Assembly: GCA_050250855.1 (NCBI GenBank) | Contig: JBFWNW010000001.1 | Coordinates: forward strand, 96,001-160,000 | Direction: 5' to 3' | DNA length: 64,000 nt | DNA from: Candidatus Babeliales bacterium | GTDB lineage: Bacteria > Babelota > Babeliae > Babelales > JACPOV01 | Part shown: positions 1 to 64,000 of the stretch, piece by piece | Numbering within the stretch: the stretch's first letter is position 1 | Layout of the letters: every line of letters starts with the position of its first letter | Translations under genes and position numbers: made by a program | The notes under the pieces: generated by a model | Database searches by the model: none | What the model was told of the DNA's origin: nothing | What the model saw: only the letters and a program-made list of their open reading frames with translations

Positions 1-1
1 T

Positions 2-73
2 ATTAAAGATGAAGACAACAAAACTCCTTCTGATTACTATCCGCCAATTTTTAGTAAAAAATTCATGTATTAA
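2..73 (+). CDS. 3' end of an upstream ankyrin-repeat paralog (partial)
   Basis: Frame 2 reads IKDEDNKTPSDYYPPIFSKKFMY*, matching the IKDEENRTPFD ends of the next two genes. Confidence 0.65.
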   Translation: MKDEDNKTPSDYYPPIFSKKFMY

Positions 74-91
74 AAACTATGAGGAGTTTTC

Positions 92-1051
92 GTGAAAAAA
101 ATATTTACGCTGTTGAGTTTTGCACTCATTATCCATGGAACAAGCTTTAGTTCGGAAAAAGATAGTAAAAACTTTTTTGGTGTTCCTGAAGCGGCTCCTT
201 TTAAGCTAACAGATGAAGCATACGAGAAGAAGCTCGAGGAAGGATGGAAAAAGATAATAAAGGAAGCTTATAATAAGAAGCCGCAAAAGCAAGGTTTTGA
301 TAAATATGGTTATACACCCTTGATACATGCTATAAGAGTAGAAAAAAATAAAACAAAAGTAGAAAAGCTGCTAGCAGAAGGTGCTTCAGTAAATGAAAGA
401 GATATTCGAACTTTTACTCCTTTGCATTATGCTGCGCTTGAAGGTGATATAGAAATAATAAATATTTTAATTCAATGTAAGGCAAATCTTAATGCTCAAA
501 CAGATAATGGCCAAACGCCATTGCATTGGGCTAAGGATGGCAAAACGGTAAAATGCCTTTTGAGTTTGGGGGCGCTTATTCTTAAAGATAATAATTTGGA
601 GACACCATTGCTTTACGAGATTGGATCGCCATTGTTTGAAGAGGATGCAACTGATGCAGCAATAGAGCTCATTAAAAGTGGCAAAGAAGATCTTAATAAC
701 GCTAGTTTTTTAGAATGTGCTATAGAACTACAAAATTTTAAAATTATAACGAGTCTTGTTCAAGCGGGAGCTAAGGTTAATATTGTTAGTAATAGCGGTT
801 ATACCCCTTTACATACAGCTCTACATGAATTTGTTTTTAAAAGAGGCAACTTATCTATTGTACAATATTTACTTTCAAAGGGAGCGGATGTAAATGGTGG
901 TATTACTAGAGGAACAACTCCTTTGCATTTGGCTGTGTATAGCAAGAATAAAGAGCTTTGTAAGCTATTGTGTAAAGCTGGTGCTGATATAACCATTAAA
1001 GATGAAGAGAATCGAACTCCTTTTGACCTTGCTCTTGAACATTGGAAATAA
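92..1051 (+). CDS. Signal-peptide ankyrin-repeat protein
   Basis: Repeated TPLHxA/GAxVN motifs; hydrophobic N-terminus; GAGGAG RBS before GTG. Confidence 0.92.
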   Translation: MKKIFTLLSFALIIHGTSFSSEKDSKNFFGVPEAAPFKLTDEAYEKKLEEGWKKIIKEAYNKKPQKQGFDKYGYTPLIHAIRVEKNKTKVEKLLAEGASVNERDIRTFTPLHYAALEGDIEIINILIQCKANLNAQTDNGQTPLHWAKDGKTVKCLLSLGALILKDNNLETPLLYEIGSPLFEEDATDAAIELIKSGKEDLNNASFLECAIELQNFKIITSLVQAGAKVNIVSNSGYTPLHTALHEFVFKRGNLSIVQYLLSKGADVNGGITRGTTPLHLAVYSKNKELCKLLCKAGADITIKDEENRTPFDLALEHWK

Positions 1052-1116
1052 AAAAATAATGTATATACGAATCAGTAGTAAAAAATGAATGCATTAAAAA
1101 TTATTAGGGAGTTCTC

Positions 1117-2070
1117 GTGAAAAAAATGTTTACACTGTTGAGTTTTGCACTCATTATCCATGGAACAAGCTTTAGTTCGGAAAAAGATAGTAAAAACTTT
1201 TTTGGTGTTCCTGAAGGGGCTCCTTTTAAGCTAATATCTGAAGCATACGGGGAGAAGCTCGAGAAAGCGTTCAGTCCTGAAGAACGAGAGATAATAGATG
1301 AAGCTTATAATAAGGAGCTGCAAAAACGAGGTTTTGACGAATATGGTCTTACACCTTTAATGTATGCTATCAGAAAAGAAAAAAAGAAAATAAAAGTAGA
1401 AGAGTTGCTTGCAGAGGGTGCTTCAGTAAATGAAAGAGATATTCGAACTTTTACTCCTTTGCATCATGCTGCGATTGAAGGTGATACAGAAATAATAAAT
1501 ATTTTAATTCAATGTAAGGCAAATCTTAATGCTCAAACAGATGATGGCCAAACGCCATTGCATAAAGCTAAGGATGGCAAAACGGTAAAACATTTTTTGA
1601 GCTTGGGGGCGCTTATTCTTAAAGATAACAGTTGTATGACACCATTGCATCGAAAAATTCAGTCTACAAATATTGACGCAGCAAAAGAATTAATTTTAAG
1701 TGGCAAAGAAGATCTTGATGCTATTTCAGAATTTGGTAGCCCTTTGGAGCTGGCTATGAGTCAAGACAGCTTTGAAATTATGAAAATACTTATTCAGGCT
1801 GGAGCTAATGTTAATAAGTATAATCAATTTGGTACTCCTTTGCGGAGAGCTGTATTGCTGAGAAGTAGATTAACTATTGTGCAATATTTACTTTCACAAG
1901 GAGCAGATGTAAATGGGTGTATGGTTAGAGGATCAACTCCTTTGCATTTGGCTGTGTATTTAAAGAATAAAGAGCTTTGTGAACTATTATGTAAAGCTGG
2001 TGCTGATGTAACCATTAAAGATGAAGAGAATAGAACTCCTTTTGATCTTTTTCTTGAACATTGGCAATAA
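1117..2070 (+). CDS. Signal-peptide ankyrin-repeat protein, tandem paralog of 92..1051
   Basis: Near-identical N-terminus and several near-identical ANK repeats. Confidence 0.92.
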   Translation: MKKMFTLLSFALIIHGTSFSSEKDSKNFFGVPEGAPFKLISEAYGEKLEKAFSPEEREIIDEAYNKELQKRGFDEYGLTPLMYAIRKEKKKIKVEELLAEGASVNERDIRTFTPLHHAAIEGDTEIINILIQCKANLNAQTDDGQTPLHKAKDGKTVKHFLSLGALILKDNSCMTPLHRKIQSTNIDAAKELILSGKEDLDAISEFGSPLELAMSQDSFEIMKILIQAGANVNKYNQFGTPLRRAVLLRSRLTIVQYLLSQGADVNGCMVRGSTPLHLAVYLKNKELCELLCKAGADVTIKDEENRTPFDLFLEHWQ

Positions 2071-2079
2071 AAACAACGT

Positions 2080-2679
2080 ATGATGCACCAATCAGTAGAA
2101 TATGCGCAGTACAAAGCGCAACGAATAAAAGAGTTAATCCCTGAACTAAATCGGCAGGGGGTGACTATTCTTGATATTGGTTGCGCTGATGGCACCATGA
2201 CATTTTACTTACAAGAGCTTTTTTTTGAAAGTAAGGTCGTTGGTGTGGATCAAGATTTAGAAAAGCTTGCGCAAGCACAAAAAAAATTTCCTGCCATTAC
2301 GTTTCAAACGACTGATACAGTTTTAAAAAAAAGTTGGGATGCAATAATTATTGCTGATGTTCTGCATCACGTGCCATGCAAAGAACGTGCAAACGTAGTT
2401 CAGCAGTTTATGAGCTTAGTAAAACCGGGTGGTTTTTGTATAGTGCTCGAAATAAATCCCTGGCATTACGCTTCACGCCATGAATTTTATAACAATCCTG
2501 AAGAAAAAAATGCACAGATGCTTTCGCCATTTCAAGCATGGCGTTTAGTACGTAGGTATGGATCTTTTAGTTTTTATAGTTTTTCATTACCGTGGCCGCT
2601 GCATGGAGTAGAAACTTTTTTGTGCAAGGTGCCACTTGGCTCTTTGTATGTATTTAGAATAAAAAAGGGCGCCGATTAA
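2080..2679 (+). CDS. Class I SAM-dependent methyltransferase
   Basis: ILDIGCADG motif I; DVLHH; LVKPGG. Confidence 0.85.
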   Translation: MMHQSVEYAQYKAQRIKELIPELNRQGVTILDIGCADGTMTFYLQELFFESKVVGVDQDLEKLAQAQKKFPAITFQTTDTVLKKSWDAIIIADVLHHVPCKERANVVQQFMSLVKPGGFCIVLEINPWHYASRHEFYNNPEEKNAQMLSPFQAWRLVRRYGSFSFYSFSLPWPLHGVETFLCKVPLGSLYVFRIKKGAD

Positions 2680-2688
2680 GCGCCCTTT
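2664..2688. terminator. Probable bidirectional intrinsic terminator
   Basis: aaagggcgc-cgattaa-gcgcccttt hairpin between convergent genes. Confidence 0.7.
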
Positions 2689-2701
2689 AAAATAGTTCTT
2701 T

Positions 2702-3121
2702 TTACTCTAAAAGTTTTTCTAACTTTTCACTTTCCGTGTTTTGTGTACTTATAGCTGCAGCAGCGCTTGCAGTATCTTGTGCTTTAACAGCGCGTGGAAT
2801 TCTGCGAGGTTTTTCTATAACCTGTTCATAAACAACAGGTTGTTGCTGTTCAACGACTACCGGTTGGTAATAACCGTCATAATAGCCGTTACCGACACCA
2901 AAGCCTAAGCCTGTGCCAAAACCAACACCAAAGCCCACACCAGGACCCCACCAGCCGCCACGTCTACCCCAGCCGCCGCCGCCCCAGCCGCCACGGCCAC
3001 GACCGCCGCCGCCAAAACCTCGGCCGCCGCCACCGCCTCGACCACCACGAGCTTCAAGCTCCAGGGTTTGTAAACCTATAAAACCTATAAATATGAGAGC
3101 AATTAATTTTTTTAACTTCAT
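2702..3121 (-). CDS. Secreted Gly/Arg/Trp-rich low-complexity protein
   Basis: GAGGAG RBS before ATG at 3121; signal peptide, then RGG/GGW/GFG repeats. Confidence 0.75.
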   Translation of the reverse strand: MKLKKLIALIFIGFIGLQTLELEARGGRGGGGGRGFGGGGRGRGGWGGGGWGRRGGWWGPGVGFGVGFGTGLGFGVGNGYYDGYYQPVVVEQQQPVVYEQVIEKPRRIPRAVKAQDTASAAAAISTQNTESEKLEKLLE

Positions 3122-3305
3122 TATATTCTCCTCAAATAGTTCTTTTTTACAACTAATCATCTCTTACTATACGAAAAAATGGCCTTATTTAGCAATAAAT
3201 TTGAATTTTATTTTTATTATGCAATAAAGAGATAGGGGCATATTCTTGCCTTTTAGGGGTCGGCCCAGGTATACTCTAAAGAAAGTAATGTATAGGGGAT
3301 TTATC

Positions 3306-3743
3306 ATGAAACGTATAGTTGTTATGCTATCACTAGTCTTTGCACTCAATCTTGGTGCAGCCCAGGTCCAAAAAACGAATAGCGAGCATTATGAAAAGCT
3401 CAAAAAAGCTCTGGGGTATGATCCGGAAGTGGAAGCATTTGATGCTTTGCGTCGTTTAGTTTTTGAGCATGCAAAAGGTAAATTTGGTGTAGAATATTTA
3501 AAAAATAAAAAAGAGCTTCTTGTCTACATACATCCAAAAGGTGATACTGATACCAGCGGTGTTTTTGTAGATTTTAAAAATCAACATGGTATTGTTTTTA
3601 AATTTCCCGATGATCAAACAACTAAAAAACTGAACGATAAAAAAGTTTTAGAACTAATACAAAACTATATAGAAGAACTTTATAAGCCACAAAAACTTTC
3701 TGTTTTTGGTGATAGAGAACGCATAGAAGAGTTGCTTAAATAA
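3306..3743 (+). CDS. Secreted hypothetical protein (GYDPEV family, paralog of 4673..5425)
   Basis: Signal peptide from ATG 3306; shares GYDPEV..ALRR and Y.ELY.P.KLS with 4673..5425. Confidence 0.7.
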   Translation: MKRIVVMLSLVFALNLGAAQVQKTNSEHYEKLKKALGYDPEVEAFDALRRLVFEHAKGKFGVEYLKNKKELLVYIHPKGDTDTSGVFVDFKNQHGIVFKFPDDQTTKKLNDKKVLELIQNYIEELYKPQKLSVFGDRERIEELLK

Positions 3744-4431
3744 TAGTGCACCAGCTGCCTTGTTGCTGCTCTGGTGTGGGAGTTTCTTCAGTTTCTAGAT
3801 TAAATTTTTTATCATAAAGTTTCTTGAACGCCGTATAAGATTCTTTTTGTTGAATATCTGGGTCGTTTATAATTTTTTCCAACCACGTAGTAGTATTTTC
3901 ATCTGCCTTTGTGCAAAGCTCTAAAAGTTTTTCTGCTTGCTCAAGTTTACCTTGTTGCAGCGCGTATAAAAGGGGCGTTACGCCATGTTCATTAGGAAAA
4001 AGTTTGATATGGTCTAATCTAATAAGTTCTGAAAAGAAATAGTTATTTCCAGATGCCAATGCATCTTGTACTATTGAGCGGCAACGTGCTTGATCAAGAC
4101 GTACATTGATGGTGCATGAGCCTTGGTGATTCTCTATTTTAAATTCTGGATTTTTTATAATCTTATCAAAAATATCCTTATCATTTAAAATAATTGCCGC
4201 ACATAAAGGAGTAATGAGCCGCCCTAAAGCGGACTTAAGTTCAAAGGGTTTTTCACCATTAACTTGTCGATCATTGAGTAGATTCAAGATTTTTTGCTTA
4301 TTTTCAGGGTTATAGTTATTAAAAGCTTCATGCAGCTGTGGCGTTTTATCGCCATAATTTTCTATAAAGTACATCATGCTGTAATTGTATGAAATGGTAA
4401 GCAGCGCAAAAACTAGTATTCGTATTTTCAT
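3736..4431 (-). CDS. Signal-peptide ankyrin-like protein with C-terminal CaaX (CTII)
   Basis: HGVTPLLYALQQGK ANK motif; ends SWCTII*; AGGA RBS before ATG 4431. Confidence 0.75.
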   Translation of the reverse strand: MKIRILVFALLTISYNYSMMYFIENYGDKTPQLHEAFNNYNPENKQKILNLLNDRQVNGEKPFELKSALGRLITPLCAAIILNDKDIFDKIIKNPEFKIENHQGSCTINVRLDQARCRSIVQDALASGNNYFFSELIRLDHIKLFPNEHGVTPLLYALQQGKLEQAEKLLELCTKADENTTTWLEKIINDPDIQQKESYTAFKKLYDKKFNLETEETPTPEQQQGSWCTII

Positions 4432-4456
4432 AAAAATCCTTATTTTTATTGTTCCA

Positions 4457-4546
4457 TTCGCACCCTTCGACAAGCTCAGGGCGAACGGAATAAAAAAATA
4501 GCTAGATTATGGCCGTTCGTGCTGAGCTCGTCGAAGCATTCGAACG
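4457..4546. repeat. REP/REPIN-like inverted pair of palindromic arms
   Basis: ttcgcacccttcgacaagctcagggcgaacgg ... ccgttcgtgctgagctcgtcgaagcattcgaacg; inverted copy at 13398-13556. Confidence 0.85.
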
Positions 4547-4672
4547 GTAGTGAATATCTTATGGATAAATTCTAAGATAAAAGCTAACAGGCTCATTCTA
4601 CATTTTTTTAGTGGTTTTTTGCAATATGTATGTGATACACTTAAAAAAAACTAAAATAAAAAAAGGATTTTA

Positions 4673-5425
4673 GTGAAGTGCTCGTATATGTACCTCATTT
4701 TTTTAGTAGGTCATCTGCATGCTGCCGAGCCAGAACAAGCATATAAAAATCTCGTGCATACCATTGGCTATGACCCTGAAGTACGTATGTTTCAGGCATT
4801 GCGGCGTGAGCATTTTGACCATACGAACGAAGATTTTGGCATCGATTATTTTAAAGAATCACCACTTACCTTATATGTGCATGGCGCGCAAGAAACGGGT
4901 GATTATGCGTATGAACATACGGTTGAAGGTATTTTTGGTAACGTGTGTACTTTTGATTTTTCTGTCTACAGCTCAACGCACGAATTTCTTCAATATAATC
5001 AAAAGCATGCATTGATTGTAGAAGCTATTGCACAGTATGTACAAGAGCTGTATCAACCAAAAAAGCTTTCGTTATGTACCACGTCTGATGAAGGTTTTAG
5101 TGTGCTTGCTTATATTGCCTTGCGCCCTAAGGTTAGCTTTAATAATATTATTATTAATTTGATAGATTCTGCAAAAGCAATGAATCAAAAAAGCATGCTA
5201 ATAAAAAAATGGCAAAAAGCGCGATTGCACCGTTTGCAGCGCATAAAAAATGAAAAAATGTTGAGCTTGTATGAACAAAATAAAAAACATGCAACGACTG
5301 GTCCTCAGTTGCCTCAGATTTTAAAATTTGCTCATCAAAAGCAACCTGCAAAGCAACCAGTCAAACAGCGTGAGAAGCAGAAGCCCATGCCATTTTATAT
5401 GAAGATTTTTGGTTTTGATTACTAA
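4673..5425 (+). CDS. Secreted hypothetical protein (GYDPEV family)
   Basis: Signal peptide; homologous blocks with 3306..3743; AAGGA RBS. Confidence 0.7.
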   Translation: MKCSYMYLIFLVGHLHAAEPEQAYKNLVHTIGYDPEVRMFQALRREHFDHTNEDFGIDYFKESPLTLYVHGAQETGDYAYEHTVEGIFGNVCTFDFSVYSSTHEFLQYNQKHALIVEAIAQYVQELYQPKKLSLCTTSDEGFSVLAYIALRPKVSFNNIIINLIDSAKAMNQKSMLIKKWQKARLHRLQRIKNEKMLSLYEQNKKHATTGPQLPQILKFAHQKQPAKQPVKQREKQKPMPFYMKIFGFDY

Positions 5426-5427
5426 GC

Positions 5428-7251
5428 TTATTTCACCACCACATGGCTTATTACCTGGAACTTCCAATCCTTCGGGAACGTTTTTCCTATGGTCAGCATA
5501 CCGTAGGTGTCAAAATTGTAGTTAAGACCTTTACCGAAATTACTATCTGGTGAAACATTAAAGGTTGCCACAATGCCGGGCCAAATTTCATGATTTTGTG
5601 TCGCCTTGCTTTGCCATAATTTACCAACGCCTGGTGTTCTACCAAATTCATTACCATAAACAATTAAATTCATCATATCATTTAAATTATCATCGTGCTG
5701 GTGCGCGCGGAAAACGCCGATGACTTTTGAATTTTTTGACGAGCTATGGCCAAGAATATCTTTAGTGAAATTTTTGCCAAAGGTGTAAGCACCGCGCCGA
5801 GAATTGTTCCAAAATTCAAGATTATCTTGAACAATAAAATCATTCCACATAAAACCAAGAGTATGAGGATTCATTGGGCTTATTAGCGTTATATTTTTAA
5901 AATTAACATCATGGTCCTTATAGGAATCTTTATTAGGCATGCTAGCAAAATTATCTCCACGTTTTAATTCTGAAGGCAACCATTGATAAGCAATTGGTTC
6001 TATTTTTGAATCTAAGAGTGCTTGTGGTAAATAGCCAAGCTCCATGCCGCCATGGTTGCACTGCAGATAATCTGTTGGTGAACCGACATAAATTACAACG
6101 GGCATAAGTTCATAGATTTTAGCAATTTCTTTATTTACTAAATTTACTGGGATTTCAATATCTTTATTTTCAGTCCATTTAATTTTTTCTTTTATGTTTT
6201 TTTCAGGAAATTTTTTCTTGAGCTCATCCTGAAACCCATAGCGAGCCGTAATAGCAACGTCCTCATGATTACCACGGGCTAAAAATACTTTATCAGGATT
6301 TGCAATTTTTAAGCGCAGGAGGGTGTAAATAACTTCGGTGCCGTAATTGCCACGGTCCGTATAATCTCCTAAGAATACAATGTAAAAGTTGTCTTTTTTT
6401 ATAGTAAAACCATCATTTAAATAATTATTTTTTCTTAATTCTTCCAGATACTTAACTAAAGAATGCACATCGCCATGCAGATCGCCATGGAAAGCAACTT
6501 CTGTGCCTGGAGGTAATGAAAGTTTTTGTGCATAGGGTCTAAAGGTTGGGTTTGTAAAGAATTCATTACCAGGTTCATTGCCGCCAACCCAAAGTTTTTG
6601 TTGCAGTTGGGTTTGCATGACATCAATAAAGGCATTAACTGCTATTATTACTTCATCAGCGGTAAGCTTTGCCGGTTTATTGAATGCTTGGCCTTCTGTA
6701 CGATAATAGGGTAGTTCTTCTTCGCATGCTTTAAACCACTCGCTGAATTTTGGATAAGCAAAGACAACGGCTTGTTTTTCAGATTTAATTTTTTGCTGCT
6801 GCTGTTCTTGCTCTTTATGTTTACGTTCTTCTTCCTGCTGTTCCTTTTGTCTACGTTCTTTTTCTAAACGTTCTTGTTCTTCTTTTTGCTTGCGCTCCTG
6901 CTCTTGGCGCTGACGCTCTTGTTCTAAACGTTCTTGGTCTCTTTGTTTGCGCTCTTGCTCTTCTTTACGTTTTTGCTCTAGCTCTTGCTGTTCTCTGCGC
7001 TTACGCTCCTGCTCTTGGCGTTCTCGTTCTAAACGCTCTTGCTGTTCTTTTTGCCTGCGCTCTTGTTCCTGCCGTTCTTTTTCTTTCTGTGCAGATTGCT
7101 GTGTTTCAGGTAGCTTATCAAGCTGTGTTTGCAACCCTTCAAGTTGTTTTTGTAAATTAAAAAGGTCTTGCTGTAGTTGTTGGTCAGCCTGCAGCATGCT
7201 GGTACTAAAAATGATTGCGAGTAAAAAGCGTTTTATACCTATTGTTTTCAT
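5428..7251 (-). CDS. Secreted PPP-family (calcineurin-like) Ser/Thr phosphatase with N-terminal Q/E/R/K coiled coil
   Basis: GDLHG, GDYTDRG, RGNHE, HGG and RAHQ motifs; signal peptide. Confidence 0.88.
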   Translation of the reverse strand: MKTIGIKRFLLAIIFSTSMLQADQQLQQDLFNLQKQLEGLQTQLDKLPETQQSAQKEKERQEQERRQKEQQERLERERQEQERKRREQQELEQKRKEEQERKQRDQERLEQERQRQEQERKQKEEQERLEKERRQKEQQEEERKHKEQEQQQQKIKSEKQAVVFAYPKFSEWFKACEEELPYYRTEGQAFNKPAKLTADEVIIAVNAFIDVMQTQLQQKLWVGGNEPGNEFFTNPTFRPYAQKLSLPPGTEVAFHGDLHGDVHSLVKYLEELRKNNYLNDGFTIKKDNFYIVFLGDYTDRGNYGTEVIYTLLRLKIANPDKVFLARGNHEDVAITARYGFQDELKKKFPEKNIKEKIKWTENKDIEIPVNLVNKEIAKIYELMPVVIYVGSPTDYLQCNHGGMELGYLPQALLDSKIEPIAYQWLPSELKRGDNFASMPNKDSYKDHDVNFKNITLISPMNPHTLGFMWNDFIVQDNLEFWNNSRRGAYTFGKNFTKDILGHSSSKNSKVIGVFRAHQHDDNLNDMMNLIVYGNEFGRTPGVGKLWQSKATQNHEIWPGIVATFNVSPDSNFGKGLNYNFDTYGMLTIGKTFPKDWKFQVISHVVVK

Positions 7252-7319
7252 AAAAATCCTTTTTACTTGATAATTAACGTAATCCGATCTAAGTTCAGTA
7301 TATTTTAAATTCTATATCT

Positions 7320-7495
7320 CGTTCGTGGTGAGGAGTCCGGCGTAGTTTAACGAAGCCTGGACATCTCGAACCATTCGAACTCAAATTTAAAAATTATATA
7401 TTTTTTAGGATTCCATTATGGTTCGAGACGCAAACTAAATAAGTTTGCTCCTCACCACGAACGGAATTTAAATATTCTTAATAATCGATTGATTC
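7320..7495. repeat. Composite palindromic repeat element
   Basis: cgttcgtggtgag...tctcgaaccat / atggttcgag...ctcaccacgaacgg inverted arms; AT spacer and right flank shared with 20871-21095. Confidence 0.85.
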
Positions 7496-7570
7496 ATTGG
7501 TTTATTGCTATAAAAATAGTATACGCATGCAGGTAAAATAGAAGTCAAGAAAATCAGGCAGTAAATTCTT

Positions 7571-9115
7571 TTAAAAGATTATACAACCGCAGCCATTCTG
7601 AGGTATATAGTCTTGTGGATAGAATGTTGGTATATAGAATAATGGTAGATTTTTAATCTTTTCTTCATAAGCTTTTTCAAGCTCTTGGTAGCTAAATTTT
7701 TGCATATATTCTAAAGCTTTTGGATCAGATTTTTTAATTTTTTCTATAATTTTGAAAGCACCTTCTAGCTTGCCTTTTAGAATAGCTGTTTGCAGCAATG
7801 TTTCTTCATCTGCACTATAATCGAGTTGAAAGTTAGGATGCTCAATGAGCCTATTAAAAAATGTATCATTGCTTGATTGAAGAGAATCAGAGAGTATTTC
7901 TTTACGCATTGCTTGTTTGCAATCTTCATGAGAAAATTGATTAAAAGCGGGAAGCTCCAAAAGATCAAAAAACATTTTTTCTTGATTATTTTCTATGGCA
8001 GAGGATAGTGCTTTTTGATAATTATAAGAATGAAGAGAGAATTCAGGATGTTTGGTGAGTAGTTCAAAAAAATCAGTGTTACCATGTTTTATGACCTTAT
8101 TTAACCATAAGTTTTCTCTAAAAAGTTGTTGAGGTTCGAAAATTTCTAAGATAATTCTTCCTAAGATAAGGTCATTGTAGTCTGTAGCGGAAGAAAGCCA
8201 ATAATTTTCTTGAGGGATGCTTTTTTTAAAAGCTCTCAATAACAGGTTAATTTTTTTATAGTTTTGAGGCTTAGAATCTTTATGATTAGAATAATAGTTG
8301 TCGAGTTCCCGAGAAAGTATACCATTCTCTCTTTTTGGATCATTATACGTTTTGACTATACGTACTGCTTGCTTTACAAGTGCTATTTCTTGATCGGTAC
8401 AATCTTTTAAGCAGTCAGTAATTTTAGTATTATCTTGGTACAACTTGTGCAAAGCACGTTTCGTGCTCAGAAGAATTCTTGCATATCCTTCAGAAATAGG
8501 TTTTTGTGAAAAGTTTTTTTGTATGGTGGCAACTAATGTATCATCTAATAATGATGCTTCTTTGTTAAATGCCGGGCAGGTATTGCAGAGCGTTGCAATA
8601 TGCGGCATTAACATTTTTTTCTCTGCCATAAGCGTGAGAAGTTTTTGTTTGTCTTCGGGTGTTTCATTATGCTTTAAAAACCAATCTTGTGCACCTTTTA
8701 AAGGGAGCATCATGGCAGCTTTAAGATCAAAATCATTTTTATTCTCTTGATAATATGAAGCGAGAGCTTCATGGTAATCAAAAATTATATCGTCTAGGTC
8801 TTCAGATTGGGCAACTTTTTGCGCTTCTTGCTTTTTGCGTAGATTTTTGCGAAATTTACGCTCTGCAAGATTATGCCCCAAGCTCGTGATAAGATTTTTT
8901 ATACTCTGTTCTTGGTTAAGAACGTTGTTAAATTTTTTGCATACTAAAGAAAGATTTTTAAGAGTTGTTTGTGCATCTTGAGGATTTTCAAAATGAGCAG
9001 TTTGGATCATTATTTCCTGCAACAAAGTATCCGTATTTAATACTTGTTGTAAAGCAGTTTCAGCACAAAAAACAGACGTTGAATATATAAGGAGAAAAAT
9101 AACTAGTTTTTTCAT
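7571..9115 (-). CDS. Signal-peptide F-box-like + ankyrin-like protein with C-terminal CaaX (CIIF)
   Basis: LLQEIM...LKNLSLVCKKFNNVL F-box-like motif; degenerate ANK repeats homologous to 3736..4431; ends GCGCIIF*. Confidence 0.7.
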   Translation of the reverse strand: MKKLVIFLLIYSTSVFCAETALQQVLNTDTLLQEIMIQTAHFENPQDAQTTLKNLSLVCKKFNNVLNQEQSIKNLITSLGHNLAERKFRKNLRKKQEAQKVAQSEDLDDIIFDYHEALASYYQENKNDFDLKAAMMLPLKGAQDWFLKHNETPEDKQKLLTLMAEKKMLMPHIATLCNTCPAFNKEASLLDDTLVATIQKNFSQKPISEGYARILLSTKRALHKLYQDNTKITDCLKDCTDQEIALVKQAVRIVKTYNDPKRENGILSRELDNYYSNHKDSKPQNYKKINLLLRAFKKSIPQENYWLSSATDYNDLILGRIILEIFEPQQLFRENLWLNKVIKHGNTDFFELLTKHPEFSLHSYNYQKALSSAIENNQEKMFFDLLELPAFNQFSHEDCKQAMRKEILSDSLQSSNDTFFNRLIEHPNFQLDYSADEETLLQTAILKGKLEGAFKIIEKIKKSDPKALEYMQKFSYQELEKAYEEKIKNLPLFYIPTFYPQDYIPQNGCGCIIF

Positions 9116-9175
9116 AAAACCCCTACGTTTAAATTTTTACTTAAAGATAGAGGTCTTATATTTTTTGTCAAAAAA

Positions 9176-10510
9176 TTATGATTTTTTATCCTGTGTATCA
9201 TAGCCAAGTTTGCGTAGCTCATCGCGTAATGCGTCAGCGCGTGCCCAATCTTTTTGCTTGCGCGCTTCTTCACGTTGCGCGATCAGTTTTTGCATTTCAG
9301 AGGTCACCGTAACTTCTTGTTCAGGAAGTGGTTCAAGCGTCAAGCCCAGTACTTCCATAATAAACTGTTTGACGGCGCAGAATGTTTCCTGATCTTTTTG
9401 TAGCGCATCAAGGTTAGAAAATAGTACGCCCCACAGGCCGGTAGTATTAACATCATCATATAAGAACGCAAGCATTTCTTGCACCAAAGGATTTTTTAAA
9501 ATATCTTGATCAGAAACTTTTTTGCATATGGTTTGCGCAAAGAACTTTGCCAATTTTTGATACGTTTTTTGTGCAACCTCTAATTCTTGTAAAGAAAAAT
9601 CAAGCGGTGCGCGATAGTGATGATTCAAATACAAAAAGCGCACAACCATAGGATCAAACTGCTTGAAAACATCACGCAAGGTAAAAAAATTGCCGAGTGA
9701 TTTTGACATTTTTTCTTTATTAATACGCACGAAAGCATTGTGCATCCAATAGTTTGCAAACGGCTTTTCGGTCAAACCTTCTGTTTGTGCAATTTCATTT
9801 TCATGATGCGGGAATATTAAATCCATGCCGCCACCGTGAATATCAATGCGATCGCCCAAATATTTTTGTGCCATAGCAGAACATTCAATATGCCAGCCCG
9901 GTCTTCCATAACCCCACGGACTCTTCCAAAACGTTCCTTCTTTTTCTGCTTTCCAGAGTGCAAAATCAAGAGGATCTTCTTTGTGTTCATCCACTTGTAC
10001 GCGTGCGCCAGCTTTAAGATCATCACTATTTTGTTTAGAGAGTTTGGTGTATTCAGGAAAAGATTTTATGCGAAAATAAACATCACCATCAACAACGTAT
10101 GCTTTTCCTTTGGCTATCAACCCTTCAATAAATTTGATAATTTCTGGTATAACCGCTGTTACGCGCGGTTCATAGGTTGGAGGCAAGCAATTAAGACGCG
10201 CCATATCTTCATGGTACGCATCAATAAAACGGGTTGCAATTTCTGCAAAGCGGAGCGGATCGTTATATTCTTTTTGGGCGCGTGCAATTAATTTGTCATC
10301 AACGTCAGTGAAATTTCTACAGTAGGTAACGTCATAGCCAAGCAAGCGTAAAAGCCTATACAAAACGTCAAAAAAAACATACACTCTTCCATGCCCCATA
10401 TGAGCAAAATCATAGGGCGTGATGCCACATACATACAAAAGAACTTTTTTGTCTGAAAGTGGCTTGAACGGTTCTTTTTTTCCGGTTAACGTATTAGTAA
10501 TTTTTAGCAT
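9176..10510 (-). CDS. cysS: Cysteine--tRNA ligase
   Basis: YVCGITPYD, HMGH (HIGH), PGWHIECSAM, FPHHENE, KMSKS. Confidence 0.98.
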   Translation of the reverse strand: MLKITNTLTGKKEPFKPLSDKKVLLYVCGITPYDFAHMGHGRVYVFFDVLYRLLRLLGYDVTYCRNFTDVDDKLIARAQKEYNDPLRFAEIATRFIDAYHEDMARLNCLPPTYEPRVTAVIPEIIKFIEGLIAKGKAYVVDGDVYFRIKSFPEYTKLSKQNSDDLKAGARVQVDEHKEDPLDFALWKAEKEGTFWKSPWGYGRPGWHIECSAMAQKYLGDRIDIHGGGMDLIFPHHENEIAQTEGLTEKPFANYWMHNAFVRINKEKMSKSLGNFFTLRDVFKQFDPMVVRFLYLNHHYRAPLDFSLQELEVAQKTYQKLAKFFAQTICKKVSDQDILKNPLVQEMLAFLYDDVNTTGLWGVLFSNLDALQKDQETFCAVKQFIMEVLGLTLEPLPEQEVTVTSEMQKLIAQREEARKQKDWARADALRDELRKLGYDTQDKKS

Positions 10511-10647
10511 GGTATGTATATGTTCTCCATAATTGGGTTGAAATTATTTATAAAAGATTAAAAAAGATACAGGTATTTTTCTGGTTAATTTCAGAAAAAA
10601 AGGTATTCTATTTTCTTAAACCTTGTTTATATTTTTTTACTAAAGTT

Positions 10648-13389
10648 TTGATATTGTGGCAAGAATCAGGAGCAATAATGATTGGGGCAAGAACTAAACC
10701 GAGAAGCAAAATGATTTTTTTTATTATACTATTACAACTGACATTATTTGTATGTGCAGATGAACCTTTGGTGTCAGAGTCGCTTGATTTGCAAGAAGAG
10801 GTTATGCAGGAGCCGATAACACCTGTAAGAGAAGAAACAGTCGGGAGCCCTGACAAGCAAGAAGCTGAAACATCTGAGTCGGTTGCCCAAGAAGAGCAAG
10901 AAGATGCGAGTCTTGATTTTGATGCACATGCGCACGATGATGCTCAAGACCAAGAGCAATTTGTTGATGAAGACAATGCGCCGGTTAAAGAAAAGTATAT
11001 AGCAGAGATTATTGTTGAGGGTAATAAACGTATTCCTTTGCAAGCAATAATCAGCCGTGTTCCCTATCGCTCAGGCGAAATCTTTTCACCACAAAAATCA
11101 AACAAATTGGTGCGTAACTTATATGATCTTGGTTATTTTAGACAAGTAGAAGTGTACGTTGAGGATGTAGATGCAGAGAGTCTTAACCTTATTGTTTCTG
11201 TTGATGAAAAGCGTGTTTTAGAGGAAGTAAGATTTTTTGGTAATTATAATCTTTCAGAAAAAGAGATTAAAAAGAAGCTTGATTTTTCAAAAGTTTCATG
11301 CGCTGATGAAGATGATATACCAAAATATATCAAGGTGCTAAAAAAATTATATCGTGATAAAGATTTTCATGATGTTGACATTAAAGCAGAACTACAAGGT
11401 GATGGTGAACGCGTAACGCTTATTTTTACCATCAATGAAGGCAAAAGAACCCTAGTAAAGCGTGTTCGCTTTACGGGCAATAACTATTTTCAAGATAAAA
11501 AATTACGTTCTATTTTATTTACCCGTGAAGATTGGGTTCTTGGTTTTCTTGACCGAGCAGGAAGTTTCCAGCCAGAAGCAGTAGAAGCAGATAAACAAGT
11601 TATTGAAAACTATTATCAAAGTAATGGTTTTTTTAATGCAAAAGTTACCGATGTTACGTTTGATTTAGATGAAGAAACAAAAGATTTAACGGTAGTATTT
11701 CATATTTTTGAAGGTGAGCAATATCGCATTAGCCAAGTACGCGCGCCGGGTAATGAAGTGGTAACACAAGAGCAGCTGCTTGATCGTATTCCCATTCGTC
11801 CAGGACAACTTTATTCGCGTGAAATGGTGCGTGAAACTATTGAGCTTTTACGTCTAATTTGGGGTGAATTTGGGTACATTAATGCTGATATTGAACCGTC
11901 AGTGCAACCAAATGAAGATGAAAAAACGGTAGCGCTTTCTTTTTATAGCGAATTAGGGCCACGTATCTATTTGAACCGCATCACTATTATTGGTAACGAA
12001 AAAACGTATGACAAAGTAATCAGACGACAGTTGACCGTTGAAGAAGGTTGCATTTTAACAACTAAAGCGATGGATGAATCTAAATCTCGCGTTGAAGGAC
12101 TTGGTTTTTTTGATACACGTGACGGTGTTAACTGGCGTATTATTCCGGTAGCAAAAGATCGCGTTGATTTAGAATTGATTGTCAAAGAAGTACGCACTGG
12201 CCGTATGGAAGCTCAAATGGGCTTTGGTGGAACCCCGCGCGATATTTCTTCTCCAACAGAATCATTTAACGTTACGTTGAACGTTGCTGATACGAACTTA
12301 TTTGGCCGTGGTATCCAAGTAAATGCCAGTGCTTCATTATCAAAAGAAGAGCGTAATCTTTTATTCAATATTACGCAGCCGTGGCTTTTTGACCGACCAA
12401 TTCATGCAACGGGTGATTTATTTATCAAGCGTTCCATTTACGATGATTTTGCCTTTATCAAGCAACCGCAAATTGATGAAAATATTACTGGTGGTACTAC
12501 AGGTATTGGTTTTCTTTCGCGCAAGCTGTGGGATACTACGGTTGCGTATAAACTTGGTGTTGAAGGAATTACGTATAAGCAAACGCCTGAAGTTACTATC
12601 GGAACGGTGCCGGGATTAAATCCGCAACAAATTACGGCACTTGAACTTGAGTTGCAAAATATTATGGATAAACGATTCACCAGCGGTGCATTTTTATGGT
12701 TTGGTGGTTACGCATTTAAAGATTTGCGCAATCATCCTTTACATCCAAGCCGCGGTTACCAATATTCTATGTTTGCTAAACTTGCTGTTCATAGCAATTT
12801 AAAAGATAATCCTCGCGATAACGTAGTACAGAATATTGAAGCGAATGCGGTGCGTAAGCGCTATGGCTTTTTGAAAGTTGATTTTGATGCAAGTTGGTTT
12901 ACGCCACTTATTGGTGAGCGAGATTTAGTACTCGGCTTGCATGCTCATATGGGAATTGTTGGTGGTATTGGTAAAAAAACTATTCCATTCCGTGAGCTGT
13001 ATCATATTGGTGGTCCTGGTAGCGTACGTGGATTCTTATACGGAGAAATAGGGCCGGTCTTTGTAGTACCGCAGTTGCAAAAAAGTGACATGCTTGGTGC
13101 AAAAAAAGCATTTTGGTTAAATGCTGAAATGGTGTTTCCTATTTCAAAAGACTTCTCTATGAAAGGTGCCGTATTTTATGATGGCGGTGCTGGTTGGGAT
13201 ACACCAGATTCTCATGAAATTTCACCGGCAAACTTGCGCAATAACAGTTTTGCATTCCGTCATGCTGTTGGATTTGGGGTAAGAATTTTACGTCCAACAC
13301 CAATAAAAATTGATTGGGGCTTTAAGCTCGATCCAAAACGTGGTGAAACGAAGAGCCAAGTACACTTTAGCATGTATCAAGATTTTTAA
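10648..13389 (+). CDS. bamA: Outer membrane protein assembly factor BamA (true start probably 10678 or 10711)
   Basis: POTRA repeats (GNKRI, GNNYF, GNEKT); VRGF motif; C-terminal aromatic beta-signal (QDF). Confidence 0.93.
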   Translation: MILWQESGAIMIGARTKPRSKMIFFIILLQLTLFVCADEPLVSESLDLQEEVMQEPITPVREETVGSPDKQEAETSESVAQEEQEDASLDFDAHAHDDAQDQEQFVDEDNAPVKEKYIAEIIVEGNKRIPLQAIISRVPYRSGEIFSPQKSNKLVRNLYDLGYFRQVEVYVEDVDAESLNLIVSVDEKRVLEEVRFFGNYNLSEKEIKKKLDFSKVSCADEDDIPKYIKVLKKLYRDKDFHDVDIKAELQGDGERVTLIFTINEGKRTLVKRVRFTGNNYFQDKKLRSILFTREDWVLGFLDRAGSFQPEAVEADKQVIENYYQSNGFFNAKVTDVTFDLDEETKDLTVVFHIFEGEQYRISQVRAPGNEVVTQEQLLDRIPIRPGQLYSREMVRETIELLRLIWGEFGYINADIEPSVQPNEDEKTVALSFYSELGPRIYLNRITIIGNEKTYDKVIRRQLTVEEGCILTTKAMDESKSRVEGLGFFDTRDGVNWRIIPVAKDRVDLELIVKEVRTGRMEAQMGFGGTPRDISSPTESFNVTLNVADTNLFGRGIQVNASASLSKEERNLLFNITQPWLFDRPIHATGDLFIKRSIYDDFAFIKQPQIDENITGGTTGIGFLSRKLWDTTVAYKLGVEGITYKQTPEVTIGTVPGLNPQQITALELELQNIMDKRFTSGAFLWFGGYAFKDLRNHPLHPSRGYQYSMFAKLAVHSNLKDNPRDNVVQNIEANAVRKRYGFLKVDFDASWFTPLIGERDLVLGLHAHMGIVGGIGKKTIPFRELYHIGGPGSVRGFLYGEIGPVFVVPQLQKSDMLGAKKAFWLNAEMVFPISKDFSMKGAVFYDGGAGWDTPDSHEISPANLRNNSFAFRHAVGFGVRILRPTPIKIDWGFKLDPKRGETKSQVHFSMYQDF

Positions 13390-13397
13390 GATTAAAT

Positions 13398-13556
13398 CGT
13401 TCGAATGCTTCGACAGGCTCAGCACGAACGGTTTAATATAAGCACGTATGTACTTTCCAGACTTTCGCACAAATGTTATGTCGGCCATGTAGGATTAAAC
13501 GCTGCGCCGCTCATTTCTCACTCCGTTCGCCCTGAGCTCGTCGAAGGGTGCGAACG
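13398..13556. repeat. REP/REPIN-like inverted pair of palindromic arms
   Basis: Arms at 13398-13431 and 13523-13556 are reverse complements of the 4457-4546 arms, with a different spacer. Confidence 0.85.
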
Positions 13557-13570
13557 CAAAAGATAGAGTT

Positions 13571-13984
13571 CTATTCTTGTTCTTTTTGTTTTTCTTGTAG
13601 TGCAGGAGTGACATGAATTTTCTTGTTAGTTTCAGCAGAAAATTCAAACTCTTCTTGCTTGAAGAATATCCATTGTGTTGCGTTTTTTTGCATAAGAAAT
13701 TCTTCCCATATGGTGAGTATTTGCAAGAATCGTTCTTTAGGTAAACTTACGACCGGAAACTGTTTTTGTTCAATATGTTTTATGACAATAAAATCTGCTG
13801 TTGTTTGCACAAAGCAGGCATCAAGATACACGGTTTCATCATCCGTTGTTGCAAGTGCTCGTAAAAAGTCTGGCATTTGGATAGCATCATGAATAAGTAG
13901 TTCACCAATTACAGAAATATAAGCGTTATCTGTTTTATAAGAAATAGCTCCATCTCTAGAAACATGCAACGTTAATGTGAGCAT
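13571..13984 (-). CDS. Hypothetical protein
   Basis: 137-aa ORF with AAGGAG RBS. Confidence 0.6.
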   Translation of the reverse strand: MLTLTLHVSRDGAISYKTDNAYISVIGELLIHDAIQMPDFLRALATTDDETVYLDACFVQTTADFIVIKHIEQKQFPVVSLPKERFLQILTIWEEFLMQKNATQWIFFKQEEFEFSAETNKKIHVTPALQEKQKEQE

Positions 13985-14106
13985 AAACTCTCCTTACGTA
14001 AAAATGAGATCCTTTTTTTATATAATTAGGTTAGCATTATTTCTTGCAAAAATCTAAAGCATTATGGTTTATTATAGATAAAGGGTTAAAAAAAGGATTT
14101 ATAATT

Positions 14107-14859
14107 ATGACTATATTTGTAACAGTACTGTTTTTTATTTTTGTGTATATGAACTTTTTATTTTTGATAGCTCACTATAAAAATGATGTTAGCATTGTTG
14201 ACATGGGTTGGGCAGGTGGTTTTATGCTTGTTGCGCTAACAAGTTTATTACAAGGAGAACATACTGTTAGAGGATATATTGCGACATTTTTAATATTCAT
14301 ATGGGGTTGTCGTTTGACCTGGCACATTGTTTCACGGCATAAAGGAGAAGATCCTCGGTATACGGCTTTAAAAAAATCATGGGGAACATATGCCGGTATC
14401 AAAATATATGGGTATATTTTTATGTTCCAAGGATTACTTATTCTTTTGATCAGTTATCCATTGCTGTTAATTAATTCTGCAGGATGCGCAGATTTTTCTT
14501 TTTTTGATGTTTCTCTATTCATGCTTTGGATTATAGGGTTTGTTTTTGAGGTGGCTGGAGATTATCAACTTAAAATGTTTTTAGCTAATCCAGCTAATAA
14601 AGGGAAAGTTTGTGAATATGGGTTGTGGCGCTTTACGCGCCACCCCAACTATTTTGGAGAATTGTGCATGTGGTTTGCGCTTAATCTTTTGGCTTTGGGT
14701 TGTTCTTATGGTTTTACTTCGTTTATAAGTATAATTACTTTGATTATTATATTTACTATTTTTTCAATACCTATTACTGAAGCTCAATTTGCCCATAACC
14801 CTGCTTACCAAGAATATAAGAAAAAAACGCCAGCACTTATTCCCATGCCATTTTTTTGA
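14107..14859 (+). CDS. DUF1295 / steroid 5-alpha-reductase-like membrane protein
   Basis: SIVDMGW, GEDPRY, GLWRFTRHPNYFGE motifs. Confidence 0.88.
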   Translation: MTIFVTVLFFIFVYMNFLFLIAHYKNDVSIVDMGWAGGFMLVALTSLLQGEHTVRGYIATFLIFIWGCRLTWHIVSRHKGEDPRYTALKKSWGTYAGIKIYGYIFMFQGLLILLISYPLLLINSAGCADFSFFDVSLFMLWIIGFVFEVAGDYQLKMFLANPANKGKVCEYGLWRFTRHPNYFGELCMWFALNLLALGCSYGFTSFISIITLIIIFTIFSIPITEAQFAHNPAYQEYKKKTPALIPMPFF

Positions 14860-15180
14860 TTAGCCAAGAAATTCTTGTATCTTCAACAACAAATCTTCTT
14901 TTGCAACGTAACCAGTTTCTTTGCCTTTTAATTGTCCACCTTTGACAAAGATGAACGTGGGAATTGAAGTTACACCAAACTGGACTGCTAAATCGCGTGA
15001 TTCATCAACATTGATTTTTACAAATTTATATTTGGAACCATGTTCTTTTTCAAGGTCTGCAAAAATTGGCATCATTTGTTGGCATGGCCCGCACCAGTCT
15101 GCATATACATCGATGACGACAGGTTTTTTTGATTGTAACACTTCAACATCATAATTTTCTTTAGTTATTGCAATAGGCAT
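14860..15180 (-). CDS. trxA: Thioredoxin
   Basis: WCGPC active site; 106 aa; cis-Pro IPT loop. Confidence 0.95.
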   Translation of the reverse strand: MPIAITKENYDVEVLQSKKPVVIDVYADWCGPCQQMMPIFADLEKEHGSKYKFVKINVDESRDLAVQFGVTSIPTFIFVKGGQLKGKETGYVAKEDLLLKIQEFLG

Positions 15181-15298
15181 AATAATCCTTATGTATAATG
15201 TTTTGAAAAACTTTCTTTCTTCTGACTATACCCAAATTTTTTTTATTCGTTAATATTATGGATCAAAGATTATAGCCGTTTACAAGAAAGGAATTATT

Positions 15299-16015
15299 AT
15301 GGCTGGTCCGGTTACGCATATTGTTTTAGCGTTAAAAATGTTTCCCTTGTTGGCAGGATTTTTTGATAAGACAGAATTTTTAGTTGGCACAAGTTTTCCA
15401 GATATTCGTCATCTTGCACATTTGTCACGCGAAGAAACTCATCTTGAACCAGTTTCTTGGGAGCATGTTTTGCATGCAGAGTCATCATTTAAAGCTGGCA
15501 TGTTGTTTCATAATTTAGTTGATCATGCGCGGCTTGATTATTTTGCAGGAAATTATTTTGATGAAAATCAACCATCACGTGCCGATAATTCTTTATATTA
15601 TTCTTTGTATCCTATTGCACAGAAAATGGTGGAAGATGCATTCATGTATCCTTTATGCCAAGAATGGCCCGCAATTATAGAGCTTTTTGACAAAGTGTAT
15701 ACACAAGAATTAGAGCTTTGTCATGATGAAGAAATAGTAAAAAACTGGCATACTCTTTTGCGAAATTATTTTGCCTATGAGCCAACATTAGAAAGTACAG
15801 AAAATTTTTTAAAGGGCGTAGGAAATCTTTACTTGATGATGGATGTAGAAACATTTAATCCTTATGAAAAGTTACAAAATCTTTTTGCCAACCAAGATTT
15901 TTATCAAGCAGTTTATAGATTCTACGATATATTTGGTGTGTTAATAGGCTTAGAAAAATATGAAAAAATTGACTCATTGCACAGTAGAATAGGATACCCT
16001 GTTGCATGTTGGTGA
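15299..16015 (+). CDS. Putative zinc-dependent phospholipase C-like metal hydrolase
   Basis: N-terminal THxxxA, GTxFPD, TH and HxxxD pattern. Confidence 0.5.
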   Translation: MAGPVTHIVLALKMFPLLAGFFDKTEFLVGTSFPDIRHLAHLSREETHLEPVSWEHVLHAESSFKAGMLFHNLVDHARLDYFAGNYFDENQPSRADNSLYYSLYPIAQKMVEDAFMYPLCQEWPAIIELFDKVYTQELELCHDEEIVKNWHTLLRNYFAYEPTLESTENFLKGVGNLYLMMDVETFNPYEKLQNLFANQDFYQAVYRFYDIFGVLIGLEKYEKIDSLHSRIGYPVACW

Positions 16016-16065
16016 AAAATTTTATACAATCAGAAATATAGGTTCATTTTACAGGGAGGATTTCC

Positions 16066-16758
16066 ATGAACTACGCAGGATATACTGCATCGGGTTCGAT
16101 TGCAGATTTCATGTATAAAGTATACGGTTGGATGGCTGCAGGGCTTACTCTAACTGGTGTTACCGCATACTATCTTTTTTATAATCAAGCACTTTTTGCA
16201 ACCATTTTTGGTACACCATTTGCGGCGATGGGTTTAATGCTTGTGCAAATAGCATTGGTTGTTTCACTTGTTGGCATGGTTAATCGTATGAGCATGTCTA
16301 CAGCAACTATGATATTTTTAGGCTATTCAATATTGACCGGCGTAACGCTTTCATCAATCTTCTATGTATATACTATGCAATCAATCTATTTGGTGTTTGG
16401 TATTTCTGCGGGGATGTTTGCAACAATGGCATTATATGGTTACGTTACTAAAGATGATTTAACAGGCGTTGGTTCAATTGCACGCATGGGTCTTTTTGGT
16501 ATCATCATTGCAATGATTGTTAACATATTCTTAAAAAGCGCACAGATGGATTATGTTTTATCATTAGTTGGCGTTGCGGTATTTACGCTTTTGACTGCTT
16601 ATGATAATCAAAAAATAAAACAAATGGGCCATGTGCTTATTGGTCAAGGTGAAATAGCAAATAAGGCTTCCTTGCAGGCAGCATTAATGTTATACCTTGA
16701 TTTTATTAATTTATTCTTATTTTTGTTGCGTATTATGGGGCAACGAAGAAGAGACTAA
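16066..16758 (+). CDS. Bax inhibitor-1/YccA family membrane protein
   Basis: KVYGWM start, about 7 TM segments, AYDNQKI, LYLDFINLF. Confidence 0.93.
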   Translation: MNYAGYTASGSIADFMYKVYGWMAAGLTLTGVTAYYLFYNQALFATIFGTPFAAMGLMLVQIALVVSLVGMVNRMSMSTATMIFLGYSILTGVTLSSIFYVYTMQSIYLVFGISAGMFATMALYGYVTKDDLTGVGSIARMGLFGIIIAMIVNIFLKSAQMDYVLSLVGVAVFTLLTAYDNQKIKQMGHVLIGQGEIANKASLQAALMLYLDFINLFLFLLRIMGQRRRD

Positions 16759-16780
16759 TAAAAATTGATTTTTAATTTTT

Positions 16781-16811
16781 AAGGGCCGCAGAAATGCGGT
16801 CCTTTTTTTTT
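16781..16811 (+). terminator. Intrinsic terminator
   Basis: aagggccgca-gaaa-tgcggtcctt followed by a T-run. Confidence 0.85.
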
Positions 16812-16881
16812 ATCAAGGTTTTATTTTTTTTCTAGTATACTGTCATGAAGTTAATAACCAATTCTTAACAAAGGAGTTCTT

Positions 16882-17568
16882 ATGAAACGTTTTTTTAGCC
16901 TAGTAGTGGCAGGTACTTGCATGGCGTTGCAGCTGCAAGCGCAGGAAAAAGTATGTACCAAGCAAGAGCTTATGATGGATGTTTATGATATAGGGTCAGT
17001 TAAATTTGGTGATTTTATGCTTAAAGTAACTGATGGCTTTATGAGTACTCCTATTTATTTAGATTTAAGACGCATTATGTCTCATCCAGAGTTAATGAAA
17101 AAAGTTGTAACTATGATGCATGAAGCAGTGCGCACTGTTTCCTATGATGTTGTATGTGGTGTTCCTTCGGCAGCGATTCCTTATGCGGCAGTATTTTCAG
17201 CACAAACAAATAAACCATTAATTATGTCTCGCCAAACTATGAAACATCATGGCATGTGCCAATCTGTTGAAGGTGATTATCATAAAGGACAACGCGTACT
17301 CTTGTTTGAAGATGTCATGGTTAGTGGCGCTAGTATTGGATCTGCAGTAGAAACATTGCGTAAAGAAGGTTTGATTGTAGAAGATGTTGTAGTCTTGTGT
17401 GATCGCCAGCAGGGCGGCATGCGCCATGTGGCACAAGAATGTGGCGTGCGTGTGCATGTTATCTTTACCCTTGAAGAACTTCTTGAGCTTCTTGAACAGG
17501 AAGAAAAAATTGATCATCATACCGCAGAATTAGTAAGAACGTATATTGCGCATAATCAGTGTAGTTGA
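16882..17568 (+). CDS. pyrE: Orotate phosphoribosyltransferase-like protein with N-terminal signal peptide
   Basis: KFGDFxLK, PIYLDLR, CGVP, EDVMVSGAS PRPP loop, DRQQGG. Confidence 0.8.
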   Translation: MKRFFSLVVAGTCMALQLQAQEKVCTKQELMMDVYDIGSVKFGDFMLKVTDGFMSTPIYLDLRRIMSHPELMKKVVTMMHEAVRTVSYDVVCGVPSAAIPYAAVFSAQTNKPLIMSRQTMKHHGMCQSVEGDYHKGQRVLLFEDVMVSGASIGSAVETLRKEGLIVEDVVVLCDRQQGGMRHVAQECGVRVHVIFTLEELLELLEQEEKIDHHTAELVRTYIAHNQCS

Positions 17569-17594
17569 TTTAATTGAATTAAAAGGCGCCTATA

Positions 17595-17812
17595 TCCTTC
17601 CCAGGCTTCGCATAAAGCTTCGCCGGGCAGGCTGATACATTTTTCTTTTCGGAAAAACACTCCCTTCGATAAATTCAGGACAGGCAGGATGAGCGCAATA
17701 GTTAAAAAGCGCTCGTGTCCCTCGATGCACCAAGCAAAGCTTGGCACTCGGGATGATCGGGAGAGAGTTGATTAGCCTGTCCGCCGAAGTCTTGACGAAG
17801 GCTGGAAACCAT
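17595..17812. repeat. Nested composite palindromic repeat cluster
   Basis: Several hairpin modules; 17713-17812 is an inverted copy of about 20959-21057. Confidence 0.85.
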
Positions 17813-17835
17813 AGCGCTCAGTAGCTCTCAGTAAA

Positions 17836-17860
17836 ATAAGGGCCGCATTTGCGGCCTTAT
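17836..17860. terminator. Probable terminator hairpin
   Basis: ggccgc-attt-gcggcc at the stop of the convergent gene. Confidence 0.6.
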
Positions 17861-18636
17861 TCTTTTTTTGCCTTTTTTAAAATATATTCTTCAAATGGTA
17901 CAAGAGGAAGTTTTTCAGTACTCAGTTGATGAATGGTAATGTTGCCATCTTTACCTTCCATCGCTCTTTCTAAAAATGCTATATGATTAGGTTCGCTGGT
18001 TTCTGGCAATAAATGTTCAAAAAAATCAAGATGGATATAATCTTTTTTGGGAATATCCTTGGTAAGATGTTCTATCCATTTTTTTAAAGAATTTTTTTTA
18101 AGCCATATTAAAGAGTATGATTCAGTTAAGGTAGTTTGTGATTGAGGAATAGCGCATACAAGAAAAAAATTGTTCATATCAGGAGAAATATTAAAGGCAT
18201 GAATTTTTGCAAAAACATGTAAAAAATATTTAATATCTGGTTGTGGATGATCAAAAGGATCTATCGTTTCAAGCTCCAATTTAGTTTTTTTGTCATACAC
18301 CATAAAGCCTTGCATGGCTCCTGTGCCATAGATAAGTTCTTTTTTTAAAAGAAGAAGATGGTCTTTGCCAACACGAAATTTAAGCACACTGGGTTCAAAT
18401 AAATAGAAGGGTCCTTCAGCAACACAGCTTTTGTCTTCTTTTGCGTAAAGGCTGTTCTGCTCTAAATAATAATTTTCTTTTTCTGTGTAGCGAGCTCTGA
18501 TATCATTAGCTGCTGCAAGCAAAGCTATCTGAGCAGAAATATCTTTTTGTTCGAGTTCTTGAAAATAAGTAGTATCTAAACTCTTTTCACTTGCGCATGC
18601 TGTTGTTATGAATAGTAACATAAGAACAGCGATCAT
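17857..18636 (-). CDS. Secreted hypothetical protein
   Basis: 259-aa ORF with hydrophobic N-terminus. Confidence 0.65.
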   Translation of the reverse strand: MIAVLMLLFITTACASEKSLDTTYFQELEQKDISAQIALLAAANDIRARYTEKENYYLEQNSLYAKEDKSCVAEGPFYLFEPSVLKFRVGKDHLLLLKKELIYGTGAMQGFMVYDKKTKLELETIDPFDHPQPDIKYFLHVFAKIHAFNISPDMNNFFLVCAIPQSQTTLTESYSLIWLKKNSLKKWIEHLTKDIPKKDYIHLDFFEHLLPETSEPNHIAFLERAMEGKDGNITIHQLSTEKLPLVPFEEYILKKAKKE

Positions 18637-18645
18637 AATTATTCC

Positions 18646-20172
18646 TTACGAATAAAAATTCCCGTGAAAATCAAAGGGTACTATATGCGGCAGGGTTGCA
18701 CGCGCAACCTCTTTCATAGTGTGTGCATTGAGTATAAGCAAGAATGATTGCTTTTTGCAACTATCTAATACAACGCTCAAAAGAACGCCGTCATCTTCAA
18801 GAGAACTGTTGGGCCTTGGCACAAAAATTGCTTCGCTGACAAAACAATCTTGTGCATGCCACGTGATTTGTTGTTTTGTTTGAGGATTATATTTCACGAT
18901 GGCATCTTGGTCTAGAGTAATGCCATAGATATATGAATATGATTTTCCTAGATACTGTTCATTAATACGAGGAGATTCAAAAATAACGTTATTGTTATGT
19001 ATATGCACATTTTTTGTTGCTGTATCGATATGTATTCTTTTAAAGTGAGCACCGTTAGTTGGTTGAGGATATTGCTTCATAATGTTCATTTTTTGGCCGT
19101 ATACAGCATGATAATCGGTATAGGCTGTCATATCTATGTAGAGATTATTTTCTTGCTCAAAGCAGTTTGCTATGTGGAAAAAGAAAAATGGTTCAACAGC
19201 ATAGGTGCCAACTTTTTTGCCATTGTGACGATTAATGATTATAAGTTCTGTTTTATTTTCTGGTTTCCAAACAAAATTATCAATAAATGCTTTGTTTGAG
19301 AACATAAGATCCATAGGGTTTACCACAAAAGGAATTACAACCATGATGATGTATTGATCTGTCATGCCAAAGCTGTGAATATAGGAAGGATATTTTGTTG
19401 TTAGTGAGCAGATTGTTGTGCGGCTGTAGCTGCCAGGTTCTAATTTGTAAATATGATAATTACTCGTGTTGCCGTATTGCGTCAGAATATTAAAAGTTTC
19501 GCCTGTTTTTTGATCTGTCAGTGGATGTGCTGTGCACAAATGGCCATCAAGTTTATCTTGAAATATAACTTTTTTTGAATCTAATGTTGCAAGATTAAAT
19601 GCTTTGTAGTAAGGAGTTTCGGTAATAGCGACAAATTCATTACCAACTTTGCTTACATTAATATTAGCATTGTCATAGATAGGGGCTTTGGTAAAAAGTT
19701 TACCAACAGCAGAAAGCCATGAACTTTTTTCACGCTCCTGAAAGGTGTTTGGTAAAGAACCACGTTTGAGCGCTTTGGTGCGATATTTTGTTTCAATAAA
19801 TTTATTTGCATAGGAAATAGTACCGTTACAGAAACTGAATTTATGTACCATGCCAAAACCGTCAAAAAAGTTACCAAAAGATTTTCCATTGAGGTCAAAC
19901 TGTCCTGGCCCCATACGCAAGAGCGTACCATTAAGCCAAGAAGGCATAGTCCCTTGGATGGTAAGATTATTAAGAACAACCTCTTGGGTTAGTGAGGTAA
20001 AGCCTAAGTTTCTTTGTGCTGCAGTAGCCTGGGAATTTGCCGGCTCTTGGTAAAATTGGTGAGCCTGTGCGCTAGGAGATTGGGGTTTAATGCTTTGTTT
20101 GCTGCCAAGAAAGTAATAGGCCATAAGAGCACTGCTGAGGGCAACGGCTATCAGGGTAAAACGTATTTTCAT
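18646..20172 (-). CDS. Carotenoid cleavage oxygenase (RPE65/BCO family) with N-terminal anchor
   Basis: GxLLRxGPG, FDGxG, four Fe-ligand His (TAHP, YIHSF, FFHIAN, FHG), SEAIFVP..EDDG. Confidence 0.92.
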   Translation of the reverse strand: MKIRFTLIAVALSSALMAYYFLGSKQSIKPQSPSAQAHQFYQEPANSQATAAQRNLGFTSLTQEVVLNNLTIQGTMPSWLNGTLLRMGPGQFDLNGKSFGNFFDGFGMVHKFSFCNGTISYANKFIETKYRTKALKRGSLPNTFQEREKSSWLSAVGKLFTKAPIYDNANINVSKVGNEFVAITETPYYKAFNLATLDSKKVIFQDKLDGHLCTAHPLTDQKTGETFNILTQYGNTSNYHIYKLEPGSYSRTTICSLTTKYPSYIHSFGMTDQYIIMVVIPFVVNPMDLMFSNKAFIDNFVWKPENKTELIIINRHNGKKVGTYAVEPFFFFHIANCFEQENNLYIDMTAYTDYHAVYGQKMNIMKQYPQPTNGAHFKRIHIDTATKNVHIHNNNVIFESPRINEQYLGKSYSYIYGITLDQDAIVKYNPQTKQQITWHAQDCFVSEAIFVPRPNSSLEDDGVLLSVVLDSCKKQSFLLILNAHTMKEVARATLPHIVPFDFHGNFYS

Positions 20173-20300
20173 TGATACTCCAAAAAGTTACTAATATTTT
20201 AAAAATGTACCATAAATAGATAAAAATGTCTAATTTTTACAAACTGAAATATTGCTTTGGTTGCCCCAGGTATGGTACTCTAAAGCAAAGGAGCGTAGTA

Positions 20301-20822
20301 ATGAAGAAGTTTATACTAGGTTTTTTAATAGCACTTTTTGCCGTTTTGGGACTTAAGGCCGTTCTGACGACCCATGTCCCCATAGAGGCATATTGGCCTA
20401 AAAGGCCTGAAGAGCCGGGGTATAAAGAACATACCCAAGCTCACGAGCATTTTTTGGGGGGTTTTGAGCGCAAGGGTGACGCTGCTTTGGAGTATGCGGC
20501 ATATCAAGGGTATGCGCCAGCTCAAAGGAAATTAGCCGATATCTATTTGCATAGAAAAAATATGCCACGCTTGGCGCTTAAATATTATACGTTAGCAGCA
20601 GATCAAGGTGATGTTATTGCTATGAAATCTCTTGCGGATTTATATTACGAAGATAAAAATTTTTCTAAAGCACTTGAATATTATGAAAAGCTTGCACCGC
20701 AATATCCTTCAATTTGGCAGCGTATTGCCGAGCTTCATTCAAAATTAGGTAATACCAAAAAGGCAGCAGAGGCTTTTACAAAGTTTGATGAAGTGCATAC
20801 GCATTATCATTGGCATAGATAA
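20301..20822 (+). CDS. Secreted Sel1-like/TPR repeat protein
   Basis: AAYQGYAPAQRKLA and AADQGDVIAMKSLA repeats; AAGGAG RBS. Confidence 0.8.
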   Translation: MKKFILGFLIALFAVLGLKAVLTTHVPIEAYWPKRPEEPGYKEHTQAHEHFLGGFERKGDAALEYAAYQGYAPAQRKLADIYLHRKNMPRLALKYYTLAADQGDVIAMKSLADLYYEDKNFSKALEYYEKLAPQYPSIWQRIAELHSKLGNTKKAAEAFTKFDEVHTHYHWHR

Positions 20823-20870
20823 TTTATCGTAAATTTTGCCTAAGAAAAATATATCTAAAGTTATACATCC

Positions 20871-21095
20871 CGTTCGTGGTGAGGGTTTTTCGAAGAAAAA
20901 TGTCTCGAACCATTCGAACTCAAAATTTAAAAATTTATATATTTTTTTAGGATTCCGTATGGTTTCCAGCCTTCGTCAAGACTTCGGCGGACAGGCCAAT
21001 TAACTCCCCCCGATCACCCCGAGTGCCGAGCTCTGCTCGGTGTATCGAGGGGCACGAACGGAATTAAAATAATTCTTAATAATTGATTGGTTTAT
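20871..21095. repeat. Composite palindromic repeat element with nested modules
   Basis: Left arm, spacer and right flank match 7320-7495; right arm carries a ~100-bp module matching 17713-17812 (inverted). Confidence 0.85.
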
Positions 21096-21131
21096 GGTTA
21101 TTAAAAATCCTTAGATCGAGTTTACGTTAGT

Positions 21132-21740
21132 TTATGCAATCAGAATGGTAAATGCAGTAATCAAAGCAGATAGAATAAGAGCAAACCCAAAGAGTGTGTT
21201 TAGTTTCCGTAATGTTTCTGGCAGCAGCGTAATTTTATAAAATTCTGTGATGAATGCTAAAACAAACCACCATGATGATGAACCAATAAAAACCCCAAGA
21301 ACCGGTGCAAAAAATGAAAAAAGTCCCCCTTGAATAGTAATGCCAAGCATAGCAAAGATTGCAATGAATGAGATAATGAGCGTTGGATTAGCCAACGTTA
21401 ACAATAAAGTAGAAATATATGCTTGTGGTAGATCGCGTGACCAACTTGGTAGAGGACGTGGCGGTTTTGAAAAGATAATTTTTAAACCAAGGAGAGCAAA
21501 AAAGAGTGCAGCTCCTATACGAATTGCAACAGTATGTTCAACTAAAAAGGTGTAGAAAAATCCAAGACTCGTTAAAGCAAGGGATGAATAAAGAATGTCA
21601 GCACTCGAAGAGCCAAGCCCCGAAGCCAAGCCCATAAGTGCACCTTGAGAAAGCATTCTGCGCAAGCAGATAATGCCAATTGGTCCTACAGGAAAAGAGA
21701 TGCATGCTCCCGCTAAAATTCCTTTTAAAAAATTGATCAT
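21132..21740 (-). CDS. LysE family translocator
   Basis: PVGPIG, GLGSSSAD, TLANP motifs; about 6 TM. Confidence 0.88.
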   Translation of the reverse strand: MINFLKGILAGACISFPVGPIGIICLRRMLSQGALMGLASGLGSSSADILYSSLALTSLGFFYTFLVEHTVAIRIGAALFFALLGLKIIFSKPPRPLPSWSRDLPQAYISTLLLTLANPTLIISFIAIFAMLGITIQGGLFSFFAPVLGVFIGSSSWWFVLAFITEFYKITLLPETLRKLNTLFGFALILSALITAFTILIA

Positions 21741-21752
21741 GGCTTTTTACTT

Positions 21753-22142
21753 TTACTCCGCTGGTTGGTTTATATAAAAAAGATTGCCATATAAATCTTT
21801 AATCGTAAATCCTGTTCCCCAATCTTCTGTTTTTGGCTCACTTACTATGATAACGCCTGCATCTTTGAACGCTTGAAATGTTTTATGTGCGTCATCAGTT
21901 TCCAAGCAACCTATGCCAAAATTGCCACCTTGTTTACCAATTTGTTCAAAACCTTCTTGCGTTTCTGGTTTTAAAAGGCAAAATTCCATAGTTTTATTGC
22001 CCTGAGGGTTTACGGTCAGCCAACGCATAGTACCAAAATTTGCATCAGTATGCAGTTCAAAACCAAGTTTTTTGGTATAAAATTGTAATGCTTCTTCTTG
22101 ATCTTTTACTAAAATGGTAATATGAGTAAGTTTTTTAATCAT
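21753..22142 (-). CDS. VOC/glyoxalase family protein
   Basis: HITILVKDQEEALQFYTKKLGF; WG..F.IKDLYGN. Confidence 0.9.
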   Translation of the reverse strand: MIKKLTHITILVKDQEEALQFYTKKLGFELHTDANFGTMRWLTVNPQGNKTMEFCLLKPETQEGFEQIGKQGGNFGIGCLETDDAHKTFQAFKDAGVIIVSEPKTEDWGTGFTIKDLYGNLFYINQPAE

Positions 22143-22178
22143 GGAGCCCCTTTGCTGTTTTCAAGTTAGCATGAGTAC

Positions 22179-22958
22179 GTGATTATTAGTATAGCACAAG
22201 TAAAAAAAAATAATATGATTAAAGGTGAAGATGTGGATTTTCTTAGTGCTTCAGTTTCGTTGCTTATGGGATTATTTCTTTCGTCTAAACCTACTTCTGT
22301 TACGTTAACCCAGGTATTAAAAGAACATATTAACGAACAAAGCATTGTGGAAAAAATTATGTTTATGAACGAGCTCAATGCTATCAAAGATGAATATGCT
22401 CAAAAACAAGAAATTTTTTATAGAGAAGATACTGCTGTCTATAAAAACCAACAATCTTTTTGGTCTTTACCGGTAAAAGTGTTGCAAGGAAAAAAAACTT
22501 GGTGGCTCGATGTTTACTTTTATACTATCCCCGCATGTAATATTAATAAAGATATGGTCATTGCTCTTGAAAAAAAAATAATAAAACTAACTGGAGATGA
22601 TTATATCTATGCAAAACGGTTATTAATAAGTAAAGAAGGAAAGAGTGAGCCTTTTGATTATATAGATTTTATGTATTATCAAGATAATGTACATGCTGAA
22701 GATGACCCAGAGATTTTTCCCTTTACAGTCTCAATTGATGGCAAACAGGTTTTTTATGTAAAAACAGTAGCTCATGAAAAAAGAAGGCAGCTGTCCTGGC
22801 GTAAAAAAGAGAATAATACTTGGTTAAAATATCAGCGGTTTTATTTACCGCATGATGATGAATATGTTGATATAACTTTTATGGAACATTGCAATAAAAT
22901 TGTTCTTTTAAAAAAAGATGAAAGCTTTAAACTGATTGCATTGGATGAACCTGAGTAA
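22179..22958 (+). CDS. Hypothetical protein (start uncertain)
   Basis: 259-aa open frame in an AT-rich region. Confidence 0.5.
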   Translation: MIISIAQVKKNNMIKGEDVDFLSASVSLLMGLFLSSKPTSVTLTQVLKEHINEQSIVEKIMFMNELNAIKDEYAQKQEIFYREDTAVYKNQQSFWSLPVKVLQGKKTWWLDVYFYTIPACNINKDMVIALEKKIIKLTGDDYIYAKRLLISKEGKSEPFDYIDFMYYQDNVHAEDDPEIFPFTVSIDGKQVFYVKTVAHEKRRQLSWRKKENNTWLKYQRFYLPHDDEYVDITFMEHCNKIVLLKKDESFKLIALDEPE

Positions 22959-23015
22959 ATTTCTACAAAAATTTTAAAAAGCCGAGGGTGCTATAGAAAA
23001 ATATTATTTATTATT

Positions 23016-23909
23016 ATGGTGGTTATGAAAAGGTATAAGCTGTTTATGCTCAGTATCCTTTTTTTTGAATGCTCTGCAGGTGGCATATTGAGTATATGTA
23101 CGGGAGCTTCAAGTCAAAATGCTCAAGCATATACAGAATCTATTTTTAGCTTACTACCACCCCCTATCAAAAATATAATTCTTATGTACATCTATGATGG
23201 CGAGCTTCGTGAGCGCGTACGTAGGAATAAAGATTATTATGTAGAAAGACAGTTAACCAGTAAGCAGCAGCATCTTTCAGAGCGATTTTTTTTACCAAAA
23301 ACGGTATCATATGGCTATCAAAATAAAAAGGAACGTGGTTTTTTTCCCAAAATTGAATCTCTTGCCTTAGTTGGCTGGGCAAAGCCGTATGATGTAAAAA
23401 TAATTAAGCATAAAGAATCTGATCCATCTATTTATTTAGATTATTATGAATCATCTAATAAATATGGATCTCTTTTTGGCGCTAATTATGGTACAAAAAA
23501 AGAAAAAATTAATCTTGAAGAATTGATAAAAACTTTCAGTTGTACCATGAAGCAACTGCAAGCAATAACTATTTCGCGCGATAAAAATAGCTTGTTTATT
23601 GTGTCTGATACAAAGAAAGAAGAACATCAGGAATATACTACCTTGTACATAGCGCACAGAGGAAACAATAAAGAGAGCTCTGTATGGAGCATTAAGCAGA
23701 TGGTGCATGTTCCTGTACCAAGTGATAGGTATACCGGTATTATGTATTTTGAGGAATTTGAAAATATTGGTTTATTGCATAGTGATGAAAAAACAGTTAC
23801 AGAAATTCCTTTGCTTGATAAACCAGTTGATATGAATAATCAAGATTTGCTTGCAAAGTTTTTGCATAAAAAAGGTGTATGTAAAGATCCGTTTGGCAAA
23901 AAGGAATAA
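23016..23909 (+). CDS. Secreted hypothetical protein with F-box-like N-terminal motif
   Basis: Signal peptide; IFSLLPPPIKNIILMYI; paralog of 23912. Confidence 0.65.
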   Translation: MVVMKRYKLFMLSILFFECSAGGILSICTGASSQNAQAYTESIFSLLPPPIKNIILMYIYDGELRERVRRNKDYYVERQLTSKQQHLSERFFLPKTVSYGYQNKKERGFFPKIESLALVGWAKPYDVKIIKHKESDPSIYLDYYESSNKYGSLFGANYGTKKEKINLEELIKTFSCTMKQLQAITISRDKNSLFIVSDTKKEEHQEYTTLYIAHRGNNKESSVWSIKQMVHVPVPSDRYTGIMYFEEFENIGLLHSDEKTVTEIPLLDKPVDMNNQDLLAKFLHKKGVCKDPFGKKE

Positions 23910-23911
23910 GA

Positions 23912-24747
23912 ATGAAGTTTAATAGCGCATTGTTAATGCTCCTTTGTTTTTTTACAAGTTATGCTGGCATTGGAAATAGTACTTTACAAAAAAAAGATCC
24001 TTATAATGAATCTATTTTTAGTACGTTGCCTATTTCTATCAGAAACAGGATTGCTTACTTTTGTTATTGCAATGAACTCAAGGAGCGGGCTCGTAAAAAA
24101 AATGACTATAAAGTTTATTCTATTTTTTTCAAAAAAAGAAGTCCTGAACCATTTGACTATATGTATTTAATTAAGGACCGGTTTACCGAGCAGCAATTAT
24201 CAGAAAACTATCCTATTAAAAAATATATTAAGAGCGAAAAAAAACTAATAGATTGTCCAAAAATTATTTTAGTTAGTCTTGTTGGTTGGTGGATAGATGT
24301 TGGAAGAACAAAATTAATTAGTGCTCAAGTATCATCGATAAAAGAGCAACGAGATCTTTGTATAGATTATGGTCGATATAAGAAGGCGGATATTATACCA
24401 GTTGAGGAGGTGCTGAAAGATTTTAAAGTTACTATGTCGCGGGTGCGGGCAGCAACAGTGTCGCGAGACAGAAAGCGTCTCTTTGTTGTAGCAAGAAAAT
24501 CTATTGAAGATCTTACCTTGTATGGAATGAAAAAGACAAAAGACGAGAAACAAAAAGAAGAATGGCATCTTGAATCTATAAAACCATGCCCTCTGCTTAT
24601 TAATGATTCCTATATTGATAGTATGTATTTTGGGGAATTTAAGTCTATGGCTTATTGCATAAAGATGGCATAACAGTTACCGATATTTCTTATTTATTTG
24701 CGAAGTTTTTGCACAAAAAAGCTGTATGCAAAGATCCATTTAAATGA
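23912..24747 (+). pseudogene. Paralog of 23016..23909 with a frameshift near the 3' end
   Basis: The homologous C-terminus GLLHKDG..FAKFLHKKAVCKDPFK* continues in another frame from about 24649 to TGA at 24745-24747. Confidence 0.7.
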
Positions 24748-24749
24748 AA

Positions 24750-25019
24750 TTATTCTTCATCACTTTTTTGTATTGTATTGTCATGAATCTCGGAAAGAGT
24801 ACGCTCTATTGAAAATTTTTTGCGAATATCAAGATAAACTTTTATGTTAAGAACTGATTCGGTTCCAATTTTTTCTAATGTTTCTAAACTAGCAGGAATA
24901 AAAGGACACAGATCATTTGCCAAGGAATTTTTAACAGTAATAGAGCAAAATAACAAGAATAATGCTGCAATTTTGAACATAACAATTCCTTTAGGTATTA
25001 TTTTCATTACTTTTATCAA
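24750..25019 (-). CDS. Small hypothetical protein (possible signal peptide from ATG about 24980)
   Basis: MFKIAALFLLFCS hydrophobic stretch. Confidence 0.35.
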   Translation of the reverse strand: MIKVMKIIPKGIVMFKIAALFLLFCSITVKNSLANDLCPFIPASLETLEKIGTESVLNIKVYLDIRKKFSIERTLSEIHDNTIQKSDEE

Positions 25020-26214
25020 TAATATGGTAACAATTTCTTTGTAAGCGATTAAGATACTCTCTTAACTGTTGTTCTTCTTGCTTTGAAAAGCCTTCTAAAA
25101 TTTTTTGTTCTATGGCTTCTTTGGTGGGCCAGATTTGTGCAAGAAACAGTTCACCTTGTGCAGTAAGGGTAATGCCAGCATCTTTTTTTTCTATGAGTTT
25201 TTTTTCAAGAAGAGGTAGCAAGAACTCTTCTAGCTCTTTGCCAAATAAGGCAGTATCTTTGCTAATCTGTTCTGTGCTTATCACTTCATCGCACTTTAAA
25301 ATCATAAGAAGAATTATATGCAATCCAGAAAGATTGGTAATCGCTTTGATTGCTTTATCAAATGCTTGCTGAATGAGCTTTCCAGTAACGTTAATTTCAC
25401 GGCCAAGAGATGCTTGAATCTGTTTTTTTAACATAGTTAAAACCAATTTTAGTTTAAGTTCATAAAGTGAAATACCTGCGGCAATTCCTACATTTAATGA
25501 TTCTATACTACTGCTCATAGGAATTTGAATCAATGCATCTGCATTGTTTTCAATATCGGTAGAAATTCCTGCAGTTTCATTACCCACAACAAGCGCTATT
25601 GGCTTTTCTGGCAGCTCTAGATGAGCTTGTAACTGTGGTGCATGCGGGCTTGTTGCTATAACAAAATATCCTTTTTTATGTAGCTCTTGTATGGTTTGTA
25701 AAGGATTTTCAAAGCTTTGCCATTGCAAAGAAAATACCGTGCCGCGTGATGCATCAACCGTTTTGCGTGCAAAAATATCACTATCTTTTTGTGTGCAAAC
25801 AAGCGTGGTAATGCCAAATGCTTGTGCGGTGCGAGCAATAGTGCCAATATTTCCAGGATCAACAACATTATCAAGTACAACGATAAAATCATTATAAGCA
25901 GGTTTTTGATTCGTGCAGTGAACAATGGCAACAAGAGGAATGACGTAATTTTTTTCGGTCATTTTTTTCATAATGCCATCAGAGATGCGATAACAGGGAA
26001 TATTGTTTTCAAGGTAATTTTGTAATTGTGCATCGGGCACTAATGATGTTGCAAAGATTGCTTCTATGGGATTACTACTTTTTTGTGCCCATGCAATTGC
26101 TTGTGCATCATAAACTAAACATGCATTGGCTGCAGTACGATTTTTTAACGAGGTTAATGCACGCGCACGTTCAACAAGTTCATGTTTGATGGATGTTATT
26201 TCTTGAATGTTCAT
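24991..26214 (-). CDS. TrmH/SpoU RNA 2'-O-methyltransferase fused to a MarR-like winged-helix domain
   Basis: DPGNIGTIARTA, GNETAGIS, IPM..IESLNV; C-terminal ~145 aa with LTAQG and EGFSKQEEQQL. Confidence 0.82.
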   Translation of the reverse strand: MNIQEITSIKHELVERARALTSLKNRTAANACLVYDAQAIAWAQKSSNPIEAIFATSLVPDAQLQNYLENNIPCYRISDGIMKKMTEKNYVIPLVAIVHCTNQKPAYNDFIVVLDNVVDPGNIGTIARTAQAFGITTLVCTQKDSDIFARKTVDASRGTVFSLQWQSFENPLQTIQELHKKGYFVIATSPHAPQLQAHLELPEKPIALVVGNETAGISTDIENNADALIQIPMSSSIESLNVGIAAGISLYELKLKLVLTMLKKQIQASLGREINVTGKLIQQAFDKAIKAITNLSGLHIILLMILKCDEVISTEQISKDTALFGKELEEFLLPLLEKKLIEKKDAGITLTAQGELFLAQIWPTKEAIEQKILEGFSKQEEQQLREYLNRLQRNCYHIIDKSNENNT

Positions 26215-26855
26215 TTTTTTACCGCAATAATATCAAACGTATCATTATCTTTTTTTAAGTAATGAATAAAAAGTGGTTTTAATAGTTTATTAATTTGTTC
26301 TTCGGATAAAAAGGTCATGGATTGCATCATTGATGCAGAAAAATTTTTATTTTCTAGAGGAAACAAGTTTGCTATCAGAATACTACCAGGCTTTAAATGT
26401 TCAATAATCTGGTACCAAAGCTGAGTAAAAATTTCTGGTTTAACAAATGGTAATGAATAACTAGCTATAATTAAATCAAAGGTTGGTAAACTATGCCAAT
26501 CAATGCTTTCAAAATCTGTTTGAAGAAAAAAGAGATTTTTGCTGAGATTTTCTTTTTGTGCTTGTTCTTCAATTATTTTTCTTGATTTTTTTTGAGCATC
26601 AATCGCATATACTTTCCAGCCACGATCAAGCAAATAAAATGTTTCATGCCCGTTGCCTGCACCTAAATCCAGAGCAATACCAACTGAAGGTTGTAAACCA
26701 CTGAATGCTTTGAGCAACAAGGGTCTTACAGCGGCATCTTTATGTTCTTGATAATATTTTTTCCATGATGGCTTGCGATAGTAAAAATGATAGATGATGA
26801 AAAAAGTTGCAAGAGATACAAGAAGAATTACGATTGAAACTTGATATTTTTTCAT
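26211..26855 (-). CDS. Class I SAM methyltransferase (TehB-like) with N-terminal TM anchor
   Basis: ALDLGAGNG; FDLIIASYSLPF; LKPG. Confidence 0.8.
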   Translation of the reverse strand: MKKYQVSIVILLVSLATFFIIYHFYYRKPSWKKYYQEHKDAAVRPLLLKAFSGLQPSVGIALDLGAGNGHETFYLLDRGWKVYAIDAQKKSRKIIEEQAQKENLSKNLFFLQTDFESIDWHSLPTFDLIIASYSLPFVKPEIFTQLWYQIIEHLKPGSILIANLFPLENKNFSASMMQSMTFLSEEQINKLLKPLFIHYLKKDNDTFDIIAVKK

Positions 26856-26886
26856 ACTTGTGCTTTTTTCAAAGCCTTTAAAAAAA

Positions 26887-27030
26887 TGGCCGCGCCATAC
26901 AGCCTTCGCATAAAGCTACGGCGTACACGGGCCGAAGCCTGTCCGTTTTCACTTCGTTTCGATGTGACATCACGCCATAGCTATTAGGTCTTGCCCTACT
27001 ACGCCAAGGCTTCGAAGGGCATACTTCGCA
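26887..27030. repeat. Cluster of nested GAA/GTA hairpin repeat modules
   Basis: tggccgcgccatac (also at 27240), cttcgcataaagctacgg (cf. 17605), gccctactacgccaaggcttcgaagggc. Confidence 0.7.
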
Positions 27031-27111
27031 TTTTTCAATCAGAACCATTTTTCTTTTTTATTAATTATCCGATAAAGAAGCTGGCCTGCCATACGTAGCT
27101 TTAGCGAAGTA

Positions 27112-27202
27112 TGGAGGAGAGGGTGGGATTCGAACCCACGAGCCGCTCATCACGGCTAACGGTTTTCAAGACCGCCGCATTCGACCGCTCTGCCACCTCT
27201 CC
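27112..27202 (-). tRNA. tRNA-Ser(TGA)
   Basis: GGAGAGG acceptor stem, CT-TGA-AA loop, long variable arm, TTCGAA, encoded CCA. Confidence 0.95.
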
Positions 27203-27271
27203 AGGAATGTATCTAAAGTTTGCCGAGCCTGAAAAAGACTGGCCGCGCCATACGAAGCTTTTAGCGAAGTA

Positions 27272-27348
27272 TGGTGCGCCTGAAAGGAGTCGAACCCTTA
27301 ACCTTCAGATCCGTAGTCTGACGCTCTATCCAATTGAGCTACAGGCGC
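27272..27348 (-). tRNA. tRNA-Arg(ACG)
   Basis: GCGCCTG..CAGGCGC-ACCA; CT-ACG-GA loop. Confidence 0.95.
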
Positions 27349-27531
27349 ATCAAATTTTTTAACTATTTCAACTATTTTATAGAGAACTTAGTTTATTTCA
27401 AAATTTTTATTTTAACAAGCACAAATTACAGATGAAGACCTTTATGAGCGAAGTAAATTAAGTCGATTCATGCATAGCCTGGCTGTGCCGGCCGAAGTTT
27501 GCCGAGCCTGAAGGCCCGGATAAACGTAGGC

Positions 27532-27622
27532 TGGCGGAGAGAGAGGGATTCGAACCCTCGTGCCCCTTTTCAGGGACTCTTGCTTAGCAGGCAAGCGCTT
27601 TAGACCACTCAGCCATCTCTCC
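27532..27622 (-). tRNA. tRNA-Ser(GCT)
   Basis: GGAGAGA acceptor stem, CT-GCT-AA loop, long variable arm, CCA. Confidence 0.95.
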
Positions 27623-27772
27623 AGAAAATGTATACCTAAGGATAAAGGATTTGTCTCATTTGGGCAACTTTTTTTTGACCCTTAATCTCATAATTGTGTA
27701 ATTTCTTTTTTTCTTTGAACAATAGATTTATACTGCAAAGAAGGGTTTTATACGATAGGAAAGAAGGAACTT

Positions 27773-28507
27773 ATGAAGGATATCTTTACGCAGATTGATA
27801 AGCTTAAGGAAGAAATTTCTCAACATCGACCTTTTGATGAACATAAACGTCAGCAAATAAAAGAATATTACCGTATAGGTTTGACCTATACATCAAACGC
27901 CTTGGAAGGCAATACGCTCACTGAAAGTGAAACAAAAGTTGTTCTTGAAGAAGGAATTACTATAGGTGGTAAACGGTTAGTGGATCACCTGGAAGCATTA
28001 GGACATAGTGATGCATTTACCTATATGTATGAGCTTTTGCAAAGTAAAACTATAACAGAAGAGTGCATAAAAAAATTACATTATCTTTTTTATTATCGCG
28101 TTGATCAAAAAGATGCAGGAGTTTATCGCCACGAGCAGGTTTATCTTACGGGGTCTCATTATCCTTTACCAAAGCCAAAAGAAATTGCAGTGATGATGGA
28201 AAAAATGATAGAACATTTTCCCGTATTAGAAAAGGAAAAACATCCTGTTGTATTTGCAGCGCTTGCTCATAAAGAGTTAGTATTTATTCATCCATTTATT
28301 GATGGCAATGGCCGTGTTGCTCGGTTATTAATGAATCTTATATTACTATCTCATGGGTATACTATAGCAATTATTCCACCAATTCTAAGAGCAGATTATA
28401 TACGCGCTTTGGAAAAAGCACATAAAGATGATCAAGAGTTCATTTATTTTATTGCGCGTATTGTCAAGGAGACGCAGCAAGATTACATTCGATTGTTTGT
28501 AGAATAG
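27773..28507 (+). CDS. Fic family AMP-transferase (class II, N-terminal inhibitory motif)
   Basis: HPFIDGNGRVAR; SNALEGN. Confidence 0.93.
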   Translation: MKDIFTQIDKLKEEISQHRPFDEHKRQQIKEYYRIGLTYTSNALEGNTLTESETKVVLEEGITIGGKRLVDHLEALGHSDAFTYMYELLQSKTITEECIKKLHYLFYYRVDQKDAGVYRHEQVYLTGSHYPLPKPKEIAVMMEKMIEHFPVLEKEKHPVVFAALAHKELVFIHPFIDGNGRVARLLMNLILLSHGYTIAIIPPILRADYIRALEKAHKDDQEFIYFIARIVKETQQDYIRLFVE

Positions 28508-28508
28508 T

Positions 28509-28817
28509 ATGGCACTTATTTTTGAACTTAAGCTGTTTCCAGCATCTGGCAAACAAAAATGTACTATTGATGCTACAGGTCGCTTGAAATGCTATGTAAA
28601 AGCTGCTCCAGAGAAAGGAAAAGCAAATAAAGAGCTTTTAGCCTTTCTTGCCGATAGCTTAGAAATTTCTAAGGCAAGCGTTGAATTAATCGCTGGCTTT
28701 ACAGTACAACATAAAAAAATTAGGATTGAAGGTAATTGGACGTATGCTCAGGTATTAAAAAAATTGGGATTAGAAAGCGGAGTACAAGGTGCCATATTTT
28801 CAGTGGATGGGAATTGA
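28509..28817 (+). CDS. DUF167/YggU family protein
   Basis: VKAAPEKGKANKELLAFLA..L.I.K. Confidence 0.85.
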   Translation: MALIFELKLFPASGKQKCTIDATGRLKCYVKAAPEKGKANKELLAFLADSLEISKASVELIAGFTVQHKKIRIEGNWTYAQVLKKLGLESGVQGAIFSVDGN

Positions 28818-29985
28818 TCTTGAAGGAAGATTGCACAAAGGATGTACGCAGCATTCATCATTACATACTTTAGCACAAGAACTTTTTTCTCAAGATATTG
28901 CCTTATTGCATGGGTATCAAAAAAAAACAGCATCATTTTATAATCCTATTAAAACATCATTAAAGGTTCAATTTTTCCGCCATCTTGCAACACTCGTTGA
29001 TGCTGGCGTTTATGTTGATCAGGCACTTATTATTGTCCATGATAATATCTCGCATAAAGATTTTAAGCACGTTGTCAAAGATTGCATAGATGACGTTGCG
29101 CAAGGTATTCCTTTGCATGAGGGGCTTCAAAAATATAGTGACGTATTTGATGGTATTACCATTCAATTAGTGCAAGCTGGACAGTTTGGCAGCAATTTAG
29201 CAAAGGCTCTTACGCTTCTTGCAAATTATCAAGAGAATAAAGCGCTTTTTAAAAAGCAACTACGGAGTGCCGCATTTTTGCCCCTTATGACGTTACTTTT
29301 TTTTCTTGTTATTTGTGCGGTTATTTTTGTTGTGATTGTGCCATTGTTTACTACTATGTTTAGTTCATTGGGTAAAGATTTGCCGGCAAGTACACAACGA
29401 TTGCAGACAATAAGTTCTTTTTTGACAGGATGGCAGATAATCGCTGCCTTAGGAGTTTTTATAGGCGTTGTTTTGATAATTAAAAAATTTTTACAGCGTC
29501 CAGCGTTAAAGCAAAAATATGATTTTTGCATGGTAAAAATTCCTTTTATAGGAAGCTTACTTTTTGAAAGTAAGCTTACCTATTTTTTTGAATCAGCAGC
29601 ATTGTTATTGCAAGGCGGTGTTCCTGTGGTGCAAGCGTTTGAGTATGCACAAGAGATGGTTGATAATAACTATATGCAAAGCAAAATTCATACTGTTATC
29701 AAGCACGTTGATGCAGGGAAGTCATTGAGTACAGTGATGCATGATATGCCATATTTTTTTTTGCAAGAAAGTAGAGCGCTTGTTGCCTTAGGTGAAGAAT
29801 CAGGAAATTTGGATAGTATGCTCATAAAAGTAGCTGAGGTATATCGTGAGCGCGTTAAGCGCAAACTTCATATTATTACCACCGTATTGCAACCCTGTTT
29901 AATGATCGTGCTCGGGCTTTTGATTACTGCCCTTATAGTAACGGTTTACATACCAATTTTTGATCTTTCTTATGCAATTCATTGA
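28789..29985 (+). CDS. Type II secretion / type IV pilus inner-membrane platform protein (GspF/PilC)
   Basis: FFRHLATLVDAGV, duplicated T2SSF domains, GEESGNL. Confidence 0.92.
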   Translation: MPYFQWMGIDLEGRLHKGCTQHSSLHTLAQELFSQDIALLHGYQKKTASFYNPIKTSLKVQFFRHLATLVDAGVYVDQALIIVHDNISHKDFKHVVKDCIDDVAQGIPLHEGLQKYSDVFDGITIQLVQAGQFGSNLAKALTLLANYQENKALFKKQLRSAAFLPLMTLLFFLVICAVIFVVIVPLFTTMFSSLGKDLPASTQRLQTISSFLTGWQIIAALGVFIGVVLIIKKFLQRPALKQKYDFCMVKIPFIGSLLFESKLTYFFESAALLLQGGVPVVQAFEYAQEMVDNNYMQSKIHTVIKHVDAGKSLSTVMHDMPYFFLQESRALVALGEESGNLDSMLIKVAEVYRERVKRKLHIITTVLQPCLMIVLGLLITALIVTVYIPIFDLSYAIH

Positions 29986-30041
29986 TTAAACGGGTGAAAG
30001 TAGGTTATTTTTTTGCCAAGTATATTTTATTAAAAGGTGAG

Positions 30042-31970
30042 ATGAAGATGAAAAATACATTAATTTTTGTGTTTTTATTACTTGGGATTATTAATATTTT
30101 TGCTGATACAACGTTAAAAGAAGAGCTTGTTGCTCTGACAAATCAATTATCCATGTTGGAACAAAAACTTATGGAGCTTGGGGATGTGCAAAAGGGACCA
30201 GAACACTCTAAGCCTCCTGTAAAGAAAACTGCAGAACAAGAAAAAATAGAGAAAATTATTAATGATAACTTTAAGAAAAATGTTGGCATTACAGAAGATT
30301 TGATAGAAGAATACATACATTTAGTATCGGTTTATGAAAAGCAAAATCCTACAGCTCAAGATCTTAGTACTTTTAATTATTGGGAAGCGAGAACTGTTTT
30401 GCTTTTTATAATTGCTCATTATGCAAAGCTATTTCCTAAAAAATTAGTGAAGGAATTCAAATCCCTATTTGGTGATGAAAATATTAAAGGAATAGTGAAT
30501 GTTTTTAAACTTATTGATCAATATGTTTCTCTTGTAACAATAAATTATAAAAAAGAGTCAGATCTTGATGCTAGAGGTTTGTTGCTAAATGCTGCTAATA
30601 TGCGCAATGCACTAGCAAAGATTGATAGATTAGATGTTATTATTGAAGGTTTTGATCCAAAAACTAAACAGTTTATTGGTTATGAAGATGTTAAAACAGG
30701 TCAACGCATAATTGATGTATTTCCTGAAAGCTTATATCGCGAATACCAAAAAGCATTACAAAAAGCTCAAGATTACTATGGTGCTACGGATGAACGTTTG
30801 AAGCCATATAAAGAATGGGAAGCTGTTCTTAAAAAACAGATGGAAAAAGCCGATATTAAAACTGAGCAAACATATAAAACATTACATGCTTTCTTAGAAC
30901 AAAATAAAGATTTAAGTGAGGCAAATAATACTCAACTTAGTAATATGATTGGTATAGCTCAAGAATTATTAGATGATATCGAAAAAGGTGAATATTTTGA
31001 TAATCCTGTGATTCTCAAAGAAATCACTGCTACTCATGAGCTCTTGCAAAAAGAGTTTGAAAAAAGACCGAAGGTAGAACCAAAAGGAAAAACTGAAAAA
31101 AAAGTAATGAGTAAGAAAGATTTTGAGATGTTTGAAGAAGAGTTAGGCAAGAGAATTAAAAAGGCAAAAGAGCAACTCAATTCCTTAACAAAAAAAGAGA
31201 TAGAAGAATTAAAGAAAGATATTGAGACTTGGAAGAGTAGTACTGATAGGAGTAAAGAAAAGGAGGCAGATTTTAATACATTTAATGTAAAGATTACTCT
31301 ACATTTAGGAGATTTTAACCAATTTGAGCAAACATTAGATGAAAAAATCAGAAAGCAAAGCCAATCAATTAATAGCTTAACACTCGATGAGCTTAAAAAT
31401 TCGGCAAAACAAATTAGAGATTGGCAAGAACGTATGCTCCGGAACAAAAACAAAGAAAAATATTTTAGTGATTTCTTATCAAAGATTGAAAATACTGAAT
31501 TAATGAAAGAGTATGAAAAAACTCTTAAGCAGTTAAACGATGAACTAGAGGAAGAAAAGAGAGAATTTGAAAAAAATAAAGGATCCTTTAATAAACAAAA
31601 AATTGAAGGGCTTATAGAAAAAATTAAAGAATACCAAAATATGGTAGAGGGCATTGGCTTAAAAGAAAAAGCAGACTTTGATAGTTTTATCAAGCAGCTT
31701 CAACAGCAAGGTGCTTTGCTTTCTGAGAGTAAGCCAGAGAAAAAAACTGAGCCTAAAACAGAGCTGGAACAGTTTAAAGAATTTCAGGAAAGATTGGAAA
31801 AAAATATAGAAGCTTTCAAAAAATTACCTAAGAGTTTTAGTAAAGAAGAACTGGAAAAGCTCTTGAAAGATATTGAAACATGGAAAAACAATCCAGATAG
31901 AGACAAAACAAAGGAAAAAACTTTTGTTTTTAATTATAAGCGTATACAGACTGAATTAGGGTCAAGATAG
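30042..31970 (+). CDS. Secreted Lys/Glu-rich coiled-coil protein with internal repeats
   Basis: Signal peptide; repeated (E)ELxKDIETWK..DR.K.KE..F units; AAGG RBS. Confidence 0.7.
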   Translation: MKMKNTLIFVFLLLGIINIFADTTLKEELVALTNQLSMLEQKLMELGDVQKGPEHSKPPVKKTAEQEKIEKIINDNFKKNVGITEDLIEEYIHLVSVYEKQNPTAQDLSTFNYWEARTVLLFIIAHYAKLFPKKLVKEFKSLFGDENIKGIVNVFKLIDQYVSLVTINYKKESDLDARGLLLNAANMRNALAKIDRLDVIIEGFDPKTKQFIGYEDVKTGQRIIDVFPESLYREYQKALQKAQDYYGATDERLKPYKEWEAVLKKQMEKADIKTEQTYKTLHAFLEQNKDLSEANNTQLSNMIGIAQELLDDIEKGEYFDNPVILKEITATHELLQKEFEKRPKVEPKGKTEKKVMSKKDFEMFEEELGKRIKKAKEQLNSLTKKEIEELKKDIETWKSSTDRSKEKEADFNTFNVKITLHLGDFNQFEQTLDEKIRKQSQSINSLTLDELKNSAKQIRDWQERMLRNKNKEKYFSDFLSKIENTELMKEYEKTLKQLNDELEEEKREFEKNKGSFNKQKIEGLIEKIKEYQNMVEGIGLKEKADFDSFIKQLQQQGALLSESKPEKKTEPKTELEQFKEFQERLEKNIEAFKKLPKSFSKEELEKLLKDIETWKNNPDRDKTKEKTFVFNYKRIQTELGSR

Positions 31971-32031
31971 AAGTTTTAATTGACCACCACCCGCTTTTCC
32001 GGTACCCTAGGTATACTAAAAAGTTTGAAAT

Positions 32032-32118
32032 GCCGGGATGGCGGAATTGGTAGACGCACGGGACTCAAAATCCCGCGATGGCAACATTGTGTCGGTTCGA
32101 GTCCGACTCCCGGCACCA
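32032..32118 (+). tRNA. tRNA-Leu(CAA)
   Basis: GCCGGGA..TCCCGGC-ACCA; CT-CAA-AA loop; variable arm. Confidence 0.95.
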
Positions 32119-32152
32119 TTACTTCAAAAAACCTAACTTAAGGTTATTCTTT

Positions 32153-32497
32153 ATGATCTCTTCACATAGCTGTATTTTCTGTAACATTATTGCTCAAAAA
32201 ATACCAAGCGTGCCGGTTTTGGAAACTGATGATATTCTGGTCATAAAAGATATTAACCCCAAGGCAACGATCCATTATCTTATTATTCCTAAAAAACATA
32301 TCCCCGATTTGCGTGATTTTAAGCCTGAAGATCTCTCTTTAGCGGGCACTATGCTCATGATAGCGCAAAGGCTTTCTGAGGGTTTGCCAGAGCCAAAAGC
32401 TTTTCGTATACTTATGAATAATGGCCCAGAAGCGGGCCAATGCGTATTCCATGCGCATATGCATTTCTTGGCGGGTAAAAAAATTCCTAGCTTTTAA
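32153..32497 (+). CDS. HIT family nucleotide-binding protein (HinT-like)
   Basis: CIFC, HYLIIPKKH, HAHMH triad; start moved downstream of the tRNA. Confidence 0.93.
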   Translation: MISSHSCIFCNIIAQKIPSVPVLETDDILVIKDINPKATIHYLIIPKKHIPDLRDFKPEDLSLAGTMLMIAQRLSEGLPEPKAFRILMNNGPEAGQCVFHAHMHFLAGKKIPSF

Positions 32498-32529
32498 ATG
32501 GTGAGGGTATCTTTTTCAAACGTTATACT

Positions 32530-33423
32530 ATGCTAAAAATTATTCGTATTGGTTTGTATTTCATAGTACTGGGTATGATCTTGGTTATTTTTCTCTCTTA
32601 CCAAGGTATTAAGCATGCGACCAAAAGGCCACGTTATACAACGGAAAAAATAAAAGAGCACGAAGCCAATAGGTCTATTCTCCTTAAAGAGTTTAATGCG
32701 CAGCCTCTTACGTTTATGACAGAGGATGGTCTTAATCTCTCAGGATTATTATTGGTGCGCGAAGGTGCTCAGCGTACTTTGCTTATTTGTCATGGCTATC
32801 GGATGTGCAAAGAACGTCTTTTGCCATTTGCTTCAATGTTTCCTCATGATAATATTTTTCTGTTTGATCATCGGGCTCATGGCCAGAGCGATGGTTCTCG
32901 GGTTACGATTGGGTATGAAGAACCTCAAGATGTTCTTGCTGCCGCACGTGTAGTGCAATCTCATGAAAAAACAAAAAATTTGCCGTTGTATGGGATAGGG
33001 ATTTCTATGGGGGCCGTGAGCTTGCTTGCTGCAGCATGTCAGGAAAAAATTTTTTCTGCCATTATTTTAGATTCACCGTTTGGTAAGCTTGATGTACAAG
33101 CGCGGCGTGTATTTTCGTATAAATTTAAACTCCCCTTTGTTCCTTTTGAAGCGATAGCTCACAAAATATTTGAATATTGTATGCAGTTTTCTTTAGGGCA
33201 GGTTGATTCATTTTCCTCTATTAAAGATCTTACAACCCCGGTTATGATTATCCATTCAGTTTTTGATTCTATTGCATCACTGCAAGAGGCGTATAAGATT
33301 TTTGAAACAGCTCCATGCAAAAAAGAGATGTGGATTGTGCATGCATCACGGCATGCGTATATCTTTTCTGACTGTTCTGAAGAATATCGCCAGCGCGTTG
33401 ATGAATTTTTTAAAACGGCATAA
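32530..33423 (+). CDS. Membrane-anchored alpha/beta hydrolase
   Basis: HG oxyanion motif, RAHGQSDG, GISMG nucleophile, C-terminal Asp/His. Confidence 0.88.
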   Translation: MLKIIRIGLYFIVLGMILVIFLSYQGIKHATKRPRYTTEKIKEHEANRSILLKEFNAQPLTFMTEDGLNLSGLLLVREGAQRTLLICHGYRMCKERLLPFASMFPHDNIFLFDHRAHGQSDGSRVTIGYEEPQDVLAAARVVQSHEKTKNLPLYGIGISMGAVSLLAAACQEKIFSAIILDSPFGKLDVQARRVFSYKFKLPFVPFEAIAHKIFEYCMQFSLGQVDSFSSIKDLTTPVMIIHSVFDSIASLQEAYKIFETAPCKKEMWIVHASRHAYIFSDCSEEYRQRVDEFFKTA

Positions 33424-33437
33424 ATAGCTTAACTGCT

Positions 33438-33469
33438 GTTCGAATGCTTCGACGGGCTCAGCACGAACG
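33438..33469. repeat. Solo palindromic arm of the 4457/13398 repeat family
   Basis: gttcgaatgcttcgacgggctcagcacgaacg is near-identical to 13399-13430. Confidence 0.85.
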
Positions 33470-33475
33470 AATTTG

Positions 33476-34402
33476 TTATAACTCTTCTAATTCTGCTAAT
33501 CGATCTTCAGAACTTTTCTTTTGATAAAATTCATCTTGATAAAAAATAGCAAGACCAACAAAGACTGCTAATGCAGATAAAAGAAAATCCCATGATATTT
33601 TTTCATGCAAGAATACCCAGCCATAGAATGCGGCAAAAAGAGGTGTTAAGAAACTTGCAAAAGAAACAAAGGTAGGAGAATATCGTTTGAGCAATGATCC
33701 ATATAAATTATGGCAGATTAAGTTACTTACAATAATAATAATGCCTAAAATTAAAGTAAAGCGGAGCGGATCAATGATCTCTGTTTGTGGTTCATAAATA
33801 AGAGAGGTTGCTAAAGCAAGGACACCGCCAATGAACATACTAATACCATTAATCATAGCAGGCTCATAATTATAATCTTTTATGAATTTCCTTACGACGA
33901 TCCAACCATAACTTAATGATGAAATAGAAAGTACAATTGATAATTCTGCCCACGAGAAAAAGCCAATGCCGCCCATAAGATCTTCACTTGGCGTTGGGTT
34001 TATCAGTACTGGCATAAGACCAAAGAAACCAATGATTAATCCCACCATTTTTTTAAAGGTAACTTCTTCTTTTGATAAAAAATATCCTAATGCATAGGTT
34101 ATGAAGGGCCCCAACGTATAAATTAAGGATGCTTTTGAAGATGACATGTATTGTAAACCCCAAAATCTTAATATATAAGGAATGTAGCAGGTAAAAAGTA
34201 TTGCTTGTACATACATACTCAAATGTTTGCGTTCAAAACGAAATGATGCACTTTGAGAAAAGTATTGATAAGCAAGTAAAATAAAGCCGGCAATGCTCAT
34301 GCGAATGCCAACTAAAAAAATAGGTTGAGCAAAACTGAGTAATGCTTTTCCTAATGAAAATGTTGAAGCAAAAAGTGCATAGAGCATAACAATTTGAAAC
34401 AT
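33476..34402 (-). CDS. DMT/EamA family transporter
   Basis: About 10 TM in two halves; GIRM.IAG, LSKEEV, FLHEKI. Confidence 0.88.
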   Translation of the reverse strand: MFQIVMLYALFASTFSLGKALLSFAQPIFLVGIRMSIAGFILLAYQYFSQSASFRFERKHLSMYVQAILFTCYIPYILRFWGLQYMSSSKASLIYTLGPFITYALGYFLSKEEVTFKKMVGLIIGFFGLMPVLINPTPSEDLMGGIGFFSWAELSIVLSISSLSYGWIVVRKFIKDYNYEPAMINGISMFIGGVLALATSLIYEPQTEIIDPLRFTLILGIIIIVSNLICHNLYGSLLKRYSPTFVSFASFLTPLFAAFYGWVFLHEKISWDFLLSALAVFVGLAIFYQDEFYQKKSSEDRLAELEEL

Positions 34403-34757
34403 AGGTGCTCCTCATAGGGTGATTATAATCAATAGTTACAATAGCATAAGCCGTGATGGCAATGCAATATAAATGGGTTTAAGAATTATACTTGTATCTA
34501 ATAGGAATGTTACTATATAGAGAACAATACGTTATTACGATCAAGAAAAGTGATCTGTAAATTTTAATTCTATTTGCTTTATTAAATTATCAAACAGATC
34601 ATTTTATGTCAATTTTTTTCATTAAACTTTGATTCCGTCTGTTTTTTGAATTAATACTGAGATTTTACCCTATATTTTTCTTGCATTTGCTTGAAGGAAT
34701 TTATTAGCGTCCTTAATAGGAATATATTTGTACTATTAAAAAGGGGTAAGGTGTTTT

Positions 34758-36047
34758 ATGAAAAAGATAGTTTTGTTAAGCGTTGTTGCATTTTTGCATG
34801 GAGCGGTGCAGGCAGAAGCAGTTAAGCAGCCAAAAAAGAAAGGGTGCTACTCTGCAAAACAGGTCAAAGAACGTTCTGAACCGATAAAAAAAGAGTCTGC
34901 CCGATTTGGTATGACAATGCCAAAAAGAGGTTCTCTCGTTTGGCAAAAAAATAAGGAAAAAGAGGCGCGCAAGGTTGTAAAACAACAAAGCATGCAGCAG
35001 GAACAGCAAAAAATGCGTATGACAAAAGAAAGAATGCGCCAAGACAGAAATATGATGCTTGCAAAGCAGCAAGAGATGCAAAGAAAACAAGAAGAAATGC
35101 GTATGATGCTTGAAAAAATGCAGGAAGAAAAAGAAGCACGCAGAATTGCAAAATTACAGCATATGGAAGAGAAAAGACAAGAAAAAATGCGTATAGCTCA
35201 AGAAAGAGAAGAACAAGAAAAACAGATTGCTTTTTCAAAAAAACAAGAAGTTGAACGTAAGCAAGAAGAAATTCGTACAACCTTAGCAAAAATGCATGAA
35301 GAAAAAGAAGCTAAAAGAAAAGAAAAAATGCGCATGGCTCAAGAAAAATTACATCAGGAAAGAACTATGATGCTTGCAAAACAGCAGGAAATGGAACGCA
35401 AGCAGGAAGAAATGCGTCTAATGCTTGAAAAAATGCAGCAGGCAAAAGATGCTAAAAGAATAGCAAAACAACAAAAAGTTGAATGCAAACAAGAAGAGAT
35501 GCGTATGGTGCAGGAAAAAGTAAAACAAGAAAAAGAATCGCGTAAAATAGCAAAACAAAAAGAAAATGAGCAGAAAAAAGTAGAAGAAATGCGTATGGTT
35601 CAAGAAAAAACTGAGCAAGAAAGATTAAAATTACTTGCAAAACAACGAGACATGGAATGCAAGCAAGAAGAAATGCGCATGGTACAAGAAAGAGTGAAAC
35701 AAGAAAAAGAAGCGCGTAAGGTTGCAAAGCAAAAACAGGCTGAAGAAAAAAGACAAGAAGAGCTGCGTATAGCGCAAGAAAAAGCTGAGCAAGAAAAAGA
35801 GATGATGATGGCGCGACAAAAAGAAGCTGAGCGCAAGCAAGAAGAAATGCGTATGGCAAAAGAAAGAATGATGCAAGAAAAAGAAGATCGCAAAATTGCA
35901 AAGCAAAAACAAACTGAAGAAAAAAGAAGAGAAGATATGCGCATGACGCATAAAATGAAACATGAAGCGCCACTTAAAATGGCTTCACGCGATACAATCA
36001 GAAATCAAATGAGATCTATTGCAACATCTCGTATGCAAGGTGCTTAA
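34758..36047 (+). CDS. Secreted Met/Glu/Lys/Gln-rich repetitive coiled-coil protein
   Basis: Signal peptide; recurring KQEEMRM..EK..QEKE.RK.AKQ units. Confidence 0.8.
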   Translation: MKKIVLLSVVAFLHGAVQAEAVKQPKKKGCYSAKQVKERSEPIKKESARFGMTMPKRGSLVWQKNKEKEARKVVKQQSMQQEQQKMRMTKERMRQDRNMMLAKQQEMQRKQEEMRMMLEKMQEEKEARRIAKLQHMEEKRQEKMRIAQEREEQEKQIAFSKKQEVERKQEEIRTTLAKMHEEKEAKRKEKMRMAQEKLHQERTMMLAKQQEMERKQEEMRLMLEKMQQAKDAKRIAKQQKVECKQEEMRMVQEKVKQEKESRKIAKQKENEQKKVEEMRMVQEKTEQERLKLLAKQRDMECKQEEMRMVQERVKQEKEARKVAKQKQAEEKRQEELRIAQEKAEQEKEMMMARQKEAERKQEEMRMAKERMMQEKEDRKIAKQKQTEEKRREDMRMTHKMKHEAPLKMASRDTIRNQMRSIATSRMQGA

Positions 36048-36083
36048 TTTTAACACACCTATATATTTATAGTATAAAGATAA

Positions 36084-36107
36084 AAGAGGCAGAGAAATCT
36101 GCCTCTT
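36084..36107. terminator. Intrinsic terminator hairpin
   Basis: aagaggcaga-gaaa-tctgcctctt. Confidence 0.75.
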
Positions 36108-36133
36108 ACTCTATTCACTAAAAGGGGATCACT

Positions 36134-38338
36134 ATGAAGAAATATATACTGAATGGAATCTTATTTTTCTTAACATTTTCATCCATGTGCTCTGAAAATT
36201 TTACCAATACTGGTTTAATTATTATTTTTGATGATTCAGAATTTCTTAATAAAAAAGAAGAAGTTTTATTTAAAGCTATGGAAAGGTCTTTAATAGCTGC
36301 TTTACAACAAAAAGCAGCACCAATTTTAGTTTCTTTTTCTGTTTTAAGATCAATAGTAATGCATAGAGATTTATTGAAAATATTGGGAAATTTCACACAA
36401 GAACTTGATTTATGGATTTATAAGAAAGTGAGTGATTTTCTCTACTTATTAGTTCCTAAGAATTACCATGATATTTCTGCATTAAAGAATTATTCTCAAA
36501 TGAACATAGCTAAGTCAGAAGCTTTTACGCCCCTAGAACTTGCTCTAGGATTAAAAATAGATCATATGCACAGTGTAAATTGGCGAGAGATTGAGAAAAC
36601 CCTTTATCTACCACCATGGAGTGAAACTTTAGAAAAAGATTTTATTAATAATCTTCCTAACATTTTTTTATCTAATCAAGATTATAGTAAGGTTAAAATG
36701 CTTGCACAAAGACCGGCATGGGCTTTATATATGACTGGGCATGGAGATATATTAAAGCAAGCGAGTCGTAAATCTATATTGAGCAAACAAGAGCTCATGG
36801 AAGGTTATATATTTTTACAAAAAGCACAGCAAGAATGGCAACTGTTTTTAGAGAAAGAAAAACAAATTAAAAATGTACAAGAGCAAGCTACTCTTTTGGC
36901 AAATGCAGAACTAAGCTTAAAGAAAGCAGTAGATATTTTCAAAAAATTTAAAGACATTAATATTTCGATGCTGAAATTTGATCAGCTTAAATCTGTACAA
37001 GATTCTCATGTATTAGAATTAGAAAAAAAAGAATTTGTGCGCTGTTTTGAAAATGCTGTTTACGTTTTTAAGGTTGATGAAATGTTTATTTTTTCACAAG
37101 AAAACTTTGCTCAAGGGATATATAATATTTTTGCCTACTTAACCACTCCAAATTTTCAAAAACTTTTAGCTTTTCTAGATACAAAAATAAGAACAAAAAT
37201 ATTTTGTTTCGATAGTTGTTTTTCTGGGGGCGGCCTTGATCGATTATATGAAGATCAGAAAAAAGCGATACAAAAAATATATAACTATTTAATTGTTACT
37301 GCTGCAAGCACCGATGCTCCTTCTTTAATGAGTATTAGAATGTTGCAGTTTAATGAATTTTTTAGTGCATTGCGAACTCATGACCCTATTGATTTTGAAG
37401 AAGTGCTAAATTATATTTTTGGTTTTTATTATCAAGAAAAAAAGCTAATTAGGTTTCCCCAAAATTTACCACTTTTAAAGTTTCCTGGCAGGGAATGGGT
37501 TTCTATGATCGATATTCCTGAAAAAATTGTTTCATTAGGAAAAACATTGGCACGTTCGCGTAATCCTAATCAGCCTTTAGATGTATCCCGTTTTTTTGCA
37601 GGGCGTATTACTAAAGAAGGGCATAAAAAGTTATCTATGATCTATCCTCAGATGGTATTATTTTATACTGATAAAATTCCTTTTATTCTTAAGTTTACAG
37701 CACCTCCAACCAAAACTGATGAAGCTATTTTTCCTACCTTTTTTTCCATGATAAGTGGTGATGCGGTACATGAACTAGCAGGTGTGGATGCAGCAGATTT
37801 TGGTTTATGGGATATAGTAATATCGGGTTTTGATGAGTCAGATTCAAGAAAAATTTTTATGATCAAAGAGCTTACTGTAAAAAATGATATAACAAATTGG
37901 CCAGGAAAAAAACCAGGACAACTTTTAAAGCTTACTGATGTTATTCTATTTTATTCAGTTAAAAATCCCCGTGATATTCAAATTAAAGGAGAAATTCATG
38001 GGATATATTTTACACTTAATGGGACTTATTATAGAAGTTGGTGGAAGAAGAAGATGACTGATTTCTCCGGGGATACCTTACAAAATTTTGCCATGGTTAA
38101 AGATGATTATATGCCAGCATTCCTTGAATTTGCAGCTTCCATAAGAAGTCAAAAAGCAAGCAAACCAGATTCAGTTTTTAATGAAAATTTAGAAGAACTT
38201 AAAAAATTTATGGAAATAAAGCCAAAAGAAAAGCCTAAAAAACCATTACCTCAAGAATCGCAAGAAATAGAATCTTTACAAAAGCAACTACAAGAACTTC
38301 AAAAAACATTAAATTCATTACAACAGAAGATTTCATAG
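36134..38338 (+). CDS. Secreted protein with putative caspase/haemoglobinase-fold (clan CD) His-Cys dyad
   Basis: LYMTGHG, FCFDSCFSGG, LIVTAAS; signal peptide. Confidence 0.55.
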   Translation: MKKYILNGILFFLTFSSMCSENFTNTGLIIIFDDSEFLNKKEEVLFKAMERSLIAALQQKAAPILVSFSVLRSIVMHRDLLKILGNFTQELDLWIYKKVSDFLYLLVPKNYHDISALKNYSQMNIAKSEAFTPLELALGLKIDHMHSVNWREIEKTLYLPPWSETLEKDFINNLPNIFLSNQDYSKVKMLAQRPAWALYMTGHGDILKQASRKSILSKQELMEGYIFLQKAQQEWQLFLEKEKQIKNVQEQATLLANAELSLKKAVDIFKKFKDINISMLKFDQLKSVQDSHVLELEKKEFVRCFENAVYVFKVDEMFIFSQENFAQGIYNIFAYLTTPNFQKLLAFLDTKIRTKIFCFDSCFSGGGLDRLYEDQKKAIQKIYNYLIVTAASTDAPSLMSIRMLQFNEFFSALRTHDPIDFEEVLNYIFGFYYQEKKLIRFPQNLPLLKFPGREWVSMIDIPEKIVSLGKTLARSRNPNQPLDVSRFFAGRITKEGHKKLSMIYPQMVLFYTDKIPFILKFTAPPTKTDEAIFPTFFSMISGDAVHELAGVDAADFGLWDIVISGFDESDSRKIFMIKELTVKNDITNWPGKKPGQLLKLTDVILFYSVKNPRDIQIKGEIHGIYFTLNGTYYRSWWKKKMTDFSGDTLQNFAMVKDDYMPAFLEFAASIRSQKASKPDSVFNENLEELKKFMEIKPKEKPKKPLPQESQEIESLQKQLQELQKTLNSLQQKIS

Positions 38339-38351
38339 TATTGAGTACCGA

Positions 38352-38378
38352 GGGGAAGAAGTTTAAAACTTCTTCCCT
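38352..38378. terminator. Bidirectional terminator hairpin
   Basis: gggaagaagttt-a-aaacttcttccc inverted repeat between convergent genes. Confidence 0.75.
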
Positions 38379-38385
38379 TTTTCAT

Positions 38386-39471
38386 TTATTGCGTTGCTTG
38401 TGCAACTAAATATCCTTCAATAAATTCCATAATATCACCATCAAGTACCAAATCTGGTTGCGGTGATTCTATATCAGTTCTATGGTCTTTTACCATTTTA
38501 TATGGATGCAAAACATACGATCTAATTTGCGAGCCCCATTCAATTTTCTTTTTATCAGTTTTTGCTAATTTTGCTTCTTGTTCTGCTTTTTGCTTTTGAG
38601 CAAGTTTTGCATACAGCATTTTCATAGCAGTTTCACGATTCTGCAATTGCGAGCGTTCATTTTGGCATTGTACTACAATATTAGTAGGAAGATGCGTAAT
38701 GCGTACGGCAGAATCTGTTTTATTAACATGTTGTCCTCCAGCACCACCAGCTCTATAGGTATCAATGCGCAAATCTTTTGGATCAATAGAAATTTCAATT
38801 TCTGGCATTTCTGGTGTTACACTTACTGCAGCAAATGAAGTGTGTCTTCTTTTACTGGCATCAAAAGGTGAAATGCGCACAAGACGATGAATTCCTTCTT
38901 CTGTTTTTAAAAGTCCGTATGCATTTTTACCTTTAATAAAAAGAGTGGCAGATTTTATGCCAGCTTCCTCTCCTGCTTGATAATCTATAACGCTTGCATT
39001 GAGGCCTTCGCGTTCACAAAAGCGTATGTACATACGTAAAAGCATATTTGCCCAATCTTGTGATTCGGTGCCGCCAGCACCAGCATTGATGCTAAAAAAG
39101 CAAGCAGATTTATCTTCAGGATCATTTAAAAGAAGTTGCAATTTAAACTTATTAATATGTTTAATTAATGCATTAATATCAGCCGATAGTTTTTGAAGTT
39201 CTGTTTCATCTTCGGAAAACAGATCAATGAATTCACATACTTCATCATACGAGCGCATAACTTCCAGATATTGTTCTCTTTGTGTCCGTATAGATTGGAG
39301 CTCTTTTAAGATTGCTGTTTGCTGAGGATGTTGCCAAAAGTCTTCTTGCATACTTAAGGATTCTAGCCTTTTAAATTCAGGTTCCAGGTTAGCATTGTGC
39401 CAATATTGCTTAATAATCTGTAAATCAGGTTCAATAGCTTTTAATTTTTCGCGAAGTTCATCAACGAGCAT
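38386..39471 (-). CDS. prfB: Peptide chain release factor 2
   Basis: GAGGTESQDWA, SPF tripeptide (RISPFD), GGQ. Confidence 0.96.
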   Translation of the reverse strand: MLVDELREKLKAIEPDLQIIKQYWHNANLEPEFKRLESLSMQEDFWQHPQQTAILKELQSIRTQREQYLEVMRSYDEVCEFIDLFSEDETELQKLSADINALIKHINKFKLQLLLNDPEDKSACFFSINAGAGGTESQDWANMLLRMYIRFCEREGLNASVIDYQAGEEAGIKSATLFIKGKNAYGLLKTEEGIHRLVRISPFDASKRRHTSFAAVSVTPEMPEIEISIDPKDLRIDTYRAGGAGGQHVNKTDSAVRITHLPTNIVVQCQNERSQLQNRETAMKMLYAKLAQKQKAEQEAKLAKTDKKKIEWGSQIRSYVLHPYKMVKDHRTDIESPQPDLVLDGDIMEFIEGYLVAQATQ

Positions 39472-39639
39472 GGGATTCCTTATACAAAGTAGGTATTTTT
39501 AGGTGAATATACCATAGAAAGGCTATTTGACCAATCGCCTCCAGGTTGACTTTTCCACTTGAAATTATTTTTTTTTATGATATCATGGATAATGACATAT
39601 AAGCTCAGCCTTTAATTCTACCTATTTTCTGTGAAATGT

Positions 39640-40224
39640 ATGAAAAAACCCGGAAAGCTCTTTGTGGTATCTGCTCCTTCAGGGGCAGGAAAAACTACCC
39701 TTATAACTACGCTGTGTGAGCGTATAGGCGATCAGCATGCTTTTAAGCGTGTGATTACGTATACTTCTCGGCAGCCAAGGCAAGGGGACCAAGAGGGAAA
39801 AGACTATCATTTTATATCCAAGCAAGAGTTTGAAGTAAAAATTCAAGAAGGCTTTTTTATAGAATGGAGTAATGCTTACGGGAACTACTACGGCTCTCCG
39901 CGGTCTATACTCAATGAGTTGACAAGCGGTGTTTCATTTTTCCTTATTATAGATAGGGCAGGTGCTCAAGTAGTGTCTGAGGTTCATAAAGAATCGGTGC
40001 TTATTTGGATACATACAAAAACTATTGAAATATTAGAAAACAGATTGCGCTCAAGAAATACAGAACAAGAATCAGAGATTTTGAGGCGTTTATCATTAGC
40101 AAAACAAGAAATTGATGAAGAACTGCAAAAAAAATTTTATCAGTACCATGTTTTGAATGATAACTTTGAAAAAGCCATTCAGGAGCTTGTTTGTATCGTT
40201 TTTGATGAGATAGAAAACTCATAG
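39640..40224 (+). CDS. gmk: Guanylate kinase
   Basis: SAPSGAGKTT P-loop, TSRQPR, GKDYHF, YGNYYG. Confidence 0.95.
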   Translation: MKKPGKLFVVSAPSGAGKTTLITTLCERIGDQHAFKRVITYTSRQPRQGDQEGKDYHFISKQEFEVKIQEGFFIEWSNAYGNYYGSPRSILNELTSGVSFFLIIDRAGAQVVSEVHKESVLIWIHTKTIEILENRLRSRNTEQESEILRRLSLAKQEIDEELQKKFYQYHVLNDNFEKAIQELVCIVFDEIENS

Positions 40225-40280
40225 GTTTGGCGATAATTTTAAGAAAAAATAAAAAATTTTTATTTTTTTTAAAAAAATTG

Positions 40281-40308
40281 TTGACTTAGGCATAGAGACC
40301 TGTATAAT
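40281..40308 (+). promoter_or_regulatory. sigma70 rRNA promoter
   Basis: TTGACT-N16-TATAAT with an upstream A/T-tract UP-like element. Confidence 0.8.
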
Positions 40309-40469
40309 TACTTCTGTATTTAATGACGAAGGAGCTGAAAACGCAGCTCCTAAATTTATCTAAAAAATTGAAAAAATCTTTGAAATTCACGGTAAACCCT
40401 AAAAGTCAGCTTACAAGTTTTGTGAACGTTTTCCGTAACAAAACAATATAAAATCTCTATTAAGATTTT

Positions 40470-42013
<1,544 letters not shown>

Positions 42014-42131
42014 CGAGGGAGAATAATGTTAGCAGATTTTTCTGCAACGATTTAGGTGTGCTATGGAAAGCATAGCAAAACTTGTAAGCAATTTTTTTAA
42101 TGCTCATTGATAGCATTGGTATAATTAGTAG

Positions 42132-42207
42132 GGGCCTATAGCTCAGTGGTTAGAGCGCCCCGCTGATAACGGGGAGGTCGGTCGTTCAATTCGACTTAGG
42201 CCCACCA
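42132..42207 (+). tRNA. tRNA-Ile(GAT)
   Basis: GGGCCTA..TAGGCCC-ACCA; CT-GAT-AA loop; in the ITS. Confidence 0.95.
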
Positions 42208-42297
42208 TTTTTTTTGATGGTGGTGTCTTAAGGTAAAAAATTTTGACTGATCTTTTGCGCGAACTGCTCCTTATTGCAAGAGCTATTTATCATAAAT

Positions 42298-42373
42298 GGG
42301 GATGTAGCTCAGTTGGCAGAGCGTCCGTTTTGCACGCGGAAGGTCAGCGGTTCGAATCCGCTCATCTCCACCA
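42298..42373 (+). tRNA. tRNA-Ala(TGC)
   Basis: G3:U70 pair; TT-TGC-AC loop; CCA. Confidence 0.95.
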
Positions 42374-42512
42374 AAAGCTAGAGCAAAAAATAAATAATAG
42401 GGTTAGTGAATTGAGAATACAATAAAAATTCTTGTGTTCTTTGAAATATACGATTTAATACGTCTTAGATACAAAAGCGTGGAATTTTCATATATAAAAG
42501 TTAAGAAAATTC

Positions 42513-45533
<3,021 letters not shown>

Positions 45534-45642
45534 GACTATAAAAATTTGCATATCGTTAGGTAACTAACGAGAGAATTTCACAAATATTATCAAGACGTTT
45601 AAATCGTATATTTCATAGAACCAAGAAAAATTTTTGAAAATT

Positions 45643-45758
<116 letters not shown>

Positions 45759-45765
45759 TTAATAT

Positions 45766-45799
45766 AAGCCCTGAGAGAAATCTCGGGGCTTTTTTTTTT
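45766..45799 (+). terminator. rRNA operon terminator
   Basis: aagccctgaga-gaaa-tctcggggctt followed by a T-run. Confidence 0.9.
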
Positions 45800-45960
45800 A
45801 TATTTTTTTTAATATTTTAGTCAACAGTGCAATTATATCTTCGGTTCTTTTTATTCAATTTTAAAATTTCTTTTAAATTAAATTCAAAAAAAACTTGACT
45901 AAGCTGTATATAGCTTGGTTTAATAAAAATAATGTTTTGTACAAAAGAAAAAAGGAGAGA

Positions 45961-48465
45961 ATGTTGAACTCTAAAAATTATTTTTTTTATATAACGATAT
46001 TTGTTATTAGTTTTTCTTTTGGCATCATTCGACCTACAGTAAAACGATCTTTTTCTGATTTTTCTGATGAACAATTAAAAACCATTATTATAAATTCATT
46101 TCAATTATTAGGAAAAAGTTCTTTTGAAGTTGAAGAAGAACTTTTCAAAGGTTATAAATCATTATCAAATGATTTTCGTCTAGTTAATCGTGATTCATTG
46201 CTTGAAATTGCTTATATGATGCAACGCTCAACCTGTGCAAAGCTAACTACTATTTTTGAGTTGTTGTGTGAAATACAAAATGGCTTAGCGCCGCAAGATA
46301 TAAATGGTATATATACTGCATTGGATCAAAGCAGTGAAATTATCTGTGAAAAATTTCAGGAAACCTGGACGGCACTTGAGGCTATGAGCACACCGACTGT
46401 GTATATACTTTTTGATAGCGGTTTTCAGGATACGTTTACTGCTTTAGTAGGCTTGACAGACGCAATGTGCACTAAGTTTGAGGAAACATGGACAATTCTT
46501 GCAGCAAATTGCGGATTTCCGATTGCCATTACAGGCCCAGCAACTATTGCTGCTTCAGGCAACTATTGTTTGGATCAAAATATTTTGGGCAGTATTATTA
46601 TTAGTGCAGACAATGTAAATCTTGATCTTAATCATAAACGTATTTCAAGTGGCACTCCTCATAATATTGAAGTAACTTCTCAAGGAAATATATATATATT
46701 TAATGGAATTCTTTCTGATGCAGCAAGTAGTGCTATCAGCATAACTACGTGTACTAATGTTACTATTGAAAACGTTGACTTTATTGATAATCCAGCGGGG
46801 ATTAGTGTTTTAACGTCTACGATTATTACTGTTAATAATTGTACGTTCCGCGGCAGTAGCGGTCGAGCAATGAGTTTTGATGATTCTATGCTTGGAAATA
46901 TTGCTAATTGTACCTGTGAGCTCAATACTGGTGCTACAGAAATTCTTGCAACCTTTAGCAGTCGTTGTATGCAATTTTCCAATATTGAAATTTGTAATAA
47001 TACTGGGGCGGCAGTATTTTTTCCGATACTAATTAATAATCTATCAGATTCAATATTTCAAGGCGTGCGGGTGAACGAAAATAGTGCGGCCACAGAACTT
47101 GGTGCTTTTGTTATTACAGGTACAACGCAGAATGTAAAATTTTTTGAATGCACTGTTTTTAGAAATAATGCCCCTACCCTTGCTGCTGCACTGCTAGGAG
47201 CTAATCCACAAGATATAACTTTTAACACGTTTAATATTGCTGGTAATAGTTTTTCTAATAATAGTATTCTTGTAGACGCAACAGCTTTGACAAATGGGGT
47301 ATTCAATCAGGTGCATGTTGATGATAATACGAGCTTAGCTGCACTGCGTGCTTTCCAATTGACGAACTGTAGTAATCTTGTATTTAATGGATGCAGTGCG
47401 CTTGATAACACGGCGACATCAACTCTTATTGGACTAGATTTTCAGAATTGTAATGATGGTGTAGTCAAGAATTCAAGCATTAATGATAATACAAGTTCAT
47501 CGTTATCAGTGCAGGGGATAAATATTTACAATTCTCATAATCTTACCTTTGATAGTTGCACTGCATTAGTTAATACGGCTCCAAACTGTCAAGGTATGTC
47601 TGTCGAAAATTCTACAGCATTAAAAACAGTCAACAGTCATTTTATGAACAATGTTGGTTCTGATGTAAATGGTGTGCATGCAATTTCTTCATGTACTGAT
47701 CTTATTTTTAATAATTGTACTTCATTAAATAATACGGCAACCAATGGCGTTTCGCGTGGTTTTTATATGCAGAATAGTCTAAAAGTTGTACTTGATGGAT
47801 GTCTTGCCAATGATAATCTTGGCTCAGCAACAGGACGCGGTATAGATTTCTTTGATACCCATACTTCGTGCATTATAAATAGTTTTGCAAAAATTAATCA
47901 GGGTACTAATGCAGATGGAGAAGGTATACGTTTAGAAAATTGCATTGATGTTGTATGTCAAAATAATAGTTGTCTTGGTAATACGGGAGCTATCCAAGCA
48001 AATGGTATTGCCGTAATAAGTGGTCAAGGGCATACACTACAAGGAAATATCTGTAATAATAATACGACGCGTGGGATTTATATTGAGAGTGCACCAAAAA
48101 ACACCATTGATGGTAATATTTGTAATAACCAAAATAATCGTTTTGGGATCGAGCTTGTTTCAAGTAATAGTAATAGCATAAAAGCAAATATTGCAAATAC
48201 TAATGTAACGGGTATTTCACTTGATAGTGCTAGTCTTGGTAATTGTGTGCTTAAAAATTTTACGTTATTAAATACTGATACGGGAATAAATAATCTAGGT
48301 TCAAGTAATTCATTTATACTTAATAACTCAGAACATAATGGGATTTCTGGGGTGAATAACTTTAATGGCGTACCAACGAGCATTATTGCTATATTTCAGG
48401 TTAGTGTATCAAGTTTTGTTTCGGGAACCACGAATCCATTTGTAAATGTTGATATAAGACCATAA
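45961..48465 (+). CDS. Secreted Cys-rich right-handed beta-helix protein, paralog 1
   Basis: AAGGAG RBS; signal peptide; 2x C(E/T)KFxETWT; GNYCL..LDLN cap; Asn/Cys ladder repeats. Confidence 0.85.
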   Translation: MLNSKNYFFYITIFVISFSFGIIRPTVKRSFSDFSDEQLKTIIINSFQLLGKSSFEVEEELFKGYKSLSNDFRLVNRDSLLEIAYMMQRSTCAKLTTIFELLCEIQNGLAPQDINGIYTALDQSSEIICEKFQETWTALEAMSTPTVYILFDSGFQDTFTALVGLTDAMCTKFEETWTILAANCGFPIAITGPATIAASGNYCLDQNILGSIIISADNVNLDLNHKRISSGTPHNIEVTSQGNIYIFNGILSDAASSAISITTCTNVTIENVDFIDNPAGISVLTSTIITVNNCTFRGSSGRAMSFDDSMLGNIANCTCELNTGATEILATFSSRCMQFSNIEICNNTGAAVFFPILINNLSDSIFQGVRVNENSAATELGAFVITGTTQNVKFFECTVFRNNAPTLAAALLGANPQDITFNTFNIAGNSFSNNSILVDATALTNGVFNQVHVDDNTSLAALRAFQLTNCSNLVFNGCSALDNTATSTLIGLDFQNCNDGVVKNSSINDNTSSSLSVQGINIYNSHNLTFDSCTALVNTAPNCQGMSVENSTALKTVNSHFMNNVGSDVNGVHAISSCTDLIFNNCTSLNNTATNGVSRGFYMQNSLKVVLDGCLANDNLGSATGRGIDFFDTHTSCIINSFAKINQGTNADGEGIRLENCIDVVCQNNSCLGNTGAIQANGIAVISGQGHTLQGNICNNNTTRGIYIESAPKNTIDGNICNNQNNRFGIELVSSNSNSIKANIANTNVTGISLDSASLGNCVLKNFTLLNTDTGINNLGSSNSFILNNSEHNGISGVNNFNGVPTSIIAIFQVSVSSFVSGTTNPFVNVDIRP

Positions 48466-48497
48466 GAGAATTAAGAATTAAAAAAAAGGAAAGCATA

Positions 48498-51116
48498 ATG
48501 ATGAAGGCAGTAGCAGCAAGCAAAAAAATAACACTCTGGCTGTTAGCTTTTTTGTTTATACATGTAGTCGTTCATGCAGATGATTTTTCTAGAGAAGATG
48601 CACTTTGTGAGCAGCAAGATATTACCTGGCTTGCAGAAGAAGTAAAGGATATTATAGTTTTAGTATGCCAAGAGTATGAAGATGCAGCTATGCTTGCTCA
48701 GCTCCACCCAGAACTGATAAAAGTGTATTACGATCTTAAAGCTGGTAAAGAGCCTTGTCAAGAGGAGTTAGTAAAAGCAGCACATCTTCTTATGGTGTTT
48801 CGCTCAACGGGACTTTTGCCGCTTATCTTAGAAAAAGTATGCGCTATTTTAGCCTCAGTTGAAGGTGATTTTAATCCAGTTTTTACTCTTTTGGCAGAAC
48901 AGCAAGAAATTCTTTGTGATAAGTTTCAACAAACTTGGACTATTTTTGATAATTTTTTAACACCGACTTCCATAGTATCCACTCAAAAAGATTTTGAAAA
49001 TACTTTTACAGCACTTGATCAGATGGAAGAAATTTTATGCCAAAAATTCTTAGAAACGTGGACTATTCTGCCTACGACACAACCTACTCCTATCAACGCT
49101 CCCATGGTAATTAGTCAATCTGGGTCTTATTGCTTGAATCAAGATATTGTGGGGACAATCACTATTGCAACAAGTTGCGTGCAGCTTGATTTGAACAACA
49201 AACAAATTGATGCTAATGGAGGCAATGGTATTTCAGTAGCAAGCCAAAGCACTATTATTATTGAAAATGGTTATATTGCCAATGCTGCATCAGCGGTAGC
49301 TATAGATTCTTCTAGTAATATAAAAATTTCCGCTCTAGATTTTATAGGAAATAATTTAGGCGTTTCTGCAGCTACAACTACCTTTATACAGATAGATTAT
49401 TGTACCTTTAGAGCGGGTACAAACGGCATAAGGTTTATGACTTGTACCGGGGGTAGCGTTTCTGACTGTAAATTTACCCAACATAGCTCTACTGTAATAT
49501 CTCTTAGCTTTTCTTCTGCTTGTTTTTTATTTAAAAATATAGCGATATGCAATAATACCATTACCTCTGGTAATTTAATAGCGGCAACCAATTCAGTAAG
49601 AAATATTTTTTTTGATCGAATTCTTATTAATAATAATAGTAGTAGTGGTACCCTAATTCCATTTTTTATACCACTCAATAATGTCCATGTATATAATAGT
49701 TCAATTTGTTGTAATCAAGCAGCATCTAATTTTAAAGGGATAAATGTATTTGGTTGTACGGTGCTTGATAATATTGAAATATCTAATAACCGATCAACTG
49801 GTGGTAGTGTTACGGGTATTGCTCTTGAGCCAGGAACAGGTGGTTTTGAGGATGTATTAAATGCTCAGAATATTACTATTAACAATAATAAAGCAAGCAC
49901 TACCTTTGAAGGAATAGCAAACCTATCACCGGATGTTTTTCAAGAATGTACTATTGAAAATTGTTCTATTAATAATAATAGCAGCAATGGCGCTTCTTCG
50001 GGTATACATTTTATGAGTTCCAAAAATATAACCTTACGAGAAATTTTTATTGCAAATAATTCTGCCGCGGTAAATGCAAGTAATACGTTTGATGGTGTTC
50101 GACTCAATGGGTGTAGTCAAGCAACGCTAGGTCAATGCACGGTATTTGGTAATACTTCACCAACATGCCGCGGGCTTTATATTTTAGGTACGAGTATCAA
50201 TATGCAAGTACTGGATTCTAATTTTAGTGATCAAGTAGGCGGTTCTGATTGCTTTGGGGTGCGCATTGAGGGTAATCCAAGCAATATGTATTTTGATCAT
50301 TGCACTTCGTTACGTAATACATCTACTCAAACAAATGCTAGAGGGATTGGTTTTTCAGTGTCTCTTATACTTCCAAGTTCCATAAATGTAACATTTGAAT
50401 CGTGTATAGCAAATGGAAACAATGCTTTAGCTGGTGGTGTTGCAGCAAGAGGTTATGGTTTTCATATAGTGCAATCAAGAAATTTTGAGATTCTTAATTG
50501 CATAGCAAAACATAACAGTTCGAGTGGTACTGGTTCAGGAATTTTCCTTGAAGGGCTGAACGGCAGGGATTTTATAGTTAAAAATTGTATTCTTAATGGC
50601 AATACCGGGTTGGTTTTTGGAGCTGGCATATCATCAGTTTTTTCCTACGGCATTATGCAATATACTATTTGTAATGATAATTTTGATAACGGCATACAGC
50701 TTGCTGCTGATTATGTGACTCTTGAAGGAAATATTTGCAATAATCATTTGGATGCAGCTAATGGACAGGGAATAGCTGTGAGCGGCGGTTCTGGTGGTGG
50801 TCTTAATGTTGTCAAAGGCAATATATGTAATTATAATCGGGAGGGTATTAGAATCCCAGGTACTTCAACCTTTAGTGCGAAAAACTTGACACAAAATAAT
50901 AGTTCAGTTGGTATAGTTGATCCTAATGGAGTTGGTGGGAATAATAGTTATACCAATAATACATCACAAAGAAATGGGGCAACGGGGACAAGTAATTATA
51001 GCGGAACTTTGCCGACAAGAGCAGCGCTTTTAAATACGTTTAATGTTGGAGCGGGGACCTTTACGGGGGCTGCTGGGCCACTGAATATATTTTCTAATTT
51101 GAATGTATTGCCATAA
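48498..51116 (+). CDS. Secreted Cys-rich beta-helix protein, paralog 2
   Basis: Same architecture; 2x CxKFxxTWT. Confidence 0.85.
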   Translation: MMKAVAASKKITLWLLAFLFIHVVVHADDFSREDALCEQQDITWLAEEVKDIIVLVCQEYEDAAMLAQLHPELIKVYYDLKAGKEPCQEELVKAAHLLMVFRSTGLLPLILEKVCAILASVEGDFNPVFTLLAEQQEILCDKFQQTWTIFDNFLTPTSIVSTQKDFENTFTALDQMEEILCQKFLETWTILPTTQPTPINAPMVISQSGSYCLNQDIVGTITIATSCVQLDLNNKQIDANGGNGISVASQSTIIIENGYIANAASAVAIDSSSNIKISALDFIGNNLGVSAATTTFIQIDYCTFRAGTNGIRFMTCTGGSVSDCKFTQHSSTVISLSFSSACFLFKNIAICNNTITSGNLIAATNSVRNIFFDRILINNNSSSGTLIPFFIPLNNVHVYNSSICCNQAASNFKGINVFGCTVLDNIEISNNRSTGGSVTGIALEPGTGGFEDVLNAQNITINNNKASTTFEGIANLSPDVFQECTIENCSINNNSSNGASSGIHFMSSKNITLREIFIANNSAAVNASNTFDGVRLNGCSQATLGQCTVFGNTSPTCRGLYILGTSINMQVLDSNFSDQVGGSDCFGVRIEGNPSNMYFDHCTSLRNTSTQTNARGIGFSVSLILPSSINVTFESCIANGNNALAGGVAARGYGFHIVQSRNFEILNCIAKHNSSSGTGSGIFLEGLNGRDFIVKNCILNGNTGLVFGAGISSVFSYGIMQYTICNDNFDNGIQLAADYVTLEGNICNNHLDAANGQGIAVSGGSGGGLNVVKGNICNYNREGIRIPGTSTFSAKNLTQNNSSVGIVDPNGVGGNNSYTNNTSQRNGATGTSNYSGTLPTRAALLNTFNVGAGTFTGAAGPLNIFSNLNVLP

Positions 51117-51161
51117 TGACGGTATAGAGAAAAAATAAACATTGAAAAAGGAGCTTTTTAT

Positions 51162-53696
51162 ATGAATTTTTCATTAATAAAAAGGAAAATAATTCTACCG
51201 TTTTTTATGGTTTTGTGTGTGAATGCTTTTGCGCATAATTCCTATGAATGCCGTACAGATACAGCTTTAAAAAAGCTTATTCTGACAACCTGTAATGAGA
51301 TTCAAAAAGAAGGATTGCTGGATCAATTAGACCCTTACATTGTAACCTGTTACTATCTTCTTTGCAGTGATAAAGAAGTAGAATATGATTATTTGCTGGA
51401 TGTTGCTGCCATGATTCACCGCTCATGCGGAGGTTCTGGTTGCCCATCTATTTTAAAGCAAATTAATGATAAATTGTGTGAGATTTTAGATTTTGATTTT
51501 AACAATGTTTTTACAGCTATTGCTGGCAATACAGAAGTTGCTTGTGAAAAATTTGAGCAAACTTGGACTATTATAGCGGGCATTTCTGAAGTAATGTCTG
51601 TAACATTTGATTTTACAGATTTTTCTTCTGTATTTACAAAAATCGATGCCATAGAAGAATCATTGTGTGATAAGTTTGGGCAAACATGGACAATTTTGGC
51701 AGCAGGATGTACGCCACCAACGCCCATTAGTGCACCAACAACTATCTCAAGTCCTGGTACGTATTGCCTTACGGCTGATATTAGCGGATTAATTACTATT
51801 GCTGCTGATCGCGTAGTACTTGATTTAAATAATCATGAAATTTCTGGTGCTTCACCTAGCAATATTATTATTGCAAATCATAGTGATATTACGATTAAGA
51901 ATGGCCGTATTTCTGGAGCTGGCACGAACTGTATTGATACTGCTACGTGTGAAAACATAAAAATTTTGAATATTGAATTTTCTGATAGTCCGACTGCTCT
52001 TGCTGTTTTAACAACTACCTGCATTCAAATTGATAAGTGTACTTTCAGAGGCTTTTCAAGTGAAGCCCTTTGTTTTAATAATGTTAATAGCTCAGAGGTT
52101 TCAAACTGCAGCTTTTTTAGCAATAGCGGCACCCGATTAATATTTGTTGATACCTGCAACTGTATAAATTTTGTAAATCTTGAAATGTGCAATAATTTTT
52201 CATCAAATGAATTGATTGGTGTTGTGGGAAGCTCCTCATGTGGCTTGAATTTTTTCAATTGTTCTTTTAATGGCAATAGAACTACGACAGCAAGTCTTAC
52301 TCCTCCTAATCTAGCGGGGTTTAGTTTAACAACCTGCCGGGCTGTTATTTATAATAAATGTTGTGTTAATAGCAATATAGCGGAGCATATTTTTATAGGG
52401 CTTGTGTTTAATGATTGTAAAGATGTAATTATAAAAACGGTTGATATTAATAGTAATAGTTTACTACAAGGAGATCCAGATACTTCTCTCTCTGCTATTG
52501 CCGTTAATGATATTATTGCGCCATCTGATAGTAACAGTTTTCTTTTAGAGGATATCCAGATAAATAATAATACTACACCTCAAGATGCGAGATTAATCTT
52601 TTTTAGTGGTGTAAATAATATAAATATAAGAACAGCTACGCTTCAAAATAATATATTTAATGGAAGCTCTTCTCAAGCTATTAATTTAGGAAACGTTGAT
52701 AATTATGTTTTTGATTCTATTGCAATTTTTAATAATCGTTGTGTTGGTGGGATATTTACAGGAATTTCGCTTTCAAGTGGCAATAGGGGTATTGTAAAAA
52801 ATTGTAGTGTATCGGAAAACCTTGGAGGTTCAGATGTAGAAGGATTAGGTGCTACATCATCCCAAGATGTTCAAGTGGTCAACTGCTGTTTTAACGATAA
52901 TATTGGCAGTGATGCTTACGGTGCTCGCATCTATTCATCTAGCAACGATGTTATTCATATTCACTGTTGTTCATTGCGCAATACTGCTACTGCAGGTACT
53001 GCACGAGGATTTTTTTCAGAAGATTCACAAGAAGTTATTTTTGATTCATGTATAGCAAATGATAACGTTGGTACCGATTCTGGCCGAGGTTTTGATATTC
53101 GCTTAACGCAGACGTCATCTGTTATTAAATGTACTGCAAAACGCAATCAGGGTACTTGTGGTGAGGGTATTCATGTAGAAAATAATTGCTTTGATATCGT
53201 AGTAAAAGAATGCATTGCAATTGGTAATACTGGGACCGTAGAAGGTCAAGGTATTTCAATTCTTACTTCAACTATGAATGTAGTGCAAGGAAATACCTGC
53301 AATGATAATACAACCAATGGTATTTTATTGAATAGTACCATCAAGAATGTTGTATTAAATAATACCTGCAACAATAATGGCGGCATTGGTCTTTCATTAA
53401 TTTCAAGTACTAGTAATTTAATCAAAGCGAATTTTGCAAGTTATAATAGTGATGGCATCGTGCTTTCAAGTAGTAGTAATGCAAATTGTGTGTTTAAAAA
53501 TATTGTACAAGCAAATAATGCAACCGGTATTAGTAATACAGGTTTGGATAATGCCTTCTTTAAAAATAAAGCGCAAGATAATACAACCAATTTCAGTGGT
53601 GTAGCTGCTGCAGCAATTGGTGTTTTTTCTTTTGGTTCAGGGACGTATACCTTTGGACCGCCAAATAACTATAGTAATATTTCGGTGGTACCATAA
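51162..53696 (+). CDS. Secreted Cys-rich beta-helix protein, paralog 3
   Basis: Same architecture; 2x CxKFxQTWT. Confidence 0.85.
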   Translation: MNFSLIKRKIILPFFMVLCVNAFAHNSYECRTDTALKKLILTTCNEIQKEGLLDQLDPYIVTCYYLLCSDKEVEYDYLLDVAAMIHRSCGGSGCPSILKQINDKLCEILDFDFNNVFTAIAGNTEVACEKFEQTWTIIAGISEVMSVTFDFTDFSSVFTKIDAIEESLCDKFGQTWTILAAGCTPPTPISAPTTISSPGTYCLTADISGLITIAADRVVLDLNNHEISGASPSNIIIANHSDITIKNGRISGAGTNCIDTATCENIKILNIEFSDSPTALAVLTTTCIQIDKCTFRGFSSEALCFNNVNSSEVSNCSFFSNSGTRLIFVDTCNCINFVNLEMCNNFSSNELIGVVGSSSCGLNFFNCSFNGNRTTTASLTPPNLAGFSLTTCRAVIYNKCCVNSNIAEHIFIGLVFNDCKDVIIKTVDINSNSLLQGDPDTSLSAIAVNDIIAPSDSNSFLLEDIQINNNTTPQDARLIFFSGVNNINIRTATLQNNIFNGSSSQAINLGNVDNYVFDSIAIFNNRCVGGIFTGISLSSGNRGIVKNCSVSENLGGSDVEGLGATSSQDVQVVNCCFNDNIGSDAYGARIYSSSNDVIHIHCCSLRNTATAGTARGFFSEDSQEVIFDSCIANDNVGTDSGRGFDIRLTQTSSVIKCTAKRNQGTCGEGIHVENNCFDIVVKECIAIGNTGTVEGQGISILTSTMNVVQGNTCNDNTTNGILLNSTIKNVVLNNTCNNNGGIGLSLISSTSNLIKANFASYNSDGIVLSSSSNANCVFKNIVQANNATGISNTGLDNAFFKNKAQDNTTNFSGVAAAAIGVFSFGSGTYTFGPPNNYSNISVVP

Positions 53697-53720
53697 AAAG
53701 TAGAAAAAAAGGATGAATCA

Positions 53721-56090
53721 ATGAAGCAACGTCAAGGTAACTTGTTTTTTGTAGTGCTAAGCCTATTGAGTTTTAGCAGTCTAAAAGCAGAATTTAATAA
53801 CGAAGATTTTAGTGTTGAATTTGTGGAGCTTGCAGAATATCGCAGTGGTTGTGATAAATTAACGCCAATTTTAAATAAGGCATGCCAAATAGAAGCAACT
53901 GTTACGGTATTTGATTTTAGTGGCGTTTATACAGCAATTGAAGCAAATACAGAGCTTTTTTGTGAAAAGTTTGAGCAAACCTGGACTATTCTCGCTGCTA
54001 TTGAGCAAAATCAAGAAATTGTAGATGAAAATCAGTTTGCTCAAACTTTTACTGCTATTGTTCAAGTGACTGAAATTCTTTGTGGTAAGTTTCAGCAAAC
54101 TTGGACTATTCTTGGATGCTCTGCTCCAATACCAGTGACACAGCCAACAACTATTGCAAACTCAGGAAACTATATTGTAACGACAACGATTAATGGTGCT
54201 ATAATAATTGCAGCTGATCAGGTTTCTCTTGATTTAAACCAACATAAAATTACTGGCGCCTCTCCTGATAATATTTCAATCTCTGGCCAGAGTGATATAA
54301 CTATTTTCAATGGCACTATTCAAAATGCTACTACCAATGGTATTGATATTGCCAATTGTACAAATGTAAAAATTATTGATATTGATTTTGTATCAAATGT
54401 AACTGCTATTAATGTGCTTACTACAACCTGTTTGAAAATAGAAAACTGTACTTTTAGCGCACAAACAGGTGGTGGTATTTTTATTGATAATACCAATAGC
54501 ATCGCCATTAATTCATGCAAATTTAATATCAATTCATGTAGTACTATGCTTAGCTTGGAAGATTCGTTATGCATTAATTGTAATGACGTTGCGATATGTT
54601 TTAATGGGACGCTTTCTTCCACAATACCATTTCTTCCTATTGTTGCTCGAAGAATTAACAATGCACTTTTTAGTAATTGTAAGATTACCAGTAATAACTT
54701 TTCGTCAAATCTAGCACAAGTTTGGCGAGGTTTTACCTTTGAATCAAGCAGTAATATTGCCCTACAAAAATGCTCAATAAGTACTAATCCTGCAACCGCT
54801 GGCGGCACTAATAATTTTATTGGCATTGCTTTTGAACCTACTTGTCAAAACGTAGCCCTTGATGGGATTGATATCGTTGCCAATACCGTATCGCTTTCAT
54901 TTACTGCTATACGAGCAGACTCTTTATCAAATGCGCGACTCTATAATATTTTTATTGATTCAAATAGTGTTACTAATGGCAGTAATACCGGTTTATACTT
55001 CAATAACTGCCAAGATATTACCGGTGAGGGTTTGGTAGTAAGTTCTAATGTTGCAACAAATCAAATTACTGGCTATGAAGCTTTTGCGAGTAATAAATGT
55101 ATGCTGCGTAATGCTGAGTTTAATAATAACAGAACAACTGGCGTATTTGATTCACGAGGGATTTATTTTTCAGGATGTAATAATATTATTTTGCAAACTG
55201 TGCAAGCTCAAGATAATGCTACTACAGGGAGCACAGAAGGTATTACATTTGATAGTTGTAATCAAGTAGTGCTGAATAGTTCCATTACTAATAATAACGT
55301 TGGCAATAATAGTTCCATTGGGGTGAGAATAGTTGATGGGTGCTCCGATATTTTACTTGATAATTGTGTTTCATCTTCAAATTGCGGATTGTTAAGTAGT
55401 TCCACAACACGAGGATTTTTAGCAGAAAATAGCACTAAAATTATATTTAATTATTGTGTAGCCATGGATAATGGAGGAGCTGGGATAGTGAGAGGATTTG
55501 ATGTACGCAATACCACAACCTCATGTATTTTAAATTGTACTGCAGTAGGAGAGCTAAGTACTGCTATTGCTATTGAGCTTGATTCATGCGCTGAAATAAT
55601 CGTTCAAAATTATAGTGCCAGTTTCCTTGGATTAGGTATTAATGTAAATAATACAGCGAATGCTATCATTAAAGATAGTAATTTTATTACGGGTCCTTCT
55701 GGTAATGTAGGTATGAATCTTGTAGATTCAAATCGGATTATTATAGAGGGTAATAGCGTAAAAGGCCACTCTAGAGGCTTAGAATTTACACGCAGTAGTA
55801 CGAACACTATACAAGGCAATATATTTGATAATAATAGTTTTTCGGGAGTAAGGGTTAACACAGTAGATAGCGTTGAAAACTTTTTCTTTAAAAATATTGC
55901 TAATTTCAATACATTATCCGTAGGTTTTATTGATGCCGCTTCTAATTTAAATACTTATTTTTTAAATAAAGCACAGCAGAATGGTTCGGATTTTTCTTCA
56001 ATTGCTCCTGTTGCAATCTTTGATATGTCTACCGGTGCATTTGTCACAACAACAACCTCTCCCTTTGATAATCTTTCAATAGTTCCGTAG
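53721..56090 (+). CDS. Secreted Cys-rich beta-helix protein, paralog 4
   Basis: Same architecture; 2x CxKFxQTWT. Confidence 0.85.
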   Translation: MKQRQGNLFFVVLSLLSFSSLKAEFNNEDFSVEFVELAEYRSGCDKLTPILNKACQIEATVTVFDFSGVYTAIEANTELFCEKFEQTWTILAAIEQNQEIVDENQFAQTFTAIVQVTEILCGKFQQTWTILGCSAPIPVTQPTTIANSGNYIVTTTINGAIIIAADQVSLDLNQHKITGASPDNISISGQSDITIFNGTIQNATTNGIDIANCTNVKIIDIDFVSNVTAINVLTTTCLKIENCTFSAQTGGGIFIDNTNSIAINSCKFNINSCSTMLSLEDSLCINCNDVAICFNGTLSSTIPFLPIVARRINNALFSNCKITSNNFSSNLAQVWRGFTFESSSNIALQKCSISTNPATAGGTNNFIGIAFEPTCQNVALDGIDIVANTVSLSFTAIRADSLSNARLYNIFIDSNSVTNGSNTGLYFNNCQDITGEGLVVSSNVATNQITGYEAFASNKCMLRNAEFNNNRTTGVFDSRGIYFSGCNNIILQTVQAQDNATTGSTEGITFDSCNQVVLNSSITNNNVGNNSSIGVRIVDGCSDILLDNCVSSSNCGLLSSSTTRGFLAENSTKIIFNYCVAMDNGGAGIVRGFDVRNTTTSCILNCTAVGELSTAIAIELDSCAEIIVQNYSASFLGLGINVNNTANAIIKDSNFITGPSGNVGMNLVDSNRIIIEGNSVKGHSRGLEFTRSSTNTIQGNIFDNNSFSGVRVNTVDSVENFFFKNIANFNTLSVGFIDAASNLNTYFLNKAQQNGSDFSSIAPVAIFDMSTGAFVTTTTSPFDNLSIVP

Positions 56091-56124
56091 TTTTTTTAAG
56101 GAAGTAAAAAAAGGAAGACATACT

Positions 56125-59100
56125 ATGCAAGAAAAATGGTTAATAAAACTAAGTTTATTGATACTTTTTGTTCCCGTGATATCTTTTCATGCTGAGCAAC
56201 CTAAAAATCATATGATTTCTTTATATGATTTAGAAGTTGAAGCTGTTTTATCGCCATTGATGGCAGAATATGCTGAATTGCTTCCAATAACATATGCATA
56301 TTATAAAAATAGTGCGCAAGGGCAAACTTCTTTTTCTTCAGAAGAACTTTCTAATGTAATCTCAGAACTCTCCGATTTTATAGAAACCTATTCAACAAGA
56401 TCAGGTAGTTTGCATGGTGATCGTGGTTCACGCCCTGATGCGCCGCCATTAATAGCAAATGATGCGGTTGTTGGTAAGAGTTGTTGCGATTTAACGCAAG
56501 TTATAGCACTCCTTGGCGCATTAAAAAAACTACTTATTAAGATAGAGTTTGAGTTGTGTGAAAAGTTTGAGTTTACTTGGTCGATACTCGACAAAATAGA
56601 TATTGATATTAACGGTATATTTACCGCAATAGATGCAATACAATGTCCAACGGTTGACTTGTCTGGCATATTTACGGCCCTTGAATTTGGATTCTATGAT
56701 ACGCAGACAATATTGTGTGAAAAGTTTGAATTCACTTGGTCAGCGCTTGAGAAAATAGATATTGATGTTAACGGCATTTATACGGTGCTTGAAAATCTTA
56801 CTATAACGTTGAGTGTAGGTGAATTAACAATCAATGCAACAATAGATCTCTCTGGTGTGTTTACGGCACTTGAGTTTGGCTTCTATGATACACAAACAAT
56901 CTTGTGTGAAAAGTTTGAGTTTACTTGGTCGGCACTTGAGAAGATAGATATTGATGTTAACGGTATATTTACCGCATTGAACGATATTACGATTAATGCG
57001 ACCGTTGATGTAGATCTCTCTGGTGTGTTTACGGCACTTGAATTTGGCTTCTATGATACGCAAACAATACTGTGTGAAAAGTTTGAGTTTACTTGGTCGG
57101 CACTGGAGAAAATAGATATTGATATTAACGGGATATTTACCGCATTGAACGATATTACGATTAATGCAACCGTTGATGTAGATCTCTCTGGTGTGTTTAC
57201 GGCACTTGAGTTTGGCTTCTATGATACGCAAACAATACTGTGTGAAAAGTTTGAGTTTACTTGGTCGGCACTTGAGAAAATAGATATTGATGTTAATGGT
57301 ATATTTACCGCATTGAATGATATTACGATCAATGCGACCGTTGATGTAGATCTCTCTGGTGTATTTACTGCCCTAGAGTTCGGCTTCTATGATACGCAAA
57401 CAATACTGTGTGAAAAGTTTGAGTTTACTTGGTCGGCACTTGAGAAAATAGATATTGATGTTAATGGTATATTTACCGCATTGAATGATATTACGATCAA
57501 TGCGACCGTTGATGTAGATCTCTCTGGTGTGTTTACGGCACTTGAGTTTGGTTTCTATGATACACAAACAATACTGTGCGAAAAGTTTGAGTTTACTTGG
57601 TCGATACTCGACAAAATAGATATTGATGTTAATGGTATATTTACCGCAATAGACGCAATACAATGCCCAACGGTTGACTTGTCTGGCATATTTACCGCAC
57701 TTGAATTTGGCTTTTATGATACGCAAACAATTATCTGTGAAAAATTTGAATTCACTTGGTCAGCGCTTGAGAAAATAGATATTGATATTAACGGGATATT
57801 TACTGCATTGAACGATATTACGATTAATGCGAGCGTTGATGTAGATCTCTCTGGTGTATTTACTGCCCTAGAGTTCGGTTTCTATGATACACAAACAATC
57901 TTGTGTGAAAAGTTTGAGTTTACTTGGTCGGCACTTGAGAAAATAGATATTGATATTAACGGTATATTTACCGCAATAGATGCAATACAATGTCCAACGG
58001 TTGACTTGTCTGGCATATTTACGGCACTTGAGTTTGGTTTCTATGATACACAAACAATCTTGTGTGAAAAGTTTGAGTTTACTTGGTCGGCACTTGAGAA
58101 GATAGATATTGATATTAACGGTATATTTACCGCATTGAACGATATTACGATTAATGCGACCGTTGATGTAGATCTCTCTGGTGTGTTTACGGCCCTAGAG
58201 TTCGGCTTCTATGATACGCAAACAATACTGTGTGAAAAGTTTGAGTTTACTTGGTCGGCACTTGAGAAAATAGATATTGATGTTAATGGTATATTTACCG
58301 CATTGAATGATATTACGATCAATGCGACCGTTGATGTAGATCTCTCTGGTGTATTTACGGCCCTAGAGTTCGGCTTCTATGATACGCAAACAATACTGTG
58401 TGAAAAGTTTGAGTTTACTTGGTCGGCACTTGAGAAGATAGATATTGATATTAATGGTATATTTACCGCAATAGACGCAATACAATGCCCAACGGTTGAC
58501 TTGTCTGGCATATTTACCGCACTTGAATTTGGCTTTTATGATACGCAAACAATTATCTGTGAAAAATTTGAACAAACGTGGACTATTCTTAATGCACTAT
58601 GTAACGGTATTGAAGGGTTGCAAGCATCAATTGATGATCTATGTTGTGAAATCTTTGATGACTTTGAGCAGACGATGACTCTTCTCGTAGAAATTAAAGA
58701 CGATATCTTTGAGACGCAAACAATTCTATGTAGTAAGTTTGAGCAAACGTGGACTATTTTAGACGCAGTGTGCAATAAATTTGAGCAAACATGGACAATA
58801 CTTGCGTGCAATGTTTCAGTTCCAATTTCTGCAGCAACAACAATTAGTAATCCAGGAACGTATTGTTTGATTAATGATATTGTGGGTACTATTACCATTG
58901 CTGCTGATAGTGTAACGCTTGATTTAAATGGAAAATCGATATCTGGAGGAGCAAATGGTGTTTACTCAAGTAATCATACTGATATAACAATAAAAAATGG
59001 TCTTATTAAAAATGCTACTGAAAATGGCATTAAGTTTACCAATGTAACTGATATCTCGATATTTTCTATTAAGCTTAGAAATAATACAAAAGGCATAGCA

Positions 59101-60693
59101 CTAAATTCTGTTAAAGGTGGCTTTATTACAGAGAGTATTATGCTAGAAAATGCTACAGGCCTTGAACTGGTGCAAACATCAAAAGTTTTTGTAAAAAATT
59201 GCATAGCACAAGAAAATACGATTGTTGGTTTTTCATTAGTAGATTCAGATAATAATACGTTTAAAGAATGTACTGCAATGTGCAATGGTCTAAGTGGTAA
59301 TGATAGTGCCTATGGATTTATTTCAGATAACGGGCGTTCGAATATTTTTGAGCAGTGCAATGCGCAGGGAACAATCACAACGCAAACTACATTAGATTTC
59401 GTTGCTGCTGGTTTTGCCCTGACCGGTTCAGAAATGTGTACTAAAATTATCAGTTGTGAAAGTTTTGATAATACCACCCCTACGACCGGATTTGCAATTC
59501 CATATGGTATTTTATTAACCTATACATTCACAGTCACAGATCTGATAGTAACAGATTCAGTAACAGTAATTCCTGCAGCTACTGTTGCATCAGTTAACTG
59601 GTCACCAAATGGTAAGTTCCTAGCTATAGGAAGTTTTGGTTCCCCACAAACTCGTATCTATGCGTTTGATGGCATTAATTTGATGCAAGTTGCTACTGCG
59701 GTGCATGGAATTCTTATTCGCTCCGTTAACTGGTCACCGGATAGTAAATACCTAGCCATTGGAGGGGGTTTTAGTGGTGGTGTTCAAGTTCGCGTCTATG
59801 CTTTTAGCGGTGTGAGTTTGACGCAAGTTGCTTCTGCAGCACCAGCACTAGTAGGTTCTATTGCATCAGTTAACTGGTCACCGGATGGTAAATACCTAGC
59901 CGTTGGAGGGACTATGAGTGACATTTTCGTCTATGCCTTTGATGGGGTAAGTTTGACGCAAGTTGCTTCTGAAGCACCTGGAGCTATTGTAAACTCAGTT
60001 AACTGGTCACCTGATGGTAAATACCTAGCCATTGGAAGGAGTAGTGGTGAGATTCTCGTCTATGCCTTTGATGGGGTAAATTTGACGCAAGTTGCTACTG
60101 AAACACTTGCAGGTAGTGTAAACTCAGTTAACTGGTCACCGAATTGTAAGTTCTTAGCTACTGGACTTGATAGTGGTCCTGAGCTTCGCGTCTATGCTTT
60201 TAGCGGTGTAAGTTTGACGCAAGTTGCTACAGGACCTGTAGGAACTCCCGTTTTATCAGTTGATTGGTCACCCGATGGTAAATTCCTAATTACTGGAGGC
60301 TCTGCAGTTCGTGTCTATGCCTTTAATGGATTGGTCCTGACGCAAGTTGCTACTGCAGCAGTACCTATGGGAATGACTGTTTTCTCAGTTGATTGGTCAC
60401 CAGACGGTAGTTATATTGGCTTAGGAAAAGATGGTTCTCCAGAGGTTATTGTTTATAATGCTTTTGCATGGGAGCCGACGAGAAATATTATCAAAAATAA
60501 CCTTCTCTATTGCAATGTTGGCAATGAGTGTCCCGGTGGTGTTGGTATTTCTGGTTCGAGCCTTAAAAATTTAATTATTGGCAATACTGCCTATGAAAAT
60601 ACAGCAAACTATGAATTTGTGACGAATGTATATAAAGATGGTATTAATAATAGCCCAAGTACCTTAGAAAATGTTTCCGTTCCGCCATATTAG
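56125..60693 (+). CDS. Secreted repeat-stalk + beta-helix + 7-blade WD40-like propeller protein, paralog 5
   Basis: 12 tandem 53-63-aa repeats, beta-helix, seven SV(N/D)WSP repeats. Confidence 0.88.
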   Translation: MQEKWLIKLSLLILFVPVISFHAEQPKNHMISLYDLEVEAVLSPLMAEYAELLPITYAYYKNSAQGQTSFSSEELSNVISELSDFIETYSTRSGSLHGDRGSRPDAPPLIANDAVVGKSCCDLTQVIALLGALKKLLIKIEFELCEKFEFTWSILDKIDIDINGIFTAIDAIQCPTVDLSGIFTALEFGFYDTQTILCEKFEFTWSALEKIDIDVNGIYTVLENLTITLSVGELTINATIDLSGVFTALEFGFYDTQTILCEKFEFTWSALEKIDIDVNGIFTALNDITINATVDVDLSGVFTALEFGFYDTQTILCEKFEFTWSALEKIDIDINGIFTALNDITINATVDVDLSGVFTALEFGFYDTQTILCEKFEFTWSALEKIDIDVNGIFTALNDITINATVDVDLSGVFTALEFGFYDTQTILCEKFEFTWSALEKIDIDVNGIFTALNDITINATVDVDLSGVFTALEFGFYDTQTILCEKFEFTWSILDKIDIDVNGIFTAIDAIQCPTVDLSGIFTALEFGFYDTQTIICEKFEFTWSALEKIDIDINGIFTALNDITINASVDVDLSGVFTALEFGFYDTQTILCEKFEFTWSALEKIDIDINGIFTAIDAIQCPTVDLSGIFTALEFGFYDTQTILCEKFEFTWSALEKIDIDINGIFTALNDITINATVDVDLSGVFTALEFGFYDTQTILCEKFEFTWSALEKIDIDVNGIFTALNDITINATVDVDLSGVFTALEFGFYDTQTILCEKFEFTWSALEKIDIDINGIFTAIDAIQCPTVDLSGIFTALEFGFYDTQTIICEKFEQTWTILNALCNGIEGLQASIDDLCCEIFDDFEQTMTLLVEIKDDIFETQTILCSKFEQTWTILDAVCNKFEQTWTILACNVSVPISAATTISNPGTYCLINDIVGTITIAADSVTLDLNGKSISGGANGVYSSNHTDITIKNGLIKNATENGIKFTNVTDISIFSIKLRNNTKGIALNSVKGGFITESIMLENATGLELVQTSKVFVKNCIAQENTIVGFSLVDSDNNTFKECTAMCNGLSGNDSAYGFISDNGRSNIFEQCNAQGTITTQTTLDFVAAGFALTGSEMCTKIISCESFDNTTPTTGFAIPYGILLTYTFTVTDLIVTDSVTVIPAATVASVNWSPNGKFLAIGSFGSPQTRIYAFDGINLMQVATAVHGILIRSVNWSPDSKYLAIGGGFSGGVQVRVYAFSGVSLTQVASAAPALVGSIASVNWSPDGKYLAVGGTMSDIFVYAFDGVSLTQVASEAPGAIVNSVNWSPDGKYLAIGRSSGEILVYAFDGVNLTQVATETLAGSVNSVNWSPNCKFLATGLDSGPELRVYAFSGVSLTQVATGPVGTPVLSVDWSPDGKFLITGGSAVRVYAFNGLVLTQVATAAVPMGMTVFSVDWSPDGSYIGLGKDGSPEVIVYNAFAWEPTRNIIKNNLLYCNVGNECPGGVGISGSSLKNLIIGNTAYENTANYEFVTNVYKDGINNSPSTLENVSVPPY
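56596..58596 (+). repeat. In-frame tandem repeat array of 12 units (159/168/189 bp)
   Basis: The tg(t/c)gaaaa(g/a)tttga anchor recurs at spacings 159,189,168,168,168,168,159,168,159,168,168,159. Confidence 0.95.
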
Positions 60694-60757
60694 GTGATAT
60701 TATGAAAGTAAGTTAACTTACTTTTGTTATTTTTCTCAATGATGAAAGCTTTTGTTC

Positions 60758-61801
60758 ATGAAGAATTTAATTCTTTGTTTAGTATTGTTTCGTAACCTTT
60801 TAGGAAATGTTGACTATTTAGAAGTACCTTCATTAAAAGATACCAATATTTTAGCATATAAAGCGGGTGTTCGTCCCTATAGGAAAACAGGAATTCGCTT
60901 AGAGGCAGAGTGGTATAATAAAAAATTGCTTATTCATAATTATGGCCATGGTGGCGCAGGGCTTACACTTTCATGGGGTAGCGCGCAAGAGGTTTTTAAT
61001 ATATTAAACCAAGAGATTAATGCGCATAAAGAGTTAGATAAAGAAAAAACAATAGCAATTATCGGTGGTGGCATTGTAGGTCTTTGTGTTGCTGATATAT
61101 TACTTGAGCATGGTTATAGCGTAAAAATGTATGCAGAAAAAAAATATCATGAGACTACATCTAATGTAGCAGCAGGATTTTTTGGTGCATTTTCAGTTGC
61201 AATAGCAGATGATGAAGATAAAAAACAGCAATTTGATCGAATACTTAAATGGTCAGAAAAAAAATTGCTAGAGCTCTATGAATCTGAAGATCAATGTATC
61301 AAGGGTATTACTTATACAGATTTTTATATTTTTAATACTGAAAATGAGCAAGATACTGTACATTTTAGTAATGGTATGGAAGCTACCTGTCGTAAAAAAA
61401 ATAAATTTATTATGAAAGGCCCCCTTTACCTTGAAAGTATTTTTAACAAGGTTGCAGCGCATGGAGCTCAAATAATAGAAAAACGATTTGATACTCTTAA
61501 TGACATTTTAGGATTACCAGAATCAATTATTATCAATTGCACAGGAATGGGAGCTAAGATTCTTTTTAATGATCCAGATCTTATTGGTATTAAAGGACAC
61601 CTTGTTCATATAGAAAAAAATAATTTTGATGTTCTTATTGGAAATGATGGAACTGATTCATTCTTCATTATGCCGTGGGAAGATAGACTTGTTTTAGGAA
61701 GTAGATTTGTCCAGGAATATGATAATGATAGTTGTGAAATTGACATAGAACAATGTTGTAAAGTTTTGGAATTAGCCAGAAAATTTTTTAATACAAAATA
61801 A
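60758..61801 (+). CDS. D-amino-acid oxidase-like FAD oxidoreductase, circularly permuted
   Basis: GVRPYR..HNYGHGGAGLTLSWG precedes IAIIGGGIVG; TSNVAAG; INCTGMGA; KGH. Confidence 0.82.
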   Translation: MKNLILCLVLFRNLLGNVDYLEVPSLKDTNILAYKAGVRPYRKTGIRLEAEWYNKKLLIHNYGHGGAGLTLSWGSAQEVFNILNQEINAHKELDKEKTIAIIGGGIVGLCVADILLEHGYSVKMYAEKKYHETTSNVAAGFFGAFSVAIADDEDKKQQFDRILKWSEKKLLELYESEDQCIKGITYTDFYIFNTENEQDTVHFSNGMEATCRKKNKFIMKGPLYLESIFNKVAAHGAQIIEKRFDTLNDILGLPESIIINCTGMGAKILFNDPDLIGIKGHLVHIEKNNFDVLIGNDGTDSFFIMPWEDRLVLGSRFVQEYDNDSCEIDIEQCCKVLELARKFFNTK

Positions 61802-61892
61802 TTAAAAAAATATCGCTTGAATTTCTATGCGATTATATTAGAACCCGAATAGGTTGTGTAGAAAGAACTATCAAAAAAAGAAAGGACCTATT

Positions 61893-61970
61893 ATGAAAAA
61901 ATTTTATACAAAAGATGCTATGTGCCCAAAATGCAAAAAGAAAAAAGAAGCATGCAAATGCCGAAAATAA
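61893..61970 (+). CDS. Putative 25-aa Cys/Lys-rich microprotein
   Basis: AAAGGA RBS; MKKFYTKDAMCPKCKKKKEACKCRK*. Confidence 0.45.
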   Translation: MKKFYTKDAMCPKCKKKKEACKCRK

Positions 61971-62003
61971 TTTTTGTATACTAGCAGATTTTTCAGGCGG
62001 ATG

Positions 62004-62852
62004 TTAATCATCCGCCATTTTTTTTGCTTGGATAATTGCATAAGGACAAAGATAGTTAATAGAACCATTTTCATTTTCTGGATATAGTTTTAGATATTCA
62101 TCAATTACGGTATCTAAAAATTCATTATGTAAACTTTCATTAAGTATTTCAATGCCGATCGGCAAAGCTTGCAAGTGCTTTTTGAACTGAGCACAAGAAG
62201 AGAAAATATTAAATTTTTTTATACATTGATAAGTAATCTCTGAGCAACCTAACTTGGCAAGTTCTTTTTTGCATTGTTTAGGGTTTATCAAATGCAGCGG
62301 AAAAGCATACTGTTTAAAATGGTCTGACCATCTTGATGATAGCAATGCGGCTTTATAGGCAGTTACTATAGGTTGTTCATCATCAATAGTGGCGATAAAA
62401 AGAAGAGAGCCTCCTGGTTTTAATGCTCTTACTATCTGCGCTAAAGCTGTTTTTATATCTTGTATCCAGTGAAGGCAAAAAAATGATGTTACATAATCAA
62501 ATTCATCTTGAAAGGCAAGATCAGTCGCATCATGCTGCATAAATGATACGTTGGGAATATGAGCATAATGTTCTTGAGCAAACTTAATCATACTCGATGA
62601 AATATCAATACCAATGACAGATCCATACGGTACTTTTTCTGCAAGTAAGGTAGAAATTTTTCCAGCTCCACAGCCAATATCAAGAATTTTTTTATCAGGA
62701 GCAAATTCATATTCGGCTACTATCTTTTGAGCAATGCCATTTTGGCGTTGTGCGTCTCTGTTATAGCGTTGCGCGTGCCACGGTAGTGAATTTTCAGCAC
62801 TGCATGCTGATGATAAAAATAAAGAGCATATAAGATAGAATAATAATACCAT
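62004..62852 (-). CDS. Class I SAM methyltransferase (trans-aconitate MTase-like) with signal peptide
   Basis: ILDIGCGAG, GIDISSSMI, FFCLHWI, LKPGG. Confidence 0.85.
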   Translation of the reverse strand: MVLLFYLICSLFLSSACSAENSLPWHAQRYNRDAQRQNGIAQKIVAEYEFAPDKKILDIGCGAGKISTLLAEKVPYGSVIGIDISSSMIKFAQEHYAHIPNVSFMQHDATDLAFQDEFDYVTSFFCLHWIQDIKTALAQIVRALKPGGSLLFIATIDDEQPIVTAYKAALLSSRWSDHFKQYAFPLHLINPKQCKKELAKLGCSEITYQCIKKFNIFSSCAQFKKHLQALPIGIEILNESLHNEFLDTVIDEYLKLYPENENGSINYLCPYAIIQAKKMADD

Positions 62853-63012
62853 AGTTTTTTGCCCCTTTCTTTAAACATTGATTCTAAATTATACCGTAAA
62901 AAAAGTAAGAGCATGAGGTCAACAATTAAAGATAAACTATTGACGGTGATCAGGTACTTTTTTTAAAGTATGGAAAGGTTAAAAAGCATTAAGAAATTTA
63001 TGAAGGGTTGCG

Positions 63013-63345
63013 ATGAATATTTATGATAATGCACGAGATCTATTTTTAGGATTAGTATGTGCTTTATTAATACCATTAACCGTTATCTATGGCTTGGAAT
63101 TTTTAGGGATATATCAAGATTATATGTATTTTTATTATTCCTTAGCAGCAGGGATTTTATTCATAATACTAGGTGCTTTTTTAAAATTAGGATTTATAGG
63201 TAGTGGATTCATTTTAGGCGGTGTACTTACTATTGTTTTATCAATGGGGCCCAGAAGTGCTATGTCAGGAGTAAAAATTGCTTCACTTTTAGGTGTTTTT
63301 CTTTTGATTATTGGTCTTACTGTTTTTTTAAAAAGAAAAAGTTAA
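63013..63345 (+). CDS. Small integral membrane protein (paralog A)
   Basis: About 4 TM; near-identical blocks with 63369..63710. Confidence 0.75.
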   Translation: MNIYDNARDLFLGLVCALLIPLTVIYGLEFLGIYQDYMYFYYSLAAGILFIILGAFLKLGFIGSGFILGGVLTIVLSMGPRSAMSGVKIASLLGVFLLIIGLTVFLKRKS

Positions 63346-63368
63346 ATTTTTATGAAAGGAGAATTGCT

Positions 63369-63710
63369 ATGACGCTTTATGATAACGTACGTGATCTATT
63401 TTTAGGATTTGCGTTTGCTTTACTAATACCGTTTACTTTTTTTTATGGCATGCATTATGCAGGGTATGATTGTTCAACGGATTTTGCTTTCTATATAATT
63501 CTTGCAGCAGGGATTTTATTTATAATCCTGGGTGCTTTTTTAAAGTTAGGATTTATAGGTGGCGGGAGCATTTTAGGGGGTGTATTTACGATTGTTTATG
63601 GCTATTTGTGCGTGTGGCATAAAATAACAGTGGGAATCAAGTTTGCAACACTTTTAGGAGCATTGGGTGTGATTATTGCTCTTGCACTTTTTTTAAAAAG
63701 AAAAAGTTAG
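63369..63710 (+). CDS. Small integral membrane protein (paralog B)
   Basis: Shares YDN.RDLFLG, AAGILFIILGAFLKLGFIG and FLKRKS* with paralog A. Confidence 0.75.
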   Translation: MTLYDNVRDLFLGFAFALLIPFTFFYGMHYAGYDCSTDFAFYIILAAGILFIILGAFLKLGFIGGGSILGGVFTIVYGYLCVWHKITVGIKFATLLGALGVIIALALFLKRKS

Positions 63711-63729
63711 ATTAAAAAAAGGGTAATAA

Positions 63730-64000
63730 ATGAAAGCAATTTGGAAAGGCTCTTTGCTTATTGGTAAGCTTGAAATTCCTGTAAAATTATATGCAGCTGT
63801 AGAAGCTCATAGTCTTGGTTTTCGTTTAGTGCATGCAAAATGCCATACGCCACTTAATTATCAGCGTATTTGCCCAAAATGCAAAAAAAAGATTGCTTGG
63901 AATGATGTTGATAAAGCTATGGAACTTGCTGATGGTTCATTTTTTATTATTACACCAGAAAAGTTAGAAACATTAAAGCCAGAATCGCTTGATGAAATAA
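63730..64000 (+). CDS. ku: NHEJ Ku protein (5' part; runs off the window)
   Basis: MKAIWKGSL.IG..EIPVKLYAA...HAKC..PLNYQRICPKC; not in the ORF track. Confidence 0.88.
   Translation, partial: MKAIWKGSLLIGKLEIPVKLYAAVEAHSLGFRLVHAKCHTPLNYQRICPKCKKKIAWNDVDKAMELADGSFFIITPEKLETLKPESLDEI

Follow-up and report, generated by a model that had tools for sequence, protein, structure and literature searches.

Why does each of three clustered tRNA genes in a Babeliales genome run, directly from its CCA end, into a hairpin of similar build? The window considered here is the whole stretch of DNA that was analyzed, 64,000 nt in length (positions 96,001-160,000 of contig JBFWNW010000001.1 from Candidatus Babeliales bacterium, GCA_050250855.1), and its genome is designated G000. 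All coordinates are window positions, and the hairpins are read on the tRNA strand, which is the minus strand. The three genes, tRNA-Ser(TGA) (27112-27202, with its CCA at 27112-27114), tRNA-Arg(ACG) (27272-27348) and tRNA-Ser(GCT) (27532-27622), all lie on the minus strand with an encoded CCA and were called by both ARAGORN and Rfam (59.7 bits for the tRNA match of the first). Just two DNA metagenome runs, both from one study, contain at least half of the stretch, while RNA runs contain 0.05-0.07 of its words. A sequence-only reading of the window had described a hairpin starting within the CCA end of each gene. Such a hairpin is indeed present at all three, but full pairing of the CCA does not extend to Ser(gct), where the A of CCA faces a C.

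The common unit, termed module A, follows the consensus CCA-NNN-TWC-(inner stem-loop)-TWC-N'N'N'-TGG-C-N1-4-GCCA. Behind Ser(tga) it occurs as a short form with tail (27081-27114, minus strand), detected in the sequence, by the motif scan, in which the match begins at the first C of CCA, and by the strict pattern. Its letters are CCA-TAC ttc GC taaa GC tac GTATGG and then the tail CAGGCCAG, such that the hairpin CCA-TAC-TTC-GCTAAAGC-TAC-GTA-TGG occupies 27089-27114 and the tail 27081-27088. An AT-rich leader spacer (27030-27080, minus strand) connects module A to a second element, module B (26993-27029, minus strand), composed of GCGAAGTATG and the hairpin CCCTTC-GAAG-CCTTGG-CGTAG-TAGGGC; the start of module B, GCGAAGTATG, is the perfect complement of CATACTTCGC in the Ser(tga) module A. 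Beyond it lies a mosaic of more nested hairpin modules (26901-26992, no strand assigned), at the place where full-length cassettes in other genomes hold a nuclease gene. No ORF remnant was found in the mosaic, and a six-frame profile search of the genome was without a remnant of the type-2 GIY-YIG gene. (Type 2 denotes the 80-aa GIY-YIG protein encoded at tRNA ends, and type 1 the other small GIY-YIG proteins, which are UPF0213-like.) The series ends in a second, 5'-truncated module A tail (26880-26900, minus strand), GTATGGCGCGGCCA followed by T7, which is terminator-like; a terminator consensus scan calls ATGGCGCGGCCAT plus TTTTTTT at 26886-26898.

The Arg(acg) copy (27239-27274, minus strand; sequence, motif scan and strict pattern) is likewise a short form with tail, reading CCA-TAC ttc GC taaaa GC ttc GTATGG and then CGCGGCCAG, and stands alone, the next tRNA being reached without a module B. 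Comparison with long-form copies identified a fragment, CAGGCTCGGCAAAC, of their 29-nt inner palindrome at 27219-27232 (minus strand). The long form itself is found behind Ser(gct) (27479-27534, minus strand; sequence and motif scan), as CCA-GCC-TAC, the 29-nt inner palindrome (27497-27525), TTC-GGC-CGG and the tail CACAGCCAG. In a search of the window with Rfam, only rRNA and tRNA families were matched and none for the hairpins. The constant tail C-N1-4-GCCA-(G/T) after the hairpin was absent from the sequence-only reading, which also missed that a longer leader starts with this hairpin: the order of module A, spacer and module B seen behind Ser(tga) also precedes a small GIY-YIG nuclease gene in related genomes.

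Within G000, module A was counted by eye at 13 of the 36 tRNA/tmRNA genes, in all 13 cases on the tRNA strand, the other 23 genes being without it; tRNA-Leu, -Ile and -Ala lack the module, as had been claimed for them. A motif scan that did not require CCA yielded 80 matches in the 1.218-Mb genome, 12 of which coincide in their first base with the start of a tRNA/tmRNA CCA, versus a chance expectation of about 0.001 (80 matches, 2.44 million positions, 36 ends). The loose motif alone is not enriched (80 in the genome versus 111 in the reversed genome); matches with GC-rich arms number 40 versus 7, and those starting with CCA 27 versus 0, including 15 copies located off tRNAs. The tail signature has 31 loose matches, of which 13 sit 15-37 nt after a tRNA/tmRNA end, 3 sit 141-217 nt behind a tRNA and 15 have no hairpin context. 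The suggestion that the same module occurs away from tRNAs thus holds for the internal-loop build, which recurs elsewhere, but not for the form with the TGG-C-N-GCCA tail, which is found solely at, or at most 217 nt behind, tRNA genes; the elements at 7337, 17601, 17780, 20966, 26901 and 26993 are all stem-TTC-stem-TTC-stem hairpins, but without that tail.

Nested or adjacent modules occur behind Ser(tga), Glu, Ser(gga), Cys and Leu(taa). Over the first 120 nt after CCA, Ser(tga) matches Glu in 98 of 116 aligned bases and Ser(gga) in 98 of 114, while Glu and Ser(gga) share 105 of 117 and Cys and Leu(taa) 99 of 110. By this similarity, units of at least 110 nt have been copied between tRNA loci within the genome.

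Is the hairpin maintained as a structure? Folded as RNA, the short hairpins of Ser(tga) and Arg(acg) reach -7.2 kcal/mol (z -0.8) and -8.0 kcal/mol (z -0.6), respectively, and neither as RNA nor as DNA are the short forms more stable than shuffled sequences. The long form at Ser(gct) folds at -20.9 kcal/mol (z -3.0), with the CCA unpaired in the minimum-energy structure. That a CCA sequestered in a stem of the pre-tRNA might influence 3' maturation, as the sequence-only reading suggested, is at most a conjecture, given two weakly folding short hairpins and a third copy whose CCA stays free. Since the short hairpins fold no better than shuffles, the evidence for structure rests on covariation. 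The outer stem has three variable positions, which over 69 distinct copies amount to 207 cells; 186 of these are paired, whereas 1000 shuffles of the partners gave 119 on average and never more than 141. Two of the positions show three or four different Watson-Crick pairs. The covarying stem always takes in CCA/TGG, and on each side 67 of the 69 copies have TTC or TAC as the loop triplet. On the opposite strand, which folds slightly better, the loops would be GAA/GAA or GAA/GUA, in agreement with the sequence-only reading.

In the order Babeliales (Dependentiae), 54 of 81 genomes contain the strict module A pattern, with 316 copies in total, while its reversed form, used as a control, has none in any of the 81. 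Among 31 strict matches checked in 29 genomes, 25 start exactly at the CCA of an ARAGORN tRNA/tmRNA, and one more is a tmRNA end according to Rfam. The tie of the element to tRNA 3' ends, as originally claimed from three genes, is thereby borne out in G000, in its relatives and, as described below, in other phyla.

Synteny of the Ser(gct)-Arg(acg)-Ser(tga) cluster extends to each of the nine other genomes of the family. There, 6 of the 27 orthologous ends are empty, the CCA being followed by AT-rich spacer, and the remaining ends carry differing module subtypes, even within one genus. Across the ten genomes of the family, orthologous tRNA ends may be empty, hairpin-only or gene-bearing; modules are present, absent or replaced at orthologous tRNAs. 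Subtypes are uniform within a genome (CCAACC in 9 of 9 copies in G016, CCAGCT in 8 of 10 in G064 and CCATAC in 12 of 14 in G004), and one identical 34-nt copy occurs in genomes of three families (f1, f6 and f13). A comparison of an empty site (G009) with an occupied one (G007) revealed only about 5 nt of shared flank, too weak to define a right border.

Such a distribution bears on whether the hairpins are a device of the host. The hairpin, the TGGC-N-GCCA mini-hairpin and the T run could together constitute the tRNA terminator or 3'-processing signal of this lineage, selected at each tRNA, with the nuclease gene merely riding behind well-expressed tRNAs. All 13 copies in G000 share the tRNA strand and 10 of them are followed by a T-rich run, as would suit a terminator, and the distal ATGGCGCGGCCAT with T7 is terminator-like in the consensus scan. 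That scan, however, lists the distal element alone and none of the three CCA hairpins, in which main stem and T run stand 9 nt apart; moreover, the short forms fold no better than shuffles, and the module lacks a T run altogether where it occurs in GC-rich hosts of other phyla. The tRNA-Arg(acg) gene carries the module in all ten genomes of the family, with compensatory stem changes, as would be expected of a conserved function; yet 23 of the 36 genes in G000 manage without it, as do the six empty orthologous ends. Independently evolved terminators would also not be expected to have conserved unpaired triplets, to be nearly the same at different tRNAs or to share an identical 34-nt copy across three families. 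The genome encodes RNase E/G, RNase PH and PNPase, while neither an RNase Z above the cut-off nor an RNB exonuclease was found in it, so that trailer structure could matter for trimming. On balance, we consider a host device unlikely as the origin of the hairpins. The constant occupancy of Arg(acg), which could also reflect a conserved host function whose stem changes are compensatory, and the T-rich runs, which fit a terminator role, are both counted against the cassette explanation developed below.

In related genomes, the module is linked to a nuclease gene. A type-2 profile was built from 13 of the 80-aa proteins, and strong matches (E below 1e-25) were obtained in 47 of the 81 genomes of the order. 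With the module defined by its strict match, 44 genomes have both module and gene, 10 the module only, 3 the gene only and 24 neither, a table that overstates the link, because related genomes are not independent. The 10 of 54 module-bearing genomes without a gene and the 3 gene-bearing genomes without a strict module match are likewise counted against the cassette explanation. At the 30 best type-2 loci, a module A signature lies within 400 nt upstream in 22 and downstream of the gene in 2. A same-strand ARAGORN tRNA end lies within 350 nt upstream in just 15 of the 30, and in 13 the gene is found 84-195 nt behind the tRNA. Several loci follow instead a non-tRNA sequence ending in NCCA; Rfam contains no family that matches these sequences, and a blastn-short search of G000 for a homologue returned nothing convincing. 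In G004, the type-2 gene is located between tRNA-Arg(acg) and tRNA-Ser(tga), the ortholog of the window site.

The type-2 proteins comprise 79-80 aa, with PF01541 (GIY-YIG) as the sole Pfam domain, spanning residues 1-71, and with the catalytic Tyr, Arg and Glu invariant in their alignment; an NCBIfam search with the small GIY-YIG proteins gave nothing above cut-off, and the nearest solved chains are UPF0213 BH0048 (1zg2) and SLX1. Relatives are not restricted to Dependentiae: at least 583 were found in a collection of species-representative genomes, with many phyla represented and with carriers such as Bradyrhizobium tropiciagri, Rhizobium tropici, Mesorhizobium neociceri, Reyranella soli and Geomonas paludis. 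Among the best 80 of these loci, 58 have a tRNA/tmRNA end within 400 nt upstream; of those 58, the opening CCA-N3-TNC-G is present at 49, its complementary close TNC-N3'-YGG at 45 and the tail at 42. Module A is thus linked to the nuclease gene across the order and across phyla, and this gene context accounts for the tRNA link better than does an RNA-processing role.

We therefore consider it probable that the hairpins of the window are gene-less leader copies of a small cassette, placed directly behind the CCA of tRNA/tmRNA genes, and that this cassette is selfish. On the tRNA strand, a full cassette comprises the CCA of the tRNA; module A, as NNN-TWC-inner stem-loop-TWC-N'N'N'-TGG followed by C-N1-4-GCCA; a spacer, AT-rich in Babeliales; module B, with GCGAAG-N'N'N'-TG as the perfect complement of CA-NNN-CTTCGC at the start of module A, continuing into a second hairpin with GAAG loops; and, some 20-30 nt on, the gene for an 80-residue single-domain GIY-YIG nuclease. 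Such an element may be spread by its own nuclease, either through homing-type repair or through Ssn-like hairpin-guided single-strand cleavage, a role suggested by the association of gene and hairpin. The nuclease would presumably read the hairpin with its conserved unpaired TWC triplets; alternatively, the hairpin could mask the target. The copies in G000 would then be relics, acting at most as weak tRNA terminators by means of the TGGC-N-GCCA mini-hairpin and the T run. No clean target duplication was evident at the cassettes beyond the CCA...CCA repeat, and their right end is undefined.

The complementarity between the two modules could also be taken as the mark of an RNA leader, in which the 5' half of module A (CA-NNN-UUCGC) would toggle between the 3' half of A and the start of B, thereby controlling how far transcription from the tRNA promoter continues into the nuclease gene, as well as the release of the tRNA; in G000 it would be a non-functional remnant. 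The start of B perfectly complements that of A at three loci of G000, Ser(tga), Glu and Ser(gga), as in full cassettes of other genomes, and the gene follows its tRNA on the same strand at 84-195 nt in the 13 loci mentioned. The GAA/GAA or GAA/GUA loops of the opposite, slightly better folding strand have also been reckoned in its favor. Nevertheless, no Rfam family matches, the same inverted repeats would work equally well as DNA hairpins, and regulation of this kind would account for expression and not for how a cassette reaches new tRNA ends. As an explanation of the hairpins it is highly improbable; being silent on arrival at new ends, it is compatible with the selfish cassette and not opposed to it.

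If the window copies derive from such a cassette, what became of its gene? Profile and six-frame searches of G000 recovered neither a type-2 gene nor a remnant of one, an absence that is unproven in an assembly 95% complete in 11 contigs. In G001, a sister species of the same genus, a frameshifted type-2 gene lies behind tmRNA, module A and module B, and the tmRNA site of G000 has module A, the spacer and a partial module B, but no gene. The window copies are classed as orphan leaders on these two grounds, the lack of a type-2 gene in G000 and the frameshift in its sister species.

A type-1 gene, by contrast, is intact in G000 (91 aa, C2:236977-237249), and a second copy lacks an in-frame start codon (C1:93273-93533). 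The latter copy is bracketed on both sides by hairpins holding CCCAGC-TCC-GTTAAAGAAC-TTC-GCTGGG. Type 1 was itself rejected as the tRNA-linked gene: of 29 loci from the first protein search, L053 (42% identity) was alone in having a tRNA end on its own strand no more than 200 nt away, on account of which the two protein types were separated. It might still be supposed that the element is an active but non-autonomous one, its orphan copies being moved in trans by the type-1 (UPF0213-like) nuclease of G000. The intact gene and its startless second copy would provide for this, the hairpins flanking the type-1 copy have the same stem-TYC-stem-TTC-stem core, and the identity of 85-90% between units of at least 110 nt at different tRNA loci suggests that copying is not ancient. 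However, none of 19 type-1 loci (50-65% identity) has a tRNA within 200 nt, and one has a tRNA about 1.4 kb away; the type-1 hairpins have other outer arms (CGTTCG...CGAACG) and no TGG-C-N-GCCA tail; and module A co-occurs with type 2 rather than type 1. Mobilization in trans is accordingly quite improbable.

For the cassette itself, a specific mode of targeting can be envisaged, which we regard as possible but rather doubtful. CCA-TGG-CCA may serve as a guide at the DNA level, in which the TGG of the element pairs either with the CCA of the tRNA gene, forming the long hairpin, or with its own terminal CCA, forming the mini-hairpin TGGC-N-GCCA. In single-stranded DNA, this would place the 80-residue GIY-YIG nuclease to cut and insert right after the tRNA/tmRNA 3' end. 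The orphan hairpins remaining there would then shield it against being cut again and serve as weak terminators. If true, this would make the cassette a mobile element that works by hairpin guidance and needs no transposase, targeting the one trinucleotide common to all tRNAs.

Should the cassette be what it appears to be, it would represent a very small selfish element (a leader of about 85-200 nt and a 240-nt gene), for which the CCA end of tRNA/tmRNA genes is the landing site in bacteria from Dependentiae to Bradyrhizobium. It would explain a class of puzzling GC-rich repeats behind tRNA genes in reduced genomes, and such hairpins should then not be annotated as tRNA extensions, default terminators or att sites. 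An 80-residue enzyme with a hairpin-defined target could in addition serve as a tool. In a literature search judged by titles and abstract openings, with most subscription journals outside its scope, no published account was found of a tRNA-end hairpin/GIY-YIG cassette or of repeats in Dependentiae.

Several known systems share part of this organization. With intrinsic terminators the hairpins have in common a GC-rich stem behind a stable-RNA gene, often followed in this AT-rich lineage by a T run; the gapped T run, the weak short forms, the conserved loop bases, the near-identity of copies at different genes and the missing T run in GC-rich hosts set them apart. As regards tRNA-targeting integrative elements, the inserts behind tRNAs in G000 are 30-240 bp long and contain no ORF, and in L057, L062 and L064 the nuclease gene is followed by 13-19 nt repeated from the tRNA 3' end.

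Phage T4 SegB is reportedly a free-standing GIY-YIG homing endonuclease encoded within a tRNA cluster. Seg proteins are larger, of roughly 200 aa or more, and join the GIY-YIG domain to a DNA-binding domain. The present genes resemble them in their location among tRNA genes, in their presence/absence variation between relatives at fixed sites, as at the tmRNA site with its frameshifted gene in G001 and none in G000, and in their selfish character. In contrast, the proteins described here consist of 79-80 aa and a GIY-YIG domain only, their genes are preceded by a conserved double-hairpin leader anchored on CCA, and they occur in cellular genomes of many phyla.

REP/BIME sequences are short extragenic palindromes with conserved unpaired bases, arranged in mosaics and uniform within a genome, which are mobilized by RAYT, an IS200/IS605-type Y1 transposase encoded by a single-copy nuclease gene. 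Dispersed extragenic palindromes in mosaic clusters are encountered here as well (40 GC-armed matches versus 7 in the reversed genome), as are conserved unpaired bases, uniformity within a genome and a link to a single-copy nuclease gene, but the enzyme is a GIY-YIG protein, and insertions share a single defined type of site, following the tRNA CCA. RAYT as the agent was rejected: the Y1 transposase (PF01797) had no matches at E up to 1 in G000, in a search that as a control detected it in 10 of 14 reference genomes.

The REP/RAYT comparison is also brought up in the Discussion of PMC11893778, and the system described there, the Ssn nucleases with their NTS/SRM repeats (Chenal et al. 2025, PMC11893778), resembles ours in linking a GIY-YIG protein of very small size and a single domain to a hairpin repeat of 20-50 nt, of which a genome has many copies, and in the orientation that non-palindromic flanks give to the hairpin. 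The authors of that paper themselves compare the Ssn/SRM layout with insertion sequences. Ssn genes typically have repeats on either side (PMC11893778), whereas module A lies upstream at 22 and downstream at only 2 of the 30 type-2 loci, and two-sided, Ssn-like flanking was rejected for the type-2 gene. The type-1 copy on C1, unlike type 2, is flanked on both sides, by a different hairpin. Searched as terms, the words tRNA and CCA are absent from the text of PMC11893778, while the element here is located at the CCA end of tRNA/tmRNA genes. A search of G000 for the dRS3 core printed in PMC11893778, ATTCCC-N8-GGGAAT, gave 0 occurrences, and the module A consensus is unrelated to that core. The Ssn clade is defined as cd10448 (PMC11893778); UPF0213 BH0048 and SLX1 are the nearest solved relatives of the 80-aa protein. 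The cassette, if it is as proposed, would constitute a second, differently organized partner system beside the recently described Ssn single-strand nucleases.

Six tRNA genes were detected in the window by ARAGORN, three of them clustered on the minus strand: tRNA-Ser(tga) (27112-27202), tRNA-Arg(acg) (27272-27348) and tRNA-Ser(gct) (27532-27622). All three were also matched by Rfam, a scan of which returned nothing else in the cluster. On the tRNA strand, the encoded CCA of each doubles as the opening three bases of a hairpin, namely CCA-TAC-TTC-GCTAAAGC-TAC-GTA-TGG behind Ser(tga), CCA-TAC-TTC-GCTAAAAGC-TTC-GTA-TGG behind Arg(acg) and CCA-GCC-TAC-(29-nt inner palindrome)-TTC-GGC-CGG behind Ser(gct). 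The sequence agrees with the three CCA-starting hairpins of the sequence-only reading, except that in Ser(gct) the A of CCA stands opposite a C, and the CCA is unpaired in the minimum-energy fold. Each hairpin is followed by a tail, C-N1-4-GCCA-(G/T), which that reading had missed; hairpin and tail are termed module A. Behind Ser(tga), an array of 235 nt (26880-27114) comprises module A, a spacer, a second hairpin (module B), a mosaic of more modules, and a second, truncated module A tail with T7.

The 29-nt inner palindrome (GYTTATCCGGGCCTTCNGGCTCGGCAARC; e.g., 27497-27525) takes the place of the short GC-TAAA-GC loop and occurs in many copies in several families; it is reversed inside module B of the related genome G004, and a stray fragment lies at 27219-27232. 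In this it resembles an independent insert nested in the modules. Behind tRNA-Ile(gat) of the rRNA operon, the CCA of CCA-TTTTTTTTGATGG (42207-42225) can pair with a TGG, but the site lacks any module feature and was taken as coincidence.

The assembly that holds the window, G000 (1.218 Mb, 11 contigs, ∼36% GC, 95% complete), contains 35 tRNA genes and one tmRNA gene according to ARAGORN. CCA is encoded in all of the tRNAs but one, tRNA-Arg(cct) (contig C1, 389584-389659), at whose predicted 3' end it is absent. Module A was found, in the same register, behind 13 of these 36 genes: Arg-tct, Ser-tga, Arg-acg, Ser-gct, Val-tac, the second Asp-gtc, Arg-tcg (with an imperfect closing arm), tmRNA, Lys-ttt, Glu-ttc, Ser-gga, Cys-gca and Leu-taa. 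A scan for arm6-TNC-G...C-TNC-arm6', in which CCA was not required, gave 80 matches, 12 of which open at the first C of a tRNA or tmRNA CCA. This loose motif is not enriched (80 versus 111 in the reversed genome); matches with GC-rich arms numbered 40 versus 7, and those opening with CCA 27 versus 0. The tail signature gave 31 loose matches: 13 at 15-37 nt behind a tRNA/tmRNA end, three at 141-217 nt that are second copies within the same arrays, and 15 without hairpin context. Since the tail matches with hairpin context all lie behind tRNA/tmRNA ends, module A is tRNA-end-specific in G000. The proposed tie between hairpin and tRNA ends is thus upheld, by the 13 occupied ends and by the 12 matches that open at a tRNA/tmRNA CCA. 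The same module had also been claimed away from tRNAs; the window copies listed in that connection share with module A only the stem-TTC-stem-TTC-stem build.

By reading of the sequences, a B-like module is retained within ∼110 nt of eight of the 13 copies, while five, including those of Arg(acg) and Ser(gct) in the window, consist of module A alone. Over the first 120 nt behind the CCA, loci on different contigs were identical at 105 of 117, 99 of 110 and 98 of 114 aligned bases; the leader, and not only the hairpin, has therefore been copied as a unit.

The RNA folds of the short hairpins reach -7.2 and -8.0 kcal/mol (z-scores -0.8 and -0.6), and their DNA folds are weaker; the long form alone is conspicuous (-20.9 kcal/mol, z -3.0). 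Covariation was examined in 69 distinct module A copies, collected with a pattern unconstrained at the variable arm positions. These positions were paired in 186 of 207 cells, whereas 1000 shuffles of the partners averaged 119 and reached 141 at most; the comparison does not represent a probability, because the copies are related to each other. Several different Watson-Crick pairs occur at each variable position. The stem of module A is thus real by covariation, not by folding energy. On either side, 67 of the 69 copies have TTC or TAC as the unpaired triplet; 64 close with TGG and five with CGG. That unpaired bases are conserved suggests a site recognized by a protein rather than a simple terminator stem.

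Identical copies of the 26-nt short form are present in 13 of 41 related genomes, and in six of seven loci checked the tRNA end coincides exactly with the match. Within the order Babeliales, 54 of 81 genomes contain a total of 316 matches to the strict module A pattern, and none of the 81 contains a match to its reverse. Among 31 matches examined closely (from 29 genomes), 25 open at the CCA of an ARAGORN tRNA or tmRNA and one more at a tmRNA end identified by Rfam; another is at a tRNA cut by a contig end, one lies 4 nt off the ARAGORN call, and one is nested in another copy. The remaining two have non-tRNA sequence ending in NCCA directly upstream.

In several relatives, module A and a nuclease gene follow a conserved non-tRNA stretch of ∼85 nt ending in ACACCA or ACGCCA, with loci falling into three similarity groups (L105, L121, L108 and L089; L111 and L099/L211; L107 and L115). 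The stretch has no Rfam match and no clear counterpart in G000; it may represent a previously unrecognized gene for a small RNA whose NCCA end resembles that of a tRNA.

Synteny of the Ser(gct)-Arg(acg)-Ser(tga) cluster extends to every one of the nine other genomes in the family. Six of its 27 tRNA ends there are empty, the CCA being followed by an AT-rich spacer; at the others the inner part is short, long or of another type, and the arm triplets are TAC, GTC, GCC, GCT, GGC or ACC. Even the congeneric sister species differs from G000 at all three sites. The subtype is uniform per genome (CCAACC in 9 of 9 copies in G016, CCAGCT in 8 of 10 in G064, CCATAC in 12 of 14 in G004), and one 34-nt copy is identical across genomes of three families. 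Judged from these sequences, the pattern looks like copying within and between genomes and not slow divergence in place, although the Arg(acg) end is occupied in all ten genomes of the family.

A search for GIY-YIG nucleases in G000 returned two small genes and one 445-residue match. Both small genes are UPF0213-like (type 1), one an intact 91-aa ORF and the other without an in-frame start codon. Type 1 was rejected as the tRNA-end gene: no tRNA occurs within 200 nt at any of 19 loci of close homologs, and of 29 loci from the protein search just one (L053) has a tRNA at that distance. The type-1 copy on contig C1 has a different hairpin on both sides, enclosing the same internal-loop core. This second hairpin family, with outer arms CGTTCGTGGTGAGGAG...CTCGAACC around the TTC/TAC-loop core, occurs at 7320-7375 in the window and at C1:93150-93740 (L010, ∼2.3-2.9 kb upstream of the window start), where it brackets the start-less gene; its arm CACCACGAACG has ∼35 copies in G000. 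A repeat of ∼240 bp (17598-17830; related copy at 20966-21060) carries inverted hairpin modules at both ends, CCAGGC-TTC-GCATAAAGC-TTC-GCCGGG on the left and GCCTGTCCGCC-GAA-GTCTTGAC-GAA-GGCTGG on the right. CCAGRC...GYCGGG modules number 11 in G000, all opening with CCA, all with an A.G mismatch and none at tRNAs.

A second family (type 2) appeared among the weaker matches of the protein search. Eleven of 21 such loci, selected with short alignments (about residues 3-70), lie 92-173 nt downstream of the end of a tRNA on the same strand; in G004 the gene lies between tRNA-Arg(acg) and tRNA-Ser(tga), the ortholog of the window site. The interval from tRNA to gene always runs from module A through a spacer and module B to the start codon, and module B opens with a sequence perfectly complementary to the hairpin's first ten bases, the CA of CCA among them. 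The whole, from CCA to nuclease gene, is termed the cassette. A profile built from 13 proteins of 79-80 aa retains Tyr, Arg and Glu, the residues expected of an active GIY-YIG site. Strong matches were found in 47 of the 81 genomes, in up to seven copies, some with stops. Module and gene occur together in 44 genomes, the module only in 10, the gene only in three and neither in 24, these being related and not independent genomes. Among the best 30 loci, a tRNA end lies within 350 nt upstream in 15 and a module A signature within 400 nt upstream in 22; in just two does module A occur downstream of the gene. At L057, L062 and L064, the nuclease gene is followed by 13-19 nt duplicated from the 3' end of the upstream tRNA and then by a second module A; L064 has a further copy of the gene behind these. 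The tail of the tRNA can thus be part of what is duplicated.

In G000, profile searches of the assembly (95% complete) and of all six reading frames returned neither a type-2 gene nor a fragment of one; the gene is present in all four further genomes of the family. In the sister species, a frameshifted copy lies behind the tmRNA CCA, module A, spacer and module B, and the same tmRNA in G000 is followed by module A, spacer and a partial module B, with no gene. The window thus holds a decayed, gene-less form of the cassette.

Beyond the order, the profile retrieved at least 583 relatives in a collection of species-representative genomes; judged by record title, they include Alphaproteobacteria (Bradyrhizobium, Rhizobium, Mesorhizobium), Geomonas, Acidobacteriota, Verrucomicrobiota, Nitrospirota, Planctomycetota, candidate-phyla bacteria and TM6. 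In 58 of the best 80 of these loci, a same-strand tRNA/tmRNA end occurs within 400 nt upstream; CCA-N3-TNC-G is present in 49 of the 58, the complementary TNC-N3'-YGG closure in 45 and the tail in 42. CCA-anchored hairpins across phyla are therefore a trait of the cassette family, not peculiar to G000.

Taken together, a CCA-anchored, covarying hairpin leader is linked to a small nuclease gene, turns over at orthologous sites and is orphaned in G000. The nuclease would probably spread the cassette, with the hairpin as its recognition or protection site. The TGG of module A is able to pair with either the CCA of the tRNA or that of the tail, and this alternative pairing suggests a guide-like role. 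A role for the host could also be considered, with module A as a structured trailer: a T-rich run follows 10 of the 13 copies in G000, which relies on RNase E/G, RNase PH and PNPase, neither an RNase Z above the cut-off nor an RNB enzyme having been found; given this set, such a trailer could matter for trimming.

The pairing of a hairpin with a small nuclease has a counterpart in the Ssn family, whose 94-aa GIY-YIG members cut single-stranded DNA next to a directional hairpin to which they bind (PMC11893778); tRNA is not mentioned in that paper. Neither there nor in the titles and abstract openings surveyed, which included few subscription journals, is a cassette of tRNA-end hairpin and GIY-YIG gene described. 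The cassette is filed with the systems that combine hairpin repeats and small nucleases, among which the Ssn family is, within the literature covered, its only characterized parallel.

Follow-up and report, generated by a model that had tools for sequence, protein, structure and literature searches.

Passengers of autotransporters consist of a long regular right-handed beta-helix and carry a Sec signal peptide, and both features are shared by the products of five genes found in the window, by which we mean the whole stretch of 64,000 nucleotides analysed here. The passenger of Bordetella Vag8 (PDB 7akv) is the top match in the structural comparison with VIA-align (Z 30.7, rmsd 2.8 over 398 residues). 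Autotransporters, however, end in a C-terminal beta-barrel, which is lacking both in the window proteins and in the genome that encodes them, and they do not possess the N-terminal cysteine-bearing helical repeat stalk and the cap found here. The chlamydial Pmps are a multi-gene paralog family of obligate intracellular bacteria with repeated GGA(I/L/V) and FxxN motifs. In the five window proteins the former motif (GGA[ILV]) is never encountered and the latter (F..N) occurs 2–8 times, the POMP_repeat (TIGR01376) is absent among their NCBIfam matches and there is no barrel, which reduces the link to the Pmps and to the cysteine-rich chlamydial envelope, drawn in the preliminary description of this DNA, to an analogy.

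Phage tailspikes and pre-neck appendages (Sf6 TSP, phi29 gp12 and the CBA120 TSPs) present a beta-helical rod of similar length (Z 27–29), and the tailspikes resemble the window family also in their modular N-terminal mount, in a receptor-binding body that varies, and in having paralogs that are numerous and diversified, although the window proteins bear signal peptides and have no conserved residues of a catalytic groove. A search against PHROG (E ≤ 0.001) returned nothing for genes 1–4 and only families of unknown function for gene 5, the best of them on its propeller, and no phage genes were found around the array, the neighbours of which are rRNA and housekeeping genes. The best structural match in all the libraries searched is a beta-helix protein of a Klosneuvirinae-type giant virus (BFVD, Barrevirus A0A3G4ZPJ5; Foldseek E 6.1e-17, TM 0.50/0.59 over 740 columns at 15% identity, with predicted models on both sides); viruses of this type are, like the Dependentiae, parasites of protists. 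Finally, the AlgE4 and AlgE6 C5-epimerases, the PL6/PL9 lyases and NosD reach Z values of 29.6–30.5 and show weak profile similarity (E 7e-6), but the window proteins have far longer and more regular rungs in addition to the stalk and the cap, and conserved catalytic or metal-binding residues like those of the enzymes are lacking in the window family. No nos or ABC partner adjoins any of the four clusters in which the family is encoded, a further difference from NosD.

The array and the shared plan of its products

The five reading frames lie co-oriented on the forward strand at positions 45961–60693, immediately downstream of an rRNA operon that ends with the 5S rRNA (45644–45758) and a strong terminator hairpin (45766–45791, forward strand; an 11-bp stem with a T-run) placed directly 5′ of the array. 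Gene 1 (45961–48465) encodes 834 residues from its ATG, or 856 residues from an alternative TTG at 45895, and is followed on the same strand by gene 2 (48498–51116, 872 residues), gene 3 (51162–53696, 844 residues), gene 4 (53721–56090, 789 residues) and gene 5 (56125–60693, 1522 residues as assembled). The intergenic gaps from gene 1 to gene 5 are 32, 45, 24 and 34 bp, and an AAGGA-type purine run precedes the ATG of each gene; the layout reported in the preliminary description, with five co-oriented genes 24–45 bp apart, a ribosome-binding site for each and the rRNA terminator directly upstream, therefore holds throughout. A weak putative sigma-70-like promoter (TTGACT, 18 nt, TTTAAT) was recognised by eye at 45895–45924 of the forward strand; it is absent from the promoter scan because its second hexamer has no A at position 2. 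Since the gaps are short and no terminators were found between the five genes, the sequence makes a single transcript likely. Three DNA runs from a single landfill-metagenome study, including two that are possible sources of the window's DNA, yielded short-read contigs that agree with the unique parts of the array with zero differences.

The products share a single plan comprising a signal peptide, in most cases a variable N-terminal domain, 41-residue repeats, a cap and a right-handed beta-helix, with the cap and the C-terminus both conserved, and the common stalk, cap and beta-helix that had been recognised earlier are confirmed by the alignment, Pfam and the AF2 model. The gene 1 product has an N-terminal helical domain, an RS motif, two stalk repeats (46273–46518) and a long beta-helix, and terminates with ...NVDIRP. 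The products of genes 2 and 3 are laid out in the same way, with the stalk repeats encoded at 48843–49088 and 51471–51716, respectively, and in that of gene 4 the N-terminal domain is largely missing (stalk repeats 53889–54131, cap approximately 54123–54320).

Genes 1–4 are paralogs with 32–36% identity. In their alignment the RS motif (R89 S90), the cap residues I196, G200, Y202, I208, G210, I212, I214, V219, L221, D222, L223 and N224, and the C-terminal residues F812, N829 and P834 are invariant, and the conserved C-terminal part corresponds to one short strand that closes the protein. The pairwise identity is 42–49% in the stalk and cap as opposed to 16–29% in the central helix, where there are also indels; the stalk, the cap and the first rungs are the best conserved regions, and variability is highest in the N-terminal domain and in the central helix. 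Together with the propeller in gene 5, the variability of the central helix substantiates the earlier notion of diversified heads. The Pfam Beta_helix model (PF13229, cut-off 25.9) scores 83.9, 66.8, 79.4, 76.0 and 36.4 bits in genes 1–5, respectively, and NosD (PF05048, cut-off 23.6) scores 28.1–45.4. The asparagine content is 10.8–12.8% in genes 1–4, and cysteine accounts for 3.4, 3.3, 4.9, 3.4 and 2.3% of residues in genes 1–5, being highest in gene 3; of the cysteine-rich character ascribed to the proteins, the repeat cysteines and a cysteine ladder in the helix do exist, but the overall content is moderate.

The array had been regarded as a five-gene system, a view that has to be abandoned, as it constitutes one of four clusters of a family of 27 ORFs, which together take up 66,084 nt or 5.4% of the source genome. 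The five genes are tandem paralogs within this large, lineage-typical family.

The stalk repeats and the propeller of gene 5

The motif C.[KR]F..[TS][WM][TS] is present in two copies in each of genes 1–4 and in 15 copies in gene 5, within units of approximately 41 residues that follow the consensus D-l-S-G-i-F-T-A-L ... C-E-K-F-E-x-T-W-T-I-L and contain a single cysteine each; across the family in the source genome, the copy number of the stalk unit ranges from 2 to 40. The stalk units are predicted to be helical. They are helical by DSSP in the AF2 monomer model, albeit at a pLDDT below 50, the hydrophobic moment over 128 units peaks at 110 and not at 160–180 degrees, and Pro or Gly is found at just two of 35 positions of the unit, with the cysteine falling at a core-like position of the predicted amphipathic helix. 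Borderline Pfam matches of the stalks point to coiled-coil-like families. Baculo_PEP_C (PF04513, cut-off 38) reaches a borderline 38.6 bits on the gene 5 stalk and 52.6 (P0019), 31.8, 29.5 and 29.4 bits in relatives, with zero matches for the stalks of genes 1–4, and probably reflects helical-repeat composition rather than homology. A complex prediction with three copies of residues 24–260 of gene 4, run without controls, gave scores of 0.08 and 0.02, the mark being 0.42, and speaks neither for nor against a trimer.

As no Pfam model scores above its cut-off on the 41-residue cysteine repeat and the cap in genes 1–4, the two could be defined as new domains. The ESM Atlas yielded stalk matches of 0.80–0.83, under the counting level, and the whole protein led to generic beta-helix clusters only; in the literature covered, the cysteine-bearing repeat stalk is previously undescribed. 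In the relatives L105, L106 and P0004, 11-residue 'FNGTFSAL..CC' units are found where the window proteins have the 41-residue units.

In gene 5 the signal peptide and the N-terminal domain are followed by an RPDAP motif, the 15 repeats, the cap, a short beta-helix, a propeller and the terminal ...ENVSVPPY. The expanded stalk is encoded by a tandem DNA repeat at 56843–58470 of the forward strand (168-bp unit, 9.8 copies, 87% matches), and the cap with the short beta-helix by 58837–59514 (residues 905–1130, approximately). The WD40-like beta-propeller (59545–60459, approximately residues 1141–1445) is evident both from the Pfam WD40 model (PF00400, 77.2 bits with a cut-off of 27) and from the AF2 model of a 643-residue segment, in which four-stranded blades occupy residues 262–566 with pLDDT values mostly of 80–95; TRF also detects a 129-bp repeat at 59866–60230, within the propeller region. 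The repeat number of 15 is not secure, since the contigs of all three short-read runs break between 56589 and 58543, inside the repeats, and a 1192-residue form of gene 5 with fewer repeats is present on another contig (P0003). In gene 5 and at least five of the scanned paralogs, most of the helix is replaced by a WD40-like propeller, and the putative heads in the family comprise a long beta-helix, a helix with a propeller, and modules joined in series with as many as 13 caps.

Fold, export and possible function

We consider the products of the array and their paralogs to be exported, modular and fast-diversifying host-contact or surface fibre proteins, a reading to which we assign a probability of about one half. 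For gene 4, AF2 yields a model with a mean pLDDT of 80.2 and values above 90 for most of residues 140–600, in which residues 135–789 form a regular beta-helix with rungs of 26–31 residues, a ladder of asparagines and cysteines and hardly any loop insertions. Foldseek comparison with the PDB gives TM values of at most 0.26 because the register slips along the long solenoid, and VIA-align was therefore used instead; with canonical right-handed beta-helices it returns Z values of 28–31 and rmsd values of 2.2–2.9, the scores for Vag8, the AlgE4 epimerase, NosD and the Sf6 tailspike being 30.7, 30.5, 29.6 and 28.8, respectively. With the top matches to the predicted model tied, the fold alone fails to separate adhesins from enzymes.

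It is possible, though unlikely, that the proteins are polysaccharide-active lyases, hydrolases or epimerases, which would be secreted through a type II secretin and cut the glycans of the host glycocalyx, cyst wall or food vacuole, the many paralogs corresponding to many substrates. By sequence, the closest solved structures are mannuronan C5-epimerases, with AlgE4 as the best match, together with a pectate lyase and the K1 capsule lyase, all of them weak matches (E 7e-6 to 5e-4). Lyases, epimerases and tailspikes are numerous among the Foldseek and VIA-align matches, and a gene for a protein with a Heparinase II/III N-terminal domain lies just past the C4 cluster; beta-helix pectate lyases are, moreover, classical substrates of type II secretion. 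Against such activity, 49 positions reach a conservation of 70% or more across 26 family members, and the single charged one among them, D171, is located in the cap, the others being occupied by I, G, N, C, T, L or F. In genes 1–4, R599, E659 and K765 are the charged residues of the helix body that are invariant; they are spaced by 60 and 106 residues and form no cluster, as they are approximately two and four rungs apart. The uniform rungs have hardly any loops that could shape a substrate groove, no CAZy-type Pfam families match the five products beyond the generic Beta_helix and NosD, and the propeller-headed members retain only a short helix. An enzyme site shared by the whole family is thus unlikely, given one charged residue in 49 conserved positions and nearly no loop insertions, and paralog-specific sites remain compatible with these observations; to our knowledge, the tailspike-type enzymes likewise have no catalytic residues conserved family-wide. 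The near lack of conserved charged residues fits a role without catalysis, like that of a fibre or an adhesin.

The N-termini of all five products resemble type-I signal peptides without a lipobox, as judged by pattern and by eye, which agrees with the export proposed for them previously; in the family, a crude pattern detects signal peptides in 19 of the 27 ORFs and four more were recognised by eye. No autotransporter domain is found in the five proteins by Pfam, and a search of the 95%-complete genome for the PF03797 barrel gave none, with matches in the control genomes, so that the absence of a barrel noted for the five genes extends to the genome. The TPS domain of FHA-type TpsA proteins (Pfam Haemagg_act) is likewise not detected in the five proteins at E ≤ 0.01. 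The source genome encodes two secretins and a VKOR-type oxidase, and TM6 genomes are reported to encode type II secretion, with gspD present in two copies (PMC4776705). With the barrel and the two-partner domain both absent, a secretin channel would be the likeliest route of release or display, as deduced from the presence and absence of components and not from a substrate signal. The proteins contain no lipobox, transmembrane segment, barrel or known sorting signal that would serve as an anchor, and full release or retention in the periplasm is therefore possible.

As host-contact fibres, the proteins would be exported by the Sec pathway and acquire disulfides in the periplasm with the aid of VKOR, after which they would be released or displayed via one of the two secretin channels and act as non-enzymatic fibres or adhesins. 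Their reach would be set by the length of the stalk, and their binding specificity would come from the variable helix face or the propeller, with the repertoire diversified by gene duplication, changes in repeat number and head swapping, as in other host-dependent microbes. A more tentative extension of this model, which we find less plausible as a whole, would have phylum-wide, barrel-less 'tailspike'-like fibres, composed of an N-terminal mount, a disulfide-stapled helical repeat stalk that rapidly gains and loses units, a cap and interchangeable heads, exported through a secretin and determining the host range among protists, with an origin shared, or sequences exchanged, with the beta-helix proteins of giant viruses that infect protists.

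A role as effectors within the host cell or vacuole, where the proteins would act as scaffolds or mimics and bind host proteins via the helix face or the propeller, appears improbable as well. Gene 5 and paralogs of it bear WD40-like propellers, the family is a large one that evolves fast and is specific to its lineage, and genome papers propose that secreted repeat proteins of Dependentiae with ankyrin and WD40 repeats are effectors that interfere with the host (PMC4378268, PMC6561590, PMC4776705). Rods of 800–2400 residues with a periplasmic-type cysteine content and variable stalks, however, better suit extracellular display, and the conserved stalk, cap and C-terminus resemble elements for assembly or mounting.

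There is a smaller chance that the five products assemble with one another, as hetero-oligomers cross-linked by disulfides, into a fibre or coat specific to the infectious stage. The tight spacing of the genes with no terminator between them, the one cysteine per stalk repeat at a core-like helix position and the VKOR-type oxidase would accord with such an assembly, as would the borderline stalk match to Baculo_PEP_C, a family of baculovirus occlusion-body envelope proteins, that envelope being thiol-linked. Since the plan occurs in 27 ORFs of four clusters, and relatives carry family members as single genes or in arrays of other sizes, five does not represent a fixed stoichiometry; furthermore, the paralogs are merely 32–36% identical, and in the gene 4 model most cysteines of the helix take the same turn position rung after rung, in a ladder without obvious disulfide pairs. 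Least probable of all, the proteins would have no host-facing role and be structural components internal to the periplasm or envelope, or a largely neutral, selfishly expanding repeat family, as the missing outer-membrane anchor or export signal and the match to the periplasmic NosD would permit, but the high cost of 5.4% of a reduced 1.22-Mb genome, the reading frames that are intact apart from assembly gaps, the retention of the module in 56 of 145 genera and the absence of a nosFY-type partner beside the clusters all speak against it.

The family in the source genome and across the phylum

The members of the Dependentiae, a phylum of wide distribution, live as obligate parasites of protists. 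The source genome, a landfill metagenome assembly of the Dependentiae/Babeliales type, has no dedicated partner gene beside any of the four clusters, the neighbours of which are the rRNA genes and genes for a DAO-type oxidoreductase, methyltransferases, RuvB, YebC, YicC, a SET-domain protein, an ABC ATPase and a tRNA-binding protein, besides the Heparinase II/III protein mentioned above. The closest genome compared contains no close ortholog (188 bits at best, against more than 1000 for the self match). Among the genomes of the phylum that were compared, 84 of 261, and 56 of the 145 genera represented, match the stalk-cap module at E ≤ 1e-8. In a library of 1.84 billion proteins, with all taxa taken together, 13,406 cluster representatives match the stalk-cap profile. 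A word-based homology search with gene 3 gave only 13 matches because such searches depend on shared words, and the idea of a very rare family was ruled out by the exhaustive profile search, by which it is far larger. Pattern searches for related loci in genome contigs and for the stalk motif in IMG/VR viral contigs produced 18 and 62 pattern matches, respectively, with none confirmed in either set.

In their main text, the genome papers on Dependentiae deal with repeat proteins, among them those with ankyrin and WD40 repeats, but not with the stalk-beta-helix family (PMC6561590, PMC4776705, PMC4378268), which the literature covered, these papers included, leaves undescribed, although their supplementary tables may list its members as hypothetical proteins. 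Judging from sequence, the larger gene family probably makes the host-contact fibres of the cell. It provides a specific candidate for the apparatus by which Dependentiae contact their hosts, as it takes up such a share of the genome, carries export signals, is present in approximately a third of the genomes of the phylum that were compared and varies mainly in the putative binding parts. Should the proteins arrive at the surface with neither a barrel nor a two-partner system, the route of their export and anchoring would itself be of interest. The DAO gene downstream of the array has counterparts in relatives that are only 32–40% identical.

Organization of the array

Genes 1-5 (45961-48465, 48498-51116, 51162-53696, 53721-56090 and 56125-60693, all forward-strand ORFs encoding secreted stalk and beta-helix proteins) are preceded by a complete rRNA operon, which comprises the 16S rRNA (40470-42013), two tRNAs, the 23S rRNA (42515-45533) and, as its last gene, the 5S rRNA (45644-45758), with a strong terminator hairpin (45766-45791) at its end. 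The genes are spaced by 32, 45, 24 and 34 bp, and an AAGGA-type run precedes the ATG in each. Since a sequence scan found no terminator-like site in any of the four gaps and promoter-like sites occur at chance level (82 versus 71.5 +/- 7.2 in shuffled sequence), a single transcript for the putative operon is plausible. The coordinates and motifs of the preliminary description were all reproduced by ORF calls, motif counts and alignment, and the shared five-gene plan that it had noticed holds for the ORFs, motifs, stalk, cap, helix and C-terminus. The next gene (60752-61801, forward strand) lies 58 bp further on, beyond an AT-rich hairpin identified by eye, and its product is an FAD oxidoreductase of the DAO family (PF01266, 85.5 bits) with a signal-peptide-like N-terminus; beside exported Cys-bearing proteins such a flavoprotein might be an oxidase, although nothing connects the two.

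Architecture of the encoded proteins

All five N-termini start with a basic stretch, continue through hydrophobic residues and finish in an x-H/Q/K-A-type end, from which pattern, together with inspection by eye, the signal peptides were assigned; a lipobox is absent from all five. Next comes a variable helical domain in genes 1-3 and 5, mostly missing from gene 4, and then a short conserved motif, which reads RS in genes 1-4 but RPDAP in gene 5 and several relatives. The stalk consists of units of about 41 residues, each closing with C-x-K-F-x-x-T-W-T-I-L, with two units in each of genes 1-4 and 15 in gene 5. The stalk is probably helical, because in 128 units of the genome Pro and Gly are confined to 2 of 35 positions and the hydrophobic moment has its maximum at 110 degrees, not 160-180, and because AlphaFold renders the units as long helices, at a pLDDT below 50. 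Borderline Pfam matches of the stalk to Baculo_PEP_C and other coiled-coil-like families are read as helical-repeat composition.

The stalk leads into a cap with the consensus P-I-x-A-P-T-T-I-x-x-x-G-x-Y-C-L-x-x-D-I-x-G-x-I-x-I-x-A-x-x-V-x-L-D-L-N, after which a right-handed beta-helix is modelled with high confidence (mean pLDDT of 80.2 for gene 4, above 90 over most of residues 140-600). The rungs of the gene 4 model are highly uniform at 26-31 residues and have Cys, Ser or Asn in one of their turn positions and Asn in a second one, in agreement with the Asn/Cys ladder previously proposed. The proteins end in a conserved strand, F/Y-x-N-(L/V/I)-x-(I/V)-x-P. The parts best conserved among genes 1-4 are the stalk, the cap and the first rungs, at 42-49% identity; the least conserved are the N-terminal domain, at 22-28%, and the central helix, at 16-29% and with indels. 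Mounting or assembly through the ends, combined with binding of something variable by the middle, would be expected to give this pattern.

Gene 5 retains only about nine rungs, which are followed by a WD40-like propeller (Pfam WD40, 77.2 bits; AF2 segment model, pLDDT 78.5) and the terminus ...ENVSVPPY. A 168-bp unit, repeated in tandem (9.8 copies, 87% matches), encodes its stalk. The repeat number is uncertain, because contigs of three short-read runs end at 56589 and restart at 58543, with breaks, back-joints and skips, and because a separate 1192-aa form of gene 5 (P0003) is present on a 25,418-bp contig; these may reflect real length variation or assembly collapse.

A family within the genome and the phylum

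When every ORF of 120 aa or more in the genome assembly (1,218,285 bp, 11 contigs, 95% complete) was searched with profiles, 27 family ORFs were identified, which occupy 66,084 nt, or 5.4% of the DNA. Judged by CysS, the closest relative with a name is a 'Candidatus Dependentiae bacterium' MAG, at 58% identity. Besides the array at 45961-60693, they form clusters at C1:3-29315 (11 genes), C1:337203-348018 and C4:157739-173256 (seven genes, of which the first encodes 2427 aa and 40 repeats), with one fragment at a contig end. The strict Cys motif is found in 18 ORFs, and a short helix with a propeller in gene 5 and five scanned paralogs; a sixth paralog has the same C-terminus. No shared partner gene was seen beside the clusters, the adjoining genes being rRNA or housekeeping genes. 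A SET-domain protein (C1:336512-337171, 62.9 bits), with a eukaryote-like histone methyltransferase-type domain, adjoins the third cluster, and a Heparinase II/III N-terminal domain protein (C4:173574-174500, 70 bits) lies directly downstream of the seven-gene cluster. At C1:344179-344278, a 100-N scaffold gap falls at the overlap of 1302-aa and 692-aa family ORFs, probably one gene of about 1950 aa that is interrupted by a repeat region left unresolved in the assembly and not by a frameshift.

A word-based protein search retrieved only 13 relatives of gene 3. An exhaustive search of 1.84 billion cluster representatives with the stalk and cap profile (149 positions) gave 13,406 matches at E<=0.001, 1,258 at E<=1e-10 and 118 at E<=1e-30. 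Among the best 150 of the 13,406, 79 have at least two repeats and a cap, 64 have at least two caps and fewer than two repeats, three have repeats only and four are of other types. In some relatives, 11-residue 'FNGTFSAL..CC' units occupy the place of the 41-residue units. Two scanned multi-cap giants (3187 and 4160 aa) are helix-propeller modules in series. Tandem genes of about 3200 aa (one of 4160 aa), with five to seven cap matches each and without stalk repeats, occur at G224:C1:349392-392512 in a relative's genome and elsewhere; proteins P0022, P0025, P0027 and P0028 are examples, and the two scanned with Pfam, P0022 and P0028, combine short beta-helices and WD40-like propellers. The cap and helix module probably extends to other phyla, because some multi-cap matches have signal peptides rich in Ala and are nearly devoid of Cys.

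Within the phylum, the stalk and cap profile matches 84 of the 261 genomes examined at E<=1e-8, which represent 56 of 145 genera and include 64 of the 189 high-quality genomes, often in tandem arrays. The stalk motif was not found in IMG/VR viral contigs. In the nearest genome examined, the best match to genes 1-4 scores 188 bits and no close ortholog is present, so the array turns over quickly.

Export and possible function

The predicted fold is a canonical right-handed beta-helix, for which the autotransporter passenger Vag8 (Z of 30.7), AlgE4 (30.5), NosD (29.6), the Sf6 tailspike (28.8) and phi29 gp12 (28.6) are effectively tied; the fold is therefore uninformative on function. As first noted for the array, no autotransporter barrel is present in the five proteins, nor in the 95%-complete genome, which encodes two secretins and a VKOR-type disulfide oxidoreductase. 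For TM6 genomes, PMC4776705 reports a type II secretion system that includes gspD in two copies. The reading that we prefer, at a probability of about 0.5, is that the proteins would be exported by Sec, then fold oxidatively, be released or displayed through a secretin and act as host-contact fibres or adhesins that diversify; everything beyond Sec export is inferred.

Secreted glycan-active enzymes are an unlikely alternative: D171, in the cap, is the only charged residue when 26 members are compared at the 49 positions that at least 70% of them share, the rungs are nearly free of loop insertions, and in some members the helix is shortened and a propeller stands in for most of it, all of which is easier to reconcile with a rod of structural or binding function than with an enzyme. 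Effectors working inside the host are given the same low probability. Less likely still is the hetero-oligomeric, disulfide-linked coat of the infectious stage envisaged in the preliminary description, of which the exported, barrel-less beta-helix rods stand, but the five genes prove to be only part of a 27-ORF family. A periplasmic or neutral role is the least probable.

Chlamydial Pmps are likewise a beta-helix paralog family of an intracellular bacterium. The array proteins share this with Pmps and autotransporter passengers, but differ in lacking the barrel, and neither the GGA[ILV] motif nor a POMP_repeat match was found in the five by motif count and NCBIfam scan. They resemble phage tailspikes in shape and modularity, but genes 1-4 have no PHROG match and there is no phage gene context. 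The closest structural match in the libraries searched is to predicted models of Klosneuvirinae-type giant-virus beta-helix proteins (E 6.1e-17, TM 0.50/0.59, 15% identity), which offers a lead, and nothing beyond, towards possible convergence or exchange between protist parasites. No description of the family was found by literature searches or by term look-ups in the Dependentiae genome papers PMC6561590, PMC4776705 and PMC4378268. Exported beta-helix paralog families are known from host-dependent microbes; among them, a probably helical Cys-repeat stalk joined to a cap and to a head that is either a beta-helix without a barrel or a propeller is a new architectural variant.

Elsewhere in the window, a BamA-type Omp85 protein with POTRA domains (10648-13389, forward strand) and a GspF/PilC-type platform protein (28789-29985, forward strand) fit a cell with a diderm envelope and an apparatus for type II secretion or type IV pili. 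The reverse strand at 18646-20172 encodes a protein that strongly matches the RPE65/carotenoid-oxygenase family (PF03055, E 1.6e-109); in other respects the genome seems metabolically reduced.
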